Assembly (NCBI GenBank): GCA_001777655.1
Contig: MFER01000013.1
Coordinates: forward strand, 2,619 to 66,618
From: Candidatus Doudnabacteria bacterium RIFCSPHIGHO2_02_FULL_43_13b
Lineage (GTDB): Bacteria; Patescibacteriota; Doudnabacteria; UBA920; O2-02-FULL-48-8
Reading direction: 5' to 3'
DNA: 64,000 nt
Shown here: one piece after another, positions 1 to 64,000 of the stretch
Layout of the letters: each line of letters starts with the position of its first letter
Numbering within the stretch: the first letter of the stretch is position 1
Notes under the pieces: model-generated
The model's input: the letters and a program-made list of their open reading frames with translations, nothing else
The model's database searches: none
Told to the model about the DNA's origin: nothing
Program-made: the position numbers and the translations under genes

Positions 1-39
1 GTTTGGAAACCCGATCTTCACCAAGCTTACCTGTACTCA

Positions 40-432
40 TCAACGTCGGCTAGGGATGTATTTGTTCCTCATCTGCTCGTGCTCGTATTCTTTTTTTTCT
101 TTGGCAAAATTGAAAATCAAATACTTCAAAATAAAGATCAACCACACTATCCCCATCAACCCGATTAATCCAACCCAGAACCTGCGGCTAAATAACGGGG
201 TATTTTCGTATCGAAACAAAAACCAAAATCCACCGCTGATGGCTAAAGTCAAGCTTAGGTGCCAAATTCTTTTCCAAATATTCTTGATTGTTTGATGCTT
301 CGCAAATCTGGCGATGACCAAAAAGATAATCGCCACCGCCAAACAGGCAGCAAAAAAATAACCTATGTAAAAATCGGTTTGATTTAAGATGGTTGAAGGT
401 TGTGAAAACCAAAAATAGTAATTAATAGGCAT
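40..432 (-). CDS. hypothetical integral membrane protein (several TM helices)
   Basis: 130 aa ORF with hydrophobic helices; no recognisable motif. Confidence 0.35.
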   Translation of the reverse strand: MPINYYFWFSQPSTILNQTDFYIGYFFAACLAVAIIFLVIARFAKHQTIKNIWKRIWHLSLTLAISGGFWFLFRYENTPLFSRRFWVGLIGLMGIVWLIFILKYLIFNFAKEKKEYEHEQMRNKYIPSRR

Positions 433-986
433 TACTTTATAAACATCAACCCGTAATGATAAATATCGACCGGCAGCATACCCAGTTCTTTTAAGTTGGT
501 TTGACTGGCGAGTTTCACAATTTCAGTAGGCGCTAACCGATCGGCAATTTGCGGACCGATCGGTGATGGTTGATCATTCCATTCCAATGCAATCAGTTTG
601 CCCCCGGTTTTTAATAACCGATAGACTTCAGTCAACAATCCTTTCCGATTTTTTATTTGATGCAAGGTGTTAGCCAATAAAACATAATCCAAGCTGCCTG
701 TTGGGATACCCGAACAAGAACTGGCTTGTTCCAAATCACAGCGAATCATTTTAACATTACGCAGTCCCTTGACTCGAGCTTCCGCCGCGATATGATCCAG
801 CGCTGATTCTAAAATATCAACGGCGAAAACTGATCCTCGCTCGCCCACAATTTTTCCCGCGGCCATCACATAAAAACCGCTCCCTGCTCCCAAGTCAGCC
901 AGGGTCTGGCCGCTGGTCAAACCTGCGGCAAATAAAGTTTTCTCTGGATCCAAAAATTTCGGCGGTTCAAAAAGAAATTTATTCAT
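432..986 (-). CDS. class I SAM-dependent methyltransferase
   Basis: Motif I LADLGAGSGFY and post-I acidic residue, LKTGGKLIALEW motif. Confidence 0.6.
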   Translation of the reverse strand: MNKFLFEPPKFLDPEKTLFAAGLTSGQTLADLGAGSGFYVMAAGKIVGERGSVFAVDILESALDHIAAEARVKGLRNVKMIRCDLEQASSCSGIPTGSLDYVLLANTLHQIKNRKGLLTEVYRLLKTGGKLIALEWNDQPSPIGPQIADRLAPTEIVKLASQTNLKELGMLPVDIYHYGLMFIK

Positions 987-1088
987 CCCGTTAGAAATAG
1001 TGATTAGTTAATAAATCTAATTATTGATAATTGACCCGTCAAATATAAATGTTATAAATAATAAGCAACGCAAAATTTCTAACGGGAT

Positions 1089-1937
1089 TCATGCTAATTT
1101 CACGATTTGATGTACTGCTCTAATTTCCGTTGCCTTGCCAGTCGATTCATCTACTATAATAATAACATAACTTAACTCCACAGATGAAGCATCATCTGGA
1201 ATATCGAAAGAGACCCGGTTGCCGGTTAAAAACCGTTCTAAAGACAGTTCTTTTTTCACCCCCAGCACCGAGCCTGCCGCCCCGCACATGCCAACGTCGG
1301 TAATATAAGCAGTGCCGCCTGGCAAAACTTTCGCGTCAGCTGTGGGAATATGAGTATGCGTTCCTAAGATAGCGCTGACCTTGCCATCCAGAAAATAACC
1401 GAACGCGATCTTTTCGCTGGTGGCTTCCGCGTGGAAATCAATCAGTGTGGCCACAACATCGGGGCTTTGATTCTGTTTCTGCCAAAACTCAACCCCGGCG
1501 AATGCCGAGGTAATCGGATCATGAAACTGATTTTCCATAAACACTTGGCCCAAAAAATTTCCAACCAACACTGCTCCCTTGGAAGTGACAAGTTTAATTG
1601 CGGTATTCCCAGCATAAGTATCAGGAATGTTCGCCGGGCGAACTAAGCGATCGGAATATTTCGTTAAGGCTTCGTCGGAAAACTCCTTTTTGGAAAAAAT
1701 ATGATTACCGCCGGTAAACCCATTAATCCCCGCTCTGATCAGTTCTTCCAATGTTTTGACAGTTACTCCTTTGCCGTGCGCCAAATTTTCGACATTAGCC
1801 AAAACTAAATCCGGTTTCTCTGTCTCCAAAAGTCCGGGCAATGATTGTTTCACCGCCTTGCGTCCGGGTTCACCTGTAATGTCACCAAAGAATAATACTT
1901 TTAGCATAGATTGTTGAACGTTACCTCGCATACTCAA
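1089..1937 (-). CDS. ymdB: YmdB-family metallophosphoesterase (2',3'-cyclic nucleotide phosphodiesterase)
   Basis: N-term MLKVLFFGDITGEPGRKAV, GNHIF, GTHTHIPTAD metallophosphatase motifs; conserved synteny downstream of rny. Confidence 0.7.
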   Translation of the reverse strand: MSMRGNVQQSMLKVLFFGDITGEPGRKAVKQSLPGLLETEKPDLVLANVENLAHGKGVTVKTLEELIRAGINGFTGGNHIFSKKEFSDEALTKYSDRLVRPANIPDTYAGNTAIKLVTSKGAVLVGNFLGQVFMENQFHDPITSAFAGVEFWQKQNQSPDVVATLIDFHAEATSEKIAFGYFLDGKVSAILGTHTHIPTADAKVLPGGTAYITDVGMCGAAGSVLGVKKELSLERFLTGNRVSFDIPDDASSVELSYVIIIVDESTGKATEIRAVHQIVKLA

Positions 1938-3468
1938 TCACCCGAGTCTCTCGAATGACCATCACTTTGATTTCTCCCGGATATTTCAAATCCTGTTCGA
2001 TTTTATTTGCAATCTCTCGCGCCAGTTTGGTAGCGGCCCAATCATCCACTTTACCAGGTGTCACAAATACCCGAATCTCTCTTCCAGCTTGAATTGCGTA
2101 GACTTTATCCACCCCTTCGAACGCAGAAGCTAGGCGCTCTAAGTCTTCCAGCCGTTTGACGTAATTTTCATAAGTGTCGCGTCGCGCCCCCGGTCTGGAG
2201 CCGGAAATATTATCCGCCGCATCCACGATCGCGGCTTCAATCGACGAATATTCCACGTCGCCGTGATGGGCTTCAATCGCGTTAATAATTTTTTCAGGTA
2301 GGTTAAATTTCTGGGCAATTTGTTTGCCGATTTCCACGTGCGTGCCTTCCATGTCTTGATCCAAGGCCTTGCCAATGTCATGCAACAGCGCTCCCCGCTT
2401 GATGGTCGGGATATCGGCCCCCAACTCTTCGCCCATCAGAGCGGCCAATTTCGCCATCTCGACCGAGTGCTTTAAGACATTCTGCCCATAGCTGGTGCGG
2501 AACTTTAAGCGGCCGATCAGTTGCACCAATTTGGCCGGAAAGTCAGTGATGCCCAATTCATAAACCGCGGCTTCCCCGGCTTCGCGGATCATTTCCGCCA
2601 CTTCTTTTTTCGCTTTTTCCGTGGCTTCTTCGATTTTCGCCGGGTGAATCCGGCCATCAGCAATCAGCCGCTCCAAAGCCAGCTTGGCGATATGGCGCCT
2701 GACTGAATTGAATCCGGAAATTATCACGGCGTCCGGAGTATCATCCACGATCACTTCCACCCCCAGCATTTGTTCGAAAGTTCGGATATTGCGGCCTTCT
2801 TTGCCGATGATCCGGCCTTTCATTTCATCGTTAGGCAAACTGACGGCCGTGGTGGTGGTTTCACTCGTGACTTCCGAAGCGCAGCGCTGAATGGCCAAGG
2901 CCACGATCTCGCGGGCTTTTTTATCCGCCTCGTCCCGCGCTTGATTCAAAAGTTTATGAGTCAGCATGGTCAATTCGTCCTTGACATTCTTTTCCGTGGC
3001 TTCCAACAGCACTCGTTTCGCATCTTCGGTGGAAAGATTGGCAATTTTCTGCAATTTTTCCAATTGCTGTTGTTTAACCTCTTTAAGCTGTTCTTGATTT
3101 TTTTCCAAATCCAGCTTTTTTTGGGCTAAATCTTCTTTGGTTTTGTCATTATCCGAGACTCGACGATCCAGATCAGCCTCTTTTTTGGTTAATCGCTCTT
3201 CGACTTTAATAATTTGGCTGCGAAAATCCGTTTCCGCTTTTTTGCCCTGCTCGATAATCTCCATGGCCTTGGTTTTGGCTTCCAGCAATATTTCTTTTTC
3301 TTTATTGCGAGCAATTTCCTCAACCCGGGCGACTTTCGCCTCGATGGAATTAACCTTGCTGGCAATCTGCACTTTGCGGATGAAATAGCCGGCAATTCCC
3401 CCCACTAATATCCCGATTACAATATATAAACCAATCATACCCAGTATATCAACTTTCAGAGACGCCAA
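1921..3468 (-). CDS. rny: ribonuclease Y
   Basis: N-terminal TM helix, coiled-coil, KH domain (IGKEGRNIR), HD domain (HSVEMAKLA...LHDIGKA); 515 aa. Confidence 0.85.
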   Translation of the reverse strand: MASLKVDILGMIGLYIVIGILVGGIAGYFIRKVQIASKVNSIEAKVARVEEIARNKEKEILLEAKTKAMEIIEQGKKAETDFRSQIIKVEERLTKKEADLDRRVSDNDKTKEDLAQKKLDLEKNQEQLKEVKQQQLEKLQKIANLSTEDAKRVLLEATEKNVKDELTMLTHKLLNQARDEADKKAREIVALAIQRCASEVTSETTTTAVSLPNDEMKGRIIGKEGRNIRTFEQMLGVEVIVDDTPDAVIISGFNSVRRHIAKLALERLIADGRIHPAKIEEATEKAKKEVAEMIREAGEAAVYELGITDFPAKLVQLIGRLKFRTSYGQNVLKHSVEMAKLAALMGEELGADIPTIKRGALLHDIGKALDQDMEGTHVEIGKQIAQKFNLPEKIINAIEAHHGDVEYSSIEAAIVDAADNISGSRPGARRDTYENYVKRLEDLERLASAFEGVDKVYAIQAGREIRVFVTPGKVDDWAATKLAREIANKIEQDLKYPGEIKVMVIRETRVIEYAR

Positions 3469-3790
3469 ACGCTGTTTGGTTACGTTTGAAGTCCATTAAT
3501 CTTAAGCCTAAAAACCGACGACCCTGTGTGGTTTTTAAATAATTCTCACGGCGTTTGGCGTCTACTTCACTCAAACACCCCTCGAAGTATATCAATTTAA
3601 AAGGCGTTCTAAACTTTGTTGAAAAATTTAAACCCCTATTATGTTCTTCTAATCTCTTTCTTAAATTAGTAGTAAAACCAATATATCTTTTAAAATCTTC
3701 TAAACTTTCCAATACGTAGACATAGAAGAACATACTGAAAGTTGTATTACTGGGCATAAAAAACACTCCAATCTCTATAATTGGCCGCAT
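3449..3790 (-). CDS. GIY-YIG nuclease family protein (true start probably internal Met at MFFYVYVLES)
   Basis: YVYVLES...YIGFTTNLRKRLEEHN...KLIYFE motif set of small free-standing GIY-YIG proteins. Confidence 0.6.
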   Translation of the reverse strand: MRPIIEIGVFFMPSNTTFSMFFYVYVLESLEDFKRYIGFTTNLRKRLEEHNRGLNFSTKFRTPFKLIYFEGCLSEVDAKRRENYLKTTQGRRFLGLRLMDFKRNQTAFGVSES

Positions 3791-4062
3791 CTTTACTGGT
3801 TTAGGTTTGTGTCAAAATTAAACGGACGCTAAAACAAGCCCTCGAGTTAAGGGTAATTTTTTTGCGACTCCGACGATTCTGTCGGAGCTCCGACCTGACA
3901 GAGTCAGCGTCGGAGTAGATTGAGACAAAACTATGGACATATCGAGAATAAAGATGCAGTCAAACAGTTATAAAGAATAATAACGAATTCTTACACTTAG
4001 CTTTACTAAGCTAATTGCAATATACCACAAATAGGCGGAATGTCAACAGACCAGAATACAAA

Positions 4063-4626
4063 TTATATTACGATCCCGATGCACTTGGTGGCATAAGCCT
4101 TGAGCATGTTGCTATAATCAGATTCCCAAGCTGCTAAGGTTGCCTCGACATCCCTAATTTTACTTTCAATAGACCAGCCTGAATCAGGATCAACATAACC
4201 TGGCGAAACACGGCTGTAATATTCTAAAGCAAGTTTTTTATCGCCGATCCTTTCTTCCAGCTCCATAATACTTTGTATCAACAATGCACAATCGAGCTGC
4301 GGTTCCGTAAACTTATCTCTGGGCTGTTGGTCATCGCCAGAGTCGCCATCATAAGCTGCGCTTAAATTTAGCTCCACGCGAGAGCGATTAAAAAAATCAG
4401 CGACACTTTGAGTTTGGGCAAACTTTGGAGCATATGCTTCAACCAACTGTCCAAGTTCCGAGACATTTGTTATTTTGGCCGCCGCAACATCAAAGTCTTT
4501 CTTTAAATTCTGGCGGATAAAATAACTAGAGACCTCGTTGATGGCAAGAGCAACCAACAGCAAGCCCGCGATGAGCAATAATCCGCTTTTCCAATTTAAC
4601 TTATTCCAGTTGAATTTTAGTTTCAT
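4063..4626 (-). CDS. hypothetical membrane-anchored/secreted protein
   Basis: N-terminal signal-anchor (LLLIAGLLLVALA), acidic middle region. Confidence 0.35.
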   Translation of the reverse strand: MKLKFNWNKLNWKSGLLLIAGLLLVALAINEVSSYFIRQNLKKDFDVAAAKITNVSELGQLVEAYAPKFAQTQSVADFFNRSRVELNLSAAYDGDSGDDQQPRDKFTEPQLDCALLIQSIMELEERIGDKKLALEYYSRVSPGYVDPDSGWSIESKIRDVEATLAAWESDYSNMLKAYATKCIGIVI

Positions 4627-4694
4627 TTGCTTTGGTTTCTCCTAAGTTAATTGCTTCTGCTTTTAGTATACCCCGATGAAATTTGTCAACAAAC

Positions 4695-5009
4695 CTATAA
4701 ATTCTTTAGCAATCGTGGGACTTCAGTCGTGGCAACATCAAACACAATCTCCAGATCCACATCCATATAATCATGGACTAATCGATCTCGCATGGCCATT
4801 GCCCGTTTCCAATCAACATGAGGATAAGTATCTTTGGTTGCCTGAGAAGTCCGCTTGGCGGCTTCCCCGATATTTTCAATTAGTTTGACAATTGCCAAAT
4901 GCAATTGTTCGTTCGCGACGAAATGCTCAAAGCTAACTTTGCTGGTAAATTCAATGATTTTGCTACAAAATTCCTTGATCTGCGCAATGTAGATTTTATC
5001 TTTGTCCAT
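4695..5009 (-). CDS. hepT: HepT-like (DUF86) toxin of nucleotidyltransferase TA pair
   Basis: R-x4-H-x-Y motif (RDRLVHDY); 4-nt overlap with upstream MntA gene. Confidence 0.65.
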   Translation of the reverse strand: MDKDKIYIAQIKEFCSKIIEFTSKVSFEHFVANEQLHLAIVKLIENIGEAAKRTSQATKDTYPHVDWKRAMAMRDRLVHDYMDVDLEIVFDVATTEVPRLLKNL

Positions 5010-5286
5010 AGATGAGTTTCAAGTCGCGTTCGATTTGTGGCCGTAAAAACTTATTTACTGCGCCAACTGTCACCAAATCAATATCATGATTAAGCACTCT
5101 GCGTAAATTTTCATCAAGTTTGAGATATCCGGCGAATGTCGGCGATGATTGAAATTTAACTAATATATCCACGTCGCTGGAAGCGGACGCATCCCCGCGC
5201 GCCACACTACCAAAAATTCCGGCATACTCCACACCAGATTGTTTTAGCACCGGAACAATTTTTTCTTTCACTTCTTCGATAGTCAT
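4996..5286 (-). CDS. mntA: MntA-like minimal nucleotidyltransferase antitoxin
   Basis: GIFGSVARGDASASSDVDILV (GS-x9-DxD) nucleotidyltransferase signature. Confidence 0.7.
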   Translation of the reverse strand: MTIEEVKEKIVPVLKQSGVEYAGIFGSVARGDASASSDVDILVKFQSSPTFAGYLKLDENLRRVLNHDIDLVTVGAVNKFLRPQIERDLKLIYGQR

Positions 5287-5361
5287 GTTTATATTTTACC
5301 ACCTCCCAGCTCTTATGGTCAACAATACCAAAAACCCGCCATTGCAAGACAAGATTGCCTA

Positions 5362-6012
5362 TTACACACTAATTCTTAAAATAAAAAACATGGCGATGGC
5401 GAAGCCGGCGAAGCCGAAAAGAATACTGCTGATAATCCAGGTATAGACCCGGAACCGAGGAACCACTAAAAAATCGTTCCGGAAACTTTCGGCAAATCGG
5501 TCAATCTTCCGATCAACATCTTCTTCTCTTACTGCCGCCCGAATTGGGACTTTATAATATTTGGCGAAGTCCGACAGAGAAAGCACGCCTTTTAGAACAT
5601 TATTATCATCCACGACCGGCACCGGGTCTGCCGTGGCGGGATCCAAAAACAGCGCATGGGCATCCTCGATGGACTGTGAAATATTCAGCGTCCTCGGGTT
5701 TGGGTTCATGACCTTTTTCATATCCAGCGGGACCGCTTCCTTCAGTTCTTCTAAGATCGCGGATTTCTTTTTTTTATAATATTGCAGATCGGAAAATAGC
5801 GTGAGTAAGGTGCGCAAATGGACATAAGATTGATCGGCTAACAATTTCTTTTCCGTAAACAATCCGACCAATTTGCCAGCTCGATCCACGACCGGCAAAC
5901 CGCTAAATCTATGATGAACGACAGAAACCACCGCCTCAGTTAAGGGGGTATCTTCAGTCACGGTCACGACTTGCTTGGTCATTAGGTCTTCAAGTTTTTC
6001 AATCTGTGTCAT
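5362..6012 (-). CDS. CBS-domain pair protein with C-terminal TM anchor
   Basis: Two CBS-like repeats (VVTVTED..., PVVDDNNVLKGVLSLSD) and terminal hydrophobic helix. Confidence 0.55.
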   Translation of the reverse strand: MTQIEKLEDLMTKQVVTVTEDTPLTEAVVSVVHHRFSGLPVVDRAGKLVGLFTEKKLLADQSYVHLRTLLTLFSDLQYYKKKKSAILEELKEAVPLDMKKVMNPNPRTLNISQSIEDAHALFLDPATADPVPVVDDNNVLKGVLSLSDFAKYYKVPIRAAVREEDVDRKIDRFAESFRNDFLVVPRFRVYTWIISSILFGFAGFAIAMFFILRISV

Positions 6013-6072
6013 GACAATCTATTAAAGTTTACGTATAATCATTATATACTAAATCATTAACCTAATAAACTT

Positions 6073-6654
6073 ATGAAATACACACTGCCCCGGCTTCCCT
6101 ACGCCTATGATGCCTTAGAGCCATACATCGATGCGAAAACCATGGAAATTCACCATACCAAGCATCATCAAGCTTACATTGATAAACTTAATACCGCCTT
6201 GGACAAATATCCGGCCTTGGCGGAACAACCGCTCGATGGACTTTTGAAAAACTTGGATTCACTGAAAGTAGACGAAGCGGACCGCACGGCCATCCGCAAT
6301 CATGGCGGCGGGCATGTTAATCACACACTGTTCTGGACCCTGATGGATCCGAAGAACAAAAAAGATGATAAGTTGATTGCGGATATCAATACCACTTTCG
6401 GCTCGGTGGAAGAATTCAAAAAACAATTTACTGATGTCGCGGCGAAAGTCTTCGGTTCTGGTTGGGCTTGGCTAGCGCGCGATGAACAGGACAAACTCCA
6501 TATGCATGGCCTGCCCAACCAAGACTCTCCCTATCTGCACGGCCACACGCCCATCATCGGCCTCGATGTTTGGGAACACGCCTATTACCTGAAGTATCAG
6601 AACAAGCGGCCGGATTATATCACCGCTTGGTGGAACGTTTTAAAATTAATCTAA
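6073..6654 (+). CDS. sodA: Fe/Mn superoxide dismutase
   Basis: LPYAYDALEPYID, HHTKHHQAY, DVWEHAYY canonical SOD motifs. Confidence 0.9.
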   Translation: MKYTLPRLPYAYDALEPYIDAKTMEIHHTKHHQAYIDKLNTALDKYPALAEQPLDGLLKNLDSLKVDEADRTAIRNHGGGHVNHTLFWTLMDPKNKKDDKLIADINTTFGSVEEFKKQFTDVAAKVFGSGWAWLARDEQDKLHMHGLPNQDSPYLHGHTPIIGLDVWEHAYYLKYQNKRPDYITAWWNVLKLI

Positions 6655-6708
6655 ACTTAAAGTCGCTGAATAAAAAAACCGCCCCGGACCAAGATCCAGG
6701 GTCTATTT

Positions 6709-7050
6709 TTACTCTTTAATTTTTGCTTCTTGACCACTGCGGGTATAATAAAGTTTCGCTTTGCGAGCCGGGGTGGCTTTGACGACTTCAATCTTTTCGA
6801 TATTTGGCGAATGAATGGGAAAAATTCGCTCCACGCCGATACCAGAGGAAATCTTGCGCACGGTCACGGTGCCATTCATGGCTTTTCCGCCCTTGGTAGC
6901 GATGACCTGGCCTTCGAAGACCTGGATCCGCTCTTTTTCTTTCCCTTCAGCCGAAATATCTTTAATCTTTTGGTGCACGCGGACAACGTACCCGGCTTTT
7001 AGTACCGGAATATCTTTTAGTTGTTCGGGTCGAAATGTTGGAATCATCAT
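6709..7050 (-). CDS. rplS: 50S ribosomal protein L19
   Basis: [15 protein letters not shown] and IFPIHSP motifs; sits at end of rpsP-trmD operon. Confidence 0.85.
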
Positions 7051-7105
7051 ATGAATATCTTAGTATCGCGCGAAGCGCTTAGTATCCAAATATCGATATT
7101 GGATA

Positions 7106-8053
7106 TTAAGATACTGGGATATTAATGTTTAACTTAGTCAATACTTCTCTCAAATCCGTCGGCAGTTCTGACACTAGTTCTAACCACGTCCCGTCCATCA
7201 ATTGAAATTTCAGTCGGGCTGCGTGGAGAAACTGTCTATCTAAAATTGGGGAAGCTTTCCCATAGAGCTTGTCTCCCACAATCGGGCACCCAATGTGCGC
7301 CAGGTGCGCTCGAATCTGATGAGTGCGCCCTGTGTGCAATTTTACACGAAGAAGAGCAACTTGTAAAGACTCGCCAGAGTCTTTACCCCGAGCGGAGTGA
7401 AGCGAAGTCGAGGGGTCCAATTTCCCTTCACCCAAAACCCAATACTCGGTAATGGCTTCCTTGCCTGACCCCACTCGCATTTTCTGCTTCAAGGGAACTT
7501 TCTCTAACGGCAAATTAATAATGTCGTGTTGTTTAGCTGGCACCCCTGATACTAACGCCAAATACTCTTTTTCAATCTTATGATCCAAAAACTGCTGTTT
7601 GAAATACTCATACCCTCTTGGGGTTTTCGCAATCAAAATCAAGCCAGACGTATATTCATCCAAACGGTGGACGATCCCAGGCCGATGCGGCTCGCCGACG
7701 TTCTCAATTCCTGGAAATCTGGTTAAGAGCGCGTTGGCCAAAGTATCTTCCGTGTTGCCAGCGCCTGGGTGGACGACGAGCCCGGCCGGCTTATCAATCA
7801 CGGCGAAATCTTCATTTTCAAACACGACTTTCAGCGCCAAAGTAGAAGCTGTCAACGCTTCTGGTTTGAATTCCGGCAGTTCAATTTGGTCTTCAATTTT
7901 CAATGGCCAATCCGGTTCCGAAACTTTATGGCCATTAACCGAAACTGCGCCGGTCTTGATGGCCTTCTGAATCCTCCCCCGCGAAACATCGGGAATTTTC
8001 CCAGCCAAAAATTTATCCAATCGGTCTTTTTTTTCAACTGCGAATTCAAGCAT
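7106..8053 (-). CDS. rluD: RluA-family 23S rRNA pseudouridine synthase (RluD-like) with S4 domain
   Basis: S4 domain (GRIQKAIKTGAVSVNG), HRLDEYTSGLILIAKT catalytic Asp motif. Confidence 0.8.
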   Translation of the reverse strand: MLEFAVEKKDRLDKFLAGKIPDVSRGRIQKAIKTGAVSVNGHKVSEPDWPLKIEDQIELPEFKPEALTASTLALKVVFENEDFAVIDKPAGLVVHPGAGNTEDTLANALLTRFPGIENVGEPHRPGIVHRLDEYTSGLILIAKTPRGYEYFKQQFLDHKIEKEYLALVSGVPAKQHDIINLPLEKVPLKQKMRVGSGKEAITEYWVLGEGKLDPSTSLHSARGKDSGESLQVALLRVKLHTGRTHQIRAHLAHIGCPIVGDKLYGKASPILDRQFLHAARLKFQLMDGTWLELVSELPTDLREVLTKLNINIPVS

Positions 8054-8151
8054 ATTATGATAATTATAATTAACTATATCCCTATTTTGTGCGACCTGCC
8101 CGCTCGTGCCTCGCAGAGGCAGGCGGGTCGCACATTTTAAGGATATTGCTC

Positions 8152-8673
8152 TTAGCGAATCCCCCCTTCGATAACTTTTACATACTGGATTAATTTCATC
8201 TCTTTCAGCAAATCATAAAATTCTTGAGGTAGAACGTCCGGGGCAATGAATACACTTTTTTGGATCATGGTAAACTTCATTTGCTTAAGCAACCGCCTCA
8301 AGAAATTTCTATACGTTCTCTTTTCTTCTGGTATATCAAAAATTATTATAGTGGCCTGATTCCCTCTTTGGTTCCTAGAAGTCCTAATCTTGAAAATTAA
8401 ATATTTAATTTTACCTTTTCTAGTAATTTCATAATATATTTTATCCTCAATTTTTTTCTTGTCGAGCCATCCTTGTTGGCGCATTCTTTCTGCGGTTTTA
8501 TACAGTTGTTTTCGCGGGATTTCTTTGGGGTGTATCGGCAATCCATACATCTGGCGCCTGGATTCGGAGAAAGTCAAGGGCGAAGCATAATACATCCCTA
8601 AAATTTCATTAGTAACCGACTTAATTGTTTTTGCGATTATTTTTTTAATCTTGCTTTTCTTAAGTTTCTTCAT
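8152..8673 (-). CDS. PaaX-like protein: N-terminal PadR/PaaX winged helix plus C-terminal Cas2/VapD-like domain
   Basis: wHTH (LYKTAERMRQQGWL...YYEITRKG); C-terminal TIIIFDIPEEKRTYRNFLRRLLKQMKFTMIQKSVF pattern resembles Cas2 core (YDI..D..R..V...L...G.R.Q.SVF). Confidence 0.4.
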   Translation of the reverse strand: MKKLKKSKIKKIIAKTIKSVTNEILGMYYASPLTFSESRRQMYGLPIHPKEIPRKQLYKTAERMRQQGWLDKKKIEDKIYYEITRKGKIKYLIFKIRTSRNQRGNQATIIIFDIPEEKRTYRNFLRRLLKQMKFTMIQKSVFIAPDVLPQEFYDLLKEMKLIQYVKVIEGGIR

Positions 8674-8844
8674 AAAGCCATGATATCCCTATTTTGTGCG
8701 ATCGTCAAATTTAGGGATATAGGTCACCAGTATTTTTTAGGGATTCTTAATTTCTTACTATTCTTTGAACAAACCAAAACCCGCCCCTGCCTACCGGCAG
8801 GCAGGCTTTCGGGCGGATTAGGAATTTAATTAACTTCTAATTTA

Positions 8845-9348
8845 TTATTCAGTCAAATCCCGGCAATTATTCATCCATGTCTCCATGCCAAGCGCTAATA
8901 ATCTTCTAATAAGGTTTATTGAATCTTGCCATGCTCTAATCATATCTATAATTACACTATCATCAAACCGTTGGAAATCCTCTATAGCTGCTTCGTATAC
9001 TCCGATCCGGTACAACAAATCATTAATATTCTTCACCAGACCTGCACAATTAACCTCTCCATCTCTATCACAATCTTGGTCATCTCCTGAACAAGGATTA
9101 TCGGTACTGGCGCTACTTATGTTAAAAGAAATTCTTGAATCACTGACTATAATTTTACTGAAATCATAATTTTGTACAAAAGCGTTTTTATCTTTAGCTT
9201 GGTCATACTCTTGGGCGAAAGCTGTAAATCTCTGAGCGGTTTGCTTCGCCTCATACTGCTCCATTCCCCACTGCACCCCCAACGTGGCCAAGACCCCGGC
9301 CAAGATACCTCCCGCGACCCATTTGGTCGCTTGTTCACTAAATTTCAT
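8845..9348 (-). CDS. hypothetical secreted Cys-rich protein
   Basis: N-terminal signal/TM, CSGDDQDCDRDGEVNCAG segment; followed by hairpin terminator at ~8775-8815. Confidence 0.35.
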   Translation of the reverse strand: MKFSEQATKWVAGGILAGVLATLGVQWGMEQYEAKQTAQRFTAFAQEYDQAKDKNAFVQNYDFSKIIVSDSRISFNISSASTDNPCSGDDQDCDRDGEVNCAGLVKNINDLLYRIGVYEAAIEDFQRFDDSVIIDMIRAWQDSINLIRRLLALGMETWMNNCRDLTE

Positions 9349-9410
9349 TTGATTTATATTAATTGCTTCTGCTTTTATTCTACCCCCCCCCGATAAGTTT
9401 AGTCAAATGA

Positions 9411-10088
9411 TTACTTGAGTAAATCTGGTCTTCGTTTTTTTGTGCGCTTTAGGGCTTCTTTTGCTCGCCACGCGGCAATCTTGGCGTGGTTGCCGGAAAG
9501 CAATACCTTAGGCACTTTTTTACCCTTGAAATTTTCCGGCCTCGTGTATTGTGGGTACTCCAATAATCCGTCTGAAAAACTTTCCTGTACTAATGATTCT
9601 GACTTACCCACGACTCCGGGAACTAATCGCGCGACTGTATCCAAAACCGCCAGCGCCGGGATTTCCCCGCCGGTTAAGACAAAATCCCCAATGCAAATTT
9701 CCATATCAACCATAGAACGGATCCGTTCATCGAATCCTTCATAACGTCCGCAGATAAGGACCAAGGTCTTGTAGTCAGCCAATTTATTGGCTATTTTTTG
9801 ATTGAATTTTTGTCCTTGTGGCGTTAGTAAAATTATTTTTGAATTTTGAATTTTGAATTTTGATTTCAAAGCACGGAGTGCTTTGGCCATGATATCCACT
9901 CGCAACACCATCCCCGCTCCGCCGCCATAAGGAGGCAAGTCCACGACTTTGTGCGGCCCCTCACCAAAGTCGCGCAAATTGACTAATTCAATTTTAATTA
10001 TTTTTTTCGCTACCGCGCGCTTAAGCAAGCTTATATTAAAATAAGACTCAAAGGCTTCGGGAAAGAGTGTTAGTATTATGAACCTCAT
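9411..10088 (-). CDS. trmD: tRNA (guanine37-N1)-methyltransferase
   Basis: MRFIILTLFPEAF N-terminus, SPOUT knot motifs (GRYEGFDERI, GDFVLTGGE). Confidence 0.9.
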   Translation of the reverse strand: MRFIILTLFPEAFESYFNISLLKRAVAKKIIKIELVNLRDFGEGPHKVVDLPPYGGGAGMVLRVDIMAKALRALKSKFKIQNSKIILLTPQGQKFNQKIANKLADYKTLVLICGRYEGFDERIRSMVDMEICIGDFVLTGGEIPALAVLDTVARLVPGVVGKSESLVQESFSDGLLEYPQYTRPENFKGKKVPKVLLSGNHAKIAAWRAKEALKRTKKRRPDLLK

Positions 10089-10120
10089 TTTTTAAAATCC
10101 GCCGTGAGGCGGATTTTGTT

Positions 10121-10444
10121 TTATAGCTTGAATTCGTCAATGTCAGATGTAAGATCTTGGGCCGGTTGCGCTTCGCGAGCTGGCCGGCGGGACCCTTCTG
10201 GTTCGTAAATCTTGAGGTTTACTCGAGACTTTCTTTTTGCCCCGACCACTCGAAGCAGGGTCCGAATGGATTTGGCGGTTTGTCCTTGGCGACCAATTAC
10301 TTGCCCCATATCTTCCGGATGAAGATGAAGAGTAATCAATACTCCCATCTCATCAACAGTACGCTCGGTTTTCACATCTTCTGGATGATCAACCAGCGCA
10401 CGGACGAGGTATTCTACGAATTCCTGATCTTGTTCTTGTGCCAT
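10121..10444 (-). CDS. KH-domain RNA-binding protein (YlqC-like)
   Basis: GQVIGRQGQTAKSIRTLL KH GxxG motif; position between rpsP and trmD. Confidence 0.6.
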   Translation of the reverse strand: MAQEQDQEFVEYLVRALVDHPEDVKTERTVDEMGVLITLHLHPEDMGQVIGRQGQTAKSIRTLLRVVGAKRKSRVNLKIYEPEGSRRPAREAQPAQDLTSDIDEFKL

Positions 10445-10539
10445 TGCAGTATTGGTTAATTTCTTTTAAAGAACCCTGATTTCGGCCTGATTCGACTAAA
10501 TCTCGCCTGGATCAGTATTTCGAAAACATTATAACAAAA

Positions 10540-10860
10540 TTAGGCCACGGCTTCAACTTTTACATCAATAGGCTTTTCTTCTTTAGCCTTTTTCTTCGGT
10601 CGCCAAGCTTTAACCTTTTTTCCTTCAATCATTTTCTTTTCTACCAATAGATTATGGACAGTTGGTGAAACATGGACGTGTTGAGCAAGCCAATGCTGCA
10701 ATCGTTCCGGATTTTTGATACCAAATTCTTTCCGGTGCGGATTATAATGTCCTAATACCTCAATCACCTGCTTGCTCGCGGCTCTATACGCTTGCGCCAA
10801 AACCACCCTAAAGCTAGGTTTATTTTTAGTCCCAGTCCGTTGTAGTCGTATCGTCAGCAT
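10540..10860 (-). CDS. rpsP: 30S ribosomal protein S16
   Basis: MLTIRLQRTGTKNKPSFRVVLAQ canonical S16 N-terminus. Confidence 0.85.
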   Translation of the reverse strand: MLTIRLQRTGTKNKPSFRVVLAQAYRAASKQVIEVLGHYNPHRKEFGIKNPERLQHWLAQHVHVSPTVHNLLVEKKMIEGKKVKAWRPKKKAKEEKPIDVKVEAVA

Positions 10861-11047
10861 ACCCGGTAGTGAAAGTTCGGTTTAATAATAAATGAATTTA
10901 AAAAAATAATATCCTTAATCTAGATAATTCCGGTAATCTATAATCCGATGTTAATCTTTATCTGTTCCGCTTCGCGGAACAGATATCGAACTTCTACTAC
11001 CGGGCATATTTTATGCTTGCGTAGTATAACAAAAATTTAAAATTTGG

Positions 11048-11656
11048 TCAACGCTTAAAGTGTCGCCTAATCCACCAAGCGATACCGACCAAAATCAAAA
11101 TCACGATCAGAACATCAAATTTTTGAAAATACCCTTGTAATTGCGCCCAATTTTCTCCCAGCTTAAAACCCAAATAGGCCAGAAAATAAGACCAAATAAA
11201 CGAACCTAAAAAATACAAGCTCAAAAATGTTTTGAGCTTAACCTTACCGATACCGGCAGGGATCGAGATGAACGTTCGCACGATCGGCGTCATGCTCCCC
11301 AACAAAGTTGCCCAATTACCAAATTTGGCAAAAAACTTTTGGGTTAACTGCAAATCATACTCGTTGATCAACACAAACCTGCCATATTTTTTGATTAATG
11401 CAGTCCCGCCATAAAAACCTAAACCATAGGTTAAAAGCGCCCCAATGATCGAAGCGCCACTGGCGACCAAGGCGAGTAAAAAAAGTGAAAATCTTCCAGA
11501 GGCTGCCAGAAAACCGGCAAACGGCATGATAACTTCCGAAGGGATAGGAACAGCCGCGGATTGAACTGCCATCAAAACTGCCACGCCTAAATAACCCAAC
11601 TGATCAATGGTCTGGATAACAAAATTTGTAATTGATGAGAGTAAATCAGTTAACAT
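11048..11656 (-). CDS. DedA/SNARE-associated family membrane protein
   Basis: VPIPSEVIMPFAGFLAA and GRF..L motifs typical of DedA. Confidence 0.65.
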   Translation of the reverse strand: MLTDLLSSITNFVIQTIDQLGYLGVAVLMAVQSAAVPIPSEVIMPFAGFLAASGRFSLFLLALVASGASIIGALLTYGLGFYGGTALIKKYGRFVLINEYDLQLTQKFFAKFGNWATLLGSMTPIVRTFISIPAGIGKVKLKTFLSLYFLGSFIWSYFLAYLGFKLGENWAQLQGYFQKFDVLIVILILVGIAWWIRRHFKR

Positions 11657-11659
11657 AAG

Positions 11660-13789
11660 TTACTCGACTAATTGCTCGGCTTTTTCAAGTTTAATCGACA
11701 GAACCTTTGACATCCCCCGATCGTCCATGGTCACGCCATACAAGGTATGGGCTTGCCGCATGGTCTCGCGGTTGTGGGTAATAGTTACAAACTGTGTTTG
11801 ATGGGACAATGTCCCCAAAATTTTCGCAAACCGAATGGAGTTGGCTTCATCCAGTGCCGCATCCACTTCATCCAAAACCACGAAGGGTGAAGGATAGCAA
11901 GCCAACATACTGCAAAGCAGAGCAATGGCCGTCATCGCCCGCTCGCCGCCGGATAACGCAGTAATCGTCGTCAGTTTTTTACCGGGAGGAGTTGCTCGAA
12001 TTTCAATCCCGACAATTTCCGACGCGGGTTTTTTGGGCCGAATCCCGTCCAGTTGCTCTTTGGATTCTGTTTCTGATTCCTCTTCTTCTGATAATTCCTC
12101 ATTAACTGTCGCCTTTAGCAAACTCATCTGGGCCCGACCGCCATTGAATAAAATTCTAAAATATTCCGAAAATTTTTCTGAAATTCTGCTAAATGCTTCA
12201 TCAAATTGTTGTTTGATCACATGATCCAATTCGTCAATCACGGACCGTAAATCAACCGAAGCCTGGGATAAATCTTGGGACTGGGACGACAAATAATCAA
12301 ACCGTTCTTCTGTTTCTTTGTATTCCTTAATAGTTGCTTCATCAACTCCACCAGCCAACTCTAGTTGATGTTTCAGTTTGGCAATTTTATTTATCAAATC
12401 AGGCGAGGTTTGAGCTTGCTTAAAATCAGAAAAATCAGGAATCTCACCAAAAATTTCCAAAACCTCTTTATTTAAATTTTCTAATCTTGTATCAATTCTG
12501 ACTTTTTCCACCAAAATTGAGTTCCGTTCATCTTTTAGTTTGGTCAGCTCCGTGTTTTTTTGGCGAAATTGTTTCTCTTCATTCGATAAAAAGGTTCTTT
12601 TTTGTTTTTCCTCTACGATTAGCTTTGCCTTGGTCTTTCTCTGTCCTTCCATTTCCCTGCTAATCTCTGCCAACTGCTGATTTAGAGCTTCTTGTTTTGT
12701 AAGCAATTCGGTCTTTTTTACCTGACCAAAATCCGCAACCAAAACTTTTAATTTTTGTTTAATCTCTGCAATGTTGGCGAGGCTAAGTGTGTCCAAAATC
12801 GCCTCAAATGAATTTTTAAATTCCATAAAATCCATGCCGGAAGGAAGCTGGGATTTTAACAAGCCTCGAATTTCCGCTAATTTTTCCAATAACCCAAACC
12901 TGCTGTCTTCTAAGCTTTGGAGCTTTTTCTCAAGGATATCTAGAAAGTCATTTGACTTTTCTGTCTGTCGCTCTTCCCTGTCAACTCTTGTTTGGAAATT
13001 TTTAATTTCAGCTTCGAATTTGGCAGTTTGGCTATTTTTCAGCTCCAGATTTTTTGAAACTACACTAAGCTCAGCCTCAAGCAAAAAATACTGATTGCCA
13101 AAATATTGCTTCTGTAAGACGGACAGCTCATTGGCAATCAATTCCCGCTCCGCCATGCGTTTCGCCTGTCGCCTCAGTGATCGTAATCTCGGTTCGATTT
13201 CCTTTAACAAATCAGCGACTCGCGATAAATTCTCTTCGGTTTGCTCAAGCCGCCTGGTGGTTTTTTCCCGTTTCAGATAATACGGTTTAACCCCGGACGC
13301 TTCTTCAATTAAATTTTTAATTTCAGCCGGACCGGCAATCACCAACTGGTCAATCGTTCCTTGCCCGATCACAGTATAATTGACAGCTCCAAATCCCGAA
13401 CGAATTAGAGCATCCACAATATCTAAAAGCCTGACCTTCTGATGATTGATTAAATATTCGGAATCGCCGTTACGGAACAGTTGCCTGGTGATCACCACTT
13501 CTGAATATTCTAAGGGCATTTTATGATCGCGGTTGTCAAAAGTTAAAGACACCTCCGCCATCGAAAGCTTAGATTTTTTATCACTCCCTGCAAAAATCAC
13601 GTCTTCAGATCTTTTCCCGCGCAAAAGTTTGAGTGATTGCTCGCCCATTACCCATCGAACCGCATCTGCGACATTCGATTTGCCGCTACCATTTGGTCCG
13701 ACAATTCCCGTAAACCCTGGATCAAAATCCAAAACAGTCTTATGGGCAAATGATTTAAACCCGTGAAGTTCTAACCTTTTTAGATACAT
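11660..13789 (-). CDS. smc: SMC-like chromosome segregation ATPase, shortened (709 aa)
   Basis: N-terminal Walker A GPNGSGKSNVADAVRWVMGE, C-terminal LSGGERAMTAIALL signature plus VVLDEVDAALD Walker B; adjacent to rnc as in the rnc-smc synteny. Confidence 0.7.
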   Translation of the reverse strand: MYLKRLELHGFKSFAHKTVLDFDPGFTGIVGPNGSGKSNVADAVRWVMGEQSLKLLRGKRSEDVIFAGSDKKSKLSMAEVSLTFDNRDHKMPLEYSEVVITRQLFRNGDSEYLINHQKVRLLDIVDALIRSGFGAVNYTVIGQGTIDQLVIAGPAEIKNLIEEASGVKPYYLKREKTTRRLEQTEENLSRVADLLKEIEPRLRSLRRQAKRMAERELIANELSVLQKQYFGNQYFLLEAELSVVSKNLELKNSQTAKFEAEIKNFQTRVDREERQTEKSNDFLDILEKKLQSLEDSRFGLLEKLAEIRGLLKSQLPSGMDFMEFKNSFEAILDTLSLANIAEIKQKLKVLVADFGQVKKTELLTKQEALNQQLAEISREMEGQRKTKAKLIVEEKQKRTFLSNEEKQFRQKNTELTKLKDERNSILVEKVRIDTRLENLNKEVLEIFGEIPDFSDFKQAQTSPDLINKIAKLKHQLELAGGVDEATIKEYKETEERFDYLSSQSQDLSQASVDLRSVIDELDHVIKQQFDEAFSRISEKFSEYFRILFNGGRAQMSLLKATVNEELSEEEESETESKEQLDGIRPKKPASEIVGIEIRATPPGKKLTTITALSGGERAMTAIALLCSMLACYPSPFVVLDEVDAALDEANSIRFAKILGTLSHQTQFVTITHNRETMRQAHTLYGVTMDDRGMSKVLSIKLEKAEQLVE

Positions 13790-13801
13790 TGATGTTTATT
13801 T

Positions 13802-14485
13802 CTAAAGCTCGGAGACTTTCAGCCCATTTTCGGCAGCGGAAATTTCTGCTTCTTGTTTGGAAGGACCCTTGCCCGTGGCGATTTGCTTCTCCCCGATAAA
13901 AACGCCGACTTCAAAATTTTTATTATGGTCCGGACCCCATTCCGCCAAAACTTTATAATGCGGAGTGACTCCCAGTTTTTCCTGAGCCAGCTCCTGGAAT
14001 TTACTTTTTGGATCCAAAATTTGACCATCCGACATGATCTGGTTTAAGTGTTTAATCACAAACTCATCAATAAACTTTTTCACCGTTTCAAATCCACCAT
14101 CGAGATAAATTGCGCCAATCAATGCTTCGAGCGCGTTGGCTAAAATCACCTGCCTGGCGCGACCGATGTCTTTCGACTCGCCTTTGGAAAGTAAAATAAA
14201 ATTTTCTAAATCCAAATCAGCCGCAATTTCTGACAACATTTTATAATTCACCAGGGCGGAGCGAAAATTCGTCAGCTCTCCTTCTGGGTTAGGGTAATGG
14301 GAATATAGATATTCAGTAGTAATTAATTCCAAAACCGCATCACCTAAAAATTCCAAGCGTTCGTTGTGAGGTAGTGGCCATTTCCGATTCTCGTTTAAAT
14401 AAGACCGGTGGGTCAGAGCGGTTTGCAATAAATCGCGGTCTTTAAATTGAATCTGAATTTGTTTTTCTAATTCTGATAATTCCAT
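13802..14485 (-). CDS. rnc: ribonuclease III
   Basis: ERLEFLGDAVLELI catalytic signature, C-terminal dsRBD. Confidence 0.9.
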   Translation of the reverse strand: MELSELEKQIQIQFKDRDLLQTALTHRSYLNENRKWPLPHNERLEFLGDAVLELITTEYLYSHYPNPEGELTNFRSALVNYKMLSEIAADLDLENFILLSKGESKDIGRARQVILANALEALIGAIYLDGGFETVKKFIDEFVIKHLNQIMSDGQILDPKSKFQELAQEKLGVTPHYKVLAEWGPDHNKNFEVGVFIGEKQIATGKGPSKQEAEISAAENGLKVSEL

Positions 14486-14508
14486 ATTCTGGAAACGTCA
14501 AACGTTTC

Positions 14509-14585
14509 TGGTGGACGCGCTCAGATTCGAACTGAGGACCTTCTCGACGTCAACGAGACGCTCTAACCAGCTGAGCTACGCGTCC
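14509..14585 (-). tRNA. tRNA-Val (anticodon GAC)
   Basis: Reverse complement folds as GGACGCGTAGCTCAGCTGGTTAGAGC...anticodon loop TTGACGT...GGTTCGAATC...CCA. Confidence 0.75.
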
Positions 14586-14589
14586 TAAC

Positions 14590-15438
14590 TTATATAACCT
14601 CTGGTTGAGGAACAGCTTTTGCTTCCTCCAGTTTTTGAGGTTTAACTAACTGATTAAACAACAAAAACCAACTGGCTTGTTGAAAAACGATCAACCACGC
14701 TTGAGTGCTTAAAAAAACAATTGAGCCAAATAAAAATAACAGCAAGCTCAATATCAATCCTCCTTTATAATACGATATCAGTGCCAAAATCACAAATGGA
14801 GAAGCCAAGGCGGCTCCGGTAATTATTCCGCCCAATAGTATGAGGGTCAGGATCAAGCCGGCCTTGAGTAATTTTGTCCAAAACTGCCCGATAAAATTCA
14901 GGCTATTTTTTACACTATCCATAAAGGAAAGATTGAAAATCACGATAAACAGCGGACCAAAAATATTCAACATCCAAATCACAAACAACAAAGGAAACAG
15001 CACCAAGCTTCCCAAGATTGAAAGCAGGACGGCGCGGATGATCAGATCGTGGGAATAAAGATAAGCAATCGGCGAAATAATAATTATGATGGATAAAAAT
15101 AAAAGTGTTTGAACACTAATAGTCAACCACAACAGGCGAACCACAAATAAACCTCCGGTCGAAAATGAGCGGCGAAAAGAGACTTCTTTTTTTTCCGATA
15201 AGGTCCGCAGGGCTAAAATCATGCCGGCTTTGGCGCGAAAATAGACTAAGAGTAACAAACAAACCAGAAAAAGGATCAGTAAAAAATTACTCAGATCATC
15301 CCAAGTATTTATACTATAAAAAAAGTTTATTAAATTGCCAAAAATCAATAACAGGCCATACCGCCACAAAACTTTCTCTTGTTTTGTGATTTCGTAGGCC
15401 TGTTTGAAAATATTAGACAGTGGCTGCAGATGGTTCAA
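14590..15438 (-). CDS. hypothetical polytopic membrane protein
   Basis: 282 aa, >6 hydrophobic helices, no motif. Confidence 0.35.
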   Translation of the reverse strand: MNHLQPLSNIFKQAYEITKQEKVLWRYGLLLIFGNLINFFYSINTWDDLSNFLLILFLVCLLLLVYFRAKAGMILALRTLSEKKEVSFRRSFSTGGLFVVRLLWLTISVQTLLFLSIIIIISPIAYLYSHDLIIRAVLLSILGSLVLFPLLFVIWMLNIFGPLFIVIFNLSFMDSVKNSLNFIGQFWTKLLKAGLILTLILLGGIITGAALASPFVILALISYYKGGLILSLLLFLFGSIVFLSTQAWLIVFQQASWFLLFNQLVKPQKLEEAKAVPQPEVI

Positions 15439-17290
15439 GAAGTGATGGTTTAGCTAATTTTTCTTTGGGGATAATATCCGAAACCAATGCTTCAAACTCC
15501 CTTCGCTCAATGGTTTCTTTTTCGATCAGTCTTTGAGCAATCAAGGTCAAATGTTTACGATATTTCTTAAGAATATCCGCGGCGGTCTTGTAGGCCCGCT
15601 CGATAAAACCCGAGACTTCTTCGTCAATTTTCGCCGCCACTTTTTCTGAATAATTTTTTTGCTCAGCAATTTCACGACCCAAAAAAATCATGTCATGGGT
15701 TTCGCCAAACGTCATGGGACCCAAATTTTCCGACATACCATAACTAGTGACCAATTTGCGGGCTAAGGTTGTCGCTACTTTCAAATCATTTGACGCCCCA
15801 GTGGTCAGTTCGTTGAAAATCATCTTTTCTGTGGTGTACCCGCCTAACGAAACCGCCAAGTCGGCCAAAAACTCCGATTTGGAGTGAAGATTTTTATCTT
15901 CGGTCGGCAGCTTCATGGTGAAACCGGCGGCCCGACCCCGCGAAACAATCGAAACTTTATGCACTGGATCGGCATGAGGCAAAACTGTGGCTACCAAGGC
16001 GTGCCCGGCTTCATGCCAAGCGGCAATTTCTTTTTCTTTCTTGGATAACAAGTGGCTTTTCCGCTCCGGTCCCAACATAACCTTCTCAATCGCGGTCAGT
16101 AATTCAAGTTGAGACACTTCTTTTAGATTTTTGCGGGCGGCTAAAATCGCCCCTTCATTCATCAAATTCGACAAATCAGCGCCAGTAAACCCAGGGGTTC
16201 GTTCGGCAACGGATCGCAAATTGACATTCTTCGATAACGGCTTGCCTTTCGCGTGGACTTTCAAAATCGCTTCCCGATCCGCAATATCCGGCGGGTCCAA
16301 AACTACCTGCCGGTCAAACCGACCCGGGCGAAGCAGGGCTGGGTCCAACACATCAGGGCGGTTGGTGGCCGCAACAACTATGACGTTTGCGTCAGATTCA
16401 AACCCGTCCATCTCCACTAAAATTTGATTCAGGGTTTGCTCGCGTTCATCATGGGAACCGCCCAAGCCCGCTCCCCGCTGTCGTCCCACTGCGTCAATCT
16501 CGTCAATAAACACAATACACGGGGCATTGCGCTTGGCTTTCTTAAATAAATCACGGACTCGAGAAGCTCCCACTCCGACGAACATTTCTACAAATTCCGA
16601 TCCAGAGATGTGGAAAAAAGGCACATTGGCTTCCCCAGCCACTGCTCGGGCCACTAAAGTTTTACCAACCCCCGGGGGTCCTAACAACAGGACTCCTCTT
16701 GGAATCCTCGCCCCTAATGAAAAGAATTTTTGTGGAAATCGCAAAAACTCGACAATTTCTTTCAATTCTTCTTTGGCTTCTTTGATGCCAGCCACGTCAG
16801 CAAATGTGATTCGACGTTTGCGGTCTGACTCATCCATAAGTTTGGCTCCCGATTGGCCAAACGACATGGCGCGGTTATTCGAACCTTGCACTTGGCGCAT
16901 GAGAAACCAAATAAATAACGCAATCAATAAAAATGGAATCAAAAATGGTAAAATCGTGGAAACCCAAAACGAAGAGGAGCTGCTGGCTTTAACTTCAATT
17001 TTAACCTCTTTGAGTTTGGCTGAATCCACGCCATAATTTTTCAAAGTCTCAGACAAAGCCACTTCCCGTTCCTTAGTGGAAGATTGCTCACTCCCGTCTT
17101 TTAAAAATACCGCCAGTTTATCATCCGTAATTTCGATCCGATCAACCAAGCCCTGATTTACCTCGTCCGCGATTTGTGAAATAGAAACCATATTCGCAGT
17201 GGTATTGTCAGTTTCAAACAAGGTGAAAAACCCGGCCACCACCAGGAAAATTAATAAGATGATCAAAATGTTCCGAATAAATCTATTCAT
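15413..17290 (-). CDS. ftsH: ATP-dependent zinc metalloprotease FtsH
   Basis: AAA+ Walker [20 protein letters not shown] zinc motif, N-terminal TM helices. Confidence 0.9.
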
Positions 17291-17364
17291 GGATAGGTAT
17301 TAAATGCCTAAAAATTTTACAGAAAATTCTTCCTTCTGTCAACCTTGGGAACGCCCAACGTTCT

Positions 17365-17451
17365 TGGTGCCGGGGACAGGAGTTGAACCTGCACACCCTT
17401 TCGGGTACAAGGTCCTAAACCTTGCGTGTCTGCCAATTTCACCACCCCGGC
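17365..17451 (-). tRNA. tRNA-Leu (anticodon TAG), long variable arm
   Basis: Reverse complement GCCGGGGTGGTGAAATTGGCAGACACGCAAGGTTTAGGACCTTG...GGTTCAACTCC...CCA. Confidence 0.7.
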
Positions 17452-17525
17452 ATGTTTGCCAGCCTGCCCCGAACTGACGCGAAGCGTCTAGTGCGGGGTT
17501 CCGCCACCCAGGCTAGTATCAGCAT

Positions 17526-17783
17526 TTACTTATAGACTTCATGCGTCCCTACAGCATGAAAATATATTAATTCACTTGATGCAAGCTCAAAAACAATTCT
17601 GTGTTGATAGTCTATTGAAAAGGACCAAAAATCTCTTAGCCTGCCGGAAAGTTTATGAGTTTTAAGTTTAGGATCAAAAGGATTTTTACGAAATAACTTT
17701 TCTTTTTGTTCAGCAAGTGTTTTTATTTGTTGTGGCAGTTTCCGGTATTCCCTGGCGAATTTAGGAGAATAAACAATTTTCAT
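17526..17783 (-). CDS. RelE/ParE-family (YafQ-like) type II toxin
   Basis: 85 aa, ...DFWSFSIDYQHRIVFE...IYFHAVGTHEVY pattern; immediately downstream of RHH antitoxin. Confidence 0.6.
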   Translation of the reverse strand: MKIVYSPKFAREYRKLPQQIKTLAEQKEKLFRKNPFDPKLKTHKLSGRLRDFWSFSIDYQHRIVFELASSELIYFHAVGTHEVYK

Positions 17784-17784
17784 T

Positions 17785-18000
17785 TTACCTTAAATCCTTC
17801 AAACTCCGCAAAACCTTTCCACGGCCCCGAGCAATTTGCGTTTGGCTTTCTCGCAGCTCTTGTAATAATTGTTCTTCTTTCCAAAGCCTCATTAAATCTC
17901 GGACAAATTCACTTTTAGTCGCATACCCGCCTTTTTTTACAGCTTCCTCCACCTCTTTTTTTAAAACTTGCGGCATTGATATATTTATTATAGATCTCAT
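17785..18000 (-). CDS. ribbon-helix-helix (CopG/ParD-like) antitoxin
   Basis: 71 aa, KSEFVRDLMRLW RHH motif, 2-nt gap to toxin gene. Confidence 0.55.
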   Translation of the reverse strand: MRSIINISMPQVLKKEVEEAVKKGGYATKSEFVRDLMRLWKEEQLLQELRESQTQIARGRGKVLRSLKDLR

Positions 18001-18089
18001 ATTTTATTTAGCTTTAATAATATATAAGATTGTAATACAATGTGTTACCGTTGTCAAATCTTAAATTTGTTAATCCTCCTCGCTCAGTA

Positions 18090-18169
18090 TTGACAAAATC
18101 TTCAAAATCTGCTAGGATATGCTGTTTACATATTAATTTTGTCTTGCCAGAAGGACAGATATTATAATG
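18090..18169 (+). promoter_or_regulatory. two tandem sigma70-type promoters upstream of GC-island first gene
   Basis: TTGACA(18090-95)-17-TAGGAT and TTGTCT(18140-45)-18-TATAAT(18164-69); AAGGAAGG SD before ATG 18270. Confidence 0.45.
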
Positions 18170-18269
18170 TTATCTTTCCTTCCGGCAAAGAGAAATCTTC
18201 GCCGCCTATTTTTTACAGGAGGTTCTTTCATAAACGAATAGCTAGACAATATCACAAGGAAGGTGACGA

Positions 18270-19340
18270 ATGACAGAGGCCGCGCCAGACCCGGAGGCCA
18301 CTGGGCCCCCGGTGCCAGAACCCGCCAACCCAGGCAAGTGCCCGGGCTGCGGACAGCCGACTCAACCGACCGACGAGTTCTGCGGCCATTGTGGTATCGA
18401 GTTGATCGCCTCTTCTGTGCCGGCGGAAACCCCGCCGAACACAGATGATCCGCCGCTCGATCCCCCACGCGCCGAAGAACTCAAGTTACTCACCCTGCCC
18501 AAAACGCCGATCAACGTCTCGACGGCCGGTGCGACTCATGTCGGACTGGTCAAAGAGAACAACGAGGATACTATTTTTGTCACCGAGGTATCTTACCCGG
18601 TGCATAAAATCGCAGTCCACGTCATGATCGTCGCCGACGGCATGGGCGGAGAACCAGCTGGTGAAGTGTTCGGACAGATCGCGGCCTTGGAGACATGGCT
18701 GGGAATTCGCTGGCTGCTGCCCTTCGAGGAACAGCAACACGGATTTTCGCGCCTCGACTTCTGGCGCTTTCTGGACGGACAATTCACCAACCACCTACCA
18801 GCCCAAATTGCTGCGGCTAACTCGCGCATCCTTCGATACGCGAAAGCCAAGCAGTTGAAAGCCGGCCAGTGCGGCGCCACCATTGCGGTGGCTGTGGCAA
18901 TCTGCGACCTGGAAACAGGCCGCGTGAAAATCCACGGCTACAACGAAGGCGACGCCCGAGTGGGATTGGTCATTGACGGGAAGTTTCAGCTCCTGTCAAC
19001 AGATCAAACCATCTCGGGGTATCCGTTCCGGTTCTTGGGACGACACGAACACATCGGCGGAAACAAATTCAGCTGGGATGTTTGGATGAGTGAACAGCAA
19101 TTCCAATCCTTCTGGGTACTCGCGTACTCGGACGGGCTCTGGAACATGCTCTCGCCCGAACAGATCACCCAAGCCGCCGACTCAACCGCTGACCCCAAAT
19201 CGCTTTGCGACGTTCTGGTGGCCACCGCACTGACGGTGCGGGAACCACACGGACGAACGCTCGGCGACGAGAAGGTTACCACCGGAGATGACAACATCTC
19301 CATCACCACGTTCTACTGTCAAAAGGAGACCGACCGATGA
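18270..19340 (+). CDS. N-terminal C4 zinc-ribbon fused to PP2C-family Ser/Thr phosphatase
   Basis: CPGCG...CGHCG ribbon; PP2C motifs KENNEDT, VADGMGG, YSDGLWNML, DDNISITT; GC-rich. Confidence 0.75.
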   Translation: MTEAAPDPEATGPPVPEPANPGKCPGCGQPTQPTDEFCGHCGIELIASSVPAETPPNTDDPPLDPPRAEELKLLTLPKTPINVSTAGATHVGLVKENNEDTIFVTEVSYPVHKIAVHVMIVADGMGGEPAGEVFGQIAALETWLGIRWLLPFEEQQHGFSRLDFWRFLDGQFTNHLPAQIAAANSRILRYAKAKQLKAGQCGATIAVAVAICDLETGRVKIHGYNEGDARVGLVIDGKFQLLSTDQTISGYPFRFLGRHEHIGGNKFSWDVWMSEQQFQSFWVLAYSDGLWNMLSPEQITQAADSTADPKSLCDVLVATALTVREPHGRTLGDEKVTTGDDNISITTFYCQKETDR

Positions 19341-20617
19341 ACGTTCCACTGTCAGTCACTGTGCAGTCCCTGGTCGCGGCCATGCTGGCCAAGTCCGGGC
19401 TCCGTTCCCAGTTCCACCTCATGATCGAGGTGGGGCTTGGCAAGCTCGAACAGGCCATCAGCGCGGCCTGCGACTACGTGCTGCTCCTCGACGTTTCCGG
19501 CTCCATGAGCGGGATCGTCGGCGAGGTAAGCAAGCTCGATGCGCTCAAGGCGGCATGCGAAAACGTGATCAACCGATTCAACCCGGATGACCGCGTGAGC
19601 ATCATCGCCTTCGATGAACAACCCACCACGATGATGGCGCTCGCCAACTGCGACCACCGCGGCAAGACCGAGGCGATCAACACCGTCTACGGACTTGGTC
19701 TCGGCGGTGCCACCTGCTTCGCTTCGGCTCTGCTGGCGGCCAAGCAGCTGCTGCACGATTCCAGTCACAAGCGCGCCGTCTTGTTCTTCACCGACGGCGA
19801 AAACACCGGCGGCGGGGATCCCCTCCCTGTCGTGACCCAGATGCGCGAAGCCGGCATCACTCTCTACGCCGGCGGCCTGGGCGTCAACAACCAAGGCGAG
19901 CAGGTGCTCGACCAACTGGCGGGAGCCAACTTCCGCTCGCTTACCACCGCGGCCGATGTCGACGCGTTCCTCAAGGACGCGGCGGCGCAGGCAGCCGGAG
20001 CCATCGTCACCAACGCGCAACTTCGGCTGACCCCTGTGACGTTCGCCCAGGTCAACAACTTCGACCTGGTCGCACGGAACGGAACGCCGAACTACGCGCT
20101 CGCAGACAGCACGATGCGCCTCCTGCCCATCGGCGATCTGGCCGAAGGCGACCGCTACCAGGCCTACCTCGGCCTGAACATCGTTCTGCCCGAAGACATC
20201 CGGGCCGGACGGCGAGCGTTCGGCAAGGTTGAGGTCATCGGCGACGTCGTGGCCATGGGCATCAAAGGCCAGGTGCTGGCCCAAACCCCCATCGCAGTCA
20301 TGTTCGGCGACCAGGCGGTCGCCACGGTCAACTCGACCGTCAAGGACATGATCAACACAGCGGCGACTGCCCGCGAGCTCTACTTGGCGGGACAGGCGAC
20401 CAACACGGCGGACGCGGCGGCTCACGTGGCCAACGCGCGCAAGACCGCGGCGTTCTCCCAGGACGCTGTGGCCTCGGCACTGCGGGCACAGATGAGCACG
20501 ATCGAAGCCCAGATTGCCAAGGATCCCGACGCGGCGCAGAAGGCGGCGCGGCGGGCGACCCGCGGCTTCTCGGCTGAAGATGCGGCGGCGGCACTCCGGA
20601 ACCTGCGTCAGAGCTAG
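19337..20617 (+). CDS. von Willebrand factor A domain protein (TerY-like) with Ala-rich C-terminal region
   Basis: MIDAS DVSGSMSG, GGATCFASAL, FFTDGENTGG; start overlaps upstream stop (ATGA). Confidence 0.75.
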   Translation: MNVPLSVTVQSLVAAMLAKSGLRSQFHLMIEVGLGKLEQAISAACDYVLLLDVSGSMSGIVGEVSKLDALKAACENVINRFNPDDRVSIIAFDEQPTTMMALANCDHRGKTEAINTVYGLGLGGATCFASALLAAKQLLHDSSHKRAVLFFTDGENTGGGDPLPVVTQMREAGITLYAGGLGVNNQGEQVLDQLAGANFRSLTTAADVDAFLKDAAAQAAGAIVTNAQLRLTPVTFAQVNNFDLVARNGTPNYALADSTMRLLPIGDLAEGDRYQAYLGLNIVLPEDIRAGRRAFGKVEVIGDVVAMGIKGQVLAQTPIAVMFGDQAVATVNSTVKDMINTAATARELYLAGQATNTADAAAHVANARKTAAFSQDAVASALRAQMSTIEAQIAKDPDAAQKAARRATRGFSAEDAAAALRNLRQS

Positions 20618-20674
20618 TCTCTGGCGCAGGAGCAAGTTCACACGCGACTTCAACCCCTTTCAAGGAGATTCATC

Positions 20675-21100
20675 ATGGTCTGCCCAAACTGCTCTACCCC
20701 GGTTCCGACTGGCGAACAGTTCTGCCCCGGATGCGGCACGGAACTGACCAGCGCTGACCCCACCAACACGCCGACCCCGACTACCGATGCCAGCGCCAGC
20801 TCCCAGCCGGCACTCGCCACGCTCACGTACGGCGCGACCAACATCCCACTGCGCGAGGGCAGCAAGGTGATCATCGCGCGGGAAGGCACAGACAAGTGCA
20901 CGCCCGACCTGGCCATCAACTCCGATGGCGTCTCCTCGACTCCGGTCGAGGTCAGTGTCGAGAACGGTGTGATCACCGTTCGCGATACCGGCACGAGCGT
21001 CGGGATCCGGGTGGTCAAGTACATCAAGCCCGGCGGCTCGATGACGGTCGAGCCCGGCGACATGGTGATGCTCGGCAACGAGATCATCGCCGTCGGGTAA
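20675..21100 (+). CDS. zinc-ribbon plus FHA-like phosphopeptide-binding domain protein
   Basis: CPNCS...CPGCG ribbon, Pro/Thr linker, then TLTYG...IIAREG...PDLAIN...VSSTPVEV...NGVITVRDTGTSVGIRV FHA-like pattern. Confidence 0.55.
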   Translation: MVCPNCSTPVPTGEQFCPGCGTELTSADPTNTPTPTTDASASSQPALATLTYGATNIPLREGSKVIIAREGTDKCTPDLAINSDGVSSTPVEVSVENGVITVRDTGTSVGIRVVKYIKPGGSMTVEPGDMVMLGNEIIAVG

Positions 21101-21124
21101 GTAGTCTCTAGCTATTCGAGTTCC

Positions 21125-21180
21125 GAGAGAAGGCGCGAAGGAAACCCAAATTTCCTTCCCCTTCTCTCATTCTTTCTTTA
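21125..21180 (+). terminator. rho-independent terminator inside GC island
   Basis: GAGAGAAGG...CCTTCTCTC stem with nested GAAGGAAA/TTTCCTTC, followed by ATTCTTTCTTTA. Confidence 0.5.
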
Positions 21181-21285
21181 TTGAGAATGCTATGGAATTA
21201 AAAATTTGATTTCATGGCGGTCTCTGTAAAGACCACAGTTCTTTTCGTCAACAATCAAGCACATTCCGCCAGGAGGCGGATCATC

Positions 21286-23031
21286 ATGGACAAATACTGT
21301 CCGTCATGCAAGCTTGTCCTCCCACCAACCGCGAAGCGGTGTACTGCTTGCGGTAAGATCGCAACGCTCTCCCCCAACACCGTCGTCAACTCCGGCGCTG
21401 ATCGATACACCATTGACTCGGTGCTCGGCATCGGCGGCATGGGCATCGTCTACCGAGCGACTGACAGCTTCAGCTTGACTGCCGTGGTCAAGCAGCTGCA
21501 CGTTGACAACCCGGCCGATCTGCCGGATGCCCAGCGCCGCTTCAAGCGCGAAGCCCAAGTCCAGGCCGGACTCAATTCCCCCTTCTATCCGGCCGGCTAT
21601 GGCTACTTTGTGGACCAAAACCTCGAGTTCATGGCCATGGAGTTCGTGGCTGGCCGAGATCTCGAAAAAACCCTGACGACTTTGGGCGGCAAGATGAGCG
21701 AAGATGAGGTGTTGCGGCTAGGAATCCAGATTTGTGACGGACTATCAGTCCTGCACAACCACATTGACCCCGCCACCAACACACCGGAACCGCACGTTCA
21801 CCGTGACATCAAACCGGCCAACGTAATTCTCCGGCCGTCGGGCCAGATCTGCATTCTGGATCTGGGCATCGCGCGGACCCTGAATCAATCGGCCGGCACA
21901 CAGGTGCGCGCCACGCGCGCTGGCACGTTCGAATACGCCAGTCCGCAGCAGGTTTCGGGAACGGACATGTCAATCCGCGACGATATTTATTCGCTCGCGG
22001 CGACCCTGTTCCATCTCGTCACCGGAGCGCCGTTTACTGGGGACTTCACCCAGCGTGCGGCGGAAATCGACGCTCTGCCTCCCACCTGGCGTGCCGCCTT
22101 CCGACGGGCAATCCACAACGACACCAACTTACGGCAGCGCAGTGTCGATGAGTTCAAGACCGATCTCATCGCCCTGCTTCCGCCGCAGTTGCGACCCGCC
22201 CTACCTGCCCCCGCGGGAGCCCCCGCTCCGATCCCAGCCACTGGCTTTCTTTCCATCCGCTGGCGAGTGACCCTCCCCTACATGACCAACCCTAACGAAT
22301 GGGTGCAGTCGGTAGCGGGCCAGGTCATCCAAGGCACCGTCGGCATGCCGGGCGTAAACATCGTCCCGATCATGACCGATACCGGAGCCGGGGCGATGGC
22401 TCACAACACGCGCGGCGCTTCGGTCAACACCGGGCCTCACGGCGACTTCGGACTGAATCTGCCTGACGTGACCATTCCAGTCACGGTGGACAGGCGGCAG
22501 ATCATCGTCATCGTCGAGGACCCCAACTCTGGACAGGAGCTCTATCGGGAAACCGTGGAGCTCAATCGGCCCGGGGTGGCGCGTCGGATACAAGCCCGTG
22601 GTGGGGCGGGTGTCCGAGCGGCTGCTCATGCCGCAGCCGCGCCGTTTCAGGCAGTCGGGCATGCTATGGCAGCAGGCGCTCGTGGCCTCGGCCGCGGGAT
22701 CGCTTGGCCGTTTCAGAAGCTGTGGCAAGTCGGAACTGCGTTGACGGGAATCAAAACCGTCCTCGCAATCGCCGGCCTGTTCATGGCTGCCACGCTCGTC
22801 CTGGCCCGGCTCCAGCAGTCGATGCCGTTTGTGCTCTACATCTGGCCGCATACGTGGATTGCGGCGTTGGCTTCGGCCTTCGTTGCATTCCGGATGCGCA
22901 GACGTGGCGGCATCTTCACGGCGAAAGTCAAACAGCGATCGCTCGGCCAAGCGCTGCGAAGCCCTGTCCTTATTGCCACCGTCACGATGTGGGCGGCGGC
23001 AACGATCGGCTGGGTCTTCGGTCCGCACTAA
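21286..23031 (+). CDS. zinc-ribbon plus Hanks-type Ser/Thr protein kinase with C-terminal TM segments
   Basis: CPSCK...CTACG ribbon; GIGGMGIVY...VVK, HRDIKPANVIL, DLGIAR, SPQQ; AGGAGG SD before ATG 21286 (ORF-track start 21214 probably too early). Confidence 0.75.
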   Translation: MDKYCPSCKLVLPPTAKRCTACGKIATLSPNTVVNSGADRYTIDSVLGIGGMGIVYRATDSFSLTAVVKQLHVDNPADLPDAQRRFKREAQVQAGLNSPFYPAGYGYFVDQNLEFMAMEFVAGRDLEKTLTTLGGKMSEDEVLRLGIQICDGLSVLHNHIDPATNTPEPHVHRDIKPANVILRPSGQICILDLGIARTLNQSAGTQVRATRAGTFEYASPQQVSGTDMSIRDDIYSLAATLFHLVTGAPFTGDFTQRAAEIDALPPTWRAAFRRAIHNDTNLRQRSVDEFKTDLIALLPPQLRPALPAPAGAPAPIPATGFLSIRWRVTLPYMTNPNEWVQSVAGQVIQGTVGMPGVNIVPIMTDTGAGAMAHNTRGASVNTGPHGDFGLNLPDVTIPVTVDRRQIIVIVEDPNSGQELYRETVELNRPGVARRIQARGGAGVRAAAHAAAAPFQAVGHAMAAGARGLGRGIAWPFQKLWQVGTALTGIKTVLAIAGLFMAATLVLARLQQSMPFVLYIWPHTWIAALASAFVAFRMRRRGGIFTAKVKQRSLGQALRSPVLIATVTMWAAATIGWVFGPH

Positions 23032-23058
23032 AACACCAAGGAGGTGTTCGATAGGTTT

Positions 23059-23115
23059 CGGAGGGAAGTGTTCAGGTTTCAACCCTGACACTCCCCTCCA
23101 CCCTTTCTTTATAAA
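23059..23115 (+). terminator. rho-independent terminator inside GC island
   Basis: GGAGGGAAGTGT...ACACTCCCCTCC stem then T-rich tract. Confidence 0.5.
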
Positions 23116-23264
23116 TCTTTTAGCTCAAATTTTTAGTTCCAAAACTTGGAGCCAGAAACTTGGGCTCAAAAATCCCAAGACGGTTCTTTTGAATCAAATA
23201 GTTTAGTTCTAGTTGTTCGTTTCGTCAACCAGCTTCAGAGCCGCCTAGGTGCGGGAGGTGAGTC

Positions 23265-24122
23265 ATGGCAGAGAAAGGCAGAATCGTGAAGCTGAATCCG
23301 AAAGGGTTTGGCTTTGTCTCCCGCGCTGGCGGCCGAGACGTGTTCGTTCCATCCTTCGAGCTCCAACGAAGTAGGGCTGGGATGAATGATGAAGTGGAGT
23401 TCGAGGTTGGTCCTGACCCGAGAAATCCGGGAAAGGAAATGGCTTCGAGCCTGACGGTGGTTGCGAAAGCGGCCCCGTCAGCGCCACCAACGCCACTCGC
23501 ACTTGGGGTGGCGTGGAAATTCGGTACGGTCGTCAAGGGCTTCTTGCCCGTGATGATCGTGGTGATGCGCGGAAACGTCGCTGCGCTGGATCTGATAGTG
23601 AAGTTGATGGCTAATGGGAAGCGAGTTTCGAATCCCAAGGCCACGCTTTCACCGGACAGCGCCGGCACGGTGACGTTCGTGGTCGAGCTGGTGAAGGTGG
23701 GTCTGCCAATGGATGCCAACCAGTGCGTGCTGATGGCCCAAATCAACGGGCAGATCTACAGCACGCTTTGGGAAGCCGCCAAGGCACCCGCGCCAACGCC
23801 AGCCAAGCCGCCCGAGCCACCGAAAGTGGAGCGGCTCAACATCAGCACGGACCGGATTTACACCTACCGCGTAACTTTCGCCCCTGGGGTTGAAGTCAAT
23901 GTGGAAGGAGTGATTCCGATCCAGTTCCGCCAGCACGGCAAGATCAGCTGGTCCAACCAGCCGGTCCCTGCCGAGCCTGACGGCACGCTGATGGTCGAAG
24001 TGCAAGTCACCCAAGACGGCGCGCGTGGAGACGTGTTCTTCCTCGCTGCCGGTCTTCGTTCGAAACCCGAATACGTCACCCACGTCAATCCGCCGGTGCG
24101 ACCCGCACCGGCCAAGAAGTAG
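23265..24122 (+). CDS. hypothetical protein with N-terminal cold-shock/S1-like OB domain and Pro-rich segments
   Basis: GRIVKLNPKGFGFVSRAGGRDVFVP...EVEFEV resembles CSD; remainder unknown. Confidence 0.4.
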   Translation: MAEKGRIVKLNPKGFGFVSRAGGRDVFVPSFELQRSRAGMNDEVEFEVGPDPRNPGKEMASSLTVVAKAAPSAPPTPLALGVAWKFGTVVKGFLPVMIVVMRGNVAALDLIVKLMANGKRVSNPKATLSPDSAGTVTFVVELVKVGLPMDANQCVLMAQINGQIYSTLWEAAKAPAPTPAKPPEPPKVERLNISTDRIYTYRVTFAPGVEVNVEGVIPIQFRQHGKISWSNQPVPAEPDGTLMVEVQVTQDGARGDVFFLAAGLRSKPEYVTHVNPPVRPAPAKK

Positions 24123-24133
24123 GAGAACGAACA

Positions 24134-24772
24134 ATGGCAGACACACCGAAGGGCGGCAGTCATACCATCAAAGATTTTCTTTTTGATGGTTTCCGTGAGC
24201 TGTTCGTCACCCACGGCCTCCCCATGATGGTCAAACTGGCTAACCGAGCCAGTGAGACAAGACTTGCGGAGAGAGAGGGGCGGAAACGCAACAAGCACTA
24301 CTTCGCGGCCGCCATGGTCAAGCTTCGGCTGCGCGATGGTCGCGCCGCCGACGTGATCGGCGACTTTGTCGATCACTGGCTCAACACTGACGCTGACCGC
24401 GAGGATTTTCAACACAACGCGGCCTGTGTCGGCACGGACAAGGACGAGAAGATGGGCGACACGGTGGAATTCCTCTGGCAGCTGGCACATCTGCCTGATC
24501 ACGCCGCTCGTGAAGTCCATCTGACTGCTCTTGGCTTCATCGGCGCACGCAGCGTCGACATGGCTGAGAAGGCAGTGGAGTTGCTCAAGCGGGTTCGTGA
24601 CGAGGTCAAGGACCTGCCGGCTGATGCCAAGAAGAAATTGAACGAAGGCACCAAGGCACTGCGGGAACTCAACAACAAGCAGTGGATGCAGAATGCCGAG
24701 AAGTCCTCGGCAGCATTCAGACAGACAGCAGCCACCCGGCTGACGGGCTACAGAGCTCGCCGGCGTTCGTAG
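24134..24772 (+). CDS. hypothetical protein
   Basis: 212 aa GC-rich ORF with SD (GTAGGAGAA) at correct spacing; no motif recognised. Confidence 0.35.
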   Translation: MADTPKGGSHTIKDFLFDGFRELFVTHGLPMMVKLANRASETRLAEREGRKRNKHYFAAAMVKLRLRDGRAADVIGDFVDHWLNTDADREDFQHNAACVGTDKDEKMGDTVEFLWQLAHLPDHAAREVHLTALGFIGARSVDMAEKAVELLKRVRDEVKDLPADAKKKLNEGTKALRELNNKQWMQNAEKSSAAFRQTAATRLTGYRARRRS

Positions 24773-24783
24773 GAGAGACTCAC

Positions 24784-25635
24784 ATGATCACGATCCTTGG
24801 AATTCTCATCTACGGGCTGATTGTCTGGTGCTTGTTCAGTCCGCGCGTTCGCAACCAGGTCCGCGACGTCCTCGTCGGGGCCTGGGACTACCTGCAACTG
24901 GGTGGCCTCAGCGCCTACGACGCTGCGGTCGCTTTCCTCTACGGGCTCATCGTGCTCGTGGTGGTGGACATCGTGGTCCTAATCATCGCAGTGGCGATCG
25001 GCATCCCCGGGATCTTGGTTGCCTTCTTCGTCACCAACGCGCTGCTGTGGTTCGTGCCGATGTATGTGCTGTGGCTTCTGCATCTGCCAGTGGCAGCGGC
25101 AGGGGCCCAGATCAGGTGGTTGGGAACAAAATTGGGGTCCGTCCCACTCTTGTTTTTCCCATTTTTCCCAGTCCGACTGATCGGCCGGTGTGTTCACGCA
25201 GTTGGCACGATCGTCGTGCTCTCGGCAGCGCTGGCGCGCTGGATGACCGGGTTGCTGGTGCAAGTCACTCTCATCTCCTTGCTTCTGTCAGGGCTGGCCC
25301 TGCTGGACTTGGAGATGGGATGGCACATCGTCAATCCGTTCACCATGACGATGGCGGGACTGCTGTGGATGACGATCACATCACTGCAGATCTTCCGCCA
25401 AACCCACCCGGGTTCTGTCGGAATCAAAATCCTGGGGCGGGCGGCAATCGGTGTACTACTCGCGGTCGGAGTAGTCCACTACTGGCCGCTTTGGAAAAGT
25501 GTCGGGCTCAGCGTTCTGAGCTTCGATTTCGGCGATGAGGAAATGATGTTTCGAGGCCTCATCGTCGTGGCGCTGCTGGCGGCTCTCGTCGTTGGCCTGC
25601 GCACTCGCAGCTCATCATCAACAACCGCTCGCTGA
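24784..25635 (+). CDS. hypothetical polytopic membrane protein
   Basis: TAGGAGAG SD then ATG 24784 (MITILGILIYG...); 7-8 hydrophobic helices. Confidence 0.45.
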   Translation: MITILGILIYGLIVWCLFSPRVRNQVRDVLVGAWDYLQLGGLSAYDAAVAFLYGLIVLVVVDIVVLIIAVAIGIPGILVAFFVTNALLWFVPMYVLWLLHLPVAAAGAQIRWLGTKLGSVPLLFFPFFPVRLIGRCVHAVGTIVVLSAALARWMTGLLVQVTLISLLLSGLALLDLEMGWHIVNPFTMTMAGLLWMTITSLQIFRQTHPGSVGIKILGRAAIGVLLAVGVVHYWPLWKSVGLSVLSFDFGDEEMMFRGLIVVALLAALVVGLRTRSSSSTTAR

Positions 25636-25647
25636 GGAGACACGGAC

Positions 25648-26436
25648 ATGAAAAAAGTGCTAATCAGCGTCGCGACGTTCGTGTTCATCCTCGCAGCGGG
25701 ATCTGGGGTTGGCTTGCTGTGGACCAGTTTCTTCCCGCCGGAAGAGCGGGGGGTCAGGGTTGCCACGACTGATGCCAACGGAATGGTCAAAGCGCACGCA
25801 GGTGACGCCAAGACCATTCTCAAGCAAACCGGCTTCCGCGGCGGCAACGGCCGGGTCAGCGTGACGATGTTTAAGGACACCAGAACACCGGTGTCTATGG
25901 ATATCGCCAATGCCAGGCAAGCTCGCGACGAGCAAATCGCCATTGCTCGCGGCGGGTTCCTGCCAGCGCCGGATCGGTTCCTCGAAGGCTACACCCACGA
26001 CTGGGTGAGCAGCGGGATTCCGGTCTACACCTGCACGCACGTTACGGCAGCGGGTAGGATCACTCGAGATCCCATCACCGCTGCCGGGCCAGACGGCATC
26101 AATCTGGATGCCATGAATGCAGAAACGCGCAGCGCGTTTGTGCAAGAACATGGCGACAGGGCCAAGGTGCTCCCTGGGGTTCCCTGGGGAACGTTCATCG
26201 GCAAAGTCTGCGCAGACGCTGGCGGGAACAGCTGTCAAACGCCGTTCCCAATCGGCCAAAGCGCGTACCTGTCGGCTGAGCGGGTCGGTGCAGGGACGTT
26301 GTGGATCTGGACCAACGGTTTCGTAGCCCAATCAAGTACGGGGCTGTTGAATCGTTCGGACTTCAACGTCTATCAGGGCGGCTTCCGGTTCGAGCACGAG
26401 GCCGCGCCTGAATACAAGTGTAAGGGGGGGTTCTAG
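25648..26436 (+). CDS. hypothetical secreted protein
   Basis: Signal peptide MKKVLISVATFVFILAAGSG; GAGGAG SD. Confidence 0.4.
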   Translation: MKKVLISVATFVFILAAGSGVGLLWTSFFPPEERGVRVATTDANGMVKAHAGDAKTILKQTGFRGGNGRVSVTMFKDTRTPVSMDIANARQARDEQIAIARGGFLPAPDRFLEGYTHDWVSSGIPVYTCTHVTAAGRITRDPITAAGPDGINLDAMNAETRSAFVQEHGDRAKVLPGVPWGTFIGKVCADAGGNSCQTPFPIGQSAYLSAERVGAGTLWIWTNGFVAQSSTGLLNRSDFNVYQGGFRFEHEAAPEYKCKGGF

Positions 26437-26473
26437 TCCGTCGGCAGGTTCGCTTGCCAGCGGAGCAACACCG

Positions 26474-26520
26474 GGGTGTTGGGAAGACCACAAATCTTCT
26501 CACACCCCGCTTTTTTATTT
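26474..26520 (+). terminator. rho-independent terminator
   Basis: GGGGTGT...ACACCCC stem followed by GCTTTTTTATTTT. Confidence 0.5.
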
Positions 26521-26572
26521 TGCGAAGCAAAATACCCCGACCTTTAGCGTCGGGGTCATAAATATCAATGCC

Positions 26573-26601
26573 TTGACTTTTTGTAGCTTTTTTGATATTA
26601 T
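26573..26601 (+). promoter_or_regulatory. sigma70-type promoter for last island gene
   Basis: TTGACT-17-TATTAT, then AAGGAGGG SD 7 nt before ATG 26691. Confidence 0.4.
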
Positions 26602-26690
26602 ACTTCGTCGCATTCATCATTTCTTTTTTCGCGACATTTATACGATACGTTCAATTCGCACACTCTCAAGTCCAAGGAGGGACTTTACCA

Positions 26691-27685
26691 TGAAGCGCGC
26701 TCTACTCGTCGCTCTCGTTTTCGTCGCACTGGGCATGCCAGCAATGGCTGCTCAGACGCCACCCTCACCGATTTTCGAGCAAAAGCTCGAGGCGGTGGCG
26801 GTGAAAACTGTTACTTCGGTTCCCGTGCTTCTCGCGGAGATCGCGAAGAAGCACCAGCTCCAAGTCTCGATCGACGAAAAACTGGACATGGATCGGATGT
26901 ATTTGGGCGAAGTCCCGGCTGGGACGCTGAAAAGCCAGATCGAATTTCTGGCCAAGCAGTGGGACGGCAGCGCAAGTTTGGTCGGAGGCGACTCGGTCGT
27001 CATCCTCTCGACCAAGTCTTTGCCCACCAAGGCCAAGGAGACCCCGACCGCAACCACGCCGCCACCCACCACGCCCCCCCAACCCCTGCCACAGCAAACG
27101 ACAGTTGCCCGGTTGCCCTACCCATCACTGTCGGCCGCAGTAATGTCCGACAGCATGCTACCGATAACCGGGCCCACCTGGATGGACCTTCGGATGCAAG
27201 AATACAACGCCTGGGCAGAAGCCAACCAGGCATACCGAACATTCCGGTCCGCCCAGCCGTACTACTTCGGGGCTGACCAGGTCTATTCGGACGCGTACTA
27301 CCAAGGCGGGTACGGCGGTGGACTCATGTGGGGCAATCAGTTGCTCCGAATCAAAGGAGCCGCCACCCACGGCTACCTAAAAATAAACGCCATCGGCGAC
27401 ACGAAGTTTATCAAGTACGTCGTGGTGCTGCGACAGGACACGGACGGCGTTTGGATTACGGAGGGCTCCGCTGGAAAGTCCTTCCGAGATTTTCACGAGC
27501 CGATCGAGCTACCCGTCGGACGGTGGCGACTGCGGTTTGAGCTACGGAGGGATGGAGTGACCAAGTACTTGGAAGAGGTGTTTAACATCGAATCCAAGTA
27601 CGATCTATTCCATCCCAAGCAGTACGCCATTTCGGAAGAAATGATGAGAAGCTTTGGTACAACCGAAGCTATCATCAGGCGCTGA
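26691..27685 (+). CDS. hypothetical secreted protein with Pro/Thr-rich linker
   Basis: Signal peptide MKRALLVALVFVALGMPAMAAQ; TPTATTPPPTTPPQPLPQQTT linker; ORF-track start 26573 is upstream read-through. Confidence 0.45.
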
Positions 27686-27699
27686 CGGCGACGCTGAAA

Positions 27700-27745
27700 A
27701 CGCCAAAGGCCGACACCCTCCGGGTGTCGGCCTCTTTTTTTATAT
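27700..27745. terminator. bidirectional hairpin terminator at right edge of GC island / end of pilin array
   Basis: GGCCGACACCCTCCGGGTGTCGGCC perfect stem flanked by A-run and T-run. Confidence 0.55.
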
Positions 27746-27760
27746 TAGCTTGTTTAAAAC

Positions 27761-28123
27761 TTAGATTCCGCGACCTCCCGGTAGCAGCGCATTCCCAATT
27801 ACTATCACAATAACGTAAGATAGAATAATTATTATCAACCCGATGATCGAATTTTGAATAATTTTTTTGGCTGATTCTGCTTGTTCTTCATTCCCGGCAG
27901 ACGTGATGTAGCGAAAACCGCCGTAAATCAGAAAGGCTACTGCCAGAACACCAACGACTCCCAAAAATACTTTTATATAGTAATTGAATACCGTTGTAAA
28001 CGTAGACGATTGGTTTCCTGGAAGAGTAGTTTGATTAATTGGAATAATTTGTTGAGCCAAAACAATCACTGGCACCAAGAGGCTGAATAGGGCAAGTTGA
28101 ATTGTCTGTTTCAGATTCTTCAT
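27761..28123 (-). CDS. type IV secretion system pilin-like protein (VirB2/TrbC-like, CPR type), paralogue 1
   Basis: Signal peptide, two hydrophobic helices separated by GGFRYITSAGNEEQAESAKKII loop. Confidence 0.55.
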   Translation of the reverse strand: MKNLKQTIQLALFSLLVPVIVLAQQIIPINQTTLPGNQSSTFTTVFNYYIKVFLGVVGVLAVAFLIYGGFRYITSAGNEEQAESAKKIIQNSIIGLIIIILSYVIVIVIGNALLPGGRGI

Positions 28124-28139
28124 TTTAGAGTTTTTAGGA

Positions 28140-28511
28140 TTAAACCTGACCGCTGACTAGGGCGTTGGAGATAACGCGGACGATGACGAAAGCCAAGATA
28201 ATCACGACGATACCGATAATGGCGTTGGTGATAATCTTTTTGGCTTGTTCGGCCGTCTCTTCATTCCCGGCAGATGTGATGTAGCGGAAACCGCCGATGA
28301 TTAAGAACAATACAGCAATCAAGCCGGCAATGGCCAGAGCGATATTGATGATCCGCAGCACGAATGTCGAAACCCGATCATCGCCCGGCAAGCCGGTTCC
28401 TCCCGGGCTGGGAGTTTGAAATTGTGCCAATGCCACGGGAGTAAGAACGAAAGCCAAAGTCAAAACTATCGACAGTATCGGGACGAGTTTAGAGGTTGAA
28501 AGTTTTTTCAT
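28140..28511 (-). CDS. T4SS pilin-like protein, paralogue 2
   Basis: GGFRYITSAGNEETAEQAKKII loop motif, same architecture. Confidence 0.55.
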   Translation of the reverse strand: MKKLSTSKLVPILSIVLTLAFVLTPVALAQFQTPSPGGTGLPGDDRVSTFVLRIINIALAIAGLIAVLFLIIGGFRYITSAGNEETAEQAKKIITNAIIGIVVIILAFVIVRVISNALVSGQV

Positions 28512-28594
28512 CTTTGTTTTTCCCTTTCTATTTCTTATCCGCCGAAGCTTTATGCGAAGGCGGATATTTCGACCTTTAAGGATATTTAAATTAA

Positions 28595-28960
28595 TTAAAC
28601 CTTGCCAAAGAAAGCGTTCATTATCACTACCACAATTATGTAAGAGAAGATCGTAACGACTAAACCTATTATAGCATTAGTCAGGGTTTTTTTGCCAGTG
28701 GTGGCCGCTTCCTCGTCCCCGCGGGAGGTAATGTATTGAAAACCGCCCAGGATAATGAATAAAACTGAAAGCAAGCCAACAATGCCTAAGAGTGCTTGGA
28801 CAATAAACAGTAAAATTCCGGCAAAGGTATTGCCACCGGTTCGGTTGGCGAAATTCACCAAATACTTATCGGCGGGGTTGGTAAAATTAACCGCCCAAAC
28901 AGTTAACGGAGCAATCAAACCCGCTAGGCTGGGTAAAACAAATTTTGTGATTTTCTTCAT
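28595..28960 (-). CDS. T4SS pilin-like protein, paralogue 3 (start at internal MKKITKF; track start 29041 likely too early)
   Basis: GGFQYITSRGDEEAATTGKKTL loop motif. Confidence 0.5.
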   Translation of the reverse strand: MKKITKFVLPSLAGLIAPLTVWAVNFTNPADKYLVNFANRTGGNTFAGILLFIVQALLGIVGLLSVLFIILGGFQYITSRGDEEAATTGKKTLTNAIIGLVVTIFSYIIVVVIMNAFFGKV

Positions 28961-28962
28961 GT

Positions 28963-29619
28963 CTAGCCTCCGAAAAAAGTTAGGGTTGCTCGAACCAAGA
29001 CGTACGATAGTATTATAACACCTAAACCAATCACCGCCCACTGCAGGCTTTGTTTGGCGCTGGTAACTTGTTCTTCATCCCCCCGGGCAGTGGCGTAACG
29101 AAAGCCGCTGACGATGATCATCAAAATCGCCATGATACCAACCACTGACAAAAAGCCGGTTAACATCCGGATCAAAAAATCCAAGAAGGTATTATCAAGG
29201 AGCGGATTACGCACTGGGTTGTTGCCAATATAGGAACTCGGGGCCAAATCTTTCGCTCCCAAATAATCGGCCATGGCATTGACAATGATAAAAGCAAATA
29301 AAGACAAAATTAATCCTGACAGCGCCCACTTCAGTCCATCCTTGGCTGTGGTTAAGGCTTCAGAGTTGCCTTGGGCAACAATCATCCGAAAACCGGCAAA
29401 GATAATCATTATTAGAGCGGTAATGGCGAAAAAATTCGTAAAAGAGGCAATCACAGCAAAGATAAACTCGCCCAAATCGTCAAGAGAATACCGAATCGGA
29501 TTGCACAAATTCGTGTTGGTGCTACCCGGGACACAATCACTGCTTTGTTGCGCCAACGCGACGGAGGAGGTTGAAAATAAAACCAAACCAATAAATAAAG
29601 CGATAAGAAAAATTTTCAT
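28963..29619 (-). CDS. tandem-duplicated T4SS pilin-like protein (two pilin domains fused), paralogue 4
   Basis: Two copies of the helix-loop-helix unit (AGFRMIVAQGNSEALTTAKDGL and SGFRYATARGDEEQVTSAKQSL). Confidence 0.5.
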   Translation of the reverse strand: MKIFLIALFIGLVLFSTSSVALAQQSSDCVPGSTNTNLCNPIRYSLDDLGEFIFAVIASFTNFFAITALIMIIFAGFRMIVAQGNSEALTTAKDGLKWALSGLILSLFAFIIVNAMADYLGAKDLAPSSYIGNNPVRNPLLDNTFLDFLIRMLTGFLSVVGIMAILMIIVSGFRYATARGDEEQVTSAKQSLQWAVIGLGVIILSYVLVRATLTFFGG

Positions 29620-29623
29620 ATAA

Positions 29624-30037
29624 TCATCTGATATTTTTCAAAATATTATCCAAAGCCCCGGCTCCCGGGTTAGTACTGGTCAACAACCCGACAATTACAT
29701 TGACCAATAAATACGCGGACATAATCAAGAAAAATCCAATGATCGCGTGCTTAAAAGTATCTTTACCGACGGTGATCCGCTCTTGGTTGCCGCCGGAATT
29801 CATCATTTCCCACCCTGCCCAAAGAATAAAGAAAATCGAAACCAACCAGGCCCAGGCCAGCAGATAATTGATTATCCGCTCAACCGTAAAAACCATATCA
29901 ACCAGCTGACAACCTGTTTGGGCGCTGCCATCGGGATTCCGACCGCCGCAGGTGATGAGTTGCGCCGAAGCAAAATTAGCAGTTAGTAACACTGCGAGAA
30001 AAAAACTGGCCAGGATAATTTTTATTTTTGGTTTCAC
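29624..30037 (-). CDS. T4SS pilin-like protein, divergent paralogue 5
   Basis: AGWEMMNSGGNQERITVGKDTF loop motif, signal peptide. Confidence 0.45.
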   Translation of the reverse strand: MKPKIKIILASFFLAVLLTANFASAQLITCGGRNPDGSAQTGCQLVDMVFTVERIINYLLAWAWLVSIFFILWAGWEMMNSGGNQERITVGKDTFKHAIIGFFLIMSAYLLVNVIVGLLTSTNPGAGALDNILKNIR

Positions 30038-30081
30038 TGAAGTTTAGACAATCGTAAAGTTTCTACATTATACCATAAACC

Positions 30082-31392
30082 TCATCGTCTTTGCAAATTT
30101 AAATTGATTTGTTGGGCGGCATTGCGCAGCGCCTCATTGGCTTCAAAATTTCTTAAAATTACGTCATCAATCATTTTCAAAAATACGCTTTCAAACAAAT
30201 TGGCGTCTTGCTTATAAACACTGCGCGCAGTCAAAGCGTTTTCGGCAAACACGCCGATTTGGGTATCCGAAGCTTGAATAGGCAGAATATCTTTGCGGGA
30301 AGCCGGCAGTTTGTGTTTGGCGTAATATTTATTCAATTCCGTCTGACCGGAAATAAACTTCAAAAAATCCCAAGCGGCCTCAGAATTGTTGGACGTTCGC
30401 GAAACCGCTTCCCCCCAGTAATTGGCAAAGTTAACTTTCAATCCCGCTTCGCTGGTTTGAGGAATTGCCGCTACGTCCCAATTCAAATTCGGCGCCTTGT
30501 CCATGATCACGGGAATCATATAAGAGTAGTTAATCATCATGGCGACTTTCCCTTGGGTGAAGGCGTCTACGCTAAAATTGGATTTAGCATTCCAGTTATA
30601 GGTCGTTTTGGCCGGCTGGGCAAATTGGGTAAAAAACAACAGCGCCGCCTCGCCGGGATTGAAGTTGTTATCGCTACCCGCCAAGTCTTGCTGCTGATCA
30701 AAAGTTGCGGAATTAAAATCGTCGGAATAAAATTTCGTGCCGTTTTGTAGCATCAGTAAAGACAAAATATCCACAGCCCGATTAATGTTACTACCAGTCC
30801 CCAAGGCTATCCCCGAACGGGAAAAACTGCCCGGTTGGGAAATTTTGGTTAACTTTGGCACATTAGCGATTACTTCAGCCCAAGTGGAGGGGGGCTGGGA
30901 AATGCCAGCCGATCCCAATAGATCTTTATTGTAATAAAGAGCCATGACATCCACTGAAAGAGGGATGGCAAAAATCTTATCTTCCCTCACAAAATCGGAA
31001 TAAGCGACATCCACAAAAGTATCTTTATATGTTCTTAAGTTCATCAGCGCACTCGGCATGGGGGAGAGTTTGTCTGAATGCTTCGGTAGCCAATCGTTAT
31101 GAATCGAGAAAATATCAGGTCCCGTGCCAGCCGCAATGGCGTTGACTAATTCTTGCTCGTAGGTCGTGATGTCTTTTTTGACAAATGTGATTTGGATATT
31201 CTTGTGACTCGATTGATAATCAGAAATCAAATCCTGCACATTTTCATTCTCTTCAAAAGTCTTCCACCAGGTTAAAGTGACTTTATCTGAAAGAGGGCGC
31301 GGGCCAGAGCCCCCGCTAAAAAATAAGGCACCGGCCACGATCAGCAGCAGAACCAAAATCCCGCCTAAAATATAGTATTTTTTATTATTCAC
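30082..31392 (-). CDS. ABC transporter extracellular solute-binding protein (family 1, sugar-type)
   Basis: N-terminal TM anchor, 436 aa, TWWKTFEENEN... family-1 SBP pattern. Confidence 0.65.
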   Translation of the reverse strand: MNNKKYYILGGILVLLLIVAGALFFSGGSGPRPLSDKVTLTWWKTFEENENVQDLISDYQSSHKNIQITFVKKDITTYEQELVNAIAAGTGPDIFSIHNDWLPKHSDKLSPMPSALMNLRTYKDTFVDVAYSDFVREDKIFAIPLSVDVMALYYNKDLLGSAGISQPPSTWAEVIANVPKLTKISQPGSFSRSGIALGTGSNINRAVDILSLLMLQNGTKFYSDDFNSATFDQQQDLAGSDNNFNPGEAALLFFTQFAQPAKTTYNWNAKSNFSVDAFTQGKVAMMINYSYMIPVIMDKAPNLNWDVAAIPQTSEAGLKVNFANYWGEAVSRTSNNSEAAWDFLKFISGQTELNKYYAKHKLPASRKDILPIQASDTQIGVFAENALTARSVYKQDANLFESVFLKMIDDVILRNFEANEALRNAAQQINLNLQRR

Positions 31393-31450
31393 GTTTGTTT
31401 TCTAAAATAACTTTACTAGTCTTTATTTTACTCCAAAAGGCGCGAAAAGT

Positions 31451-32350
31451 CTAAAATTTCAAAGATTTCAAAAACTCTTTAAATTCTTTTCGCAAGTCGT
31501 CGTGTTTCAAACCAAACTCTACTACTGCCTTTAGATATTCTAATTTATTCCCGCAATCATAAAATTTACCATTTTTTATTTCCACTCCATAACATTTTTT
31601 CTGCTCCTCCAATAGTATATTGATCGCATCAACATAGACCAGCTCTTGCCCACTATTACTCTTTTCCAGCCGACGTTTTGCTTCCTCAATAGCCTCAAAT
31701 ATTTCTGGACTATATATAGCTCCACCGGGAATCGCCAAATCTGAATTTATTTTGCCCCTACCTGGCTTTTCTATAATTTGATTGACTTGCATTACTCCAT
31801 CCGCAATTATATTCCCGGCAGCAAAAGCATAACGATCATAATCTTGGGGTTTAGTGGCTTTGATACAACTAAGCACTGCGCTTCCTCCAAACTTCTCGTA
31901 TGTCGCCACTAGTTGTTGCGCTCGGGTCGGAGTCGCATCCATAAAATCGTCACCCCATAACACCATAAATGGTTCGTCACCTATCAAATGTTTCGCATTC
32001 AAAATCGGGGTTGCATTACCAATTGGTCCTCTTTGCCTAATGTATGTAAAATTAGCCAAATCACCAATTCGACGAATCTCTTCAACTTCTTTGAGTTTCC
32101 CCGCTTCTTCCAATCGTTTCTCCAATTCAAATGGATAATCAAAATGATCTTCGATATTACGTTTAGACCAGCCAGTGACAATAATAATATCTTCAATGCC
32201 GGCAGAAACTGCATCTTCCACGACATACTGAATAATCGGTTTGTCGACAACCGGTAACATTTCCTTGGGTTGGGCCTTGGTTGCCGGTAAAAACCGGGTG
32301 CCGAAGCCGGCCGCCGGAATAACTGCTTTGCGAACTTTTTTCATAGTCAT
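31451..32350 (-). CDS. galU: UTP-glucose-1-phosphate uridylyltransferase
   Basis: KAVIPAAGFGTRFLPATKAQPKEMLPVVDKP canonical GalU N-terminus. Confidence 0.85.
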   Translation of the reverse strand: MTMKKVRKAVIPAAGFGTRFLPATKAQPKEMLPVVDKPIIQYVVEDAVSAGIEDIIIVTGWSKRNIEDHFDYPFELEKRLEEAGKLKEVEEIRRIGDLANFTYIRQRGPIGNATPILNAKHLIGDEPFMVLWGDDFMDATPTRAQQLVATYEKFGGSAVLSCIKATKPQDYDRYAFAAGNIIADGVMQVNQIIEKPGRGKINSDLAIPGGAIYSPEIFEAIEEAKRRLEKSNSGQELVYVDAINILLEEQKKCYGVEIKNGKFYDCGNKLEYLKAVVEFGLKHDDLRKEFKEFLKSLKF

Positions 32351-32415
32351 GTTTTATATTATAGCCTGTTGATAAAAAATAATAAATGATCACAAAAGCC
32401 CAAAAAATAAGGTTC

Positions 32416-32445
32416 TTGACAGTAGGTGAACGATCGTTTACCATA
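32416..32445 (+). promoter_or_regulatory. sigma70-type promoter with overlapping LexA (Cheo-type) SOS box
   Basis: TTGACA(32416-21), palindrome TGAACGATCGTTTA (32427-40) matching GAAC-N4-GTTC with one mismatch, -10 TACCAT. Confidence 0.45.
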
Positions 32446-32575
32446 GATTATGGAAGATGTAGAACGAAGAAACTGGTGTGAAACCACGCCGCCGGAATAA
32501 CACTGGTTTCTTCGCCCCCTTCCAGGGTAAAATAAGTTTTTAAATTTAGAGTTTGTAATTTCGAATCAATATCTA

Positions 32576-32833
32576 ATGAACGAATATTCTAATAAAAAGT
32601 ACGATTCGGAAGAAAGAACTGCTAAATTTGGCGAAAACACCATAGAATTATGTACGAGTCTAGAGCAAACCGCTATTTCAAAACCCATAATTAATCAACT
32701 AGTAAGATCGGGAACAAGTGTGGGTGCTAATTACATGGAAGCAAATGGAGCAAGCTCCAGGAAAGACTTTAAAAACAAAATTCATTTATTGAAAATTCAT
32801 TCGAAATTCAAAATTGATAATTTAAAACTATGA
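32576..32833 (+). CDS. four-helix-bundle protein (23S rRNA intervening-sequence protein family), C-terminally truncated
   Basis: LVRSGTSVGANYMEANGASSRKDF matches RSATSIPANIAEG..R.S.KEF core; only 85 aa. Confidence 0.5.
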   Translation: MNEYSNKKYDSEERTAKFGENTIELCTSLEQTAISKPIINQLVRSGTSVGANYMEANGASSRKDFKNKIHLLKIHSKFKIDNLKL

Positions 32834-33444
32834 ATGAACTAGCTCCTAGGCAAAAACAATTACTAGACCATTTAACGCACGAAATCACAACCAAGGGATT
32901 ACCTCCCTCTATTTCGGAAATTGCCAAGGCTATTAAAGTTAAATCTAAAAATGCCGTGGTTAAATTGCTACGAAGTTTGGAAACGAAAGGTTATATTCGG
33001 CGATCAAACAAAGCTCGCGGTATCGAAGTTTTAAATCCGGAAGGCGAACCAATCGGTCGTGGATTATTTAGCGTTCCCCTCTTAGGTCATATTACTGCCG
33101 GACTACCCATGCTGGCTGAAGAACAGATTGAAGATTGGTTAAATTTACCCGCCAGTTTAATCAAAGGACGAAAAGATGTATTCCTACTCCGAGTGATCGG
33201 TATGAGTATGAAAGACGCGGGAATTCTGGATGGGGATTTAGTAATAGTAAAACAACAAAAACTCGCGGAAGTTAATGACATCGTCGTCGCCCTATTAGAG
33301 GATGAGGCCACGGTCAAACGATTGGTTAAAAAAGACAGTAAGTTTTATTTAAAAGCCGAAAATAAGGAATATCCAAATATCTACCCTGAACATGAATGGT
33401 CGATTCAGGGCAAAGTAATCGGAGTTATCAGACGCATGGAGTAA
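32830..33444 (+). CDS. lexA: LexA repressor (S24 peptidase)
   Basis: N-terminal wHTH, AG cleavage region, GMSMKDAGILDGD Ser-Lys dyad motifs. Confidence 0.85.
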   Translation: MNELAPRQKQLLDHLTHEITTKGLPPSISEIAKAIKVKSKNAVVKLLRSLETKGYIRRSNKARGIEVLNPEGEPIGRGLFSVPLLGHITAGLPMLAEEQIEDWLNLPASLIKGRKDVFLLRVIGMSMKDAGILDGDLVIVKQQKLAEVNDIVVALLEDEATVKRLVKKDSKFYLKAENKEYPNIYPEHEWSIQGKVIGVIRRME

Positions 33445-33446
33445 GT

Positions 33447-33629
33447 ATGAGTGAGTTGGAGAAACAAAAATACACGATCATCGCGCAGTTAAAAGGGTTA
33501 TGCGCCCACTGCTCGAATGAAGTGCATCATAATTGCAAACTTCAAACTATAGTTTCTGAAGTTTCCAGCCTGTCCGGAGTCCCACTGATCGTCAATGATA
33601 GATTCAATGGATTATTGTTAAATCATTAA
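33447..33629 (+). CDS. small hypothetical Cys/His-rich protein
   Basis: 60 aa ORF starting right after lexA stop; CAHCSNEVHHNC. Confidence 0.25.
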   Translation: MSELEKQKYTIIAQLKGLCAHCSNEVHHNCKLQTIVSEVSSLSGVPLIVNDRFNGLLLNH

Positions 33630-33641
33630 GGAAAAAACTAT

Positions 33642-33875
33642 ATGCAAGAATTTGCACCAGCACTTTTCTCAACCAGGGTTTCTGCCGGACGTCGAACCTA
33701 TTTTTTCGACGTCAAATCTGCGAAAAACGACAAGCCGTTTTTAAAGATCACCCAATCAGAAATTAATGGGGAAGAGAAAAAGAAAAGCTATCTCAATATT
33801 TTTGAGAACGAAGTTAGCGGTTTCCGACAAGCTGTCGAGGAAGCCGTCGGGTTCATGGAAGAAAAAGCAAAATAA
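33642..33875 (+). CDS. Pur-alpha-like (DUF3276-like) nucleic-acid-binding protein
   Basis: RRTYFFDVKSAKNDKPFLKITQSE pattern of bacterial PUR repeats. Confidence 0.45.
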   Translation: MQEFAPALFSTRVSAGRRTYFFDVKSAKNDKPFLKITQSEINGEEKKKSYLNIFENEVSGFRQAVEEAVGFMEEKAK

Positions 33876-33926
33876 TTAGCAGAGGCCTGCTTTTAGCAGG
33901 CCTCTTTGAATGATAATTAGATACAT

Positions 33927-34592
33927 ATGACAACTAAAGTTTTTTCCGCAGCATTAGTGGGGCTTGATGCTGCACCGGTAGAGGTGGAAGTAGATATCTC
34001 AGGGGGGCTGCCAAAAGTAATTGTCGTTGGGCTTCCCGACACTGCGATCCAAGAGGCTAGAGAGCGAGTCAAATCGGCAATTAAAAATTCTAACGCGATT
34101 TTCCCGCCCAGCCGGGTGGCGGTGAATTTAGCCCCAGCGGACTTGCCCAAAAATGGCACCCATTTTGATTTGCCAATCGCGATTTCAATTTTGCTGAATT
34201 CCGGCCAAATCTTTTTTGATCCCAAAAACAAATTATTCGTTGGCGAATTAGCCTTAGATGGCAATTTGAGAGCGGTCTCTGGCATTTTGCCAATTGCTTT
34301 GATGGCCAAACAACTTGGCTTTAAGCAATTATTCATTCCGAAAGACAATAACCAAGAAGCCGGCTTAGTCGATGGAATCGAAATCATTCCAATCAAAAAT
34401 CTTTATGAGATTATCGGGTATTTGCAAAATTTGATTAAAATAGCTCCTTTGCCCAAACCAAACTGGAACCGATTCTTAAAATCCCCCGAAACTTTATTCG
34501 ACATGAAATTAATCAAGGGCCAAGAAGCCGCGAAGCGGGCGCTAGAAATAGCCGCTGCGGGTGGGCACAATATTCTTAAGTTATATTCCTAA
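33927..34592 (+). pseudogene. comM: comM/yifB (Mg-chelatase-like AAA+ competence protein) 5' fragment, interrupted by insertion
   Basis: ChlI/YifB N-terminal domain; ends ...ALEIAAAGGHNIL-KLYS*, i.e. stops at the first codons of Walker A. Confidence 0.75.
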
Positions 34593-34726
34593 TTCAACAT
34601 CCGTTAAGTTCAAGATAATTAAGCCAATATCCGTAAAAAGATAGGCATTTTTATATCTAACCAAAACTTGACGTTGGGCTTTCCATTCGATAGATTTTAC
34701 AAAATAAGTAATGAAAATGTAATTTT

Positions 34727-35635
34727 ATGCAAAAAGATTTAACTTTAAGCCCTGAAGCAAATCACGACAACGCTAAGAAGATTTTTGATAATTTGGATGT
34801 AAGCGAATCTACCAGAAAGGATTATCAATACAGAGTTGGATTATTCGTGGATTACATCCGTAGAAATAATTTTAGTCGCAACAGTTATTTAGAATACAAG
34901 CGATATCTAGCTGGAAGAAATGATGTGTCTACTTCCACGAAAAATAAATTTTTGATTGTCGCCAAAATCTTTTTAAGAGAACTTAGCCGCCTTGGTGTGA
35001 TGCAATCAGACATCACTCAGAACATAAAGACCTTCAAAGAAAATCACAAACATAAAAAAGAAGGTTTGAATGAAGAAGAAATGCAGAAGTTGGTAAGTTG
35101 GTTGCGTGAGCTTCCCTCCACTCCACAGAATACTAGACTGAGAGCCATTATAGCGTTACTCACGCTTAACGGCCTGCGACAGATTGAGATAGTAAGGTTA
35201 GACTTCAAGGATTTAGATTTAGTAGCCAAAACCGCTTTCGTTTTGGGGAAGGGGCAAGATGACCGGGAAATAGTTCATTTGCATCCCGAAGCAGTCAAAG
35301 CAGTCAGTGAATACTTGAAAGTAAATAAAATAGCTGATGGAGCTTTGTTCGTAAGTATCAGCAACGGTAGTAGAAACCATCGCCTGACAACCAGAGGACT
35401 AAGACAGATTGTGCAGAAGAGCCTTAAAAGTTTGGATATTGAAAGATGTGTTCACGGCTTCCGACATTATTTCGCTACGGCATTGATTAACAGCTACAAG
35501 GGAGATTTGCTGGAAGTGAGTCGGTATACAAGACATAAAAGTATCCAAATGCTTGAAGTATACAATGATAATATAAAGCAGAAGGCAGATTTACCACGAT
35601 ACTATAAGGTCTTTGAATCAATTAACTTTAGTTAG
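34727..35635 (+). CDS. tyrosine recombinase / phage-type integrase
   Basis: R (LNGLRQIE), HGFRHYF (H-x-x-R), terminal EVY catalytic Tyr. Confidence 0.8.
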   Translation: MQKDLTLSPEANHDNAKKIFDNLDVSESTRKDYQYRVGLFVDYIRRNNFSRNSYLEYKRYLAGRNDVSTSTKNKFLIVAKIFLRELSRLGVMQSDITQNIKTFKENHKHKKEGLNEEEMQKLVSWLRELPSTPQNTRLRAIIALLTLNGLRQIEIVRLDFKDLDLVAKTAFVLGKGQDDREIVHLHPEAVKAVSEYLKVNKIADGALFVSISNGSRNHRLTTRGLRQIVQKSLKSLDIERCVHGFRHYFATALINSYKGDLLEVSRYTRHKSIQMLEVYNDNIKQKADLPRYYKVFESINFS

Positions 35636-35662
35636 CCGTAATAATGTGATAAAATTCAAAAT

Positions 35663-36616
35663 ATGACAACAGAAAACCTAAACTTACTTCCCAAAAATAA
35701 GTTAAAATTTTCAGAGAAATATTCTGATGCCTCCGATGTAGTTTTGTTTCATGGGGACAGATTAGATTTTATGAAATCCTTACCAAGCAAATCAGTCAAA
35801 CTTGTAATTACATCTCCTCCTTACAATATAGGAAAAGCATACGAAAAAAGAAAAGACCTTGATTTATATCTGGCCGAGCAGGAAGAATCGTTCAAGGAAT
35901 GTGTTCGAATTTTAGATGACCAGGGAAGCTTGTGTTGGCAAGTCGGGAATCATATCGCTAAAGATGGAGAAGTTTTTCCACTGGACACTCTTCTATATCC
36001 GATTGGTAAGAAGTTTGGATTGAAACTAAGAAACAGAATCATTTGGCATTTCGGTCACGGACTGCATTCAACCTACAGATTTTCAGGTCGCCACGAAAGT
36101 ATTTTATGGTTCACAAAAACTGATGATTATACTTTTAACTTAGACCCAATCCGTGTGCCACAAAAATACCCTGGCAAAAAGAATTTCAAAAAAAATGGGA
36201 AGCACGGAGAATTTTCTGGCAACCCCTTAGGTAAAAATCCGTCAGACGTATGGGAAATCCCAAATGTTAAAAGCAATCATCCAGAAAAAACTTCTCATCC
36301 TTGTCAGTTTCCAATAGAGTTAGTAGAAAGATTGGTTTTATCAATGACCAACGAAGGCGATATAGTTTACGACCCATATGCAGGTGTCGGAAGTGCTTTG
36401 TGTGCTGCCGTTTTGCATAATAGAAAGGCATATGGTTCTGACATAATGGAAGAATACCTAGACATTGCAAAAGATAGAATTATAAAAGCCGTCAATGGAA
36501 CACTGAAACGGCGAATTATGGGAACTGAAGTTTATAAAGCAGAAAATTCCAATTTATCAAAAACACCTGAAGAATTTACTAAAGCAAGGTTAAAATTGTT
36601 TGGGTCCAGGAGGTGA
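35663..36616 (+). CDS. beta-class DNA methyltransferase (N4-C or N6-A), type II R-M
   Basis: Motif IV VITSPPYN precedes motif I DPYAGVGSA (permuted order of beta group). Confidence 0.8.
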   Translation: MTTENLNLLPKNKLKFSEKYSDASDVVLFHGDRLDFMKSLPSKSVKLVITSPPYNIGKAYEKRKDLDLYLAEQEESFKECVRILDDQGSLCWQVGNHIAKDGEVFPLDTLLYPIGKKFGLKLRNRIIWHFGHGLHSTYRFSGRHESILWFTKTDDYTFNLDPIRVPQKYPGKKNFKKNGKHGEFSGNPLGKNPSDVWEIPNVKSNHPEKTSHPCQFPIELVERLVLSMTNEGDIVYDPYAGVGSALCAAVLHNRKAYGSDIMEEYLDIAKDRIIKAVNGTLKRRIMGTEVYKAENSNLSKTPEEFTKARLKLFGSRR

Positions 36617-37267
36617 ACCATTATAAGTTGTTAGTTTAAGTATTTTTAAGGCCGCTTCTCTATCAGTTTCAAAAAGTTTTCGAAGTTTTGAACACTTAAT
36701 TTCTTCTTCTGGAGTAAGTCCTAGACTAATTACAAATACTGGAATATCGATATTGCTTTCACCCCGGAATTCAAAGTCTACTAAAAGTTGTTCAAAATCA
36801 GAAACACCAGTCGACATTTGTCTGGCTAATTTATGTCCAGGCACAACTTCAATTCCACATTCAATCAAACCTACTTTATTAAAAATCACCATCTTGGAAA
36901 AAATATCATAACCCATAAAAGCGTATTTCCCAAACTGGATTTCCAAACCAACATTATTTTTTATCCCGTCCATTTCTCTAAACCTATTATTACCGAATGC
37001 GTGACGAGGTTCGGTAAAAGCCTTCTTCTTCCCCACCGCTTTTTCAGTCCAACCCTTTGCATGCATAGTGGTTTTAAGCAACTTATTCATAGTAGAAGGA
37101 GAAAATAAAAGTTTACCCTTCATCGTTTTTTCTTGACTTTCCTTTACCAAACAGACAGTAGCATCTAAACTTTCAATTGCACCCAAAACTTCCCTCAATT
37201 CTTTTGGGTGTTTTACTTTTATAAATTTTTCTCCGCCTTTGAATGAGTAAGTGTCTACAACTTGCAT
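36590..37267 (-). CDS. BglII/BamHI-family type II restriction endonuclease candidate
   Basis: Convergent with MTase, overlapping 3' ends; REMDGIKNNVGLEIQFG gives D-x8-E-x-Q spacing like BglII D84/E93/Q95. Confidence 0.45.
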   Translation of the reverse strand: MQVVDTYSFKGGEKFIKVKHPKELREVLGAIESLDATVCLVKESQEKTMKGKLLFSPSTMNKLLKTTMHAKGWTEKAVGKKKAFTEPRHAFGNNRFREMDGIKNNVGLEIQFGKYAFMGYDIFSKMVIFNKVGLIECGIEVVPGHKLARQMSTGVSDFEQLLVDFEFRGESNIDIPVFVISLGLTPEEEIKCSKLRKLFETDREAALKILKLTTYNGSPPGPKQF

Positions 37268-37663
37268 AAAATCTTATTTTTGTTTCTCTATTCTAGCACT
37301 TAATGGTTAAGTTTAAAAGCTCCTGTTAGGCATCCAACTTCTTCTCTTTATACTTACAGGAAATACAAACTTAGGTAATTTTCAGGTATGATTAGGGCAT
37401 GCAGAAAAAGTTTACATTGCCTATACAACCGCCTCGACTCAAAGGAAAACTAAACCATAATGATTTGCAGGATATCTATAGAACTATTTGTAGAAACACT
37501 GGAATAGAAGTCAGGTTGGTAGATATGTGGCATCTTAGAAATAAATATAAAACTTCTCACTACGGTTTAGTGGTGAGCTATGGTAAAAATACACATGACA
37601 TATATCTCAAAAATTTATTCATCATAAAATAATAGGTTTATTATAAATATAGGTTGTAAGTGA

Positions 37664-38959
37664 TTAGCCTTTTGATGCAGGAGTTGTAGAGAAGAGCTTA
37701 AGGATAATTTCAATCTTACGCCGTAGCTCGTCAAAACCGACAATCTCAACATCTTTATTACTGTTCCTGAAAAGTTCAAAAGATTTTAGTTGTGGTTTTT
37801 TTAAATCAGAGACATTCCCAGCCACTACAATGCATTTTGAGTTAAACGATTCTATATCCTCGCCGTTCATAACTGAGTAAAAATCTTTTTGGAGAGTATG
37901 TCTCTGGTCTAGCACCTGGTTGATTGCTCCGCTTAAACCTCTACTGATTGAAAACACGTCCTTGCCACGATAAGGTCTTCCCTCAAGAAGCTTACTTTTA
38001 TGAGTTTTAATTTCAATTATGGCTAAGTTTTTTGAGAACTCGCTTTTATAAATAAAATCTGCGTACTTACCACCTTTGTTTTCGAAACTTTTGCCGCCTA
38101 CATAGGCTTGGTTTTTAAAAATAACCATCGGGTAAGAAAAGAGCTGAGAGAATATCCAGCCGTTCTCTTTGAAAAACGCCTGCCATTTTTTTTCCAGCGT
38201 TTCTGTTTCAGTCTTTTGTTCAATTAAAGCATTAAAATTTTCTAAAATAGTTTCGATGAACACCTTATCAATAGCTTCCTTTGTAGCTATAACTTTTTCG
38301 TGAGACACATTTGAATTTGGCAGTGTCTGAATAAGCTGTGTTATCTTGTCAATATCATAATCAGAGAGTTTTTCATTCGTTAATCGGTTCTCTTCAATGT
38401 AGTTGCCTAGGGAGCCAGTTACATATTTTTTATCTTCAATTTCAAATTTCTTAGGAAATATTGAATGAAGAATATCACTGGCAAGAATATTAATCTCTTG
38501 TCTGTGTCTTTTAAGAAGTGGTGAGATACGGTTGTAGGCCTTATCTAAATCTGAAGCGTTAAATACAATTTTGTTTCTATTGGGAAAAAATTCACTAGCT
38601 AATTTAGAAGATACAATTATATTTGAGATGATGGGGCACTTCTCTTCAAGGAAGTAAATTAGCGGACTTAATTCTCTAGTAAATCCATAACCATTTGCCC
38701 AAGTTTTTAGAAATCCCCTGGGTAGGGTTTCGGGCATCTCGTGGTACTCAATGCATTGAATAAATTTGTATTTATTCTCTCCAGTCTTGCGGTTATACGG
38801 GTAATGTAAAACTATCTTCTTTTTCTTAAATATTTCTCTAGATAATAACTCAAATCCATTTTCTCCATCGGTATAGAAATAAACATCCTTGGTAGCTAAG
38901 GATTTATGTAAAGTTTCTTCGGGGTCTGCACCAGTAATTTTAATTTTATTCTTATTCAT
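37664..38959 (-). CDS. Shedu-like (DUF4263) PD-(D/E)xK nuclease-domain protein
   Basis: C-terminal KKWQAFFKENGWIF...YADFIYK...LAIIEIK...AINQVLDQRH...CIVVAGN...VEIVGFDELRRK mirrors DUF4263 core. Confidence 0.5.
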   Translation of the reverse strand: MNKNKIKITGADPEETLHKSLATKDVYFYTDGENGFELLSREIFKKKKIVLHYPYNRKTGENKYKFIQCIEYHEMPETLPRGFLKTWANGYGFTRELSPLIYFLEEKCPIISNIIVSSKLASEFFPNRNKIVFNASDLDKAYNRISPLLKRHRQEINILASDILHSIFPKKFEIEDKKYVTGSLGNYIEENRLTNEKLSDYDIDKITQLIQTLPNSNVSHEKVIATKEAIDKVFIETILENFNALIEQKTETETLEKKWQAFFKENGWIFSQLFSYPMVIFKNQAYVGGKSFENKGGKYADFIYKSEFSKNLAIIEIKTHKSKLLEGRPYRGKDVFSISRGLSGAINQVLDQRHTLQKDFYSVMNGEDIESFNSKCIVVAGNVSDLKKPQLKSFELFRNSNKDVEIVGFDELRRKIEIILKLFSTTPASKG

Positions 38960-39332
38960 AGTTGGACGGTTTAGTTACCGAATCTAAATACCTCATAACA
39001 TCTGCCTTATCTATAAGGTAGCGTTTTATTTTCGTCGTGGGGTTAGAGAGTTGTGCTTTTATTTTGCCCCCATCAATCAGCTTCCTCAAGGTAATAACTG
39101 ATTTAATGGGAAACCAAGGCTGCTTTACTAACTGGGGGCAGGTAAAAACTTCCGAGCTTCCCGTTGACTCTCCCCTTAACCCATCAGGCCGTAGTATTTG
39201 GTGAATTCTTGCTCTGGACACATTAAACTTGTTACCTATTTCTTCCAAAGTATGACGGTGATAGCCATTTCGCCCCCACCTCATATCCAGCATAGTTTTT
39301 ATTTGTGCCTCACTATATTTACTTTTACTCAT
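38952..39332 (-). CDS. small DNA-binding protein: sigma-70 region-4-like HTH plus excisionase/MerR-like HTH
   Basis: TLEEIGNKFNVSRARIHQI and ITLRKLIDGGKIKAQ...RYLIDKADVMRYL; 8-nt overlap with Shedu-like gene. Confidence 0.5.
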   Translation of the reverse strand: MSKSKYSEAQIKTMLDMRWGRNGYHRHTLEEIGNKFNVSRARIHQILRPDGLRGESTGSSEVFTCPQLVKQPWFPIKSVITLRKLIDGGKIKAQLSNPTTKIKRYLIDKADVMRYLDSVTKPSNYE

Positions 39333-39570
39333 AAGGATTTTCTATATTGTAGCACTATTTACAAACCATATAAAATGATATAATAACATCACAATTTAAT
39401 AAGACCTAAATCTTTCAATTTTTTGATTGAAAGACATGGACTCAAAACCTGAAACATATTGAACCCTCACCAGGTCCTGTTTCAGGTTATATGGGGAAAC
39501 CCATATAGGTGCCGTAAGGCATCACTGGTGGGGGCTTTATGTTGCCCACCTCCAGAGAAAGAAAAAATTT

Positions 39571-40098
39571 ATGAAATGCCCATATTGTGCGGAGGAGATT
39601 CAAAACGAAGCTAAAATTTGCAAGCATTGCAAAAGTAATTTGGTGAATCCTGCCAACAATCCTTCATTGTCAGTAGACAAGCCAAAAAGGATTTTGCATC
39701 AAAAGTTGGGAACGGGAAGCTGTTTAATTTTATTCTCGGCTATTTTTTTCATAATAATAGTTTCAGTTGCAGTTATGTCTCTAGGCGGAAATGAATCCTC
39801 TTCGGTTTCCACTCCCCAGCAATCCACGGTAGACTTCGCCAAGGTTGAAAAAGCGATGGAAGATTTAACCAAGGCGGGACTGGTCAAGAAAACAGACCCA
39901 AGCCTAAACCAGGTCTATGTAAGCAAGCCATATTGGGATGCCCAGGACATTGAAGCCAAGGAAACCGCCGCAAAAGCCTTTGCCTACTATGTCGGCTACA
40001 AGAAGGGAACCAACCTTTACTGGGTGGACATTTATGATTGGCAATCAGGCAAGCGATTAGCAAAATACAGCGAATCTTGGGGCTTCACGGTTTATTAG
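39571..40098 (+). CDS. zinc-ribbon membrane-anchored protein with extracytoplasmic domain
   Basis: CPYCAEE...CKHCKSN ribbon, one TM helix, 100-aa C-terminal domain. Confidence 0.4.
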   Translation: MKCPYCAEEIQNEAKICKHCKSNLVNPANNPSLSVDKPKRILHQKLGTGSCLILFSAIFFIIIVSVAVMSLGGNESSSVSTPQQSTVDFAKVEKAMEDLTKAGLVKKTDPSLNQVYVSKPYWDAQDIEAKETAAKAFAYYVGYKKGTNLYWVDIYDWQSGKRLAKYSESWGFTVY

Positions 40099-40168
40099 TT
40101 ACGTGTAACCATTTTCAGAAGAAACGGCAGCTATTTAATTTAATCTGAAATCGGGATATAATTTATCT

Positions 40169-40690
40169 ATGGCAAAAGACCTTGAGAACAAAATCAACAA
40201 GAATTCCATATCCCTGGCTGGCGAATTTGCCGTGCTTTCCCAACTGGCCTTGCGTGGTTACGACGCAAACATGACCTTGGGTCATACCAAAAGCGTTGAT
40301 ATTTTGGTTTCCAATCCCAAGAATCATCAAATGTATCAGTTGGAGGTTAAAACCAACTTTGCCAGCTCACGCTCTCAAGGTTCAAATTCCAAATTGTTTG
40401 GCAAGATAGTCAGTGCCTGGATTATGGGTGATAAGCACGAAACCATAACCAGCCCTAATCTTTTTTACTGCTTCGTCAACATTGGCAGAGATACTAACGT
40501 CTTTCGTTTCTTTATCGTCCCAAGCAAAGCGGTGGCTGAATACGTTAAGGTGCAACATCAGTTATTCAGGAGCAACGGAGGCAATGATAACCCAATGCGT
40601 ATGTTTCGTATCGGTTTGAAAGCCGAACAATACGCAATTCCAACTCCGACAGTCGAGCAGTATGAAAATAATTGGGAATTTAAGGAATAA
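40169..40690 (+). CDS. PD-(D/E)xK nuclease-fold protein (Hjc/DUF4365-like core)
   Basis: GEFAVLSQLALRGYDAN...VDILVSN...YQLEVKT gives E...D...E-x-K arrangement. Confidence 0.4.
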   Translation: MAKDLENKINKNSISLAGEFAVLSQLALRGYDANMTLGHTKSVDILVSNPKNHQMYQLEVKTNFASSRSQGSNSKLFGKIVSAWIMGDKHETITSPNLFYCFVNIGRDTNVFRFFIVPSKAVAEYVKVQHQLFRSNGGNDNPMRMFRIGLKAEQYAIPTPTVEQYENNWEFKE

Positions 40691-40696
40691 ATTTTT

Positions 40697-40858
40697 ATGG
40701 CTTGGTACGGAAATTCAAAAGGACACGCCGAATCGGGTAGGAAAGGCGGCAAGGCCCAGGGCAAGCGTAATAACCCAGGCAACTTTGCCAATGACAGAAA
40801 GAAAGCGGCAAGAGCTGGGCGTAAGGGCGGATTAAGCAAGCCGAGTATTACTAAATAA
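40697..40858 (+). CDS. KGG-repeat general stress protein (YciG-like), 53 aa
   Basis: Not in ORF track (<60 aa); GRKGGKAQGKRNNPGNFANDRKKAARAGRKGG repeats. Confidence 0.6.
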   Translation: MAWYGNSKGHAESGRKGGKAQGKRNNPGNFANDRKKAARAGRKGGLSKPSITK

Positions 40859-40902
40859 AATTCAAAGAATAGTTGCGGTCAGAATTATTATTTTGAATAA
40901 CA

Positions 40903-41526
40903 TTGAAAAAAAAGAAATCCACCCCGATTAGCAAACTTGAATTATTGAGATATAAATCGGATTTTCAATCGGGCATAATTAAATTACGAAAAAAGTGGGG
41001 AGTCCCAGAGAACGGTTTTGATATTTATAAGGAATATAGAGCATGGGAAAATAAAGTCTTTTATAAAAATGGCGAAGCAATTATTTCAGACCTAAATTTA
41101 CTTAAGAAGGAGGGCCTAAAATCAAATCCGGTTTATAATATATTATTTTTGTGGGATTATTTTGCAAAAAGCGAACGTATAAGAAACATCGAGCCGAAAA
41201 ACGAGCTTTCGGTTCAGCTTCACACAAAGGACTTGAGAGTTACCGTTAATAATCTAAACCCCTCGACTACCCAGGAAGATTGGCTTGATTTGTGGCCTAT
41301 GATTAAAAAATTCCAACATTTTTTACCCAATTATGTTGCAAATAGGCGTTCAAGAAAATCAACGAACTGGATAATTGCCAAATTCGCACATGAACAGGCA
41401 CTAAATGGGATTAAACATAAGGATATAAAGACAAGTATAAAAAAAGAATTCGGAATAACATACGACACTTCATATATTTCAAAGTTAATACGAAGGTTCA
41501 AGGAATTTATAGAAAAAGACACTTAA
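40903..41526 (+). CDS. hypothetical protein
   Basis: 207 aa, followed by clear hairpin terminator. Confidence 0.3.
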   Translation: MKKKKSTPISKLELLRYKSDFQSGIIKLRKKWGVPENGFDIYKEYRAWENKVFYKNGEAIISDLNLLKKEGLKSNPVYNILFLWDYFAKSERIRNIEPKNELSVQLHTKDLRVTVNNLNPSTTQEDWLDLWPMIKKFQHFLPNYVANRRSRKSTNWIIAKFAHEQALNGIKHKDIKTSIKKEFGITYDTSYISKLIRRFKEFIEKDT

Positions 41527-41559
41527 GTCTGGCTTAACTGACTTCGACACTTTTATAGG

Positions 41560-41592
41560 CTACATCTTATACTGGATGTAGTTTTATTTTTG
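41560..41592 (+). terminator. rho-independent terminator
   Basis: CTACATC...GATGTAG stem then TTTTATTTTT. Confidence 0.55.
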
Positions 41593-41877
41593 CAAATTTA
41601 TTTTTAATCAGTGATTTAATTCACGGTCAAAGACCCGATAGAGGGCTTGAGCATTCATCTGACCGTGAACTCAAGCCTTGTGTCGGTTTTTAATTAGCAT
41701 TGTAATTTTATGTCCAAAGAAGAATTCGAAATTAGCTGGAATCACGTTGCCAGCCAAGATTCAGAAGATAAAATCCTTGAGGCCTTTAAGATTCTTTTAG
41801 GGGAATAGTTTCATCGTAACTAAAAAAACTTTAATTCCCAGTCGTTACGCAAATCTTAACAAATTTATGGAAATGTC

Positions 41878-42114
41878 ATGCAAACTAAATCATATCAAAC
41901 CAAAGATTTCTACATAGCCGCCGTGCTTTACGCTTCCGGTCAGGTGATTTCGTCATCGGAGTGGAGCAATGGCAAGTGTTATTTTAATTTTGAAAATCCA
42001 AAGAAATGCGAACAGGTAGTCGGCGGATATTATCAAAACAAGGTCATTATGGACGCAAAAAAATTGATTGATGCAATTCAGACGATAAAAAGCATCATCC
42101 ACTCGGAGAACTAA
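41878..42114 (+). CDS. hypothetical small protein
   Basis: 78 aa. Confidence 0.3.
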   Translation: MQTKSYQTKDFYIAAVLYASGQVISSSEWSNGKCYFNFENPKKCEQVVGGYYQNKVIMDAKKLIDAIQTIKSIIHSEN

Positions 42115-42142
42115 ATTATTAAGAAAGATGAGATGAAATGTT

Positions 42143-42622
42143 ATGAAAGACTTCACGATGATTCCTAACGAGACATACGAAGCGTTTTTGTGTGGCGAAA
42201 TTACACTTTCCGAGTGGGCGGTGCTTATATGGATATACCAAAAATCCAATCCTACTAAGGGCAGAAGCGTTGTTAACTATCCAGACATGGTTTCTCAATT
42301 CAAACCGTTAATAAAATATGACAATGCCAGAAAAATCCTCTCATCACTACGGAAGCACAAGTGGGTATATTTCAAGCCCCATCGGGGAAGTGGTGGAGCA
42401 TTTCCCGTATATCCATGCCCACTCATGCTGTCGAGCGGGCAAATACAAGTGATTGACAGGGTTACGGGAGAGAGAAAAGTTATAGATGACCCCGACCCTA
42501 GACCTAAACTTAGACGCAAACGAACCCTTGTTCCGCCAAACTCATCACAACTTTCGTCCTCGAATCACAACAGTGACAAGCAAAATGCCCCGTCAATTAA
42601 AGGTCAAGGTCAGCTTGAATAA
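42143..42622 (+). CDS. hypothetical protein with possible N-terminal winged helix
   Basis: 159 aa; followed by GGCGGCGTAAACGCCGCC hairpin. Confidence 0.3.
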   Translation: MKDFTMIPNETYEAFLCGEITLSEWAVLIWIYQKSNPTKGRSVVNYPDMVSQFKPLIKYDNARKILSSLRKHKWVYFKPHRGSGGAFPVYPCPLMLSSGQIQVIDRVTGERKVIDDPDPRPKLRRKRTLVPPNSSQLSSSNHNSDKQNAPSIKGQGQLE

Positions 42623-42808
42623 TAGTTCGTTCACAACCCTCTATATTTAGACTGATACTTAAACCTAGACCTAGACGAAGTAAAGAAAAGATAAGTAAAG
42701 AGAGAGGCGGCGTAAACGCCGCCACAACATCAAAGTGCTCACTTAAACGAATTAAGTAATATATTCAGATTAGAGTTAAAACCTGTCCGTCCCGCCAATT
42801 TAATGTCG

Positions 42809-43053
42809 CTGTTTCTTGAGAAATACGACGTATTGCGACAAGAACGACAATAAAATTTATGGAAAATGAAATTGTAGGAAATTTAGATTTGGCCTGTACA
42901 CGCCTGTACGAGCCTGTGAATTTATGAATTTGTTGTTTCTTGAGAAAAACGACGCACAGCGACGCAGACGACGCAGAATTTTATGGAAAATGAGATTGTA
43001 AAAAATTAAGAATTTGCCTGTACATGACTGTATAAGCCTGTGAACTTATGGAA
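42809..43053. repeat. two ~124-bp tandem repeat units with internal short direct repeats (iteron-like)
   Basis: Units begin GTTTCTTGAGAAA (42811, 42935); each contains GACGCA-type and 3x GCCTGTAYR sub-repeats. Confidence 0.6.
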
Positions 43054-43379
43054 GAAAGAGACTGTCAAAATTAAGGGTTTAGTCTTGCGTTTAGGGTGCA
43101 AAAGTGGGTTAAGGGAAATAAATCATAATTTTTGCACAAGGTTTCAAAATCCATAGGAGGACGGTGGCGGGCTTGGTTCTGTCCTACCACTCCAACAATC
43201 GCATCCCTGCCGTCATAAGCGGTAAATCGAAAATTACGAACGTCGGGGGCTAATCAAACCAAAGCCCAACCACCCAAAGAAGCCAAAGGATAATTTTGTT
43301 TCTCTTACTTGCGGTCATGTGGTCAAAAGTTATGATTCAATCATAAACCACCAACGCAGGAGGGAGAAAGCAAAAATTT

Positions 43380-44351
43380 ATGGGCAAGGCTAAGAATCAA
43401 ACTTTGTTTGGAAACGAAATGCCAGAACACAACGGTTTCCCCACGAACTTGTTGACATCAGGGTTGCAAAAAGCTATTAGGAGGAACGATGAACAAAGGG
43501 CGTTGAAGATAACCAAGGCCCTATTCCGGCAGGACCCGCAGTCATTCCTTCGTCGCATAGTGGTAATAGCCGCAGAAGATTGCCTAGTTTTGCCAGCCAC
43601 CGGCAAAATCGTGGAGCTTGCCAGAGAGTACGGCTCCAAAAAACGGATAGCGGCAATGACGAAAGAAAAAATCCAAGCCGATTGCCAGTTTGCTCTTGAA
43701 ATCGTCCAACAGCTTGCTCTCTGTCCCGTGCGAGACTATGACGGCGGAGGATATGTTCCTTATCTTTACCACAAGAAGGACATCAACAAGTTGCCGACTG
43801 ACACGACAGGGTTATCTAAAAAAGAAGCCGAGCTGGTGGGAGCCATCCGCAAGCGTAAGGCGATGGGAGGTATGCGTGGTGACTTATGGACGTTGGAAAT
43901 AGTTGCCCATATATGGACTGACCGCTTCAAGCGAAAACAATTCACCGTCAAGCAGTTGGAAAATTATTTCCCAGAGCCGACGGTCAAGGCCGAAGAAATA
44001 TCAGACCAACCTGACGAGTCGGACATTCCGATAGAAACGATTGACAGCCATTGTTCGGGAATTGTGCCGATATTGCTGAAAAAGCCGCAAGTCACGGCGG
44101 CGATTAAAGCGGCGTGGGGAAACATGACGAGTGAGATGATGGAAACTAAACTGAAGCAGACGTTGTTTTATTGCAGAAGCTGGATAAATTTCAAGGCAGA
44201 CATCATTTCCGGCAGAACGTTCGACAGGTTCGGGACAATTGTTTACGAAGACAAGCCGCTTGAGCAGGAAAAAATAAGGAGGGTGTATGAGGAAATAGCG
44301 CAGGAGGTAAATAAACTTAGTCGCTGGATTATCCAGCAGTCATTAAAGTAA
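43380..44351 (+). CDS. hypothetical protein (323 aa) downstream of iteron-like repeats
   Basis: No motif recognised. Confidence 0.3.
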   Translation: MGKAKNQTLFGNEMPEHNGFPTNLLTSGLQKAIRRNDEQRALKITKALFRQDPQSFLRRIVVIAAEDCLVLPATGKIVELAREYGSKKRIAAMTKEKIQADCQFALEIVQQLALCPVRDYDGGGYVPYLYHKKDINKLPTDTTGLSKKEAELVGAIRKRKAMGGMRGDLWTLEIVAHIWTDRFKRKQFTVKQLENYFPEPTVKAEEISDQPDESDIPIETIDSHCSGIVPILLKKPQVTAAIKAAWGNMTSEMMETKLKQTLFYCRSWINFKADIISGRTFDRFGTIVYEDKPLEQEKIRRVYEEIAQEVNKLSRWIIQQSLK

Positions 44352-44613
44352 TCAAGAAAGTAAATAATTTATGAGCATTTTATGCAAAGGTTATCAACTG
44401 GGTGGTTCGTCCGAGGCAAGATTGACAAGTATAATGAAAAATTTTGCCAACAGGCGGACAAGAGAAGGCAAGCAAAGGTCGCAAAAAAGCAAAAGACCCA
44501 AGCCGATAAGCAGTAGGTCTTTAGCGGAAACCAATTAAGCGTCGTAACGCCTAACCGTTTGTCTGTATTATAATACGACATTCGGAAAAGCGGAAGACCT
44601 GAAGATTAGAATT

Positions 44614-46347
44614 ATGAATGTTACAATTTATGGTCGTGTTTCAACGGAAGAGCAGAAAAAGAAGGAAAATATCGACTCCCAAGTCGACGAGTTAGAAAAA
44701 TTGGCTAAAGAGAGCAAGGGAGAGTATTCGCTAATCAATGATTATAAATATCTTGATGATGGTTGGAGCGGAGGCATCTTAAACCGTCCGGCGTTAGATA
44801 AGTTAAGAGAGGATGCGACTAGGGGTTTATTCTCGGCCGTATTGGTCAATGATGTAGACAGGCTTTCAAGGGACAATACCCACTTAGGAATCATAATAAA
44901 AGACCTGAGGCGTAAGGGCGTGCGGGTAATTTTTCGAAAGCATCCTGGCGAGCAGAACCCCCAAACGAATTTACTCATAAACATTTTGGGGTCGTATGCG
45001 GAGTTTGAGAAAGAAATGATAGCGGGAAGAACTCGGAGAGGGCGAATGTATAAAGCTCAGGTGCTGAAAAAAATTGTCGGGAGCAGACCGCCTTATGGTT
45101 ATAGATACATCAAAGGTGATAAGAGCAAAAATATATTCGGTTATTATGAAGTGGTTCCATCTGAAGCCGAAGTCGTTAAAATGATGTTTAATTGGGTAGC
45201 CTATGAAAAGAAAACCGCCAGAGAAGTTGTTAGAGAATTAACGAGAAGAAAAATTCCAACCAAGAAAAAAAATACGAAGTGGGCGAAAAGCACGGTTCTA
45301 AGAATCCTGCATAGAACTGATTATATATGCAAGCTGTATTACAACAAGCAAGAATGTGTTGAAACTGACAAACACATCAATACTGATTTGAAGCCTCGCA
45401 AACAGTTAAAATCAGGCAGACGGACAAGACCAATCGAAGAATGGATACTCATACCCTTACCTGAACATTTGAGAATTATCAGCGATAAGACTTTTGATTT
45501 AGTTCAAAAATCAATAACAAATAATTTGTCGTTTTCTCCCAGAAACGGTAAGCGGGAATACTTGCTTAGAGGCAGGGTGTATTGCGGTTTGTGCGGATGT
45601 CTTTATCAGGGCATACCGTGCCACGGGAAAACTTACTATCGTTGCGGAAACAGGGGCAAGACATTCCCAGAACCAAGAACGTGCTTTGCACCGACCATAA
45701 CGACTTCTAAACTTGACCAGCCTGTATGGGAAGCATTGACTAGAGCAATACAGAATCCCAGATTGATTGTGGAACAGGTCAAAAAAATTAAATCTTCTCG
45801 ATATTCGGAAGAAGACAAAATTCGGGGGCAGATAGACGAATTAGCAAAGCAGGTTAACAGCTACGACCAAGAAGAAGAACGGGTCTTGGAGGCTTACAGG
45901 CATAAGGTGATTACGCTTGAGCAGTTGAATAAAGAGATGACTAAAATTCGCCAGGAAAGAGCCGTCTTTATTCAGCAACGTGATGAATTATTAGCCAAGC
46001 TAAGCAAGGTTTTACCCGAAGACGCTGAAAAGTCCGTCATAGCATACTGTGCGATTGTAAAAGCCAAATTAGAGAAAATGAGCTTTACAGAGAAACAACA
46101 ACTATTGCGGCTATTGGTTAGCAAGATAGTTTTGCAGGACAAGAGATTTGAGATAGACGCAGAGATACCATTGGTTGACAGCGATTATCTAAAATCCTTC
46201 AAAAACAGCAAAATCCTTGAAAATGATGAAGCAAGTTCAATTAGGAACATAAGCTCCTGCTTTCCGGACCCCCCGGTACAGGCAAAACCTTGTTGGCGAA
46301 AGCCCTCTCCTCTATTTTACCCAAACCCACGGTCAGCGAGGTGCTAG
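44614..46347 (+). CDS. large serine recombinase (resolvase/invertase N-domain plus recombinase and zinc-ribbon domains)
   Basis: YGRVSTEEQ catalytic Ser, DRLSRD, Cys cluster CGLCGC...YYRCGN; ORF tail runs across the comM junction. Confidence 0.85.
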   Translation: MNVTIYGRVSTEEQKKKENIDSQVDELEKLAKESKGEYSLINDYKYLDDGWSGGILNRPALDKLREDATRGLFSAVLVNDVDRLSRDNTHLGIIIKDLRRKGVRVIFRKHPGEQNPQTNLLINILGSYAEFEKEMIAGRTRRGRMYKAQVLKKIVGSRPPYGYRYIKGDKSKNIFGYYEVVPSEAEVVKMMFNWVAYEKKTAREVVRELTRRKIPTKKKNTKWAKSTVLRILHRTDYICKLYYNKQECVETDKHINTDLKPRKQLKSGRRTRPIEEWILIPLPEHLRIISDKTFDLVQKSITNNLSFSPRNGKREYLLRGRVYCGLCGCLYQGIPCHGKTYYRCGNRGKTFPEPRTCFAPTITTSKLDQPVWEALTRAIQNPRLIVEQVKKIKSSRYSEEDKIRGQIDELAKQVNSYDQEEERVLEAYRHKVITLEQLNKEMTKIRQERAVFIQQRDELLAKLSKVLPEDAEKSVIAYCAIVKAKLEKMSFTEKQQLLRLLVSKIVLQDKRFEIDAEIPLVDSDYLKSFKNSKILENDEASSIRNISSCFPDPPVQAKPCWRKPSPLFYPNPRSARC

Positions 46348-47129
46348 AAATAACTAAAATTTACAGCGTGGCGGGCTTGCTGCATTCGAACAAGAATCTG
46401 GTCACCACCAGACCGTTTCGCCATCCTCATCATACTTCTTCGTCCATCGCTTTAGTGGGCGGTGGCTCGATGCCCAAACCCGGTGAAATATCCTTAGCTC
46501 ATCGGGGGGTGCTATTCCTAGATGAATTCCCTGAATTTGGCCGGTCGGCTTTGGAAAACTTAAGACAACCCTTAGAAGATGGGGTGGTTACGGTTGCCCG
46601 CGCTGCCGCCACCCTGACTTTTCCCGCCCAATTCACGATGGTTGCTGCCCAAAATCCCTGTCCTTGCGGCTATTATTCCGATCCGGGCAAAACCTGTACT
46701 TGTTCACCATCACAAATCATGAAGTACCAAAAAAAAATCTCAGGTCCTCTCCTTGATCGGATTGATCTTTGCGTCGAGGTCGGCAGGGTGGAGTATGAAA
46801 AACTGGCTTCTGATGATCTAACCGAATCATCTGCAGATATACAAAAACGCGTGCAAACTGCGCGCAATGTTCAAACTAAGCGATTTGCCAAATACCCAAA
46901 TATAAAAACTAATTCAGAAATGGGGATTCGAGAAATCAGGGAGTTTTGTAAACTTGATGATAGTGGTCAAAATTTTATGAAATCTGCCGTGATTAAGATG
47001 TATCTATCCGCGCGTTCTTATCATCGGATCTTAAAACTTGGACGAACAATCGCAGACCTCGAAGGTTCAGAGGATATTAAAATTCCGCACTTGGCGGAAG
47101 CAATTCAGTATCGCCCCAAGGTAGAATAA
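46245..47129 (+). pseudogene. comM: comM/yifB 3' fragment (AAA+ ATPase and C-terminal domains)
   Basis: Frame opens after TAG at 46242: EHKLLLSGPPGTGKTLLAKAL (Walker A), VLFLDEFPEF (Walker B), Mg-chelatase C-terminus. Confidence 0.8.
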
Positions 47130-47132
47130 TTT

Positions 47133-47211
47133 TTGGTGGGCCTGCCTGGACTTGAACCAGGAACCGTTCGGATATAAGCCGAATGCTCTAACCAGTTGAG
47201 CTACAGGCCCG
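47133..47211 (-). tRNA. tRNA with anticodon TAT (Ile, AUA-reading) - anticodon assignment tentative
   Basis: Reverse complement GCGGGCCTGTAGCTCAACTGGTTAGAGCATTCGGCTTATATCCGAA...GGTTCAAGTCC...CCA. Confidence 0.55.
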
Positions 47212-47229
47212 CAATCAAACTATTATATT

Positions 47230-47979
47230 TTATTTCCGAAACAAGGGCAAGACGGCGCCAATTATTCCTGCGTGCTTGAGTTGGGAAATCTTAACGAGAG
47301 TTTTGATTTGGAAACGCTGATTGTTTCTAATCAGTTCATCAAATAACTGTTGCATACCCTTCAGTCTCGACCAGCCCCCGCCAACAATGATTATTTCTGG
47401 GTCGAACGATCGGGTAATGAAATATAATAATAATTCCAAATACTTGCGGGCGTATCTGGCGTTTTTAAAATTACCCGCCCGTTTCACATACTGCTCGAAG
47501 GTTTTTCCATTCGGAATCACAAAGTGTCCCATTTCGCCGGCGATCGAATTCGCACCAAAATAAATTTTCTTATTCATGACAATCCCCACCCCAATGCCGG
47601 TGCCTAAAATAACACCCACGACAATATTAAATTTTTTTCCGCTACCCAGAATCGCTTCCGCCAAAGCAAACGCTTTCGCGTCATTCATCACATTAACCGG
47701 AACACAAAACTTTTTTTGGAATACTTGTTTTAAATTAACCAACTTTAGATGTTGAATATTCGGCAGATGAACTACTAAGCCAGAAGATAAGACCTGACCA
47801 GGAACCCCGATCCCAATCGCATCAAAATTATGATAAGACAAAACCAGATCCCGAAGCTGGCTAATCAGATCCGTCTGAGAAGTGCGCAAAACCTTAATTT
47901 TGCTGACTCGAAAGGACTTATCCACAAGACCTGCAGCGATTTTCGTCCCCCCCACATCAATCCCTAGAATTTGTTTCAT
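47230..47979 (-). CDS. ROK-family sugar kinase (glucokinase-like)
   Basis: ILGIDVGGTKIAAGLV N-terminus, ROK glycine-rich motifs. Confidence 0.7.
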   Translation of the reverse strand: MKQILGIDVGGTKIAAGLVDKSFRVSKIKVLRTSQTDLISQLRDLVLSYHNFDAIGIGVPGQVLSSGLVVHLPNIQHLKLVNLKQVFQKKFCVPVNVMNDAKAFALAEAILGSGKKFNIVVGVILGTGIGVGIVMNKKIYFGANSIAGEMGHFVIPNGKTFEQYVKRAGNFKNARYARKYLELLLYFITRSFDPEIIIVGGGWSRLKGMQQLFDELIRNNQRFQIKTLVKISQLKHAGIIGAVLPLFRK

Positions 47980-48398
47980 AATTCTATTTTATCACTCGCG
48001 GAACTATTAGTTAACAATAACAAAAATAGTCCCAATGCAATCAACACATCAGCAAAGTTAAAAGTAAATGCCCAGCCCAAATCTAAAAAGTCTCGAACGT
48101 AACCAAGGTAGATCCTGTCGGCGAGGTTTGAAATCGCGCCGGCAAAAATCAAAACCGCTGACGATTGTCCGAGGAATTTCAAACCGCGACGGTGCTTGAA
48201 ATAATAATAAATAAAAAATCCCAGGGCAGCCAGGATGATTATTAAATTATTAAGTAGACCAAAGTTAAAGGAAAAAAATATCCCGAAATTTTTTACTGGG
48301 TGAATATGAAGCAAGCCTATAAAAAAATCACGACCCCAGAAAATTAGCTTCGTGATTTGATCAAGTAAAATTAAAAGAAAAATTTTCCTGTGCATCAA
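47976..48398 (-). CDS. lspA: lipoprotein signal peptidase II
   Basis: GAISNLADR and FNFADV conserved LspA motifs. Confidence 0.8.
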   Translation of the reverse strand: MMHRKIFLLILLDQITKLIFWGRDFFIGLLHIHPVKNFGIFFSFNFGLLNNLIIILAALGFFIYYYFKHRRGLKFLGQSSAVLIFAGAISNLADRIYLGYVRDFLDLGWAFTFNFADVLIALGLFLLLLTNSSASDKIEL

Positions 48399-48400
48399 AA

Positions 48401-48757
48401 CTATTTACTATGTTTGATGCAAGTCTCCGCCGCCGGCTCAGCTCGGAGTCTGGCCTCATCGATATCGTCTCCCCCCACACATTTACCATATGATCCATCG
48501 GCAATCCGTTTTAGCGCGGCCTCAACTTTCGTAAGACGCGCTTCCAAATCTTGACTTAGTGAAAGATCGTTGGCGAACTGTTCAACCTCGGAAGCGTTCT
48601 CGCCTTCTTCACTGCCAAGTTCGGTAAAGGTAGGTTTATATTCGCCGGGAAATTCTCCCTTCCCTTCAAGCTTGCCTTCGTGGCCAAGAGTTATTCGCAG
48701 TTGTTTTTGCTCTGCTAGTAGTTTGACCTTGTTTTCTTCCATTAGTGATTTATTCAT
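48401..48757 (-). CDS. DksA/TraR-family zinc-finger protein
   Basis: C-terminal G.YGKCVGGD...ETCIKH zinc-finger-like region, coiled-coil N-terminus. Confidence 0.55.
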   Translation of the reverse strand: MNKSLMEENKVKLLAEQKQLRITLGHEGKLEGKGEFPGEYKPTFTELGSEEGENASEVEQFANDLSLSQDLEARLTKVEAALKRIADGSYGKCVGGDDIDEARLRAEPAAETCIKHSK

Positions 48758-49259
48758 ATGTCATCATTATATCAAGCGTTTAAATTTTTAGCCAAGTCCG
48801 ACGCTAGGTCGGACTTGCTCCGACTCGATAACCCGACGTCGGAGCAACAAAAAAAGCCTAGGTTCAACTTTGGCTCTGTATGTCAACTAACTATTTAGTG
48901 GATACAGAGCGGATCATACCGCCCGTAAATAAAATATTATGTGACGAGATCCGCCCTGTGAGCGGCTTCTACTGAAGCTCGTCCCCGCTTATCCAAAAAA
49001 GGAAAAGCAGAGGCCAACATTCATATTGTAGATGCCGTAGAAAGAACGCCTATATATCTAACCGCTATATAAGTGTGAGGTTCTTCACTGTTCTTGTGGT
49101 CGCTTGCGCAACCTAACAAACTTTTGTTTTGTATTTATTTTATTTTATATACAAAGATTTTTGTTTTTGTTTTACAGTCAGCTGGGTTAGAACAGCTATG
49201 ACGAATAGTGGAGAACGCCAAAGGCTCAATTTTTAAGCATTTGGCTTTCTCCGCTACCT

Positions 49260-49295
49260 GTCCCGCCGCTGGCGGGACCCTTTTGTATTTATTTT
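49260..49295 (+). terminator. orphan plus-strand rho-independent terminator in dksA-recA intergenic region
   Basis: GTCCCGCC-GCTG-GGCGGGAC stem then CCTTTTGTATTTATTTTT; no plus-strand CDS upstream. Confidence 0.5.
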
Positions 49296-49474
49296 TCAAA
49301 GTTCTACGACTATTTTAGCAAAAAAATCGCGCTTTGTCAACTTTTGGATTTAAACAAGACGAAAATAATAAAAACCTCAGCAATTCTTGAGGTTTTTATT
49401 TGGCATTGGTCCCCACTTCCGCAGGAATGGACGCTGACGCGTCCACTTATTCACACCTTTAGAGCACAATTTGC

Positions 49475-50506
49475 CTACTCCGCTTCGGAAAGTGCCAAGT
49501 CTGAATCTTTGGCCTTCTTCCGCACCGTTGTTTCGATCTCGGTCACCGTTTTCGGGTTATCTTTCAAGAAATTTTTGGCATTTTCACGGCCCACCCCAAG
49601 TTTCATCTCCCCAAAACTGTAAGTATTGCCGGTTTTAGTCACCACATTATGAATCGTGGCCGTATCAAGAAGATCCCCCAGGAAAGAAATACCGCCTTCG
49701 CCAAACATAATGTCGAATTCCGTGGATTTGAAAGGCGCGGCGACTTTATTTTTCACAATTTTCGCTTTCACCCGGTTACCGACAATATTTTCGCCTTGTT
49801 TGATCTGAGCAAGCCGGCGAACTTCGATTCGAACCGAGGAATAAAATTTCAACGCCTGCCCGCCAGTCGTAGTTTCGGGATTGCCAAACATCACGCCGAT
49901 CTTCATGCGAATCTGATTGATAAAAATCACAGTGCTTTTCGACTTTGAAATAATCGCGGTTAATTTTCTTAAAGCCTGACTCATGAGTCTCGCGTGAAGT
50001 CCCATGTGTGAGTCGCCCATTTCTCCTTCAATCTCCGCGCGCGGTGTGAGAGCGGCGACAGAATCTACCACAATAATGTCGACACTGTTGGAACGAACCA
50101 ATGCTTCCACGATATCGAGCGCTTGCTCGCCGTTGTCTGGTTGTGAAATTAGAAGTTTGTCAATTTTCACGCCCACGGCTTTGGCGCGTTCTGGATCAAG
50201 CGCGTGCTCGGCATCGACAAACGCGGCCACCCCGCCTTCTTTCTGAACTTCAGCCACGATGTGTTCAGCTAAGGTAGTCTTGCCAGATCCTTCTGGTCCA
50301 TAAATTTCAATAACCCTGCCTTTCGGGATTCCGCCCACACCGAGTGCTAAATCCAGAGAAAGACAACCCGTTGAGACAACTTCAACGTTCATGGCTTTGT
50401 TTTTTTGCAAAGTCATAATTGAGCCTTCACCAAACTTATCTCGAATCCCCGCGAGTGCTTCTTCTAAATTACTACTGTCAGCGATTTTGTTTGAACCCTT
50501 AGCCAT
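49475..50506 (-). CDS. recA: recombinase A
   Basis: [11 protein letters not shown] Walker A, full-length RecA core. Confidence 0.95.
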
Positions 50507-50534
50507 ACGTTCCCTTTCTTAAATAATTATAAAC

Positions 50535-51485
50535 CTATTGCGATCGAAATTCAACGTTGCGGATCACTTCGCCTTCCCGGCCCAACTTCCCTAAATCTTT
50601 TCCATTATATACCACCACGGTTGAACCAGCATTAGCTGAGGTCAGCAGGATATCGATTTTCGCCGTCACGGTTCTACTAGAACCGGCCAACATGGTACCG
50701 CGCTGAACTACCACTCCATCAGCTTCCAGATAAACCCAGGCGCTGCCGGGACCAATATTAATTGTGATATTAACCGAACTGGGTGGAGTAGTTGGAACGG
50801 TCTGGGTTTGGCTATTTATCTGTCGGGTGATTTTACTGATTTTGCCAAACTTATTTTGACTGGAAATTTCCACAATATTTAAGCCCGGGCTTAACAGCAA
50901 ATTTTCGCTAAATTGGCCTGAGGAATCAGCTAAAACCTGTTGATTATTGATAAAAACATCTGCTCCAATTTCTGTTTTACCAGAAACCACGAGACTATTA
51001 CCATCAATAGTCAAATCAGAGCCCGGTTCAACAATTTCTAAAAAAGGAGGGGCAAGTACCGAACGGACTTGGTTGCCCACATACAATAAAGCAACCAGCC
51101 CTATGAGCAAACTGGATCCAATAATTAAAGTTTTGGGTGTTAAGACTGATTCAGTTCGGACTTTAGGTTTATGTTTTTGGGTGATGGGTTCAATTCCTCG
51201 TTCTTTTTCATATTGGTCAATTAAGATCTGTTCTTTAATTCGATAAAGTTGCGACAGACTTTTTAAAAAACCTCGAATATAAACTTCAGCCGGAAGCTTC
51301 GAATAATTTCCTGCTTCTAAATCCTCCAAGTAACTAAGTTTAATTTGGGACAGCAAACTGACAGTCTTTAGATCAAGATTTAATTGTTTTCGAACCAAAA
51401 CAAGATATTCCCCTAAAGTATCGATCTTAACGGTTTTGGTTTGAAATAAAGCGGCTTCGGCCATATTGTATAGATCCTGAATCAA
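50535..51485 (-). CDS. RodZ-like cytoskeleton protein (XRE-type HTH, TM, C-terminal DUF4115-like domain)
   Basis: LGEYLVLVRKQLNLDLKTVS...IKLSYLEDLEAGN N-terminal HTH typical of RodZ; single TM. Confidence 0.55.
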   Translation of the reverse strand: MIQDLYNMAEAALFQTKTVKIDTLGEYLVLVRKQLNLDLKTVSLLSQIKLSYLEDLEAGNYSKLPAEVYIRGFLKSLSQLYRIKEQILIDQYEKERGIEPITQKHKPKVRTESVLTPKTLIIGSSLLIGLVALLYVGNQVRSVLAPPFLEIVEPGSDLTIDGNSLVVSGKTEIGADVFINNQQVLADSSGQFSENLLLSPGLNIVEISSQNKFGKISKITRQINSQTQTVPTTPPSSVNITINIGPGSAWVYLEADGVVVQRGTMLAGSSRTVTAKIDILLTSANAGSTVVVYNGKDLGKLGREGEVIRNVEFRSQ

Positions 51486-51506
51486 GTTCAGGGTGACGCT
51501 ATCGCG

Positions 51507-52508
51507 TCATTTTTTATTGATCAAATTAACAATTAGTTTAATCATGATGTCTTTTTGCGCCGGCTTGGATTCCGCCACTAACAAAGTAATGGCAGTGAGC
51601 GCCGTGTCATTAATCTTACGTTCGCCTTTTTTATTAACTAAATAATTATTCTGTACTAAAAACAAAATAAATAACAAAGCGCCAATGCGTTTGTTGCCAT
51701 CAATGAATGGATGATTTTTCACTGCAAAGTATAAGAGATGCGCTGCTTTCTCATCCAATGTTGGATAGACATCTTTCCCGCCGAAAGTTTGTCGAAGGTT
51801 TCCAAGCAGTGACAATAATTTTTCAGAAACTTCCTGACCGAACAAATCACTAACTTCTTTTTCTTTCATCAATCTGGTGCGGAAACGCTCAATCGCCTTT
51901 TTCACTTCCGTATGATCGAGGTGCTTGATTTCTTTTTTCTTTGCGCCCTCGAGCACCAACGTTCCGGAATCAAAATTATACAAAGTTAGCCAGGTATTAG
52001 TGTAGTCGGTAATAATCTTCAACAAATCTTTTTCATATCCTTCGAGTCTGTGCACTTCCAAGGCTTGCTGCATGAGACTAATAGCTCCTTGCAATTCTTT
52101 AAACTTCAATTCTTCGTTTTCCTTAAGCCGCTTGTCGTTGATCAAGTAACCCTTGAGAATATAGTCCCGCAGATGCTTGGTCGCCCAAATACGAAACTGG
52201 GTCGCACGTTTAGAATTAACTCTATAACCGATAGAAATAATAGCATCCAGGTTATAGTATTGGACTTTATATGTTTTTCCGTCTGCAGCAGTATGTTCCA
52301 AAATGGAACTAACTGAATTTTGGCTAACCTCAGCACTTTTAAAGATATTATTTAAATGTTTTGTTATAGCTGGCCTTTGGGTACCAAATAGTTCAGCTAT
52401 TTGGTCTTGGTTCAGCCACACTGACTCATCCTTAACAATAACCCTAAGTTCTGGGCCTTCTTCAGCTTTATAGAGTATTATTTCCCCTTTATTTTCAGTG
52501 TTTTCCAT
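51507..52508 (-). CDS. RhuM-family protein with C-terminal Fic/Doc domain
   Basis: RhuM-like N-terminus (VWLNQDQIAELFG), C-terminal HPFIDGNKRIGAL Fic/Doc motif. Confidence 0.65.
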   Translation of the reverse strand: MENTENKGEIILYKAEEGPELRVIVKDESVWLNQDQIAELFGTQRPAITKHLNNIFKSAEVSQNSVSSILEHTAADGKTYKVQYYNLDAIISIGYRVNSKRATQFRIWATKHLRDYILKGYLINDKRLKENEELKFKELQGAISLMQQALEVHRLEGYEKDLLKIITDYTNTWLTLYNFDSGTLVLEGAKKKEIKHLDHTEVKKAIERFRTRLMKEKEVSDLFGQEVSEKLLSLLGNLRQTFGGKDVYPTLDEKAAHLLYFAVKNHPFIDGNKRIGALLFILFLVQNNYLVNKKGERKINDTALTAITLLVAESKPAQKDIMIKLIVNLINKK

Positions 52509-52892
52509 AATATTATAATCCTAATGACCCGAATGGATTATATCAAATCTGTGAATTTATTGAGAAAAATAGAAAAGCGGCTTTTTCAGTCCGTTAGAAG
52601 TAAGTCACCCTCGGGTGACTGCCGACACGATATCGTGTCGGACTTCTAACGGACTATAGCCGCCTTCTGTCCGCCGAAGCTTTATGCGTAGGCGGATCGA
52701 ATAAATAAAGTCTAAACCGAAGCTAAAAAGTTGTCAACCCAGTATATCAACTTCGATAATGGTTTTTGTTTTGCTTTTGCCTAAAGACTAAATTTATTTA
52801 ATCTCTTTAACCGATAATATATAGTTTAATTTTAAATAATCAAAAACCATTAAAGGCAAAAGCATCGAAGTTGTATTACTCGGTCAACTTAT

Positions 52893-55091
52893 CTATTCAT
52901 CCTCATAACGTCCCTTTTGCGATTTCTCGAATTCGGCCGCTTCATCTGATTCATCAGATTTTTCTGATACTCCATAAACTTCCCGCGGCTTGGCTCCTTC
53001 GCCTGGACCGATTACTCCTTGTTCTTCCAACATATCAAGCAACCGGGCAGCACGAGCATAACCAACTCTTAACCGTCGCTGCAAGAGAGAAGCCGAGGCT
53101 TTCTTAGCAGCGCGCACAACCTCCATCGCTTCCGAAAGCAACTCGTCATCATCATCGTTTGAATTGTCAAATCCAGGAATTAAAACGTCACGTTGTGGTT
53201 TTTGGGTTATCTGCTCGTCATAACTAATGCTGCCGGATTCGTCTTTAATAAATCCAACCACTTTTTTGATTTCTTTCTCACTAACAAACGAGCCTTGGAT
53301 GCGTTTCGGTTTTGACAGTTCTGCTGTTATGTATAACATATCTCCGGAACCTAATAACTTTTCGGCCCCAGCGATGTCCAAAATAGTTCGCGAATCAACT
53401 TGGCTGGCCACGGCAAAGGCCATTCGAGCCGTAATATTGGCTTTAATAAGTCCAGTAATCACGTCGACTGACGGTCGTTGAGTCGCCACCACCAAATGAA
53501 TACCCACCGCTCTAGCCATCTGAGCCAACCGAACAATTGCAGCTTCCACATCATTTTGAGCGACGCTCATCAAATCGGCCAACTCATCAACCACGACTAG
53601 AATGTAGGGCAAATGAATTAATGTCGAATTATTGTATTCCGAAATGTTTCGTTTATGAACTTCAGATAATAATTTGTAGCGCCGGTCCATTTCAGCCACT
53701 GTCCATTTGAGAGCATTGACGGCTTTTTGATGATCGATAATTACTGGAGTTAATAAGTGCGGCAGATTATTATACAAATTTAACTCAACCCGTTTTGGAT
53801 CAATGATGATAAATTTTAATTCTTGGGGAGTGGTCCGATACAAAAAACTCATAAGGATGGAGTTAATTGCTACTGATTTACCGGTGCCGGTAGCGCCGGC
53901 AATCAGCAAGTGCGGCATTCTAGCCAAATCAGCCACCATGGGATGTCCGGCCACGTCACGACCCAGGGCGAAAGCAAGCTTGGAAGAATTTTCAACAAAG
54001 ATTGGATGACCAATAATTTCTTTAATATGAACAGACGCCTTAGAAACATTCGGAATCTCAATTCCCACCAAGGCTTTCCCTGGAATCGGCAACTCCATTC
54101 GCAAAGAGCTGGCAGCCAGCGCTAATGCTAAATCATTTTGTAGGCTGGCAATTTGAGAAAGTTTGACTCCCACCGCGGGTCGAAAAGTATACTGCGTCAC
54201 TGTTGGACCGACGTTCACTTCTCCCATCTCAACCTCAATGCCAAAATCATTCAGAGTCTTTTGAATGATGGCAACATTGACCTCAATATTACCTGAATCA
54301 ACTTTGGTCTTAACGTCTTCCAAAAGCTCAAGGGGTGGAAATTTCCAATTTTTATCAATCGGTCCGGCAAGTTTAATCTTTTTCCCCACTTTTAATTCAT
54401 CCAGTCCGTTAACAGTCACTTCTCCTCTATCTTTCATGGCGCGATTTACCTCACCCACAGCTTCTTTGGTAAAACCAGCGTTCACCGCATTATTGATCTT
54501 TAACTGCCCATTAGTTTTAATCGCCGTTTGCCCAATTGACTCACTTTTTCTAAACAACCCAAAAAATGAAATATTAAAGGTAACCAGCACGGAAATAATA
54601 ATGCCAGCTAATAATACAATCAAACTGGCCAAAAAACCCATCAACTGAATAAGTGGATAGCTGGTTATTACCCCCAAATATCCACCACCCGAGCCTTCTT
54701 TTACTACCTCAAAAGCAGCCGCTGTGTCGCTGCGAATAACCAAAAGGTGCAAAAAGCCGGTCAAAGTTAAGGTTAACAACACTGCCCCGACATACGCATG
54801 GGTTGAAACCGAAGATGGTTCCGCTTCTGGGTTTTTCTGAATCAAGGCCGCTGCAACAATTAAAAAAATCACTGGAACTAAATAAGCCACCCAGCCGAAG
54901 GCCAGTTTTAGTACTTGATTCGCAACGTTGCCAAATGGCCCGGCCAACCCAATCAAGCTTAAACTAAACAACAGAGCTAAAAGCACAAATAATACAATCG
55001 CAACACCTTTGCGGGTGTCTTGTTTTAAATTTAACTGCGGTCGCTTAAACGGAACAAAGTCCGATGGATCTTGGTGTTTTTTTCTGGCCAT
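52893..55091 (-). CDS. ftsK: DNA translocase FtsK/SpoIIIE
   Basis: N-terminal TM helices, GATGTGKS Walker A, C-terminal gamma wHTH. Confidence 0.9.
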   Translation of the reverse strand: MARKKHQDPSDFVPFKRPQLNLKQDTRKGVAIVLFVLLALLFSLSLIGLAGPFGNVANQVLKLAFGWVAYLVPVIFLIVAAALIQKNPEAEPSSVSTHAYVGAVLLTLTLTGFLHLLVIRSDTAAAFEVVKEGSGGGYLGVITSYPLIQLMGFLASLIVLLAGIIISVLVTFNISFFGLFRKSESIGQTAIKTNGQLKINNAVNAGFTKEAVGEVNRAMKDRGEVTVNGLDELKVGKKIKLAGPIDKNWKFPPLELLEDVKTKVDSGNIEVNVAIIQKTLNDFGIEVEMGEVNVGPTVTQYTFRPAVGVKLSQIASLQNDLALALAASSLRMELPIPGKALVGIEIPNVSKASVHIKEIIGHPIFVENSSKLAFALGRDVAGHPMVADLARMPHLLIAGATGTGKSVAINSILMSFLYRTTPQELKFIIIDPKRVELNLYNNLPHLLTPVIIDHQKAVNALKWTVAEMDRRYKLLSEVHKRNISEYNNSTLIHLPYILVVVDELADLMSVAQNDVEAAIVRLAQMARAVGIHLVVATQRPSVDVITGLIKANITARMAFAVASQVDSRTILDIAGAEKLLGSGDMLYITAELSKPKRIQGSFVSEKEIKKVVGFIKDESGSISYDEQITQKPQRDVLIPGFDNSNDDDDELLSEAMEVVRAAKKASASLLQRRLRVGYARAARLLDMLEEQGVIGPGEGAKPREVYGVSEKSDESDEAAEFEKSQKGRYEDE

Positions 55092-55227
55092 ACCAGGTAG
55101 TAGAAATTTGATTAATGCGTAAAATTAGGCCAGGGTTTCTTTAACTAATTTCGCTCAGCGAAATTAGTTATCAAATTTTCACCACCTGGCATAAATGTTA
55201 AAATCGCTGATTAATTTTAACACAATG

Positions 55228-56178
55228 CTAACTGATCCGCCAAGCATTTCCCTCCCGTCGCAGCTTCCCTTTGATTTTAAATCCGGAGGCCAATTTATGC
55301 CCGCCGCCGCCGAAAGATTTGGCGATTTTTGAAACATCAACTTTTTTATGCGGCTCGGAACGTAAACTACCTTTAACTGTATCACCATCCTGGCGCAACA
55401 AGAGCGAAAACCGAGCCTGGGGCATATTATTTAAAAGTTCTACAAACCCGTCTAAATCTTCATCCGACGCTCCGATTTCTTTTAAGTCCTCTTCCGTCAA
55501 AACCGAAAACACCATTCTTTTTTCCGGATCAAACCGGGCATTTTCCAAACCCCGAGACCACGCCTTGATCGCCGATGGTCTTTTTCGTCCCATAGTTTGC
55601 AGCGCGATTTTATCGATCCTTGCCCCTTTTTTTAAAAGCTCGGCGGCAACCTCCAACGCTTCCGCGGAAGTATTCGCATGTTTAAAGCCGCCAGTATCGG
55701 TAAAAATTCCGGTTAGCAAATTAGTAGCGATTTCTTTATTAATCTGGGCTTGGGTGAATAATAAAAAATAATAAATTAATTCAGCAACCGCGGATGTTGT
55801 CGGGTCAACAACGTTTACCGCGCCAAAATTAGTATTGTCAGGATGATGGTCAAAATTAATTATAAAACCTTGAAAGGAAAGCAACTGGGGAAACCCAGGC
55901 CTGTCGAGTTTATTACAGCCAAAAGTAATCACCAAATCAATATAATCACTAGGGAATTCCTCTTCCACTTCGTCGCTTCCCGGTAAAAATACCAGATTCT
56001 TTGGAATTCCCCCTTTCACTGCCGCAAAAACCTCTTTATTAATTTGTTCCAAATAATTTTTCAAAGCCAGCAGACTACCCAAATCATCTCCATCGGTGCC
56101 TTCGTGGGTGGTTAGAAAAATTTTATGCGACTGCTTGATCAAATCCAGGGCTTTGATAAAATCCTGTTTATTCCTCAT
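55228..56178 (-). CDS. nrnA: DHH-family oligoribonuclease / pAp phosphatase NrnA
   Basis: HEGTDGDDLGS DHH motif, DHHA1 GGGH; follows rbfA as usual. Confidence 0.7.
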   Translation of the reverse strand: MRNKQDFIKALDLIKQSHKIFLTTHEGTDGDDLGSLLALKNYLEQINKEVFAAVKGGIPKNLVFLPGSDEVEEEFPSDYIDLVITFGCNKLDRPGFPQLLSFQGFIINFDHHPDNTNFGAVNVVDPTTSAVAELIYYFLLFTQAQINKEIATNLLTGIFTDTGGFKHANTSAEALEVAAELLKKGARIDKIALQTMGRKRPSAIKAWSRGLENARFDPEKRMVFSVLTEEDLKEIGASDEDLDGFVELLNNMPQARFSLLLRQDGDTVKGSLRSEPHKKVDVSKIAKSFGGGGHKLASGFKIKGKLRREGNAWRIS

Positions 56179-56500
56179 GGGTTTTACGAATCAATTCATT
56201 AATATGCGAAGCATATTCTTCGGCGTGGTCTAACACGAATGAGACTTTGGGAATAATTTTCATTCTTAGTTGGTGTAAAAGTTCCTCTTGTAAATCAAAT
56301 AAATCGGCTGATATGCGCTTTAAGGTTTCTTGTTGGGCCGCGGGCGGGCCCATGATCGTAACCCAAACCTTGCACCACTTCAAATCAGATGTGACCTCCA
56401 CTTTACTGATAGTAGTTAAAAAAGGAAGTTCCAGTCGCAACAAATATTCTCCAATAACTTTATGCATCAACGCTGAAACCTTTTTAGTTCTTCTTGTCAT
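56168..56500 (-). CDS. rbfA: ribosome-binding factor A
   Basis: 110 aa, KH-like RbfA pattern, immediately downstream of infB. Confidence 0.8.
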   Translation of the reverse strand: MTRRTKKVSALMHKVIGEYLLRLELPFLTTISKVEVTSDLKWCKVWVTIMGPPAAQQETLKRISADLFDLQEELLHQLRMKIIPKVSFVLDHAEEYASHINELIRKTHEE

Positions 56501-56505
56501 AAGTA

Positions 56506-58425
56506 TTACAAGGTTCTTTTTCTCACCGTTTCTTCAAATATGACTAGGATATCACCCTCTAAAATTTTATTTGATGTTTTTACGCTGCAACCAAATTCCG
56601 AACCTTTGAGTACTTCGTTCGTTTTAATTTTACTTTGCTGCAGTTCCAAAACCAAACCCTTGCCGACAATTTGATCATTTCTTTTAATCTCAAATTCTAC
56701 ACCGTCTTTAATTTTTCCTTCCGCAACGTTACCTCCAATAATCATCTTGTCTTTTTCAGTTCGAAAAATCGCCAAAATTTTAGCCCGACCGAGCTCGGTA
56801 CGAAGAACCTCCGGAGTTAGCATTTCGACGACTTCCAAGGTTAAATCCTCCACTAATTCGTAAATGATATCATAAAGCTGAACAGTCACCGCCTTGCTTT
56901 GGGCTAATTTGGCAGCTTGCACTGACATGCGGGTATGAAAACCAATGACGATTCCATCCGCTGCCGCGGCTCTCAATATGTCATTTTCGTTAATTTCCCC
57001 CACCCCTTCGCTCAAGATATTAATCTTCACTTCTGAATTTTTCAGTTTGGCCAAGGCTTCATTGATGGCTTCTAAGCTTCCCTGGACATCAACTTTGATA
57101 ATTAGATTTAAATCTTTGCCCAAAATATTCAACTGTTTTTTGCCACTAAATTTCTTCGCGCGTTCGGCCCTAACCAAAGCAGTCGCATGAACTTTGGCCT
57201 CATCTAAGGTGGCGTAAGTTTTTAAGATATCGCCAACGTTGGGCACGTCCGACAGCCCGGTAATAGCAACAGCTGCGCCTGGACCTGCAGTTTTTACTTT
57301 CAGCCCTGGCCCGTTGGTTAATGAACGAATTTTTCCGAAAGCCTTGCCAACGGCCACGATGTCTACCAAATTTAAAGTCCCGTTTTGAATCAGCACAGTT
57401 GCGGTTGATCCAATCGTTCTTGACATATGAGATTCGATTACCGTTCCCAGAGTCGATCCTTGCGGGTTGGCTTTCAGATCCAATACCTCAGATTGGAGTA
57501 AAATTAAATCCAAAAGTTCATTCACTCCTTCGCCAGTCAGGGCCGAAATTTTAGCCACCGGCACGCTGCCACCCCATTCTTCAATCAGCACTCCATAGTC
57601 TGACAGTTCTTTTTTGACTCGTTCAATATTCGAATCAGGTTTATCAACCTTATTAATCGCGACAATCAATGGCGTACCCGTAAGCTTGGCTCGATTAATC
57701 ACTTCGATGGTTTGGGGTTTCACTCCGTCATCAGCCGCCACCACCAAGACGATAATATCAGTGACATTCGCGCCACGCGCTCGCATCGCGGAAAAAGCCT
57801 CGTGTCCCGGCGTATCGAGGAAGGTAATCAATTTCCCATTGCGATTAACCTGGTAAGCTCCCACGTGTTGAGTAATTCTCCCGGCCTCCGTGTCTACCAC
57901 TTTGGTTTTTCGAATAGTATCCAACAGGGTAGTTTTGCCATGATCGACATGACCCATCACGGCTACGATTGGCGGACGAGGAACAAACTGATCTGCTTTT
58001 TCTGACAATTCTTTCTTTATCTCTTCCACTACGTAACCTAAGCCCAACCGGGCGGTTGGAGCAACTTTTTCTGAAACGGTAAAACCTAAATCAGCGGCCA
58101 CGATAGCCGCTGTATCATAATCAATCTCCTCATTAATTGAGGCCATAACCCCGCTTTGAATCAATTTTTTAATAACCACTGAAATCTCTAAATTTAAAAT
58201 CTGGGCCAATTCTTTGACTGACATGACTTTCGGCAAAACCACTTCTTTTGGTTCTGTGCTTGGTTTGATTTCCACCCGCTGGTTGAGCGCGTTTAAAATC
58301 TGTTTGGCCAAAAGGTTATCGATCTTGTTGGCTTTAGGCGATACATGGAAACCCGCTTCGCGGATTTTGTAACGAAGCTGGGTGACTGGCATATTCAGTT
58401 GTTTTGAGAGTGTCGATATATCCAT
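56506..58425 (-). CDS. infB: translation initiation factor IF-2
   Basis: [13 protein letters not shown]1, DTPGHEAF G3, NKVD G4. Confidence 0.9.
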
Positions 58426-58461
58426 GGAATCAAACTATTATGGCAAAAAACTTAATAAAGA

Positions 58462-59235
58462 TCAAGCCTTTTTCTTTTTATCTTCTTCTGATTGTTCCCA
58501 CATATACCAAAACCAAGTGCGATAACTTTCGGCAAGATCCTTGCTATGTAAAATAAAAAATACAGTATTTTCATTAATTCGACCAATCACACCTAACCCA
58601 GTATAAGTAATCACATAATCACCAAAGATCCCAACCCCGGAAGAAGTTGAATATTTCTTAGGCAGAAAACGATATTTTAAATCGCCTGGAAAATAATGAG
58701 GAAAATCCGGCATTTGCTCTTTTACCTCATAATCAAATAGTTGAATAAATTTGATTTTCTTTCGATTGGCTTCGCGGAAAAAAACGTCCCGGGCCGTTTT
58801 ATCAAGTCTGGGATCAAACCACCCGCCTTTAGCCCCAATAAAGTAACTATCTTTGCCAACCCGTAAAATATCGCGCCAAACATTTTTTTGGCCTTCTAAC
58901 CCGCGATAAATATAAGCTTCTTCGGTAGCGGTTCCTTTACGAAACTTTTTTTGCAGTTCAGGCAAAATTAATTGTAATTTTTCTTGTTTTTCCGCCACCA
59001 ATTCGGACAGTTTACCAGGATCCACTGCGCTGAATAAATTCCCAGCATTAGAAAAAATCTCGAAACACAAACCTTTTTCAATTAGCCGCTGGATCGAATC
59101 ATAAACATTCCGGCGGTGAACTTTAGCAGCAACCGCAATGTCGCCGATCGTGGATTCCCCGGCGCCGACTAAAGTTTCATAAATTTTGGCTTCGTTTGGA
59201 CTTAAACCCAAAGACTGGAGGGTTTCTTGATACAT
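58462..59235 (-). CDS. TrmB-family transcriptional regulator
   Basis: N-terminal LSPNEAKIYETLVGAGESTIGDIA wHTH of TrmB type. Confidence 0.55.
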   Translation of the reverse strand: MYQETLQSLGLSPNEAKIYETLVGAGESTIGDIAVAAKVHRRNVYDSIQRLIEKGLCFEIFSNAGNLFSAVDPGKLSELVAEKQEKLQLILPELQKKFRKGTATEEAYIYRGLEGQKNVWRDILRVGKDSYFIGAKGGWFDPRLDKTARDVFFREANRKKIKFIQLFDYEVKEQMPDFPHYFPGDLKYRFLPKKYSTSSGVGIFGDYVITYTGLGVIGRINENTVFFILHSKDLAESYRTWFWYMWEQSEEDKKKKA

Positions 59236-59357
59236 AAATTTGTGGTGGCATTTATCACCTTTTGGTGCTATTGGCCACTCAATCTATATAATATATGCTT
59301 CCCGGTTAATAGTCAACACTATTAGCTAGCGGCCAATTCAGGCCCTAATGTTTCCAA

Positions 59358-59960
59358 ATGGAGGAAACTATGAAAAACCTGATTCTCGCCGCTTGCCTGC
59401 TCGTCCTCCTCCCCTCTCTGGCCGCGGGCCAGACGCCGAATGACTACCAGTTCCGGCCCCTCATGCACTGGCAGATTGCGGATGCCAATGGCCAAGGTCT
59501 CGCCGGCTGGGTAATTCTTCCTGATGTGACCCAAACCAGGCCGCTCCGCGGACTTCTCGTTGGCGGTTGGTTAATCAAAGATGATCAAGGCTGGAAGGAA
59601 GCGATGTTCGGCGGCCTGTTTGGCACCGACGGCTCCATCATCCCTGTGGTCAACTTTCGCGCCTACTCGAAAGTCAAATGGACCGACCTCTACACCGAGT
59701 TTCAAATTCGGCCAACTCTCGCTCTAGGAAGCGTGTTTCTCACAGTCCCCATCAAATCCTCTTGGGGACTGCGCGCGGGAGTTGAATTTGAAACCATCGC
59801 CGGCTTTACCGGCCAAATAAAGAGTGCGGCTGGTATCGGCCCTCGAGTGAGTCTCAAACTACCGGGTTTGCCAAACGTAACCGTGGCCACGACTTGCTTC
59901 TTCAATATCCGAAGCAACATCGTGGTGCGAACCTACGTGGTCTACAAGCCCGGGAAGTAG
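59358..59960 (+). CDS. hypothetical secreted beta-strand-rich protein (small beta-barrel-like), GC-rich
   Basis: Signal peptide, alternating hydrophobic pattern in C-terminal strands; GGAGG SD; followed by hairpin terminator 59965-60000. Confidence 0.4.
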   Translation: MEETMKNLILAACLLVLLPSLAAGQTPNDYQFRPLMHWQIADANGQGLAGWVILPDVTQTRPLRGLLVGGWLIKDDQGWKEAMFGGLFGTDGSIIPVVNFRAYSKVKWTDLYTEFQIRPTLALGSVFLTVPIKSSWGLRAGVEFETIAGFTGQIKSAAGIGPRVSLKLPGLPNVTVATTCFFNIRSNIVVRTYVVYKPGK

Positions 59961-60027
59961 AACAAAAAAAGCAGGTCCTGCAATAGGGCCTGCTTTTCTC
60001 GTTTTGAGTTTTGTTTTATTTCTAGGT

Positions 60028-60510
60028 TTAGACGCGGGTGCCAACTTTCACTTTCTTGGCTTTCGCTTTGGCGGCTTTCGGCAAAATCACGGTTAAGATG
60101 CCATCTTTGAGGTCAGCTGAAACTTGTTCAATATCCACATCCACTGGCAAGACGACCGATCGGCTGAAACTGCCCCAATAACATTCTTGATAAAAATAAT
60201 CTTCGCTCGATGCCTCAAAATCCCGCTTGCGCTCGCCGCGGATTGTCACCATATCATTGGCAATCGTCACGTCAATATCCTCAGGACGGACGCCGGCAAT
60301 CGTGGATTTAATAATCACATTATCTTTGGTTTGAAACATGTCGATAGTTAACTGTCCTTCGTATTCCGAAAGCCAGTCCTCAGAAGAAGCCGTAGGGGCT
60401 TGATCTTTTTCTTCAGCCTCGTCGCTAATTGCTCCCAATTCCGCGTCGTCATCTTCGGTTATGGTCTGGGTCCCCATCAATTTGTTTATGAGATTCTTAT
60501 CTTTTGGCAT
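60028..60510 (-). CDS. Hsp20/alpha-crystallin family small heat-shock protein
   Basis: ACD core with GILTVILPK motif. Confidence 0.8.
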   Translation of the reverse strand: MPKDKNLINKLMGTQTITEDDDAELGAISDEAEEKDQAPTASSEDWLSEYEGQLTIDMFQTKDNVIIKSTIAGVRPEDIDVTIANDMVTIRGERKRDFEASSEDYFYQECYWGSFSRSVVLPVDVDIEQVSADLKDGILTVILPKAAKAKAKKVKVGTRV

Positions 60511-60626
60511 ATCGGGTAGTAGAAATTTGATTAAAGCTTAGGTTATGCCGGGTTTTTTAATCTGTTCGCTACGCGAACAGATATCAAATTTTCACTACCC
60601 GACATAGCTTGATATTAGAAAAACTA

Positions 60627-61790
60627 TTAAGACTTGTCAAATTGACTAGTGATTATCTGATTAATCGCGAATTTGACCCTCCTGCCTGCCTCTTTGGTAT
60701 CGATAACCTCGACTAAATTAGAATTTTTTTGAAGCTGCTTACGAAACTGGGCAGTCAACAATTCTTCCACGGCCGCCCGGATAACCCACGCGGGGTTGAT
60801 CCGTCGACTCGCCACCGGCATGATCAGATTCCGCTTGGTCAGATATTCAATATTAAGATCTTCCTGGCCTGGCAACCAATGAGTAATCAAAATTGGCAAC
60901 TCGTAACTTAGGGATTCAGCCACGGACAAACCCCCGGGTTTAGTAATAAATATATCCGCAATTGCATACAACTCCGGCATCGTTTGGTAAAAAGGAAAAA
61001 TTATAACATTGGGTAACCGGAAGGATTTTAGTTCCTCGTATAATTGCTTATTTTTCCCGCAAACAATAATTATCTGACCCTTTGCTTGCTTCTGCGTCAA
61101 TTCATTCAGAACCCCCTTTGCCAAAAATACTAAGGAATTAGCGTTAATCCCCGTGCCCATGGAGCCACTGGCCATCAAAATTACTTTCACCCCTCGATCG
61201 ATCCGCAACCGATCTTTAATTTCAAACTGATCCGCTGGGGGTTTTGGTTTCAAGGTCATCCCACAAATAAAAATCTTGGATCCGTCAATCCCTAAGGCCA
61301 TCATTTGGGTTTTTTGTTCAGCAATGTTGACCAAATAAAAATCCGCTTGATCATACAACCAAAACTTATGCATATGAAAGTCGCTAAACGCGATCCCAAA
61401 TAACTTTTGATACTGTTTTCTTTTCTTAATCAAAGCCGCTGCGGCTGAGGCGACGGTTTGAGTGGTGATAATAATATCAGGATTAAAACTTTGAATTAAG
61501 TTAAGCGCCCGAGCCGGGTGTTTCAACGCAGCCAACGGCAGCCGCAATCCTCTTAAAACGTGGAGGAGTGGGGTCTGATACAAAAAATTCCAGACCCAGG
61601 GAAGTTTATCGATAACAAAAGTATAAAGTCGTTCATTGAATTTTACAAACCAACCGGCCTCAACTTCCAAAATATTTTCAAGTTTAACCTCAAAACCCAA
61701 TTGCGCAAAATAGAACCCAATATTCTCGGCAATACTTTTGTGTCCCTGACCGACCGCTGTATAAAAAATCAATACTTTAGTTTTTGGCAT
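60627..61790 (-). CDS. GT28-family glycosyltransferase (MGDG synthase/UgtP-like)
   Basis: KVLIFYTAVGQGHKSIAENI N-terminal motif, GT-B C-terminal half. Confidence 0.65.
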   Translation of the reverse strand: MPKTKVLIFYTAVGQGHKSIAENIGFYFAQLGFEVKLENILEVEAGWFVKFNERLYTFVIDKLPWVWNFLYQTPLLHVLRGLRLPLAALKHPARALNLIQSFNPDIIITTQTVASAAAALIKKRKQYQKLFGIAFSDFHMHKFWLYDQADFYLVNIAEQKTQMMALGIDGSKIFICGMTLKPKPPADQFEIKDRLRIDRGVKVILMASGSMGTGINANSLVFLAKGVLNELTQKQAKGQIIIVCGKNKQLYEELKSFRLPNVIIFPFYQTMPELYAIADIFITKPGGLSVAESLSYELPILITHWLPGQEDLNIEYLTKRNLIMPVASRRINPAWVIRAAVEELLTAQFRKQLQKNSNLVEVIDTKEAGRRVKFAINQIITSQFDKS

Positions 61791-61811
61791 TTATCCCCAC
61801 ACCAAACGAGT

Positions 61812-62054
61812 TTAGGAAGAAATTGACTTCTTAATTCGTCTGATTAATTGTTGCTTAGCTCTTGCGCGAAGTTTTAGATTATGTTCGCGATGTCTTGCTT
61901 CTTCTTCTGAGGCATACGCCTCGTAATAAACAAGTTTTAACGGTATCCGATTTTTAGTCGAAAAAACTTGGCCTAGATTGTGTTTTTTAAAACGATCTCT
62001 TAAATCTTTAGTCGATCTTGGCGACCACTCTCGCCAGAGCTGAATCTCCATCAA
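61812..62054 (-). CDS. GIY-YIG nuclease family protein, N-terminally degenerate copy
   Basis: C-terminal KLVYYEAYASEEEARHREHNLK matches GIY-YIG small proteins; GIY/YIG motifs missing; overlaps upstream gene. Confidence 0.4.
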   Translation of the reverse strand: MMEIQLWREWSPRSTKDLRDRFKKHNLGQVFSTKNRIPLKLVYYEAYASEEEARHREHNLKLRARAKQQLIRRIKKSISS

Positions 62055-62634
62055 ACTTTAAAGGCAGAGCCATGACTTCAAACTTTTTATTTAATAACTG
62101 TTCTAGGTTGGTGAGATTTTCTAAAATTAAAATTTCTTGGCTTAATAGTATCTTATGGACAGCAAAAGGTGGTCGATCAGGGGTTGGAGTATCTGTCCCC
62201 ACCATTTTCACTTGCAACTGCACTAATTTTTGGGCAAAATCTTCGGTCAACTCGGGATATTTCTCATAATAGTCCGCATCATAAAATTTTGATCCAAACC
62301 CGGTTAAAACCAAAACGATGTCGCCTGCTTCGACGCCGGTAATTAAATCAGGAGTGATTTTATCTCTCCCTCGCGCATCGATGATTTTTCCTGAGCCAAC
62401 AAATCTTTCCGGATTTATTTCCGAGATCTTCTGCCCCTTGGTGGTCATATGCAAAGGGCCGTCCATATGAGTACCGATATGCATGCCGGTTTTAACTTCA
62501 TAATCCGACCACCCTTGTTTGGCGATGGTAGCGACTTGTTTGATTTCCGGTTTCGAATCGCCAGGGTAAACTGGCATATCGGCACTAAACGTATGAGTCA
62601 GATCAATAATTTCCATAAAATTACCACCAATCAA
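62008..62634 (-). CDS. cyclase-family protein (kynurenine formamidase-like)
   Basis: HIGTHMDGPLH metal-binding motif of PF04199 cyclases. Confidence 0.7.
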   Translation of the reverse strand: MIGGNFMEIIDLTHTFSADMPVYPGDSKPEIKQVATIAKQGWSDYEVKTGMHIGTHMDGPLHMTTKGQKISEINPERFVGSGKIIDARGRDKITPDLITGVEAGDIVLVLTGFGSKFYDADYYEKYPELTEDFAQKLVQLQVKMVGTDTPTPDRPPFAVHKILLSQEILILENLTNLEQLLNKKFEVMALPLKFDGDSALARVVAKID

Positions 62635-62707
62635 CTAATTTAGTAAACCGAACATAAAATCCGGCACATGGAGCTCAAGAATTAAATTATTTGATGGTTT
62701 ATCCATA

Positions 62708-62797
62708 AAATTCCAACTGGCGGTGGGTGCAGGACTCGAACCTGCAAGTCCCCGAAGGGACGCTGGTTTTCGAAACCAGTGCCTTAGCCAATTCGGC
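62708..62797 (-). tRNA. tRNA-Ser (anticodon CGA), long variable arm
   Basis: Reverse complement GGTGGGTTGTGCCGAATTGGCTAAGGCACTGGTTTCGAAAACCAG...GGTTCGAGTCC...CCA. Confidence 0.7.
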
Positions 62798-62864
62798 ACA
62801 ACCCACCTAAACTGACGGAGCGACCTCTCCTCTAAGATATTGTTCCACAAAACCGAAAGTTCGT

Positions 62865-63287
62865 CTATACACGGGACTGGGACCAAACTTCAACTTCAAT
62901 CTCCTTAACTTTCTTCAGACTCGAATCATTCGTGATAAATTTTTCAGCACCAAAATCGATGGCCGTAGCCAGATGGATGGCATCGGGAATTTTAATCAAA
63001 TATTTAGCGCTCAAATCAGAAGCAATTTCGATAATCGAATTATTAAGTCCGGCGATGGTCAAATTTGGAAAATGTGCAAAAACCTCCCGATATTGCGCGA
63101 CCAAATCCAAGCGTCTCTGTTTTTTTACCCCAGTTAAAATTTCTATTACCCCGACACTCGAAAAAACAGCTGGCAATAAACCATTTCGAATCGCTAGCAA
63201 AATTTCTTCCACGCGGTCCGCATACTCTGGATTGTTTTCGAAATAATAGATAAGAATCTGGGTATCTAAACCGACTTTTTGTCCCAT
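62865..63287 (-). CDS. vapC: PIN-domain ribonuclease (VapC-type toxin)
   Basis: LDTQILIYYFE N-terminal Asp, PIN acidic residues; overlaps upstream antitoxin gene. Confidence 0.65.
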   Translation of the reverse strand: MGQKVGLDTQILIYYFENNPEYADRVEEILLAIRNGLLPAVFSSVGVIEILTGVKKQRRLDLVAQYREVFAHFPNLTIAGLNNSIIEIASDLSAKYLIKIPDAIHLATAIDFGAEKFITNDSSLKKVKEIEVEVWSQSRV

Positions 63288-63517
63288 GATGCGCGTTCTT
63301 CTTTAATGTATTTATCAGCGCCGCCCAACGCATCCCAAACTTCTTTGCCTAAGCCCCGTAATGACTTAACATAATCTTCTGATTGCGTGGTCAATATCGC
63401 ATGAGTTTCATCCATCGGATATAGAAGAATCTTGCTTCCGGATTTCAAATTCAATCTCTCCCGAACATCTTTTGGAACCACGATTTGATTTTTGCTCGAT
63501 AACGTTGTTTTTGACAT
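63266..63517 (-). CDS. vapB: AbrB/MazE/SpoVT-family antitoxin (VapB-type)
   Basis: SKNQIVVPKDVRERLNLKSGSKILL swapped-hairpin motif. Confidence 0.65.
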   Translation of the reverse strand: MSKTTLSSKNQIVVPKDVRERLNLKSGSKILLYPMDETHAILTTQSEDYVKSLRGLGKEVWDALGGADKYIKEERASWDKKSV

Positions 63518-63579
63518 AGTTTTACTTTTAATTATATTCCTTTACATTTTACCTTAAGGTAAAGGGGATGTCAACCCCG

Positions 63580-64000
63580 TTAGAGGTTAACCTCTAACGG
63601 GGTCAAGCACCCTTGAATGAAAGCAAAACTTTTCCTATGCACAGGCAAGACGCCAAACTTGAGAATTGCCATTTTATGTTGCTTCGTCGGATAGCCTTTG
63701 TGTTTCATAAATCCGTACTGCGGGTATTTTTCATCAAGTTCCGATAAAATTTCATCTCGCGCCACCTTGGCCATGATCGACGCGGCCGCGATGGATAAAA
63801 CTTTCGCATCGCCATTAATAATCGCCTGCTGTGGAACGTCCAAGTTTTGAATCTTAAACCGGCCGTCGAGCAATAAAAAATCTGGTTTCACTTTCAAACC
63901 ATCCACGGATTTTTTCATAGCTAGCAATGAAGCTTGATGAATATTAATTCGATCAATCGTTCCATGTGTTACTATTCCCACTCCAAAGTCTAGACAATGC
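63580..64000 (-). CDS. rnhB: ribonuclease HII, 3' portion (N-terminus beyond window end)
   Basis: DEAGRGP...region absent but SIAAASIMAKVARD and HRKSF C-terminal RNase HII motifs present. Confidence 0.7.
   Translation of the reverse strand, partial: HCLDFGVGIVTHGTIDRINIHQASLLAMKKSVDGLKVKPDFLLLDGRFKIQNLDVPQQAIINGDAKVLSIAAASIMAKVARDEILSELDEKYPQYGFMKHKGYPTKQHKMAILKFGVLPVHRKSFAFIQGCLTPLEVNL

Follow-up and report, generated by a model that had tools for sequence, protein, structure and literature searches.

Results

comM is divided by an 11.7 kb insertion

We analysed a 64,000-nucleotide stretch of DNA from a Candidatus Doudnabacteria bacterium (hereafter, the window) in which comM/yifB consists of two pieces, 33927-34576 and 46257-47129, with 11,682 bp between them. 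The features at the two junctions are as follows:

33927..34576, + strand: comM/yifB 5′ part, codons 1-216 plus the CT of Leu codon 217
34551..34600, + strand: attL (B arm, CT, P′ arm), crossover CT at 34575-34576, placed by in-register comparison with attR and intact homologues
34576..34644, + strand: orphaned 3′ end of the large serine recombinase (LSR) gene, 22 codons (LSYIPNSTSVKFKIIKPISVKR) and TAG, joined to the LSR open reading frame (ORF) in the circular form only
44614..46347, + strand: LSR, integrated form, 577 aa; residues 1-548 element-encoded, 549-577 out-of-frame comM codons (CFPDPPVQAKPCW...)
46233..46282, + strand: attR (P arm, CT, B′ arm), crossover CT at 46257-46258
46257..47129, + strand: comM/yifB 3′ part, codons 217-506 and stop, Walker A motif first

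The comM 5′ ORF (33927-34592, 221 aa) ends ...AAGGHNIL-KLYS*, its frame continuing into the element as KLYS* with the stop at 34590-34592, and it has Pfam matches to ChlI (2.7e-45) and to Mg_chelatase positions 1-26. On the same strand, the frame after the TAG at 46242-46244 reads EHKLLLSGPPGTGKT... and stays open to 47129; the 3′ part matches Mg_chelatase positions 22-206 (Pfam, 9.1e-83) and Mg_chelatase_C (3.6e-32). The ChlI N-terminal domain, the AAA+ module with Walker A and Mg_chelatase_C are all present across the two pieces. Joining the halves at their common CT in Leu codon 217 gives an in-frame protein of 506 aa, the modal length among its 120 best homologues, and regenerates the conserved sequence GGHNILLSGPPGTGKT. 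These homologues are Candidatus Doudnabacteria ComM proteins, at most 82% identical to the join, with the consensus GGHN[ILV]LLSGPPGTGKT at the break.

The first-pass annotation had described comM/yifB as split by an integrative element of about 11.7 kb and its halves as reconstructing YifB/ComM. Both descriptions agree with the domain matches over the two pieces and with alignment to intact ComM, as do its readings of the 5′ fragment end and of the frame after the TAG at 46242. It had also set the split at the Walker A codons; the junction interrupts Leu codon 217, three codons ahead of the glycine of Walker A, and the codons of the motif fall in the right half of attB. Its alternative was an intact comM elsewhere, with pieces that do not join in frame: a tblastn search of the window with the joined ComM returned only the two pieces (aa 1-217, at 100%, and aa 214-506), and their join is in frame.

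In a related Doudnabacteria genome, an intact comM is found within the order GalU, LexA, DUF3276, comM, ROK, LspA, RecA, RodZ, FtsK, a conserved neighbourhood that supports a simple insertion as the probable origin of the present arrangement. The 5′ fragment with its KLYS tail (identical 221-aa product) was recovered on 20 contigs and the integrated form of the LSR on 23, in both cases from several samples and assemblers. Because all 23 LSR contigs are of the integrated form and essentially identical, the insertion event is reconstructed rather than directly observed.

The att sites share a CT dinucleotide

The element measures exactly 11,682 bp (34577-46258). Comparison of its two ends, as the first-pass annotation had proposed for defining the att core, gave CT as the common core: attL and attR, in register, have CT alone in common, and the ends carry no target-site duplication. 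The rebuilt attP, GTTCAATTAGGAACATAAGCTC-CT-TAAGTTATATTCCTAATTCAAC, is an imperfect palindrome with CT at its centre. Its palindrome score of 15/20 (18/24) equals the window maximum, which is reached at 4 of 63,958 positions, and the inferred attB scores 9/20. Between attB and attP, both reconstructed, 19 of 82 positions are identical. These reconstructed sites have the anatomy expected of a serine integrase, whose attP is imperfectly palindromic over roughly 40-50 bp with a non-palindromic dinucleotide in the middle, and whose attB differs from attP except at the crossover.

The recombinase gene runs across the attachment site

The LSR has a Pfam Resolvase catalytic domain (2.6e-30), in which R8 and S10 are invariant across alignments of 30 and 44 relatives, followed by Recombinase (7.9e-19) and Zn_ribbon_recom (6.7e-9) domains. 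An AF2 model of the relative P0141 has long helices at residues 356-476, as expected of a coiled-coil insertion, and resembles the solved LSR-att complexes 9y66, 9dxf, 9rah, 9iu2 and 4kis. These domains and the model confirm the large serine recombinase fold. Among 5.8 billion protein clusters, the LSR is less than 50% identical to anything else.

A tyrosine integrase at the start of the insert and an LSR at its end, abutting the comM 3′ half, had been annotated in the first pass. Both genes are so placed; the LSR ORF does not stop at the boundary but extends 29 codons into comM, out of frame. When the orphaned 3′ end is rejoined to the LSR ORF, the free form has 570 aa, and its tail aligns with the native tail, which non-integrated relatives conserve and which is predicted to form a terminal beta-strand at the end of the C-terminal region. 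The replacement tail is a proline-rich out-of-frame sequence. The LSR reading frame crosses attP, and integration therefore removes the conserved C-terminal strand and adds the 29 out-of-frame comM codons. Comparison of the integrated and rebuilt ORFs establishes this swap of predicted tails upon integration. Among 120 LSR relatives, the native tail was found in 17 and the out-of-frame Walker A signature in 6-7, where about 0.5 would be expected by chance.

The two closest LSR relatives with genomic context (Pacebacteria L007/L008 and L094; 46-47% identical) have the comM 3′ half directly after the recombinase, starting from aa 213-214. The non-integrated L097 and the integrated L007 are identical through ...CCCACAACACCCT and differ from the next position on, so that their crossover falls at the same CT. 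Across these junctions, the same comM target codon is shown to recur among LSR relatives in bacteria of the candidate phyla radiation (CPR). On a Terriglobia contig, a 35%-identical LSR adjoins, in the opposite orientation, a comM 5′ half ending HNVL. The recombinases of Wolbachia WO phages are the best phage-database match to the LSR (about 30% identity). At a Wolbachia locus an LSR also adjoins comM, with comM homology from about aa 33, not aa 214, and with an LSR ORF that does not overlap it. The relatives L095-L097 encode TrwB-type coupling proteins and a Replic_Relax gene.

The element combines a common backbone with defence cargo

Between the left att site and the LSR, the element contains the following features, and all its genes are free of frameshifts and stop codons:

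34727..35635, + strand: Xer-like tyrosine recombinase, 302 aa (Pfam Phage_integrase 3e-24; PHROG integrase; catalytic motif pattern readable)
35663..36616, + strand: type II N6/N4 DNA methyltransferase (Pfam N6_N4_Mtase 4.3e-53; PADLOC MTase_II 8e-81)
36590..37267, - strand: BglII-like type II restriction endonuclease (Pfam Endonuc-BglII 2.1e-17; PADLOC REase_II 2e-31)
37664..38959, - strand: Shedu defence nuclease SduA (Pfam SduA_C 7e-25; PADLOC SduA 2e-81)
38952..39332, - strand: HTH protein, 126 aa, with Sigma70_r4 and HTH_17/excisionase-like domains (Pfam; weak PHROG excisionase match, E = 0.0013); overlaps the start of the Shedu gene
39403..39523, + strand: LOOT RNA, full length (Rfam RF03000, 78.9 bits against a gathering score of 46.4); also in the related element L098
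39571..40098, + strand: zinc-ribbon protein, 175 aa, probably membrane-bound, downstream of the LOOT RNA (weak Pfam zinc-ribbon matches; PHROGs of unknown function)
40169..40690, + strand: 173-aa backbone ORF, 83% aa identity in L098 (PHROGs of unknown function)
40903..41526, + strand: 207-aa backbone ORF, homologue in L094, the comM-inserted element of the closest LSR relative
41878..42114, + strand: DUF5659 protein, 78 aa (Pfam 1.5e-10)
42143..42622, + strand: 159-aa backbone ORF, N-terminal 106 aa 40% identical to the LSR-adjacent ORF of L094
42810..43050, + strand: tandem pair of 117-nt repeats (79% identity) containing short repeats of the GCCTGTAC type, in a stretch free of ORFs
43380..44351, + strand: 323-aa backbone ORF, 88% aa and 85% nt identity to L098, 34% aa to L099

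From this content, the element is a small integrative element with a common backbone (LOOT RNA, the 173-, 207-, 159- and 323-aa ORFs and the repeat array) and a swappable cargo (a type II restriction-modification pair and Shedu), the cargo being recognised by PADLOC as MTase_II, REase_II and SduA. Conservation in L098 extends from the 323-aa ORF to some 270 nt of DNA upstream; the ORF has no family match in Pfam, PHROGs or NCBIfam, and its AF2 model is poor (pLDDT 54). The tandem repeats are possibly an origin or a regulator-binding array.

Other classes of mobile element were considered and rejected on gene content. A temperate prophage was set aside as Pfam and PHROGs scans of the element ORFs found no capsid, terminase, portal, tail or lysis genes, and an integrative conjugative or mobilisable element as profile scans of the ORFs found no relaxase, coupling protein or type IV secretion genes. 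Pfam scans found no transposase domains or TnsABC-type genes in the element, and with no duplication at its ends a Tn7-like comM island of the AbaR type was likewise rejected.

The serine recombinase is the probable integrase

That the junctions are assembly chimeras is next to impossible, given attR on 23 contigs and attL on 20 (JGI, ENA, Logan and NCBI assemblies) and comM halves that flank the insert in correct synteny. The element has two recombinase genes, one near each end, and the Xer-like tyrosine recombinase, with its tyrosine-recombinase catalytic motifs, lies about 150 bp from attL. We nevertheless ascribe the insertion to the LSR at the right end, because the att sites share only CT in register, the attP palindrome is centred on CT and relatives have the same architecture. 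The element ends have no identical core beyond that CT and offer no matching direct-repeat core for a tyrosine recombinase, attP has the palindromic form of LSR sites, and relatives that do not have the tyrosine recombinase gene show the same LSR-comM junction. The protein itself resembles Xer-type resolvases, unlike phage integrases with arm-binding domains, with matches to NCBIfam XerA/XerC/XerD all far below cut-off. It is probably not the integrase of this comM insertion, and the idea that it, not the LSR, integrated the element is very improbable.

Two further readings of the LSR-mediated insertion concern its reversibility. The first-pass annotation had likened the element to those that excise and restore the gene, and yifB is a listed candidate for such regulated gene integrity (PMC7192596). 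Precise LSR excision performed in silico does regenerate a 506-aa comM as well as the 570-aa LSR with its native tail, the genes of both recombinases are intact, and the LSR has a weak match, far below cut-off, to NCBIfam XisF. However, attP had no exact match in IMG/VR, neither the attB nor the attP junction had one in JGI metagenome contigs, and no intact ComM above 82% identity (same species) was present among the 5.8 billion protein clusters; the junction searches covered assembled contigs, and consensus assemblies miss rare excision. No element ORF could be assigned as a recombination directionality factor, a class that has no common signature, the nearest feature being the weak excisionase-like HTH_17 domain of the 126-aa protein. 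With an integrated LSR that has lost its conserved terminal strand and a defence-gene cargo as expected for a selfish mobile element, the analogy found no support, and a regulated switch of the active-lysogeny type, in which conditional excision restores comM before re-integration, appears quite improbable. At the other extreme, loss of the terminal beta-strand on integration could have left the element immobile and comM permanently lost in the lineage. Every one of the 23 identical contigs, drawn from several samples, shows the integrated form, which carries a proline-rich out-of-frame sequence in place of a predicted strand that relatives conserve. Against such fixation, the element genes and the orphaned tail ORF are still intact, rare excision is invisible to consensus assemblies, and free and integrated forms both occur among relatives, which indicates that the LSR family cycles between the two states. 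We consider permanent fixation rather unlikely, though worth keeping in mind.

Proposed course of events

Our preferred reading, which we hold to be very likely, is that the 11.7 kb defence-carrying element was placed in comM by its own LSR, through attP x attB recombination at the CT of Leu codon 217. A circular 11,682-bp element, with the LSR frame crossing its own attP, would have recombined with the chromosomal comM and converted attP and attB into attL and attR at this dinucleotide. The event would have cut comM three codons ahead of the Walker A motif, set the LSR gene against the comM 3′ half, and moved the last 22 LSR codons to the left end, substituting 29 out-of-frame comM codons for them. 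We propose that the comM halves left behind are non-functional fragments, the window being the DNA screened for comM copies. Judging from the published function of ComM as a helicase in natural transformation, its loss probably shields the element from transformation-driven curing.

Any functional consequence of the tail swap is speculation. In this LSR clade, attP lies within the recombinase ORF, in a predicted disordered linker before the conserved terminal beta-strand; should activity, stability or directionality depend on the tail, integration might toggle two protein forms. The recombinase would then itself keep a record of integration, linked to the switching on and off of a transformation helicase in CPR bacteria. 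We regard this scheme as unlikely.

Discussion

Insertion of LSR elements into comM is already well documented in other bacteria, and the present element is a further example. Homologues of Mg-chelatase/ATP-dependent protease are the commonest target of predicted site-specific LSRs, accounting for 12.4% of them (PMC10083194), which upholds the earlier description of comM as an integration hotspot. As in that catalogue (Durrant et al., 2022), the element lies inside a ChlI/YifB-type AAA+ coding sequence with the LSR beside an att site, and diverse LSR lineages converge on one conserved site. The catalogue was drawn from NCBI genomes, whereas our case comes from an uncultivated Doudnabacteria (CPR) genome, and we found no mention there of an LSR ORF spanning attP.

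Several known systems resemble the element in part. In Wolbachia, WO phages of the sr1 type use a serine recombinase to enter the Mg-chelatase gene, fragments of which flank the prophage (PMC9203015); WO is a tailed prophage of 40-65 kb, in contrast to the 11.7 kb element described here, which lacks virion genes. A118/phi10403S in Listeria comK, SPbeta (SprA) in spsM, skin (SpoIVCA) in sigK and the Anabaena fdxN element (XisF) likewise have an LSR at one end and split a host gene that precise excision restores. For those, regulated excision, directionality factors and a phenotype have been demonstrated, while the present element is described from its sequence. The AbaR islands of Acinetobacter baumannii share the comM target, and the likely pay-off is the same, reduced transformation protecting the island, but they belong to the Tn7-like transposons and have target-site duplications, unlike elements of a site-specific recombinase, and the present element has no transposase genes (PMC11441513, PMC12378983). 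Archaeal integrases of the SSV1 type also have attP inside the recombinase gene, which is split on integration (PMC8371274); they belong to the tyrosine recombinases, are encoded by viruses and plasmids of archaea and have genes that part into two large halves, whereas the serine recombinase described here is deprived of its final 22 codons only.

The element leaves current understanding unchanged. With it, the Walker A region of comM/yifB, the commonest LSR target, is seen to be used in CPR bacteria too, at the same codon in at least two lineages (Doudnabacteria and Pacebacteria), and a clade that has been little explored yields a fully specified set of LSR, attP and attB. CPR bacteria are believed to rely on DNA uptake, and a helicase knock-out combined with restriction-modification and Shedu genes agrees with the conflict between transformation and mobile elements described in the literature. 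That the LSR gene lies across attP and forfeits a conserved terminal strand when the element integrates is a minor mechanistic point, and the orphan LOOT RNA gains a genomic home in the element.

The comM gene is interrupted just ahead of its Walker A codons

The first-pass annotation had proposed that comM/yifB is split at its Walker A codons by an integrative element. The gene is carried by two frames:

33927-34592: comM 5' ORF ending ...AAGGHNIL-KLYS*, with the ChlI N-terminal domain and positions 1-26 of the Pfam Mg_chelatase AAA+ profile
Past the TAG at 46242-46244, to 47129: comM 3' frame reading EHKLLLSGPPGTGKT..., with Mg_chelatase positions 22-206 and Mg_chelatase_C

Joined in register, these pieces give a protein of exactly 506 aa with GGHNILLSGPPGTGKT at the break. 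Intact YifB/ComM proteins of Candidatus Doudnabacteria are mostly 506 aa (top identity 82% among the 5.8 billion protein clusters searched), and alignment to them places the break in their consensus GGHN[ILV]LLSGPPGTGKT. A tblastn search of the 64 kb window with the joined protein returned two pieces only, aa 1-217 and aa 214-506. In a related Doudnabacteria genome, GCA_001779995.1, comM is uninterrupted and has the same gene neighbours (GalU, LexA, DUF3276, comM, ROK, LspA, RecA, RodZ, FtsK). The proposed split is confirmed, with the two fragments as halves of one gene.

Directly past the comM stop codon lies a tRNA-Ile gene with anticodon TAT (47134-47210, -). This anticodon is uncommon in bacteria, where AUA is usually decoded by a modified CAU tRNA. 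Type IV secretion-type pilin genes (PF18895; 28963-29619, -) are found upstream of the comM neighbourhood, and likewise in the relative (L091/L092, 1-1927).

The insertion is attributed to the large serine recombinase

Comparison of the element ends for an att core, as suggested in the first-pass annotation, reduced the shared core to CT, in register with the intact gene. The crossover codon, 217, lies three codons ahead of the Walker A G220, and the insert spans 34577-46258 (11,682 bp).

34575-34576: crossover CT at attL, the left element-chromosome junction, Leu codon 217
46257-46258: crossover CT at attR, the right junction, Leu codon 217
Rebuilt attB (empty comM site) junction: ...GGGCACAATATTCTGCTTTCCGGACC...
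Rebuilt attP (circular element site) junction: ...GGAACATAAGCTCCTTAAGTTATATTCC...

Rebuilt from the element ends, attP reads GTTCAATTAGGAACATAAGCTC-CT-TAAGTTATATTCCTAATTCAAC. Its arms are complementary about CT at 15/20 positions (18/24), which is equalled at only 4 of 63,958 window positions; the rebuilt attB is far less symmetric (9/20) and has little in common with attP. No direct repeat was found flanking the element. Because the central dinucleotide is non-palindromic, attP is quasi-palindromic and a long common core is absent, the predicted sites have the anatomy expected for a large serine recombinase (LSR), unlike that of tyrosine integrase sites.

The nearest relatives of the LSR at the right end of the element (44614-46347, +) are no more than 46-48% identical. 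For both P0123 (L007 and L008, in Candidatus Pacebacteria) and P0122 (the comM-inserted element L094), a comM 3' half directly follows the LSR gene, starting from aa 213-214. An LSR on a Terriglobia contig (35% identical) abuts, in inverted orientation, a comM 5' half ending HNVL, and a Wolbachia LSR adjoins comM. In a scan of GTDB genomes, where the relatives listed were mostly distant LSRs, comM was adjacent only in Wolbachia (L028) and Terriglobia (L070) among the matches listed. Other close relatives (L095-L097 and L009) are surrounded by mobile-element genes, with no comM nearby. One of these, the free L097, is identical to the integrated L007 through ...CCCACAACACCCT and diverges immediately after; the crossover is therefore at the same CT in the same comM codon. 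The model of an LSR relative also matches solved LSR-att complexes. The other candidate, the left-end tyrosine recombinase, is Xer-like, falls well under every NCBIfam cut-off and in the circular form would sit just downstream of the LSR. Insertion mediated by this enzyme was rejected, as was an assembly artefact at the junctions, and we infer that the tyrosine recombinase is cargo or a dimer resolvase.

Durrant et al. report that no LSR target is more enriched than Mg-chelatase/ATP-dependent-protease homologues, into which 12.4% of predicted site-specific LSRs insert, with LSR targets generally enriched in competence genes (PMC10083194). The Wolbachia Mg-chelatase gene is the integration site of sr1-type WO phages (PMC9203015), yifB is among the listed candidates for regulated gene integrity (PMC7192596), and a review links the disruption of comM by diverse mobile elements to escape from transformation-mediated curing (PMC12378983). 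The locus is a clean further case of this known comM/Mg-chelatase LSR insertion, in a CPR bacterium; the earlier interpretation of an integrative element at a comM hotspot was largely right, and the case is ordinary in kind.

Integration exchanges the C-terminal tail of the LSR

The LSR ORF crosses attR, so that residues 1-548 come from the element and residues 549-577 (CFPDPPVQAKPCWRKPSPLFYPNPRSARC) are comM Walker A codons read out of frame. When the circle is rebuilt, the ORF is 570 aa long; in the integrated element its final 22 codons (LSYIPNSTSVKFKIIKPISVKR*) are found at 34576-34644, next to the comM 5' half, and they encode a tail that can be aligned to the conserved C-terminus of non-integrated relatives, ...DIMPTTPYSHGHNTTFRFELVEKIR*. 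The native tail is present in 17 of 120 LSR relatives, while a KP[CYF] ending, the signature of out-of-frame Walker A codons, is found in 6-7 of 120 versus about 0.5 by chance. At L009, a group II intron (7905-9827; a reverse transcriptase/maturase ORF and an Rfam Intron_gpII match) lies just upstream of a related LSR, whose native tail is not in frame.

In the AlphaFold model of the free-form LSR P0141 (mean pLDDT 81.9), the tail forms a beta-strand (residues 533-541, pLDDT about 78) after a beta-hairpin (495-512), and the attP-core-encoded residues 517-531 are the sole segment with pLDDT < 50. Given the conserved tail and its modelled strand, integration strips a conserved structural strand from the LSR, and excision would restore it. 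In a full-text search, the only integrase genes described with an internal attP were those of archaeal SSV-type tyrosine recombinases (PMC8371274); this silence on LSRs is weak evidence of novelty. The GHN peptide and the 9-mer GGGCACAAT, both seen in the LSR tails of relatives, give the impression that the GGHN codons of comM have been copied. Half-site equivalence was rejected because the 9-mer, in the same orientation, falls across the crossover from those codons; a better explanation is that it pairs, inverted, with the P-arm motif TATT[AG]TGCCCA.

The element belongs to a mosaic family

Searches of the element turned up no genes for virion, lysis, relaxase or type IV secretion functions. 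The cargo comprises a type II methyltransferase with a BglII-like endonuclease, and a Shedu SduA nuclease whose gene overlaps an HTH gene. Promoter and terminator scans gave counts no better than shuffled sequence. Other features of the element and of L098, a related Doudnabacteria element, are:

39403-39523 (+): full-length LOOT RNA (Rfam RF03000) upstream of a zinc-ribbon ORF, 78.9 bits versus a gathering score of 46.4
42810-43050: tandem repeats, two of 117 nt, 79% identical, each with GCCTGTAC-type short repeats
Backbone ORFs: 173, 207, 159 and 323 aa (the last at 43380-44351)
L098, 245-367 (+): full-length LOOT RNA, 81.9 bits versus 46.4
L098, 6600-7110: LSR end inside the 3' end of an intron-bearing tRNA gene (Rfam Intron_gpI, 73 bits)

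The tandem repeats belong to a 730-nt stretch free of ORFs, which precedes the conserved 323-aa ORF, and are possibly a replication origin or regulator-binding array. Of four GCCTGTAC copies (0.6 expected), three fall within the tandem repeat; the fourth, among the Walker A codons, is probably coincidence because the attP arms of the element lack the motif. In its N-terminal region (SGLQKAIRRNDEQRAL...IAAEDC) the 323-aa ORF weakly resembles the MgsA/RarA C-terminal helical domain. This is only a lead: a single homologue gave the Pfam MgsA_C match (E = 0.12), and the AF2 model is of low confidence (pLDDT 54, three sequences in the input).

In common with the element in the window, L098 has the LOOT RNA, the 173-aa ORF, and the 323-aa ORF together with the DNA preceding it, at 80-88% identity. 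As both LOOT RNAs lie inside related elements, each just upstream of an ORF of roughly 175 aa, this orphan RNA is suggested to be a mobile-element component. The L098 LSR is unrelated to that of the window and is placed against a tRNA gene containing a group I intron; a different LSR on the same backbone shows that such elements have swapped integration modules. L094 shares the 207-aa and 159-aa ORFs, and carries an AAA_15/AAA_21 ATPase in place of the restriction-modification and Shedu genes. Since L098 and L094 form a mosaic family with it, the element is a small integrative element of modular build, able to exchange its integration and defence modules.

Reversibility of the insertion

The first-pass analogy with elements that excise and restore the gene is hypothetical here. 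Precise excision in silico would repair comM as well as the LSR gene, but what was observed speaks against it. Small element ORFs of 55, 53, 77, 78 and 126 aa are candidate directionality factors. There are 23 contigs with the integrated LSR and 20 with the KLYS-tailed comM fragment, from several samples and all essentially identical to the window. Exact matching, which would miss variants, gave zero hits in JGI metagenome contigs for either attP or attB, and zero in IMG/VR for attP; rare excision could escape such junction searches since assemblies are consensus sequences. No intact ComM above 82% identity was present among the 5.8 billion protein clusters.

A second compositional island

A second compositional island lies at about 18000-28000 of the window (54-61% GC versus about 42% elsewhere), starting just past a tRNA-Leu(tag) gene (17365-17451) and FtsH. 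No recombinase was found among its ORFs of at least 150 aa. Every large ORF is on the + strand:

Second-island ORFs (+): zinc-ribbon/PP2C-like, VWA, Ser/Thr kinase, CSD-like, and four without a Pfam match

Follow-up and report, generated by a model that had tools for sequence, protein, structure and literature searches.

Does a Shedu nuclease whose gene overlaps that of a small DNA-binding protein need this neighbour as a partner, or is it a self-sufficient nuclease that stands behind an independent regulator? The question is raised by a locus in a genome of Candidatus Doudnabacteria, lying in a window of 64,000 nucleotides, which is the whole stretch of DNA analysed and to which all coordinates refer. 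A sequence-only reading of the window had proposed a Shedu/DUF4263-like nuclease co-transcribed with a small two-HTH protein. A dedicated HTH partner, acting as a regulator or as an Xis-like factor, would be an unusual architecture for Shedu. The two genes are:

37664..38959, (-) strand: sduA, full-length Shedu nuclease, 431 aa (Pfam, PADLOC, motifs, AF2 model)
38952..39332, (-) strand: two-domain DNA-binding-type protein, 126 aa (Sigma70_r4, HTH_17, AF2, Foldseek)

A full-length Shedu nuclease

The 431-aa ORF matches the PF14082 profile (SduA_C/DUF4263) over residues 255-412 with an E-value of 7.2e-25 and 88.4 bits, well above the cut-off of 27, and the assignment to Shedu made from the sequence is thereby borne out. 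Further, 14 PADLOC SduA models match the ORF, the best being PDLC00384 (E 2.2e-81, residues 71-427). Given the Pfam and PADLOC E-values, neither this ORF nor the 126-aa one described below is a chance ORF.

The protein consists of a beta-rich N-terminal part (residues ~1-134), a helical linker (135-273) and the DUF4263 PD-(D/E)xK core (255-412). It carries the motifs LEKKW (E256), ADF (D301), IIEIK (E316, K318), INQVLDQ (Q348), CIVVAGN and VEIVGFDEL. The five residues E256, D301, E316, K318 and Q348 are invariant across 39 full-length homologs and align with E204, D249, E264/K266 and Q295 of motifs I-IV in Bacillus cereus SduA, so that the proposed motif layout and the catalytic D/E/K positions both hold.

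The structural comparison to SduA agrees with this. A family profile finds PDB entry 8TI8 (chain residues 129-381, E 8e-58), and the top Foldseek matches of the AF2 model (pLDDT 82) are the solved structures 8TI8, 8TI9 and 8PS5, with E-values from 4e-13 to 1e-10. The B. cereus chains give TM-scores on the target of 0.65-0.79, and 8PS5 from E. coli gives one of 0.31.

With the Shedu of B. cereus B4264 (SduA; 8TI8/8TI9; bioRxiv 10.1101/2023.08.10.552793) the protein shares the C-terminal DUF4263 core, motifs I-IV and the helical linker, as well as the setting of a single gene beside a restriction-modification (R-M) system that is often reported for Shedu. It differs in its ~130 N-terminal residues, which resemble no PDB chain in sequence (a PDB sequence search with the N-terminal 178 residues gave no match at E<=10), and in the overlap of its gene with an upstream HTH gene.

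SduA is colinear from end to end, N terminus included, with stand-alone homologs of ~420-430 aa from many phyla. A split Type 1G fusion, where a winged HTH (wHTH) is fused to Shedu, is ruled out for this sduA because the protein aligns from its own M1 with these homologs. The protein is deposited as OGE82397.1, and its UniRef name is already "SduA C-terminal domain-containing". Judged by its sequence, 37664-38959 (-) is an ordinary single-gene Shedu nuclease, with a predicted anti-phage role that follows from family membership.

The upstream protein

Two DNA-binding domains, with a disordered linker between them, can be placed in the 126-aa protein:

39189-39311, (-) strand: sigma-70 region-4-like three-helix HTH, residues 8-48
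38973-39149, (-) strand: excisionase/MerR-type winged HTH, residues 62-120

The first is matched by Sigma70_r4 (PF04545; E 1.8e-7, 31 bits, cut-off 24.1, residues 13-48). The second is matched by HTH_17 (PF12728; E 8.5e-5, residues 81-117) at 23.2 bits, which is under the cut-off of 27; a relative in another locus (L067) reaches 34.6 bits and exceeds it. The two-HTH make-up that had been read from the sequence is therefore supported, at a score below the cut-off for its second half.

Profile matches of the protein in the PDB are to sigma region 4. In Foldseek the N-terminal domain of the AF2 model (pLDDT 82) is 36-46% identical to sigma-A region 4 over ~50 residues with a probability of 1.0, at an E-value of only 0.014, and it superposes on region 4 of T. 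aquaticus and E. coli at 2-3.6 A. However, the likeness to sigma-70 factors is limited to the N-terminal 50 residues, and the protein is not a sigma factor because regions 1-3 are absent. The -35 contacts of the E. coli protein we take to be R584, E585, R586, R588 and Q589. Compared with these presumed contacts, the HTH family keeps the R, R and Q positions, while E585 is replaced by A or Q and R588 by H, F, Y or Q.

The predicted topology of the C-terminal module fits a winged HTH. Its beta-alpha-alpha-beta-beta-alpha layout is that of excisionase/MerR-like wHTH proteins (PF12728 HTH_17; Xis, AlpA, PrtN), and its weak structural matches are to viral (phage) Excise, MerR-like and PrtN models. 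It departs from them in having a conserved motif of its own, KQPWFPIKS..TLRKLI, in occurring as one or two tandem modules and in lacking a conserved linkage to recombinases. From the sigma-4 and wHTH folds we infer that the protein binds DNA.

The family is small: 36 proteins were found, and the named members are from Patescibacteria. Their C-terminal module is single or doubled in tandem, and the sigma-4-like domain is present in some and absent from others.

Gene junction and transcription

The arrangement of the two genes is described by the following features:

38952..38961, (-) strand: junction of the HTH and sduA genes, overlap ATGAATAA
39346..39374, (-) strand: promoter-like site, TTTATA-17-TACAAT with TG extension (consensus scan only)

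The overlap is 8 nt (ATGAATAA); the stop codon of the HTH gene ends at 38952 and the ATG of sduA starts at 38959. Two-module relatives are homologous to the HTH protein as far as 38961 and no further. On the sduA side, homology to the DNA of the closest ortholog sets in at 38960, one base ahead of the ATG, and is confined to 38960-37728. A tblastn search of the window with two-module HTH relatives gave no sign that a residual second module lies beyond sduA.

The promoter-like site lies 14 nt upstream of the ATG of the HTH gene and is likely the promoter of an HTH-sduA transcript, although the number of such sites that the consensus scan finds in the region is not above shuffled expectation. 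Palindromes occur at 39411-39434, 39446-39488 and 39488-39507, in the stretch 39333-39570 ahead of the HTH gene. No terminator-like site was found between the two genes. Because of the overlap, the promoter-like site and the uninterrupted stretch between the genes, co-transcription, as proposed earlier, is probable.

Shedu relatives without the HTH gene

We surveyed 59 genomic loci of the same full-length SduA family for HTH homologs within +-4 kb, using hmmsearch at E<=10. None has one (0/59). The genes upstream of sduA in this family are mixed (HsdS, HsdM, KAP NTPase, UvrD-like, RT, AAA_15) and often tightly spaced, from -1 to 20 nt, with Type I R-M subunits dominating; a Type I R-M neighbourhood is described for Shedu in general (Gu et al., bioRxiv 10.1101/2023.08.10.552793). 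In the closest ortholog, at 83% identity, sduA lies 14 nt behind a KAP NTPase gene, and neither this ortholog nor one at 54% is paired with an HTH gene. Together with the junction analysis, the survey indicates that genes of this Shedu family travel in units the size of the ORF and borrow upstream promoters.

The other side of the comparison is the HTH family, for which only ~9 independent contexts were examined. In three loci an HTH homolog lies downstream of a PDC-S11-like NucS-type nuclease; two of these nucleases (L001 and L067) are only 30% identical. Others are found upstream of a DUF3800/PDC-M04A gene and inside a GmrSD...NERD array and a helicase...Schlafen...NERD array, and a 71-aa single HTH module lies 3 nt before hsdM in Type I R-M operons. 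With the partner absent at 59/59 family loci, and HTH homologs adjoining other genes without Shedu, the suggestion of a dedicated HTH partner in an unusual Shedu architecture is not supported. The two-HTH protein is real, yet by gene neighbourhood it is not a dedicated partner of Shedu.

A two-component Shedu has a published example, the KELShedu of E. coli (KELA, KEL80640.1, and KELB), where both genes are needed for defence (PMC12577705). As in the present locus, the gene of a small DNA-binding protein directly precedes that of the DUF4263 nuclease within one operon, and the precedent is experimental, with a small dsDNA-binding partner encoded 3 bp apart (PMC12577705). By this analogy SduA would depend on the HTH protein in the way that KELB depends on KELA, whether for DNA binding, for targeting or for sensing infection. 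The overlap on a shared strand fits such a role, and so do the HTH relatives that adjoin other PD-(D/E)xK nucleases. However, KELA is described as WYL/Sm-SH3-like, a different fold from the sigma-4 plus wHTH domains here. Further, comparative genomics shows the SduA family without the partner, at the 59 loci and in the closest orthologs, HTH homologs occur without any Shedu, and SduA retains a complete N-terminal regulatory region of its own. The locus is therefore not of the KELShedu type as far as these features go, and we consider a required HTH subunit improbable.

A small upstream HTH gene that overlaps a nuclease gene is also the typical layout of a type II toxin-antitoxin pair. The HTH protein would then keep SduA neutralised while autoregulating the operon, and the nuclease would be set free when an infection depletes the HTH protein. 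SduA without its N-terminal domain is indeed toxic in E. coli, but full-length B. cereus SduA alone is non-toxic because it is autoinhibited (Gu et al., bioRxiv 10.1101/2023.08.10.552793). As there are also SduA orthologs without the HTH gene, and the HTH gene lies downstream of the nuclease gene in three loci, a toxin-antitoxin-like pair is highly improbable.

A mobile island in comM

The HTH-sduA pair sits on a mobile defence island, which splits a comM/yifB-like Mg-chelatase gene:

33927 to ~34577: comM, N part
34575..46260, no strand: integrated island, 11.7 kb (split domains, junctions)
34727..35635, (+) strand: tyrosine recombinase at the left island end (Phage_integrase, E 3e-24)
35663..36616, (+) strand: N4/N6 DNA methyltransferase of a Type II R-M pair (N6_N4_Mtase, E 4e-53; PADLOC MTase_II, E 8e-81)
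36590..37267, (-) strand: BglII-like Type II restriction endonuclease (Endonuc-BglII, E 2e-17; PADLOC REase_II, E 2e-31)
44614..46347, (+) strand: large serine recombinase at the right island end (Resolvase, Recombinase and Zn_ribbon_recom domains)
~46254 to 47129: comM, C part

The ChlI and Mg_chelatase domains are divided between the two comM fragments, and the junctions read GGHNIL/KLYS-stop and EHK/LLLSGPPGTGKT. The serine recombinase ORF runs over the island junction into comM sequence. The BglII-like endonuclease gene is directly downstream of sduA on the same strand, after a gap of 396 nt.

The presence of both a tyrosine and a large serine recombinase, and the likeness of the C-terminal module to the excisionase family (HTH_17), would suit an HTH protein that serves the island as excisionase or recombination directionality factor, with sduA as unrelated cargo behind it. 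However, the HTH gene lies mid-island, with 3.3 kb to one recombinase gene and 5.3 kb to the other. In five homolog loci (L067, L070, L073, L074 and L075) no recombinase family occurs among the called genes or the ORFs listed up to 5 kb from the HTH gene, so the Xis-like role raised by the sequence-only reading finds no conserved linkage behind it. We also know of no Xis protein with a sigma-4-like N-terminal domain. An excisionase role thus has a small chance of being correct.

When the island is compared with prophage loci that have HTH homologs, the HTH gene alone is common to them, besides generic methyltransferase and LexA matches. No HTH relatives were found in IMG/VR viral contigs, a metagenome scan for the family gave one locus only (L067), and around the HTH genes we saw no conserved flanking motif or cassette boundary.

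LOOT RNA beside the HTH gene

On the other side of the HTH gene the island encodes an RNA and, behind it, a small gene:

39403..39523, (+) strand: LOOT RNA (Rfam RF03000; 78.9 bits, gathering score 46.4; whole model, positions 1-121)
39571-40098: zinc-ribbon/TM gene

The RNA is divergent from the HTH gene, 71 nt from its start, and lies 48 nt upstream of the zinc-ribbon/TM gene. Its stems show paired changes between copies in other loci. In L001/L002 LOOT is upstream of a TM gene, the PDC-S11-like nuclease and the HTH gene, while in L070/L071 it is 1.4 kb from the HTH gene. In L047 it has a homolog of the window ORF 40169-40690, at 74% identity, 65 nt behind it and is 3.6 kb from an SduA.

A LOOT-derived DNA pattern gave two matches in viral contigs. 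Both fall within a large coding gene and score below the Rfam threshold for LOOT, and are therefore chance matches. A MAFFT alignment of three LOOT sequences was poorly structured.

Pfam and PADLOC gave nothing significant for several neighbours of the HTH homologs or for the window ORF 40169-40690. The nuclease-like motifs in four such proteins (469 aa in L070, 261 aa in L073, 339 aa in L068 and 173 aa in the window) are for this reason readings by eye.

The HTH family and LOOT might together form a so far unrecognised module for regulation or sensing in the defence islands of Patescibacteria, recurring with interchangeable PD-(D/E)xK nucleases. The exchanged nuclease would be Shedu here, and the PDC-S11-like NucS-type enzyme and the 173-aa nuclease-like protein elsewhere. 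The closeness of LOOT to the HTH start and its recurrence in L001/L002, L070/L071 and L047 speak for such a module. The sigma-4-like domain, with its identity to primary sigma region 4, could be a free-standing mimic of the host region 4. Such a mimic might read and occupy -35-like DNA, or it might be a decoy that draws off phage proteins binding sigma region 4. On the other side, 6/9 HTH contexts have no LOOT within the DNA examined, the samples are small, the loci were picked for other reasons, and the gene order is unlike in every locus. We regard the module as doubtful.

Discussion

The reading that we favour, with fair confidence, is a self-sufficient Shedu gene behind a DNA-binding regulator of the defence island, transcribed from the promoter of the regulator, which is probably not a required subunit. 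The 431-aa protein would be a Type-1 Shedu nuclease that works without a partner. If it acts as the literature describes for B. cereus SduA, it would assemble into a homotetramer, be held inactive by its own N-terminal and linker domains and, once activated, cut invading DNA. Its gene would be an ORF-sized cassette, the distal gene behind whichever defence gene stands upstream, genome by genome. In the Doudnabacteria island it would have landed directly behind a small DNA-binding gene, and is probably transcribed from the promoter of that gene and translationally coupled to it via the overlap.

The HTH protein is most likely, from its domain type and neighbourhood, a transcriptional regulator that acts on the adjacent defence genes as well as on its own gene, and probably not a subunit that Shedu needs. 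R-M controller C proteins and the WYL regulators BrxR and CapW are likewise small DNA-binding proteins co-oriented beside varied defence genes. The likeness is one of role only; their folds (XRE HTH or wHTH-WYL) are unrelated to the sigma-4 plus Xis-type wHTH found here.

An 8-nt overlap is also expected of a true two-component system. As the HTH family is repeatedly found beside PD-(D/E)xK-type nucleases, a direct functional tie (targeting, sensing or neutralisation) keeps some probability.

As a Shedu locus the region adds little, given the existing UniRef label, and Shedu genes beside R-M systems and on mobile elements are already well documented. A more general lesson is that genes which overlap tightly need not be the parts of a two-component system. 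The locus also draws attention to the modular HTH family and the orphan LOOT RNA, which recur beside nuclease-type defence genes in Patescibacteria. To our knowledge, the defence systems of these bacteria and their regulation have no experimental characterisation. If the association of HTH genes, LOOT and defence genes is true genome-wide, it would give LOOT a testable function and define a new class of defence-island regulator. Should the module reading be true, it would provide the first functional context for LOOT.

The Shedu nuclease

The two genes considered here lie on the same strand, as given by the ORF listing:

37664-38959, (-), sduA, Shedu (DUF4263) nuclease of 431 aa
38952-39332, (-), HTH gene, two-HTH protein of 126 aa

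The sequence-only reading had described both ORFs and their 8-nt overlap, and both are present as it placed them. Its claim that the 431-aa protein (OGE82397.1) is a Shedu/DUF4263 nuclease is borne out: a Pfam scan matches PF14082 (SduA_C) at residues 255-412 (E 7e-25), and fourteen PADLOC SduA models match, with PDLC00384 at the top (E 2e-81, residues 71-427). The UniRef name is already 'Shedu protein SduA C-terminal domain-containing protein'. Among 5.8 billion proteins, 440 match at E<=1e-10. PF14082 is present in all of the best 120 of these, which are mostly about 415-440 aa long, have a query coverage of 80-100% and are spread over Patescibacteria, Bacteroidota, Chloroflexota and other phyla.

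Residues E256, D301, E316, K318 and Q348 do not vary in an alignment of 39 homologs. The SduA-family profile matches B. cereus SduA (PDB 8TI8) with an E-value of 8e-58 at residues 179-419, and in this alignment the five residues pair with E204, D249, E264/K266 and Q295 of the published motifs I-IV, in line with the catalytic layout proposed earlier. The N-terminal 178 residues match no PDB sequence. In the AlphaFold2 model (pLDDT 82) a beta-rich N-terminal domain (about residues 1-134) is joined to the nuclease core by a long helical linker. The likeness to B. cereus SduA is also seen in a fold search, where the model's top PDB matches are Shedu structures of B. cereus and E. coli.

Type-1 Shedu proteins in the sense of Gu et al. 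(bioRxiv 10.1101/2023.08.10.552793) are nucleases with their own N-terminal regulatory region, and OGE82397.1 is a bona fide one. In the same work, B. cereus SduA is an autoinhibited tetramer that is activated on infection.

The HTH protein and its family

The two-HTH make-up of the 126-aa protein holds up as well. Sigma70_r4 matches residues 13-48 above the gathering score (31 bits vs 24.1), while HTH_17 falls just below it at residues 81-117 (23.2 bits vs 27) and is passed by one relative with 34.6 bits. In its AlphaFold2 model (pLDDT 82), residues 8-48 form a three-helix domain, which a disordered linker joins to a winged HTH (residues 62-120) of beta-alpha-alpha-beta-beta-alpha topology. 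The first domain is 36-46% identical to primary sigma region 4 and superposes on it at 2-3.6 A; the second weakly resembles phage Excise, MerR-like and PrtN models.

The family is small and modular. At E<=1e-3, 36 members are found among 5.8 billion sequences, and a set of 1.84 billion contains 21 representatives; members with a named source are from Patescibacteria. Three forms are found: stand-alone winged-HTH proteins of 60-90 aa with the motif KQPWFPIKS..TLRKLI, a sigma-4-like domain with one such module (the form in the window), and a sigma-4-like domain with two modules.

Association with Shedu genes

At 59 genomic loci encoding full-length SduA-family members, all six-frame ORFs within +-4 kb were compared with the HTH-family HMM, and none of these loci has an HTH homolog, even at E<=10. 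This argues against a true two-component Shedu like KELShedu (PMC12577705), which we consider improbable.

The genes directly upstream of SduA members are of varied kinds and frequently tightly spaced (gaps of -1 to 20 nt). Among the 38 neighbours scanned are six HsdS, two HsdM, a KAP NTPase, a UvrD-like helicase, a reverse transcriptase and an AAA_15 ATPase, besides one protein with a MerR-type HTH and one with an RHH domain; neither Sigma70_r4 nor HTH_17 is among the 25 families listed of the 39 matched. This R-M-rich set agrees with the published placement of Shedu genes, which are frequently inside R-M operons (Gu et al., bioRxiv 10.1101/2023.08.10.552793). At a Nomurabacteria locus (L047) an HsdM-HsdS fusion (1714-3984) carries an N-terminal MerR-type HTH and directly precedes the SduA gene. 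At L005 (625-4034) the gene of a 694-aa KAP-family NTPase ends 14 nt before the closest SduA ortholog (83% identity), which may be a different two-gene arrangement, and the next ortholog (54%) has unrelated small genes upstream.

The 8-nt overlap in the window is ATGAATAA. At the nucleotide level, homology to the 83% ortholog is limited to 38960-37728, starting one base before the sduA ATG, and homology of the HTH protein to its two-module relatives stops at 38961. Since these breakpoints coincide, the overlap appears to be a junction formed by recombination, where an ORF-sized Shedu cassette met an HTH gene already in place, rather than the sign of a long-coupled pair. The HTH gene in the window is without the second module of its relatives, and no remnant of that module was found downstream of sduA. 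With no HTH homolog within 4 kb at the 59 loci, the closest ortholog behind a KAP NTPase and the breakpoints coinciding, the proposed dedicated HTH-Shedu partnership is not supported.

Surroundings of the HTH gene and its relatives

The two genes sit on an 11.7-kb island (about 34575-46260) that splits a comM/yifB-like Mg-chelatase gene into 33927-34577 and 46254-47129. The left junction (about 34577) reads GGHNIL followed by KLYS and a stop, the right one (about 46254) EHK followed by LLLSGPPGTGKT. A tyrosine recombinase lies at the left end and a large serine recombinase (44614-46347) at the right end; the ORF of the latter runs on over the junction into comM sequence, in a different frame. 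Next to sduA, the island carries a BglII-like endonuclease and an N4/N6 methylase.

The island also encodes a 53-aa KGG stress-repeat protein (40697-40858) and a 78-aa DUF5659 protein (41878-42114), and in a non-coding stretch at 42810-43050 a 117-nt direct repeat is present in two neighbouring copies with 79% identity and a spacing of 124 nt. Elsewhere in the window, the block 18000-27000 has a GC content of 52-66%, compared with about 42% for the genome; it codes for a zinc-ribbon/PP2C-like protein, a VWA protein and a Ser/Thr kinase, and could be either foreign DNA or a chimera of the assembly.

Relatives of the HTH gene occur in the following arrangements.

Recurrent arrangements of HTH-family genes
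L001 4881-6597; L003 1-1585; L067 3885-5564: nuclease and two-module HTH pair, Patescibacteria
L074/L075 5001-5216; L076 21-236: 71-aa single-module HTH gene

In the first (L001/L002, L003 and L067) a protein of 350-362 aa with a NucS-type nuclease core, which matches PADLOC candidate system PDC-S11 (E 1e-15 and 1e-13), is followed after 21-31 nt by the two-module homolog. As the nucleases of L001 and L067 share just 30% identity, the pairing has persisted across some divergence. One copy of the pair is in a prophage region, and one is flanked by housekeeping genes. In the second, the 71-aa gene precedes hsdM of Type I R-M operons by 3 nt, and in L074 and L075 it is divergent from a DUF4268 gene.

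At L004 an HTH homolog precedes a DUF3800 gene matching PDC-M04A (E 2e-11), just after which lies a DUF3800-IX RNA (RF02968; 1564-1631, (-)). Same-strand arrays are seen at L070/L071 (methylase, GmrSD, 469-aa gene, HTH, 184-aa gene, NERD), and L073 has an array of helicase, DUF2130, 261-aa gene, HTH, Schlafen-AlbA_2, further genes and NERD. Single-module members also occur in phage-like gene strings (L068, L069, L077). The family thus associates promiscuously with defence and candidate-defence genes, and may lie before or after them.

These surroundings bear on the suggestion that the HTH protein is Xis-like, and on a role as excisionase of the island. Its second domain does weakly resemble phage Excise models; however, among genes and ORFs listed within 5 kb of HTH homologs at five loci there is no recombinase family, which counts against this role, and we regard it as unlikely.

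Proposed mechanism

What is observed is an intact Shedu nuclease, a two-domain protein next to it that is predicted to bind DNA, and a junction between them that is specific to this lineage. By consensus match only, the HTH ATG is preceded at 14 nt by a promoter-like site (TTTATA-17-TACAAT), and a consensus scan finds no terminator-like site between the genes; together with the overlap this is consistent with the co-transcription suggested earlier. The HTH promoter would then give a single HTH-sduA transcript with translational coupling. By analogy with B. cereus SduA, the nuclease would act alone, and the HTH protein may control transcription of its own gene and of neighbouring defence genes. 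We consider this combination of a single transcript, a self-sufficient SduA and a regulatory HTH protein fairly probable. That the HTH protein is instead an antitoxin-like neutraliser seems very improbable.

A LOOT RNA beside the HTH gene

Between the HTH gene and a divergent zinc-ribbon/TM gene is a full-length LOOT RNA (RF03000; 39403-39523, (+); 78.9 bits, gathering score 46.4). The zinc-ribbon/TM gene follows it after 48 nt, the HTH start is 71 nt away on the other side, and a TATAAT-like box is found about 20 nt upstream of the RNA's 5' end. To our knowledge, LOOT has no assigned function so far. The family is metagenome-based and comes from the Weinberg/Breaker alignment collection (ZWD; Rfam entry RF03000).

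In L001/L002 LOOT is upstream of a TM gene, the PDC-S11-like nuclease and the HTH gene, in L070/L071 it is 1.4 kb from the HTH gene, and in L047 it is 3.6 kb from the SduA embedded in a Type I R-M operon. At L047 a 74%-identical homolog (9044-9217) of window ORF 40169-40690 (+) starts 65 nt after the LOOT RNA, which suggests a LOOT-plus-173-aa unit. This 173-aa ORF has a D...EVK motif that by eye reads like PD-(D/E)xK; neither Pfam nor PADLOC matches it.

Independent LOOT loci thus number four among about twenty examined, all beside nuclease-type genes, in a small sample chosen for other questions. They speak for an HTH/LOOT/nuclease module, a reading to which we give a small chance, if a better one than the excisionase. 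The sduA locus is a correctly recognised yet ordinary Shedu gene; what is new, as a modest lead, is the neighbourhood pattern of the HTH family and LOOT.
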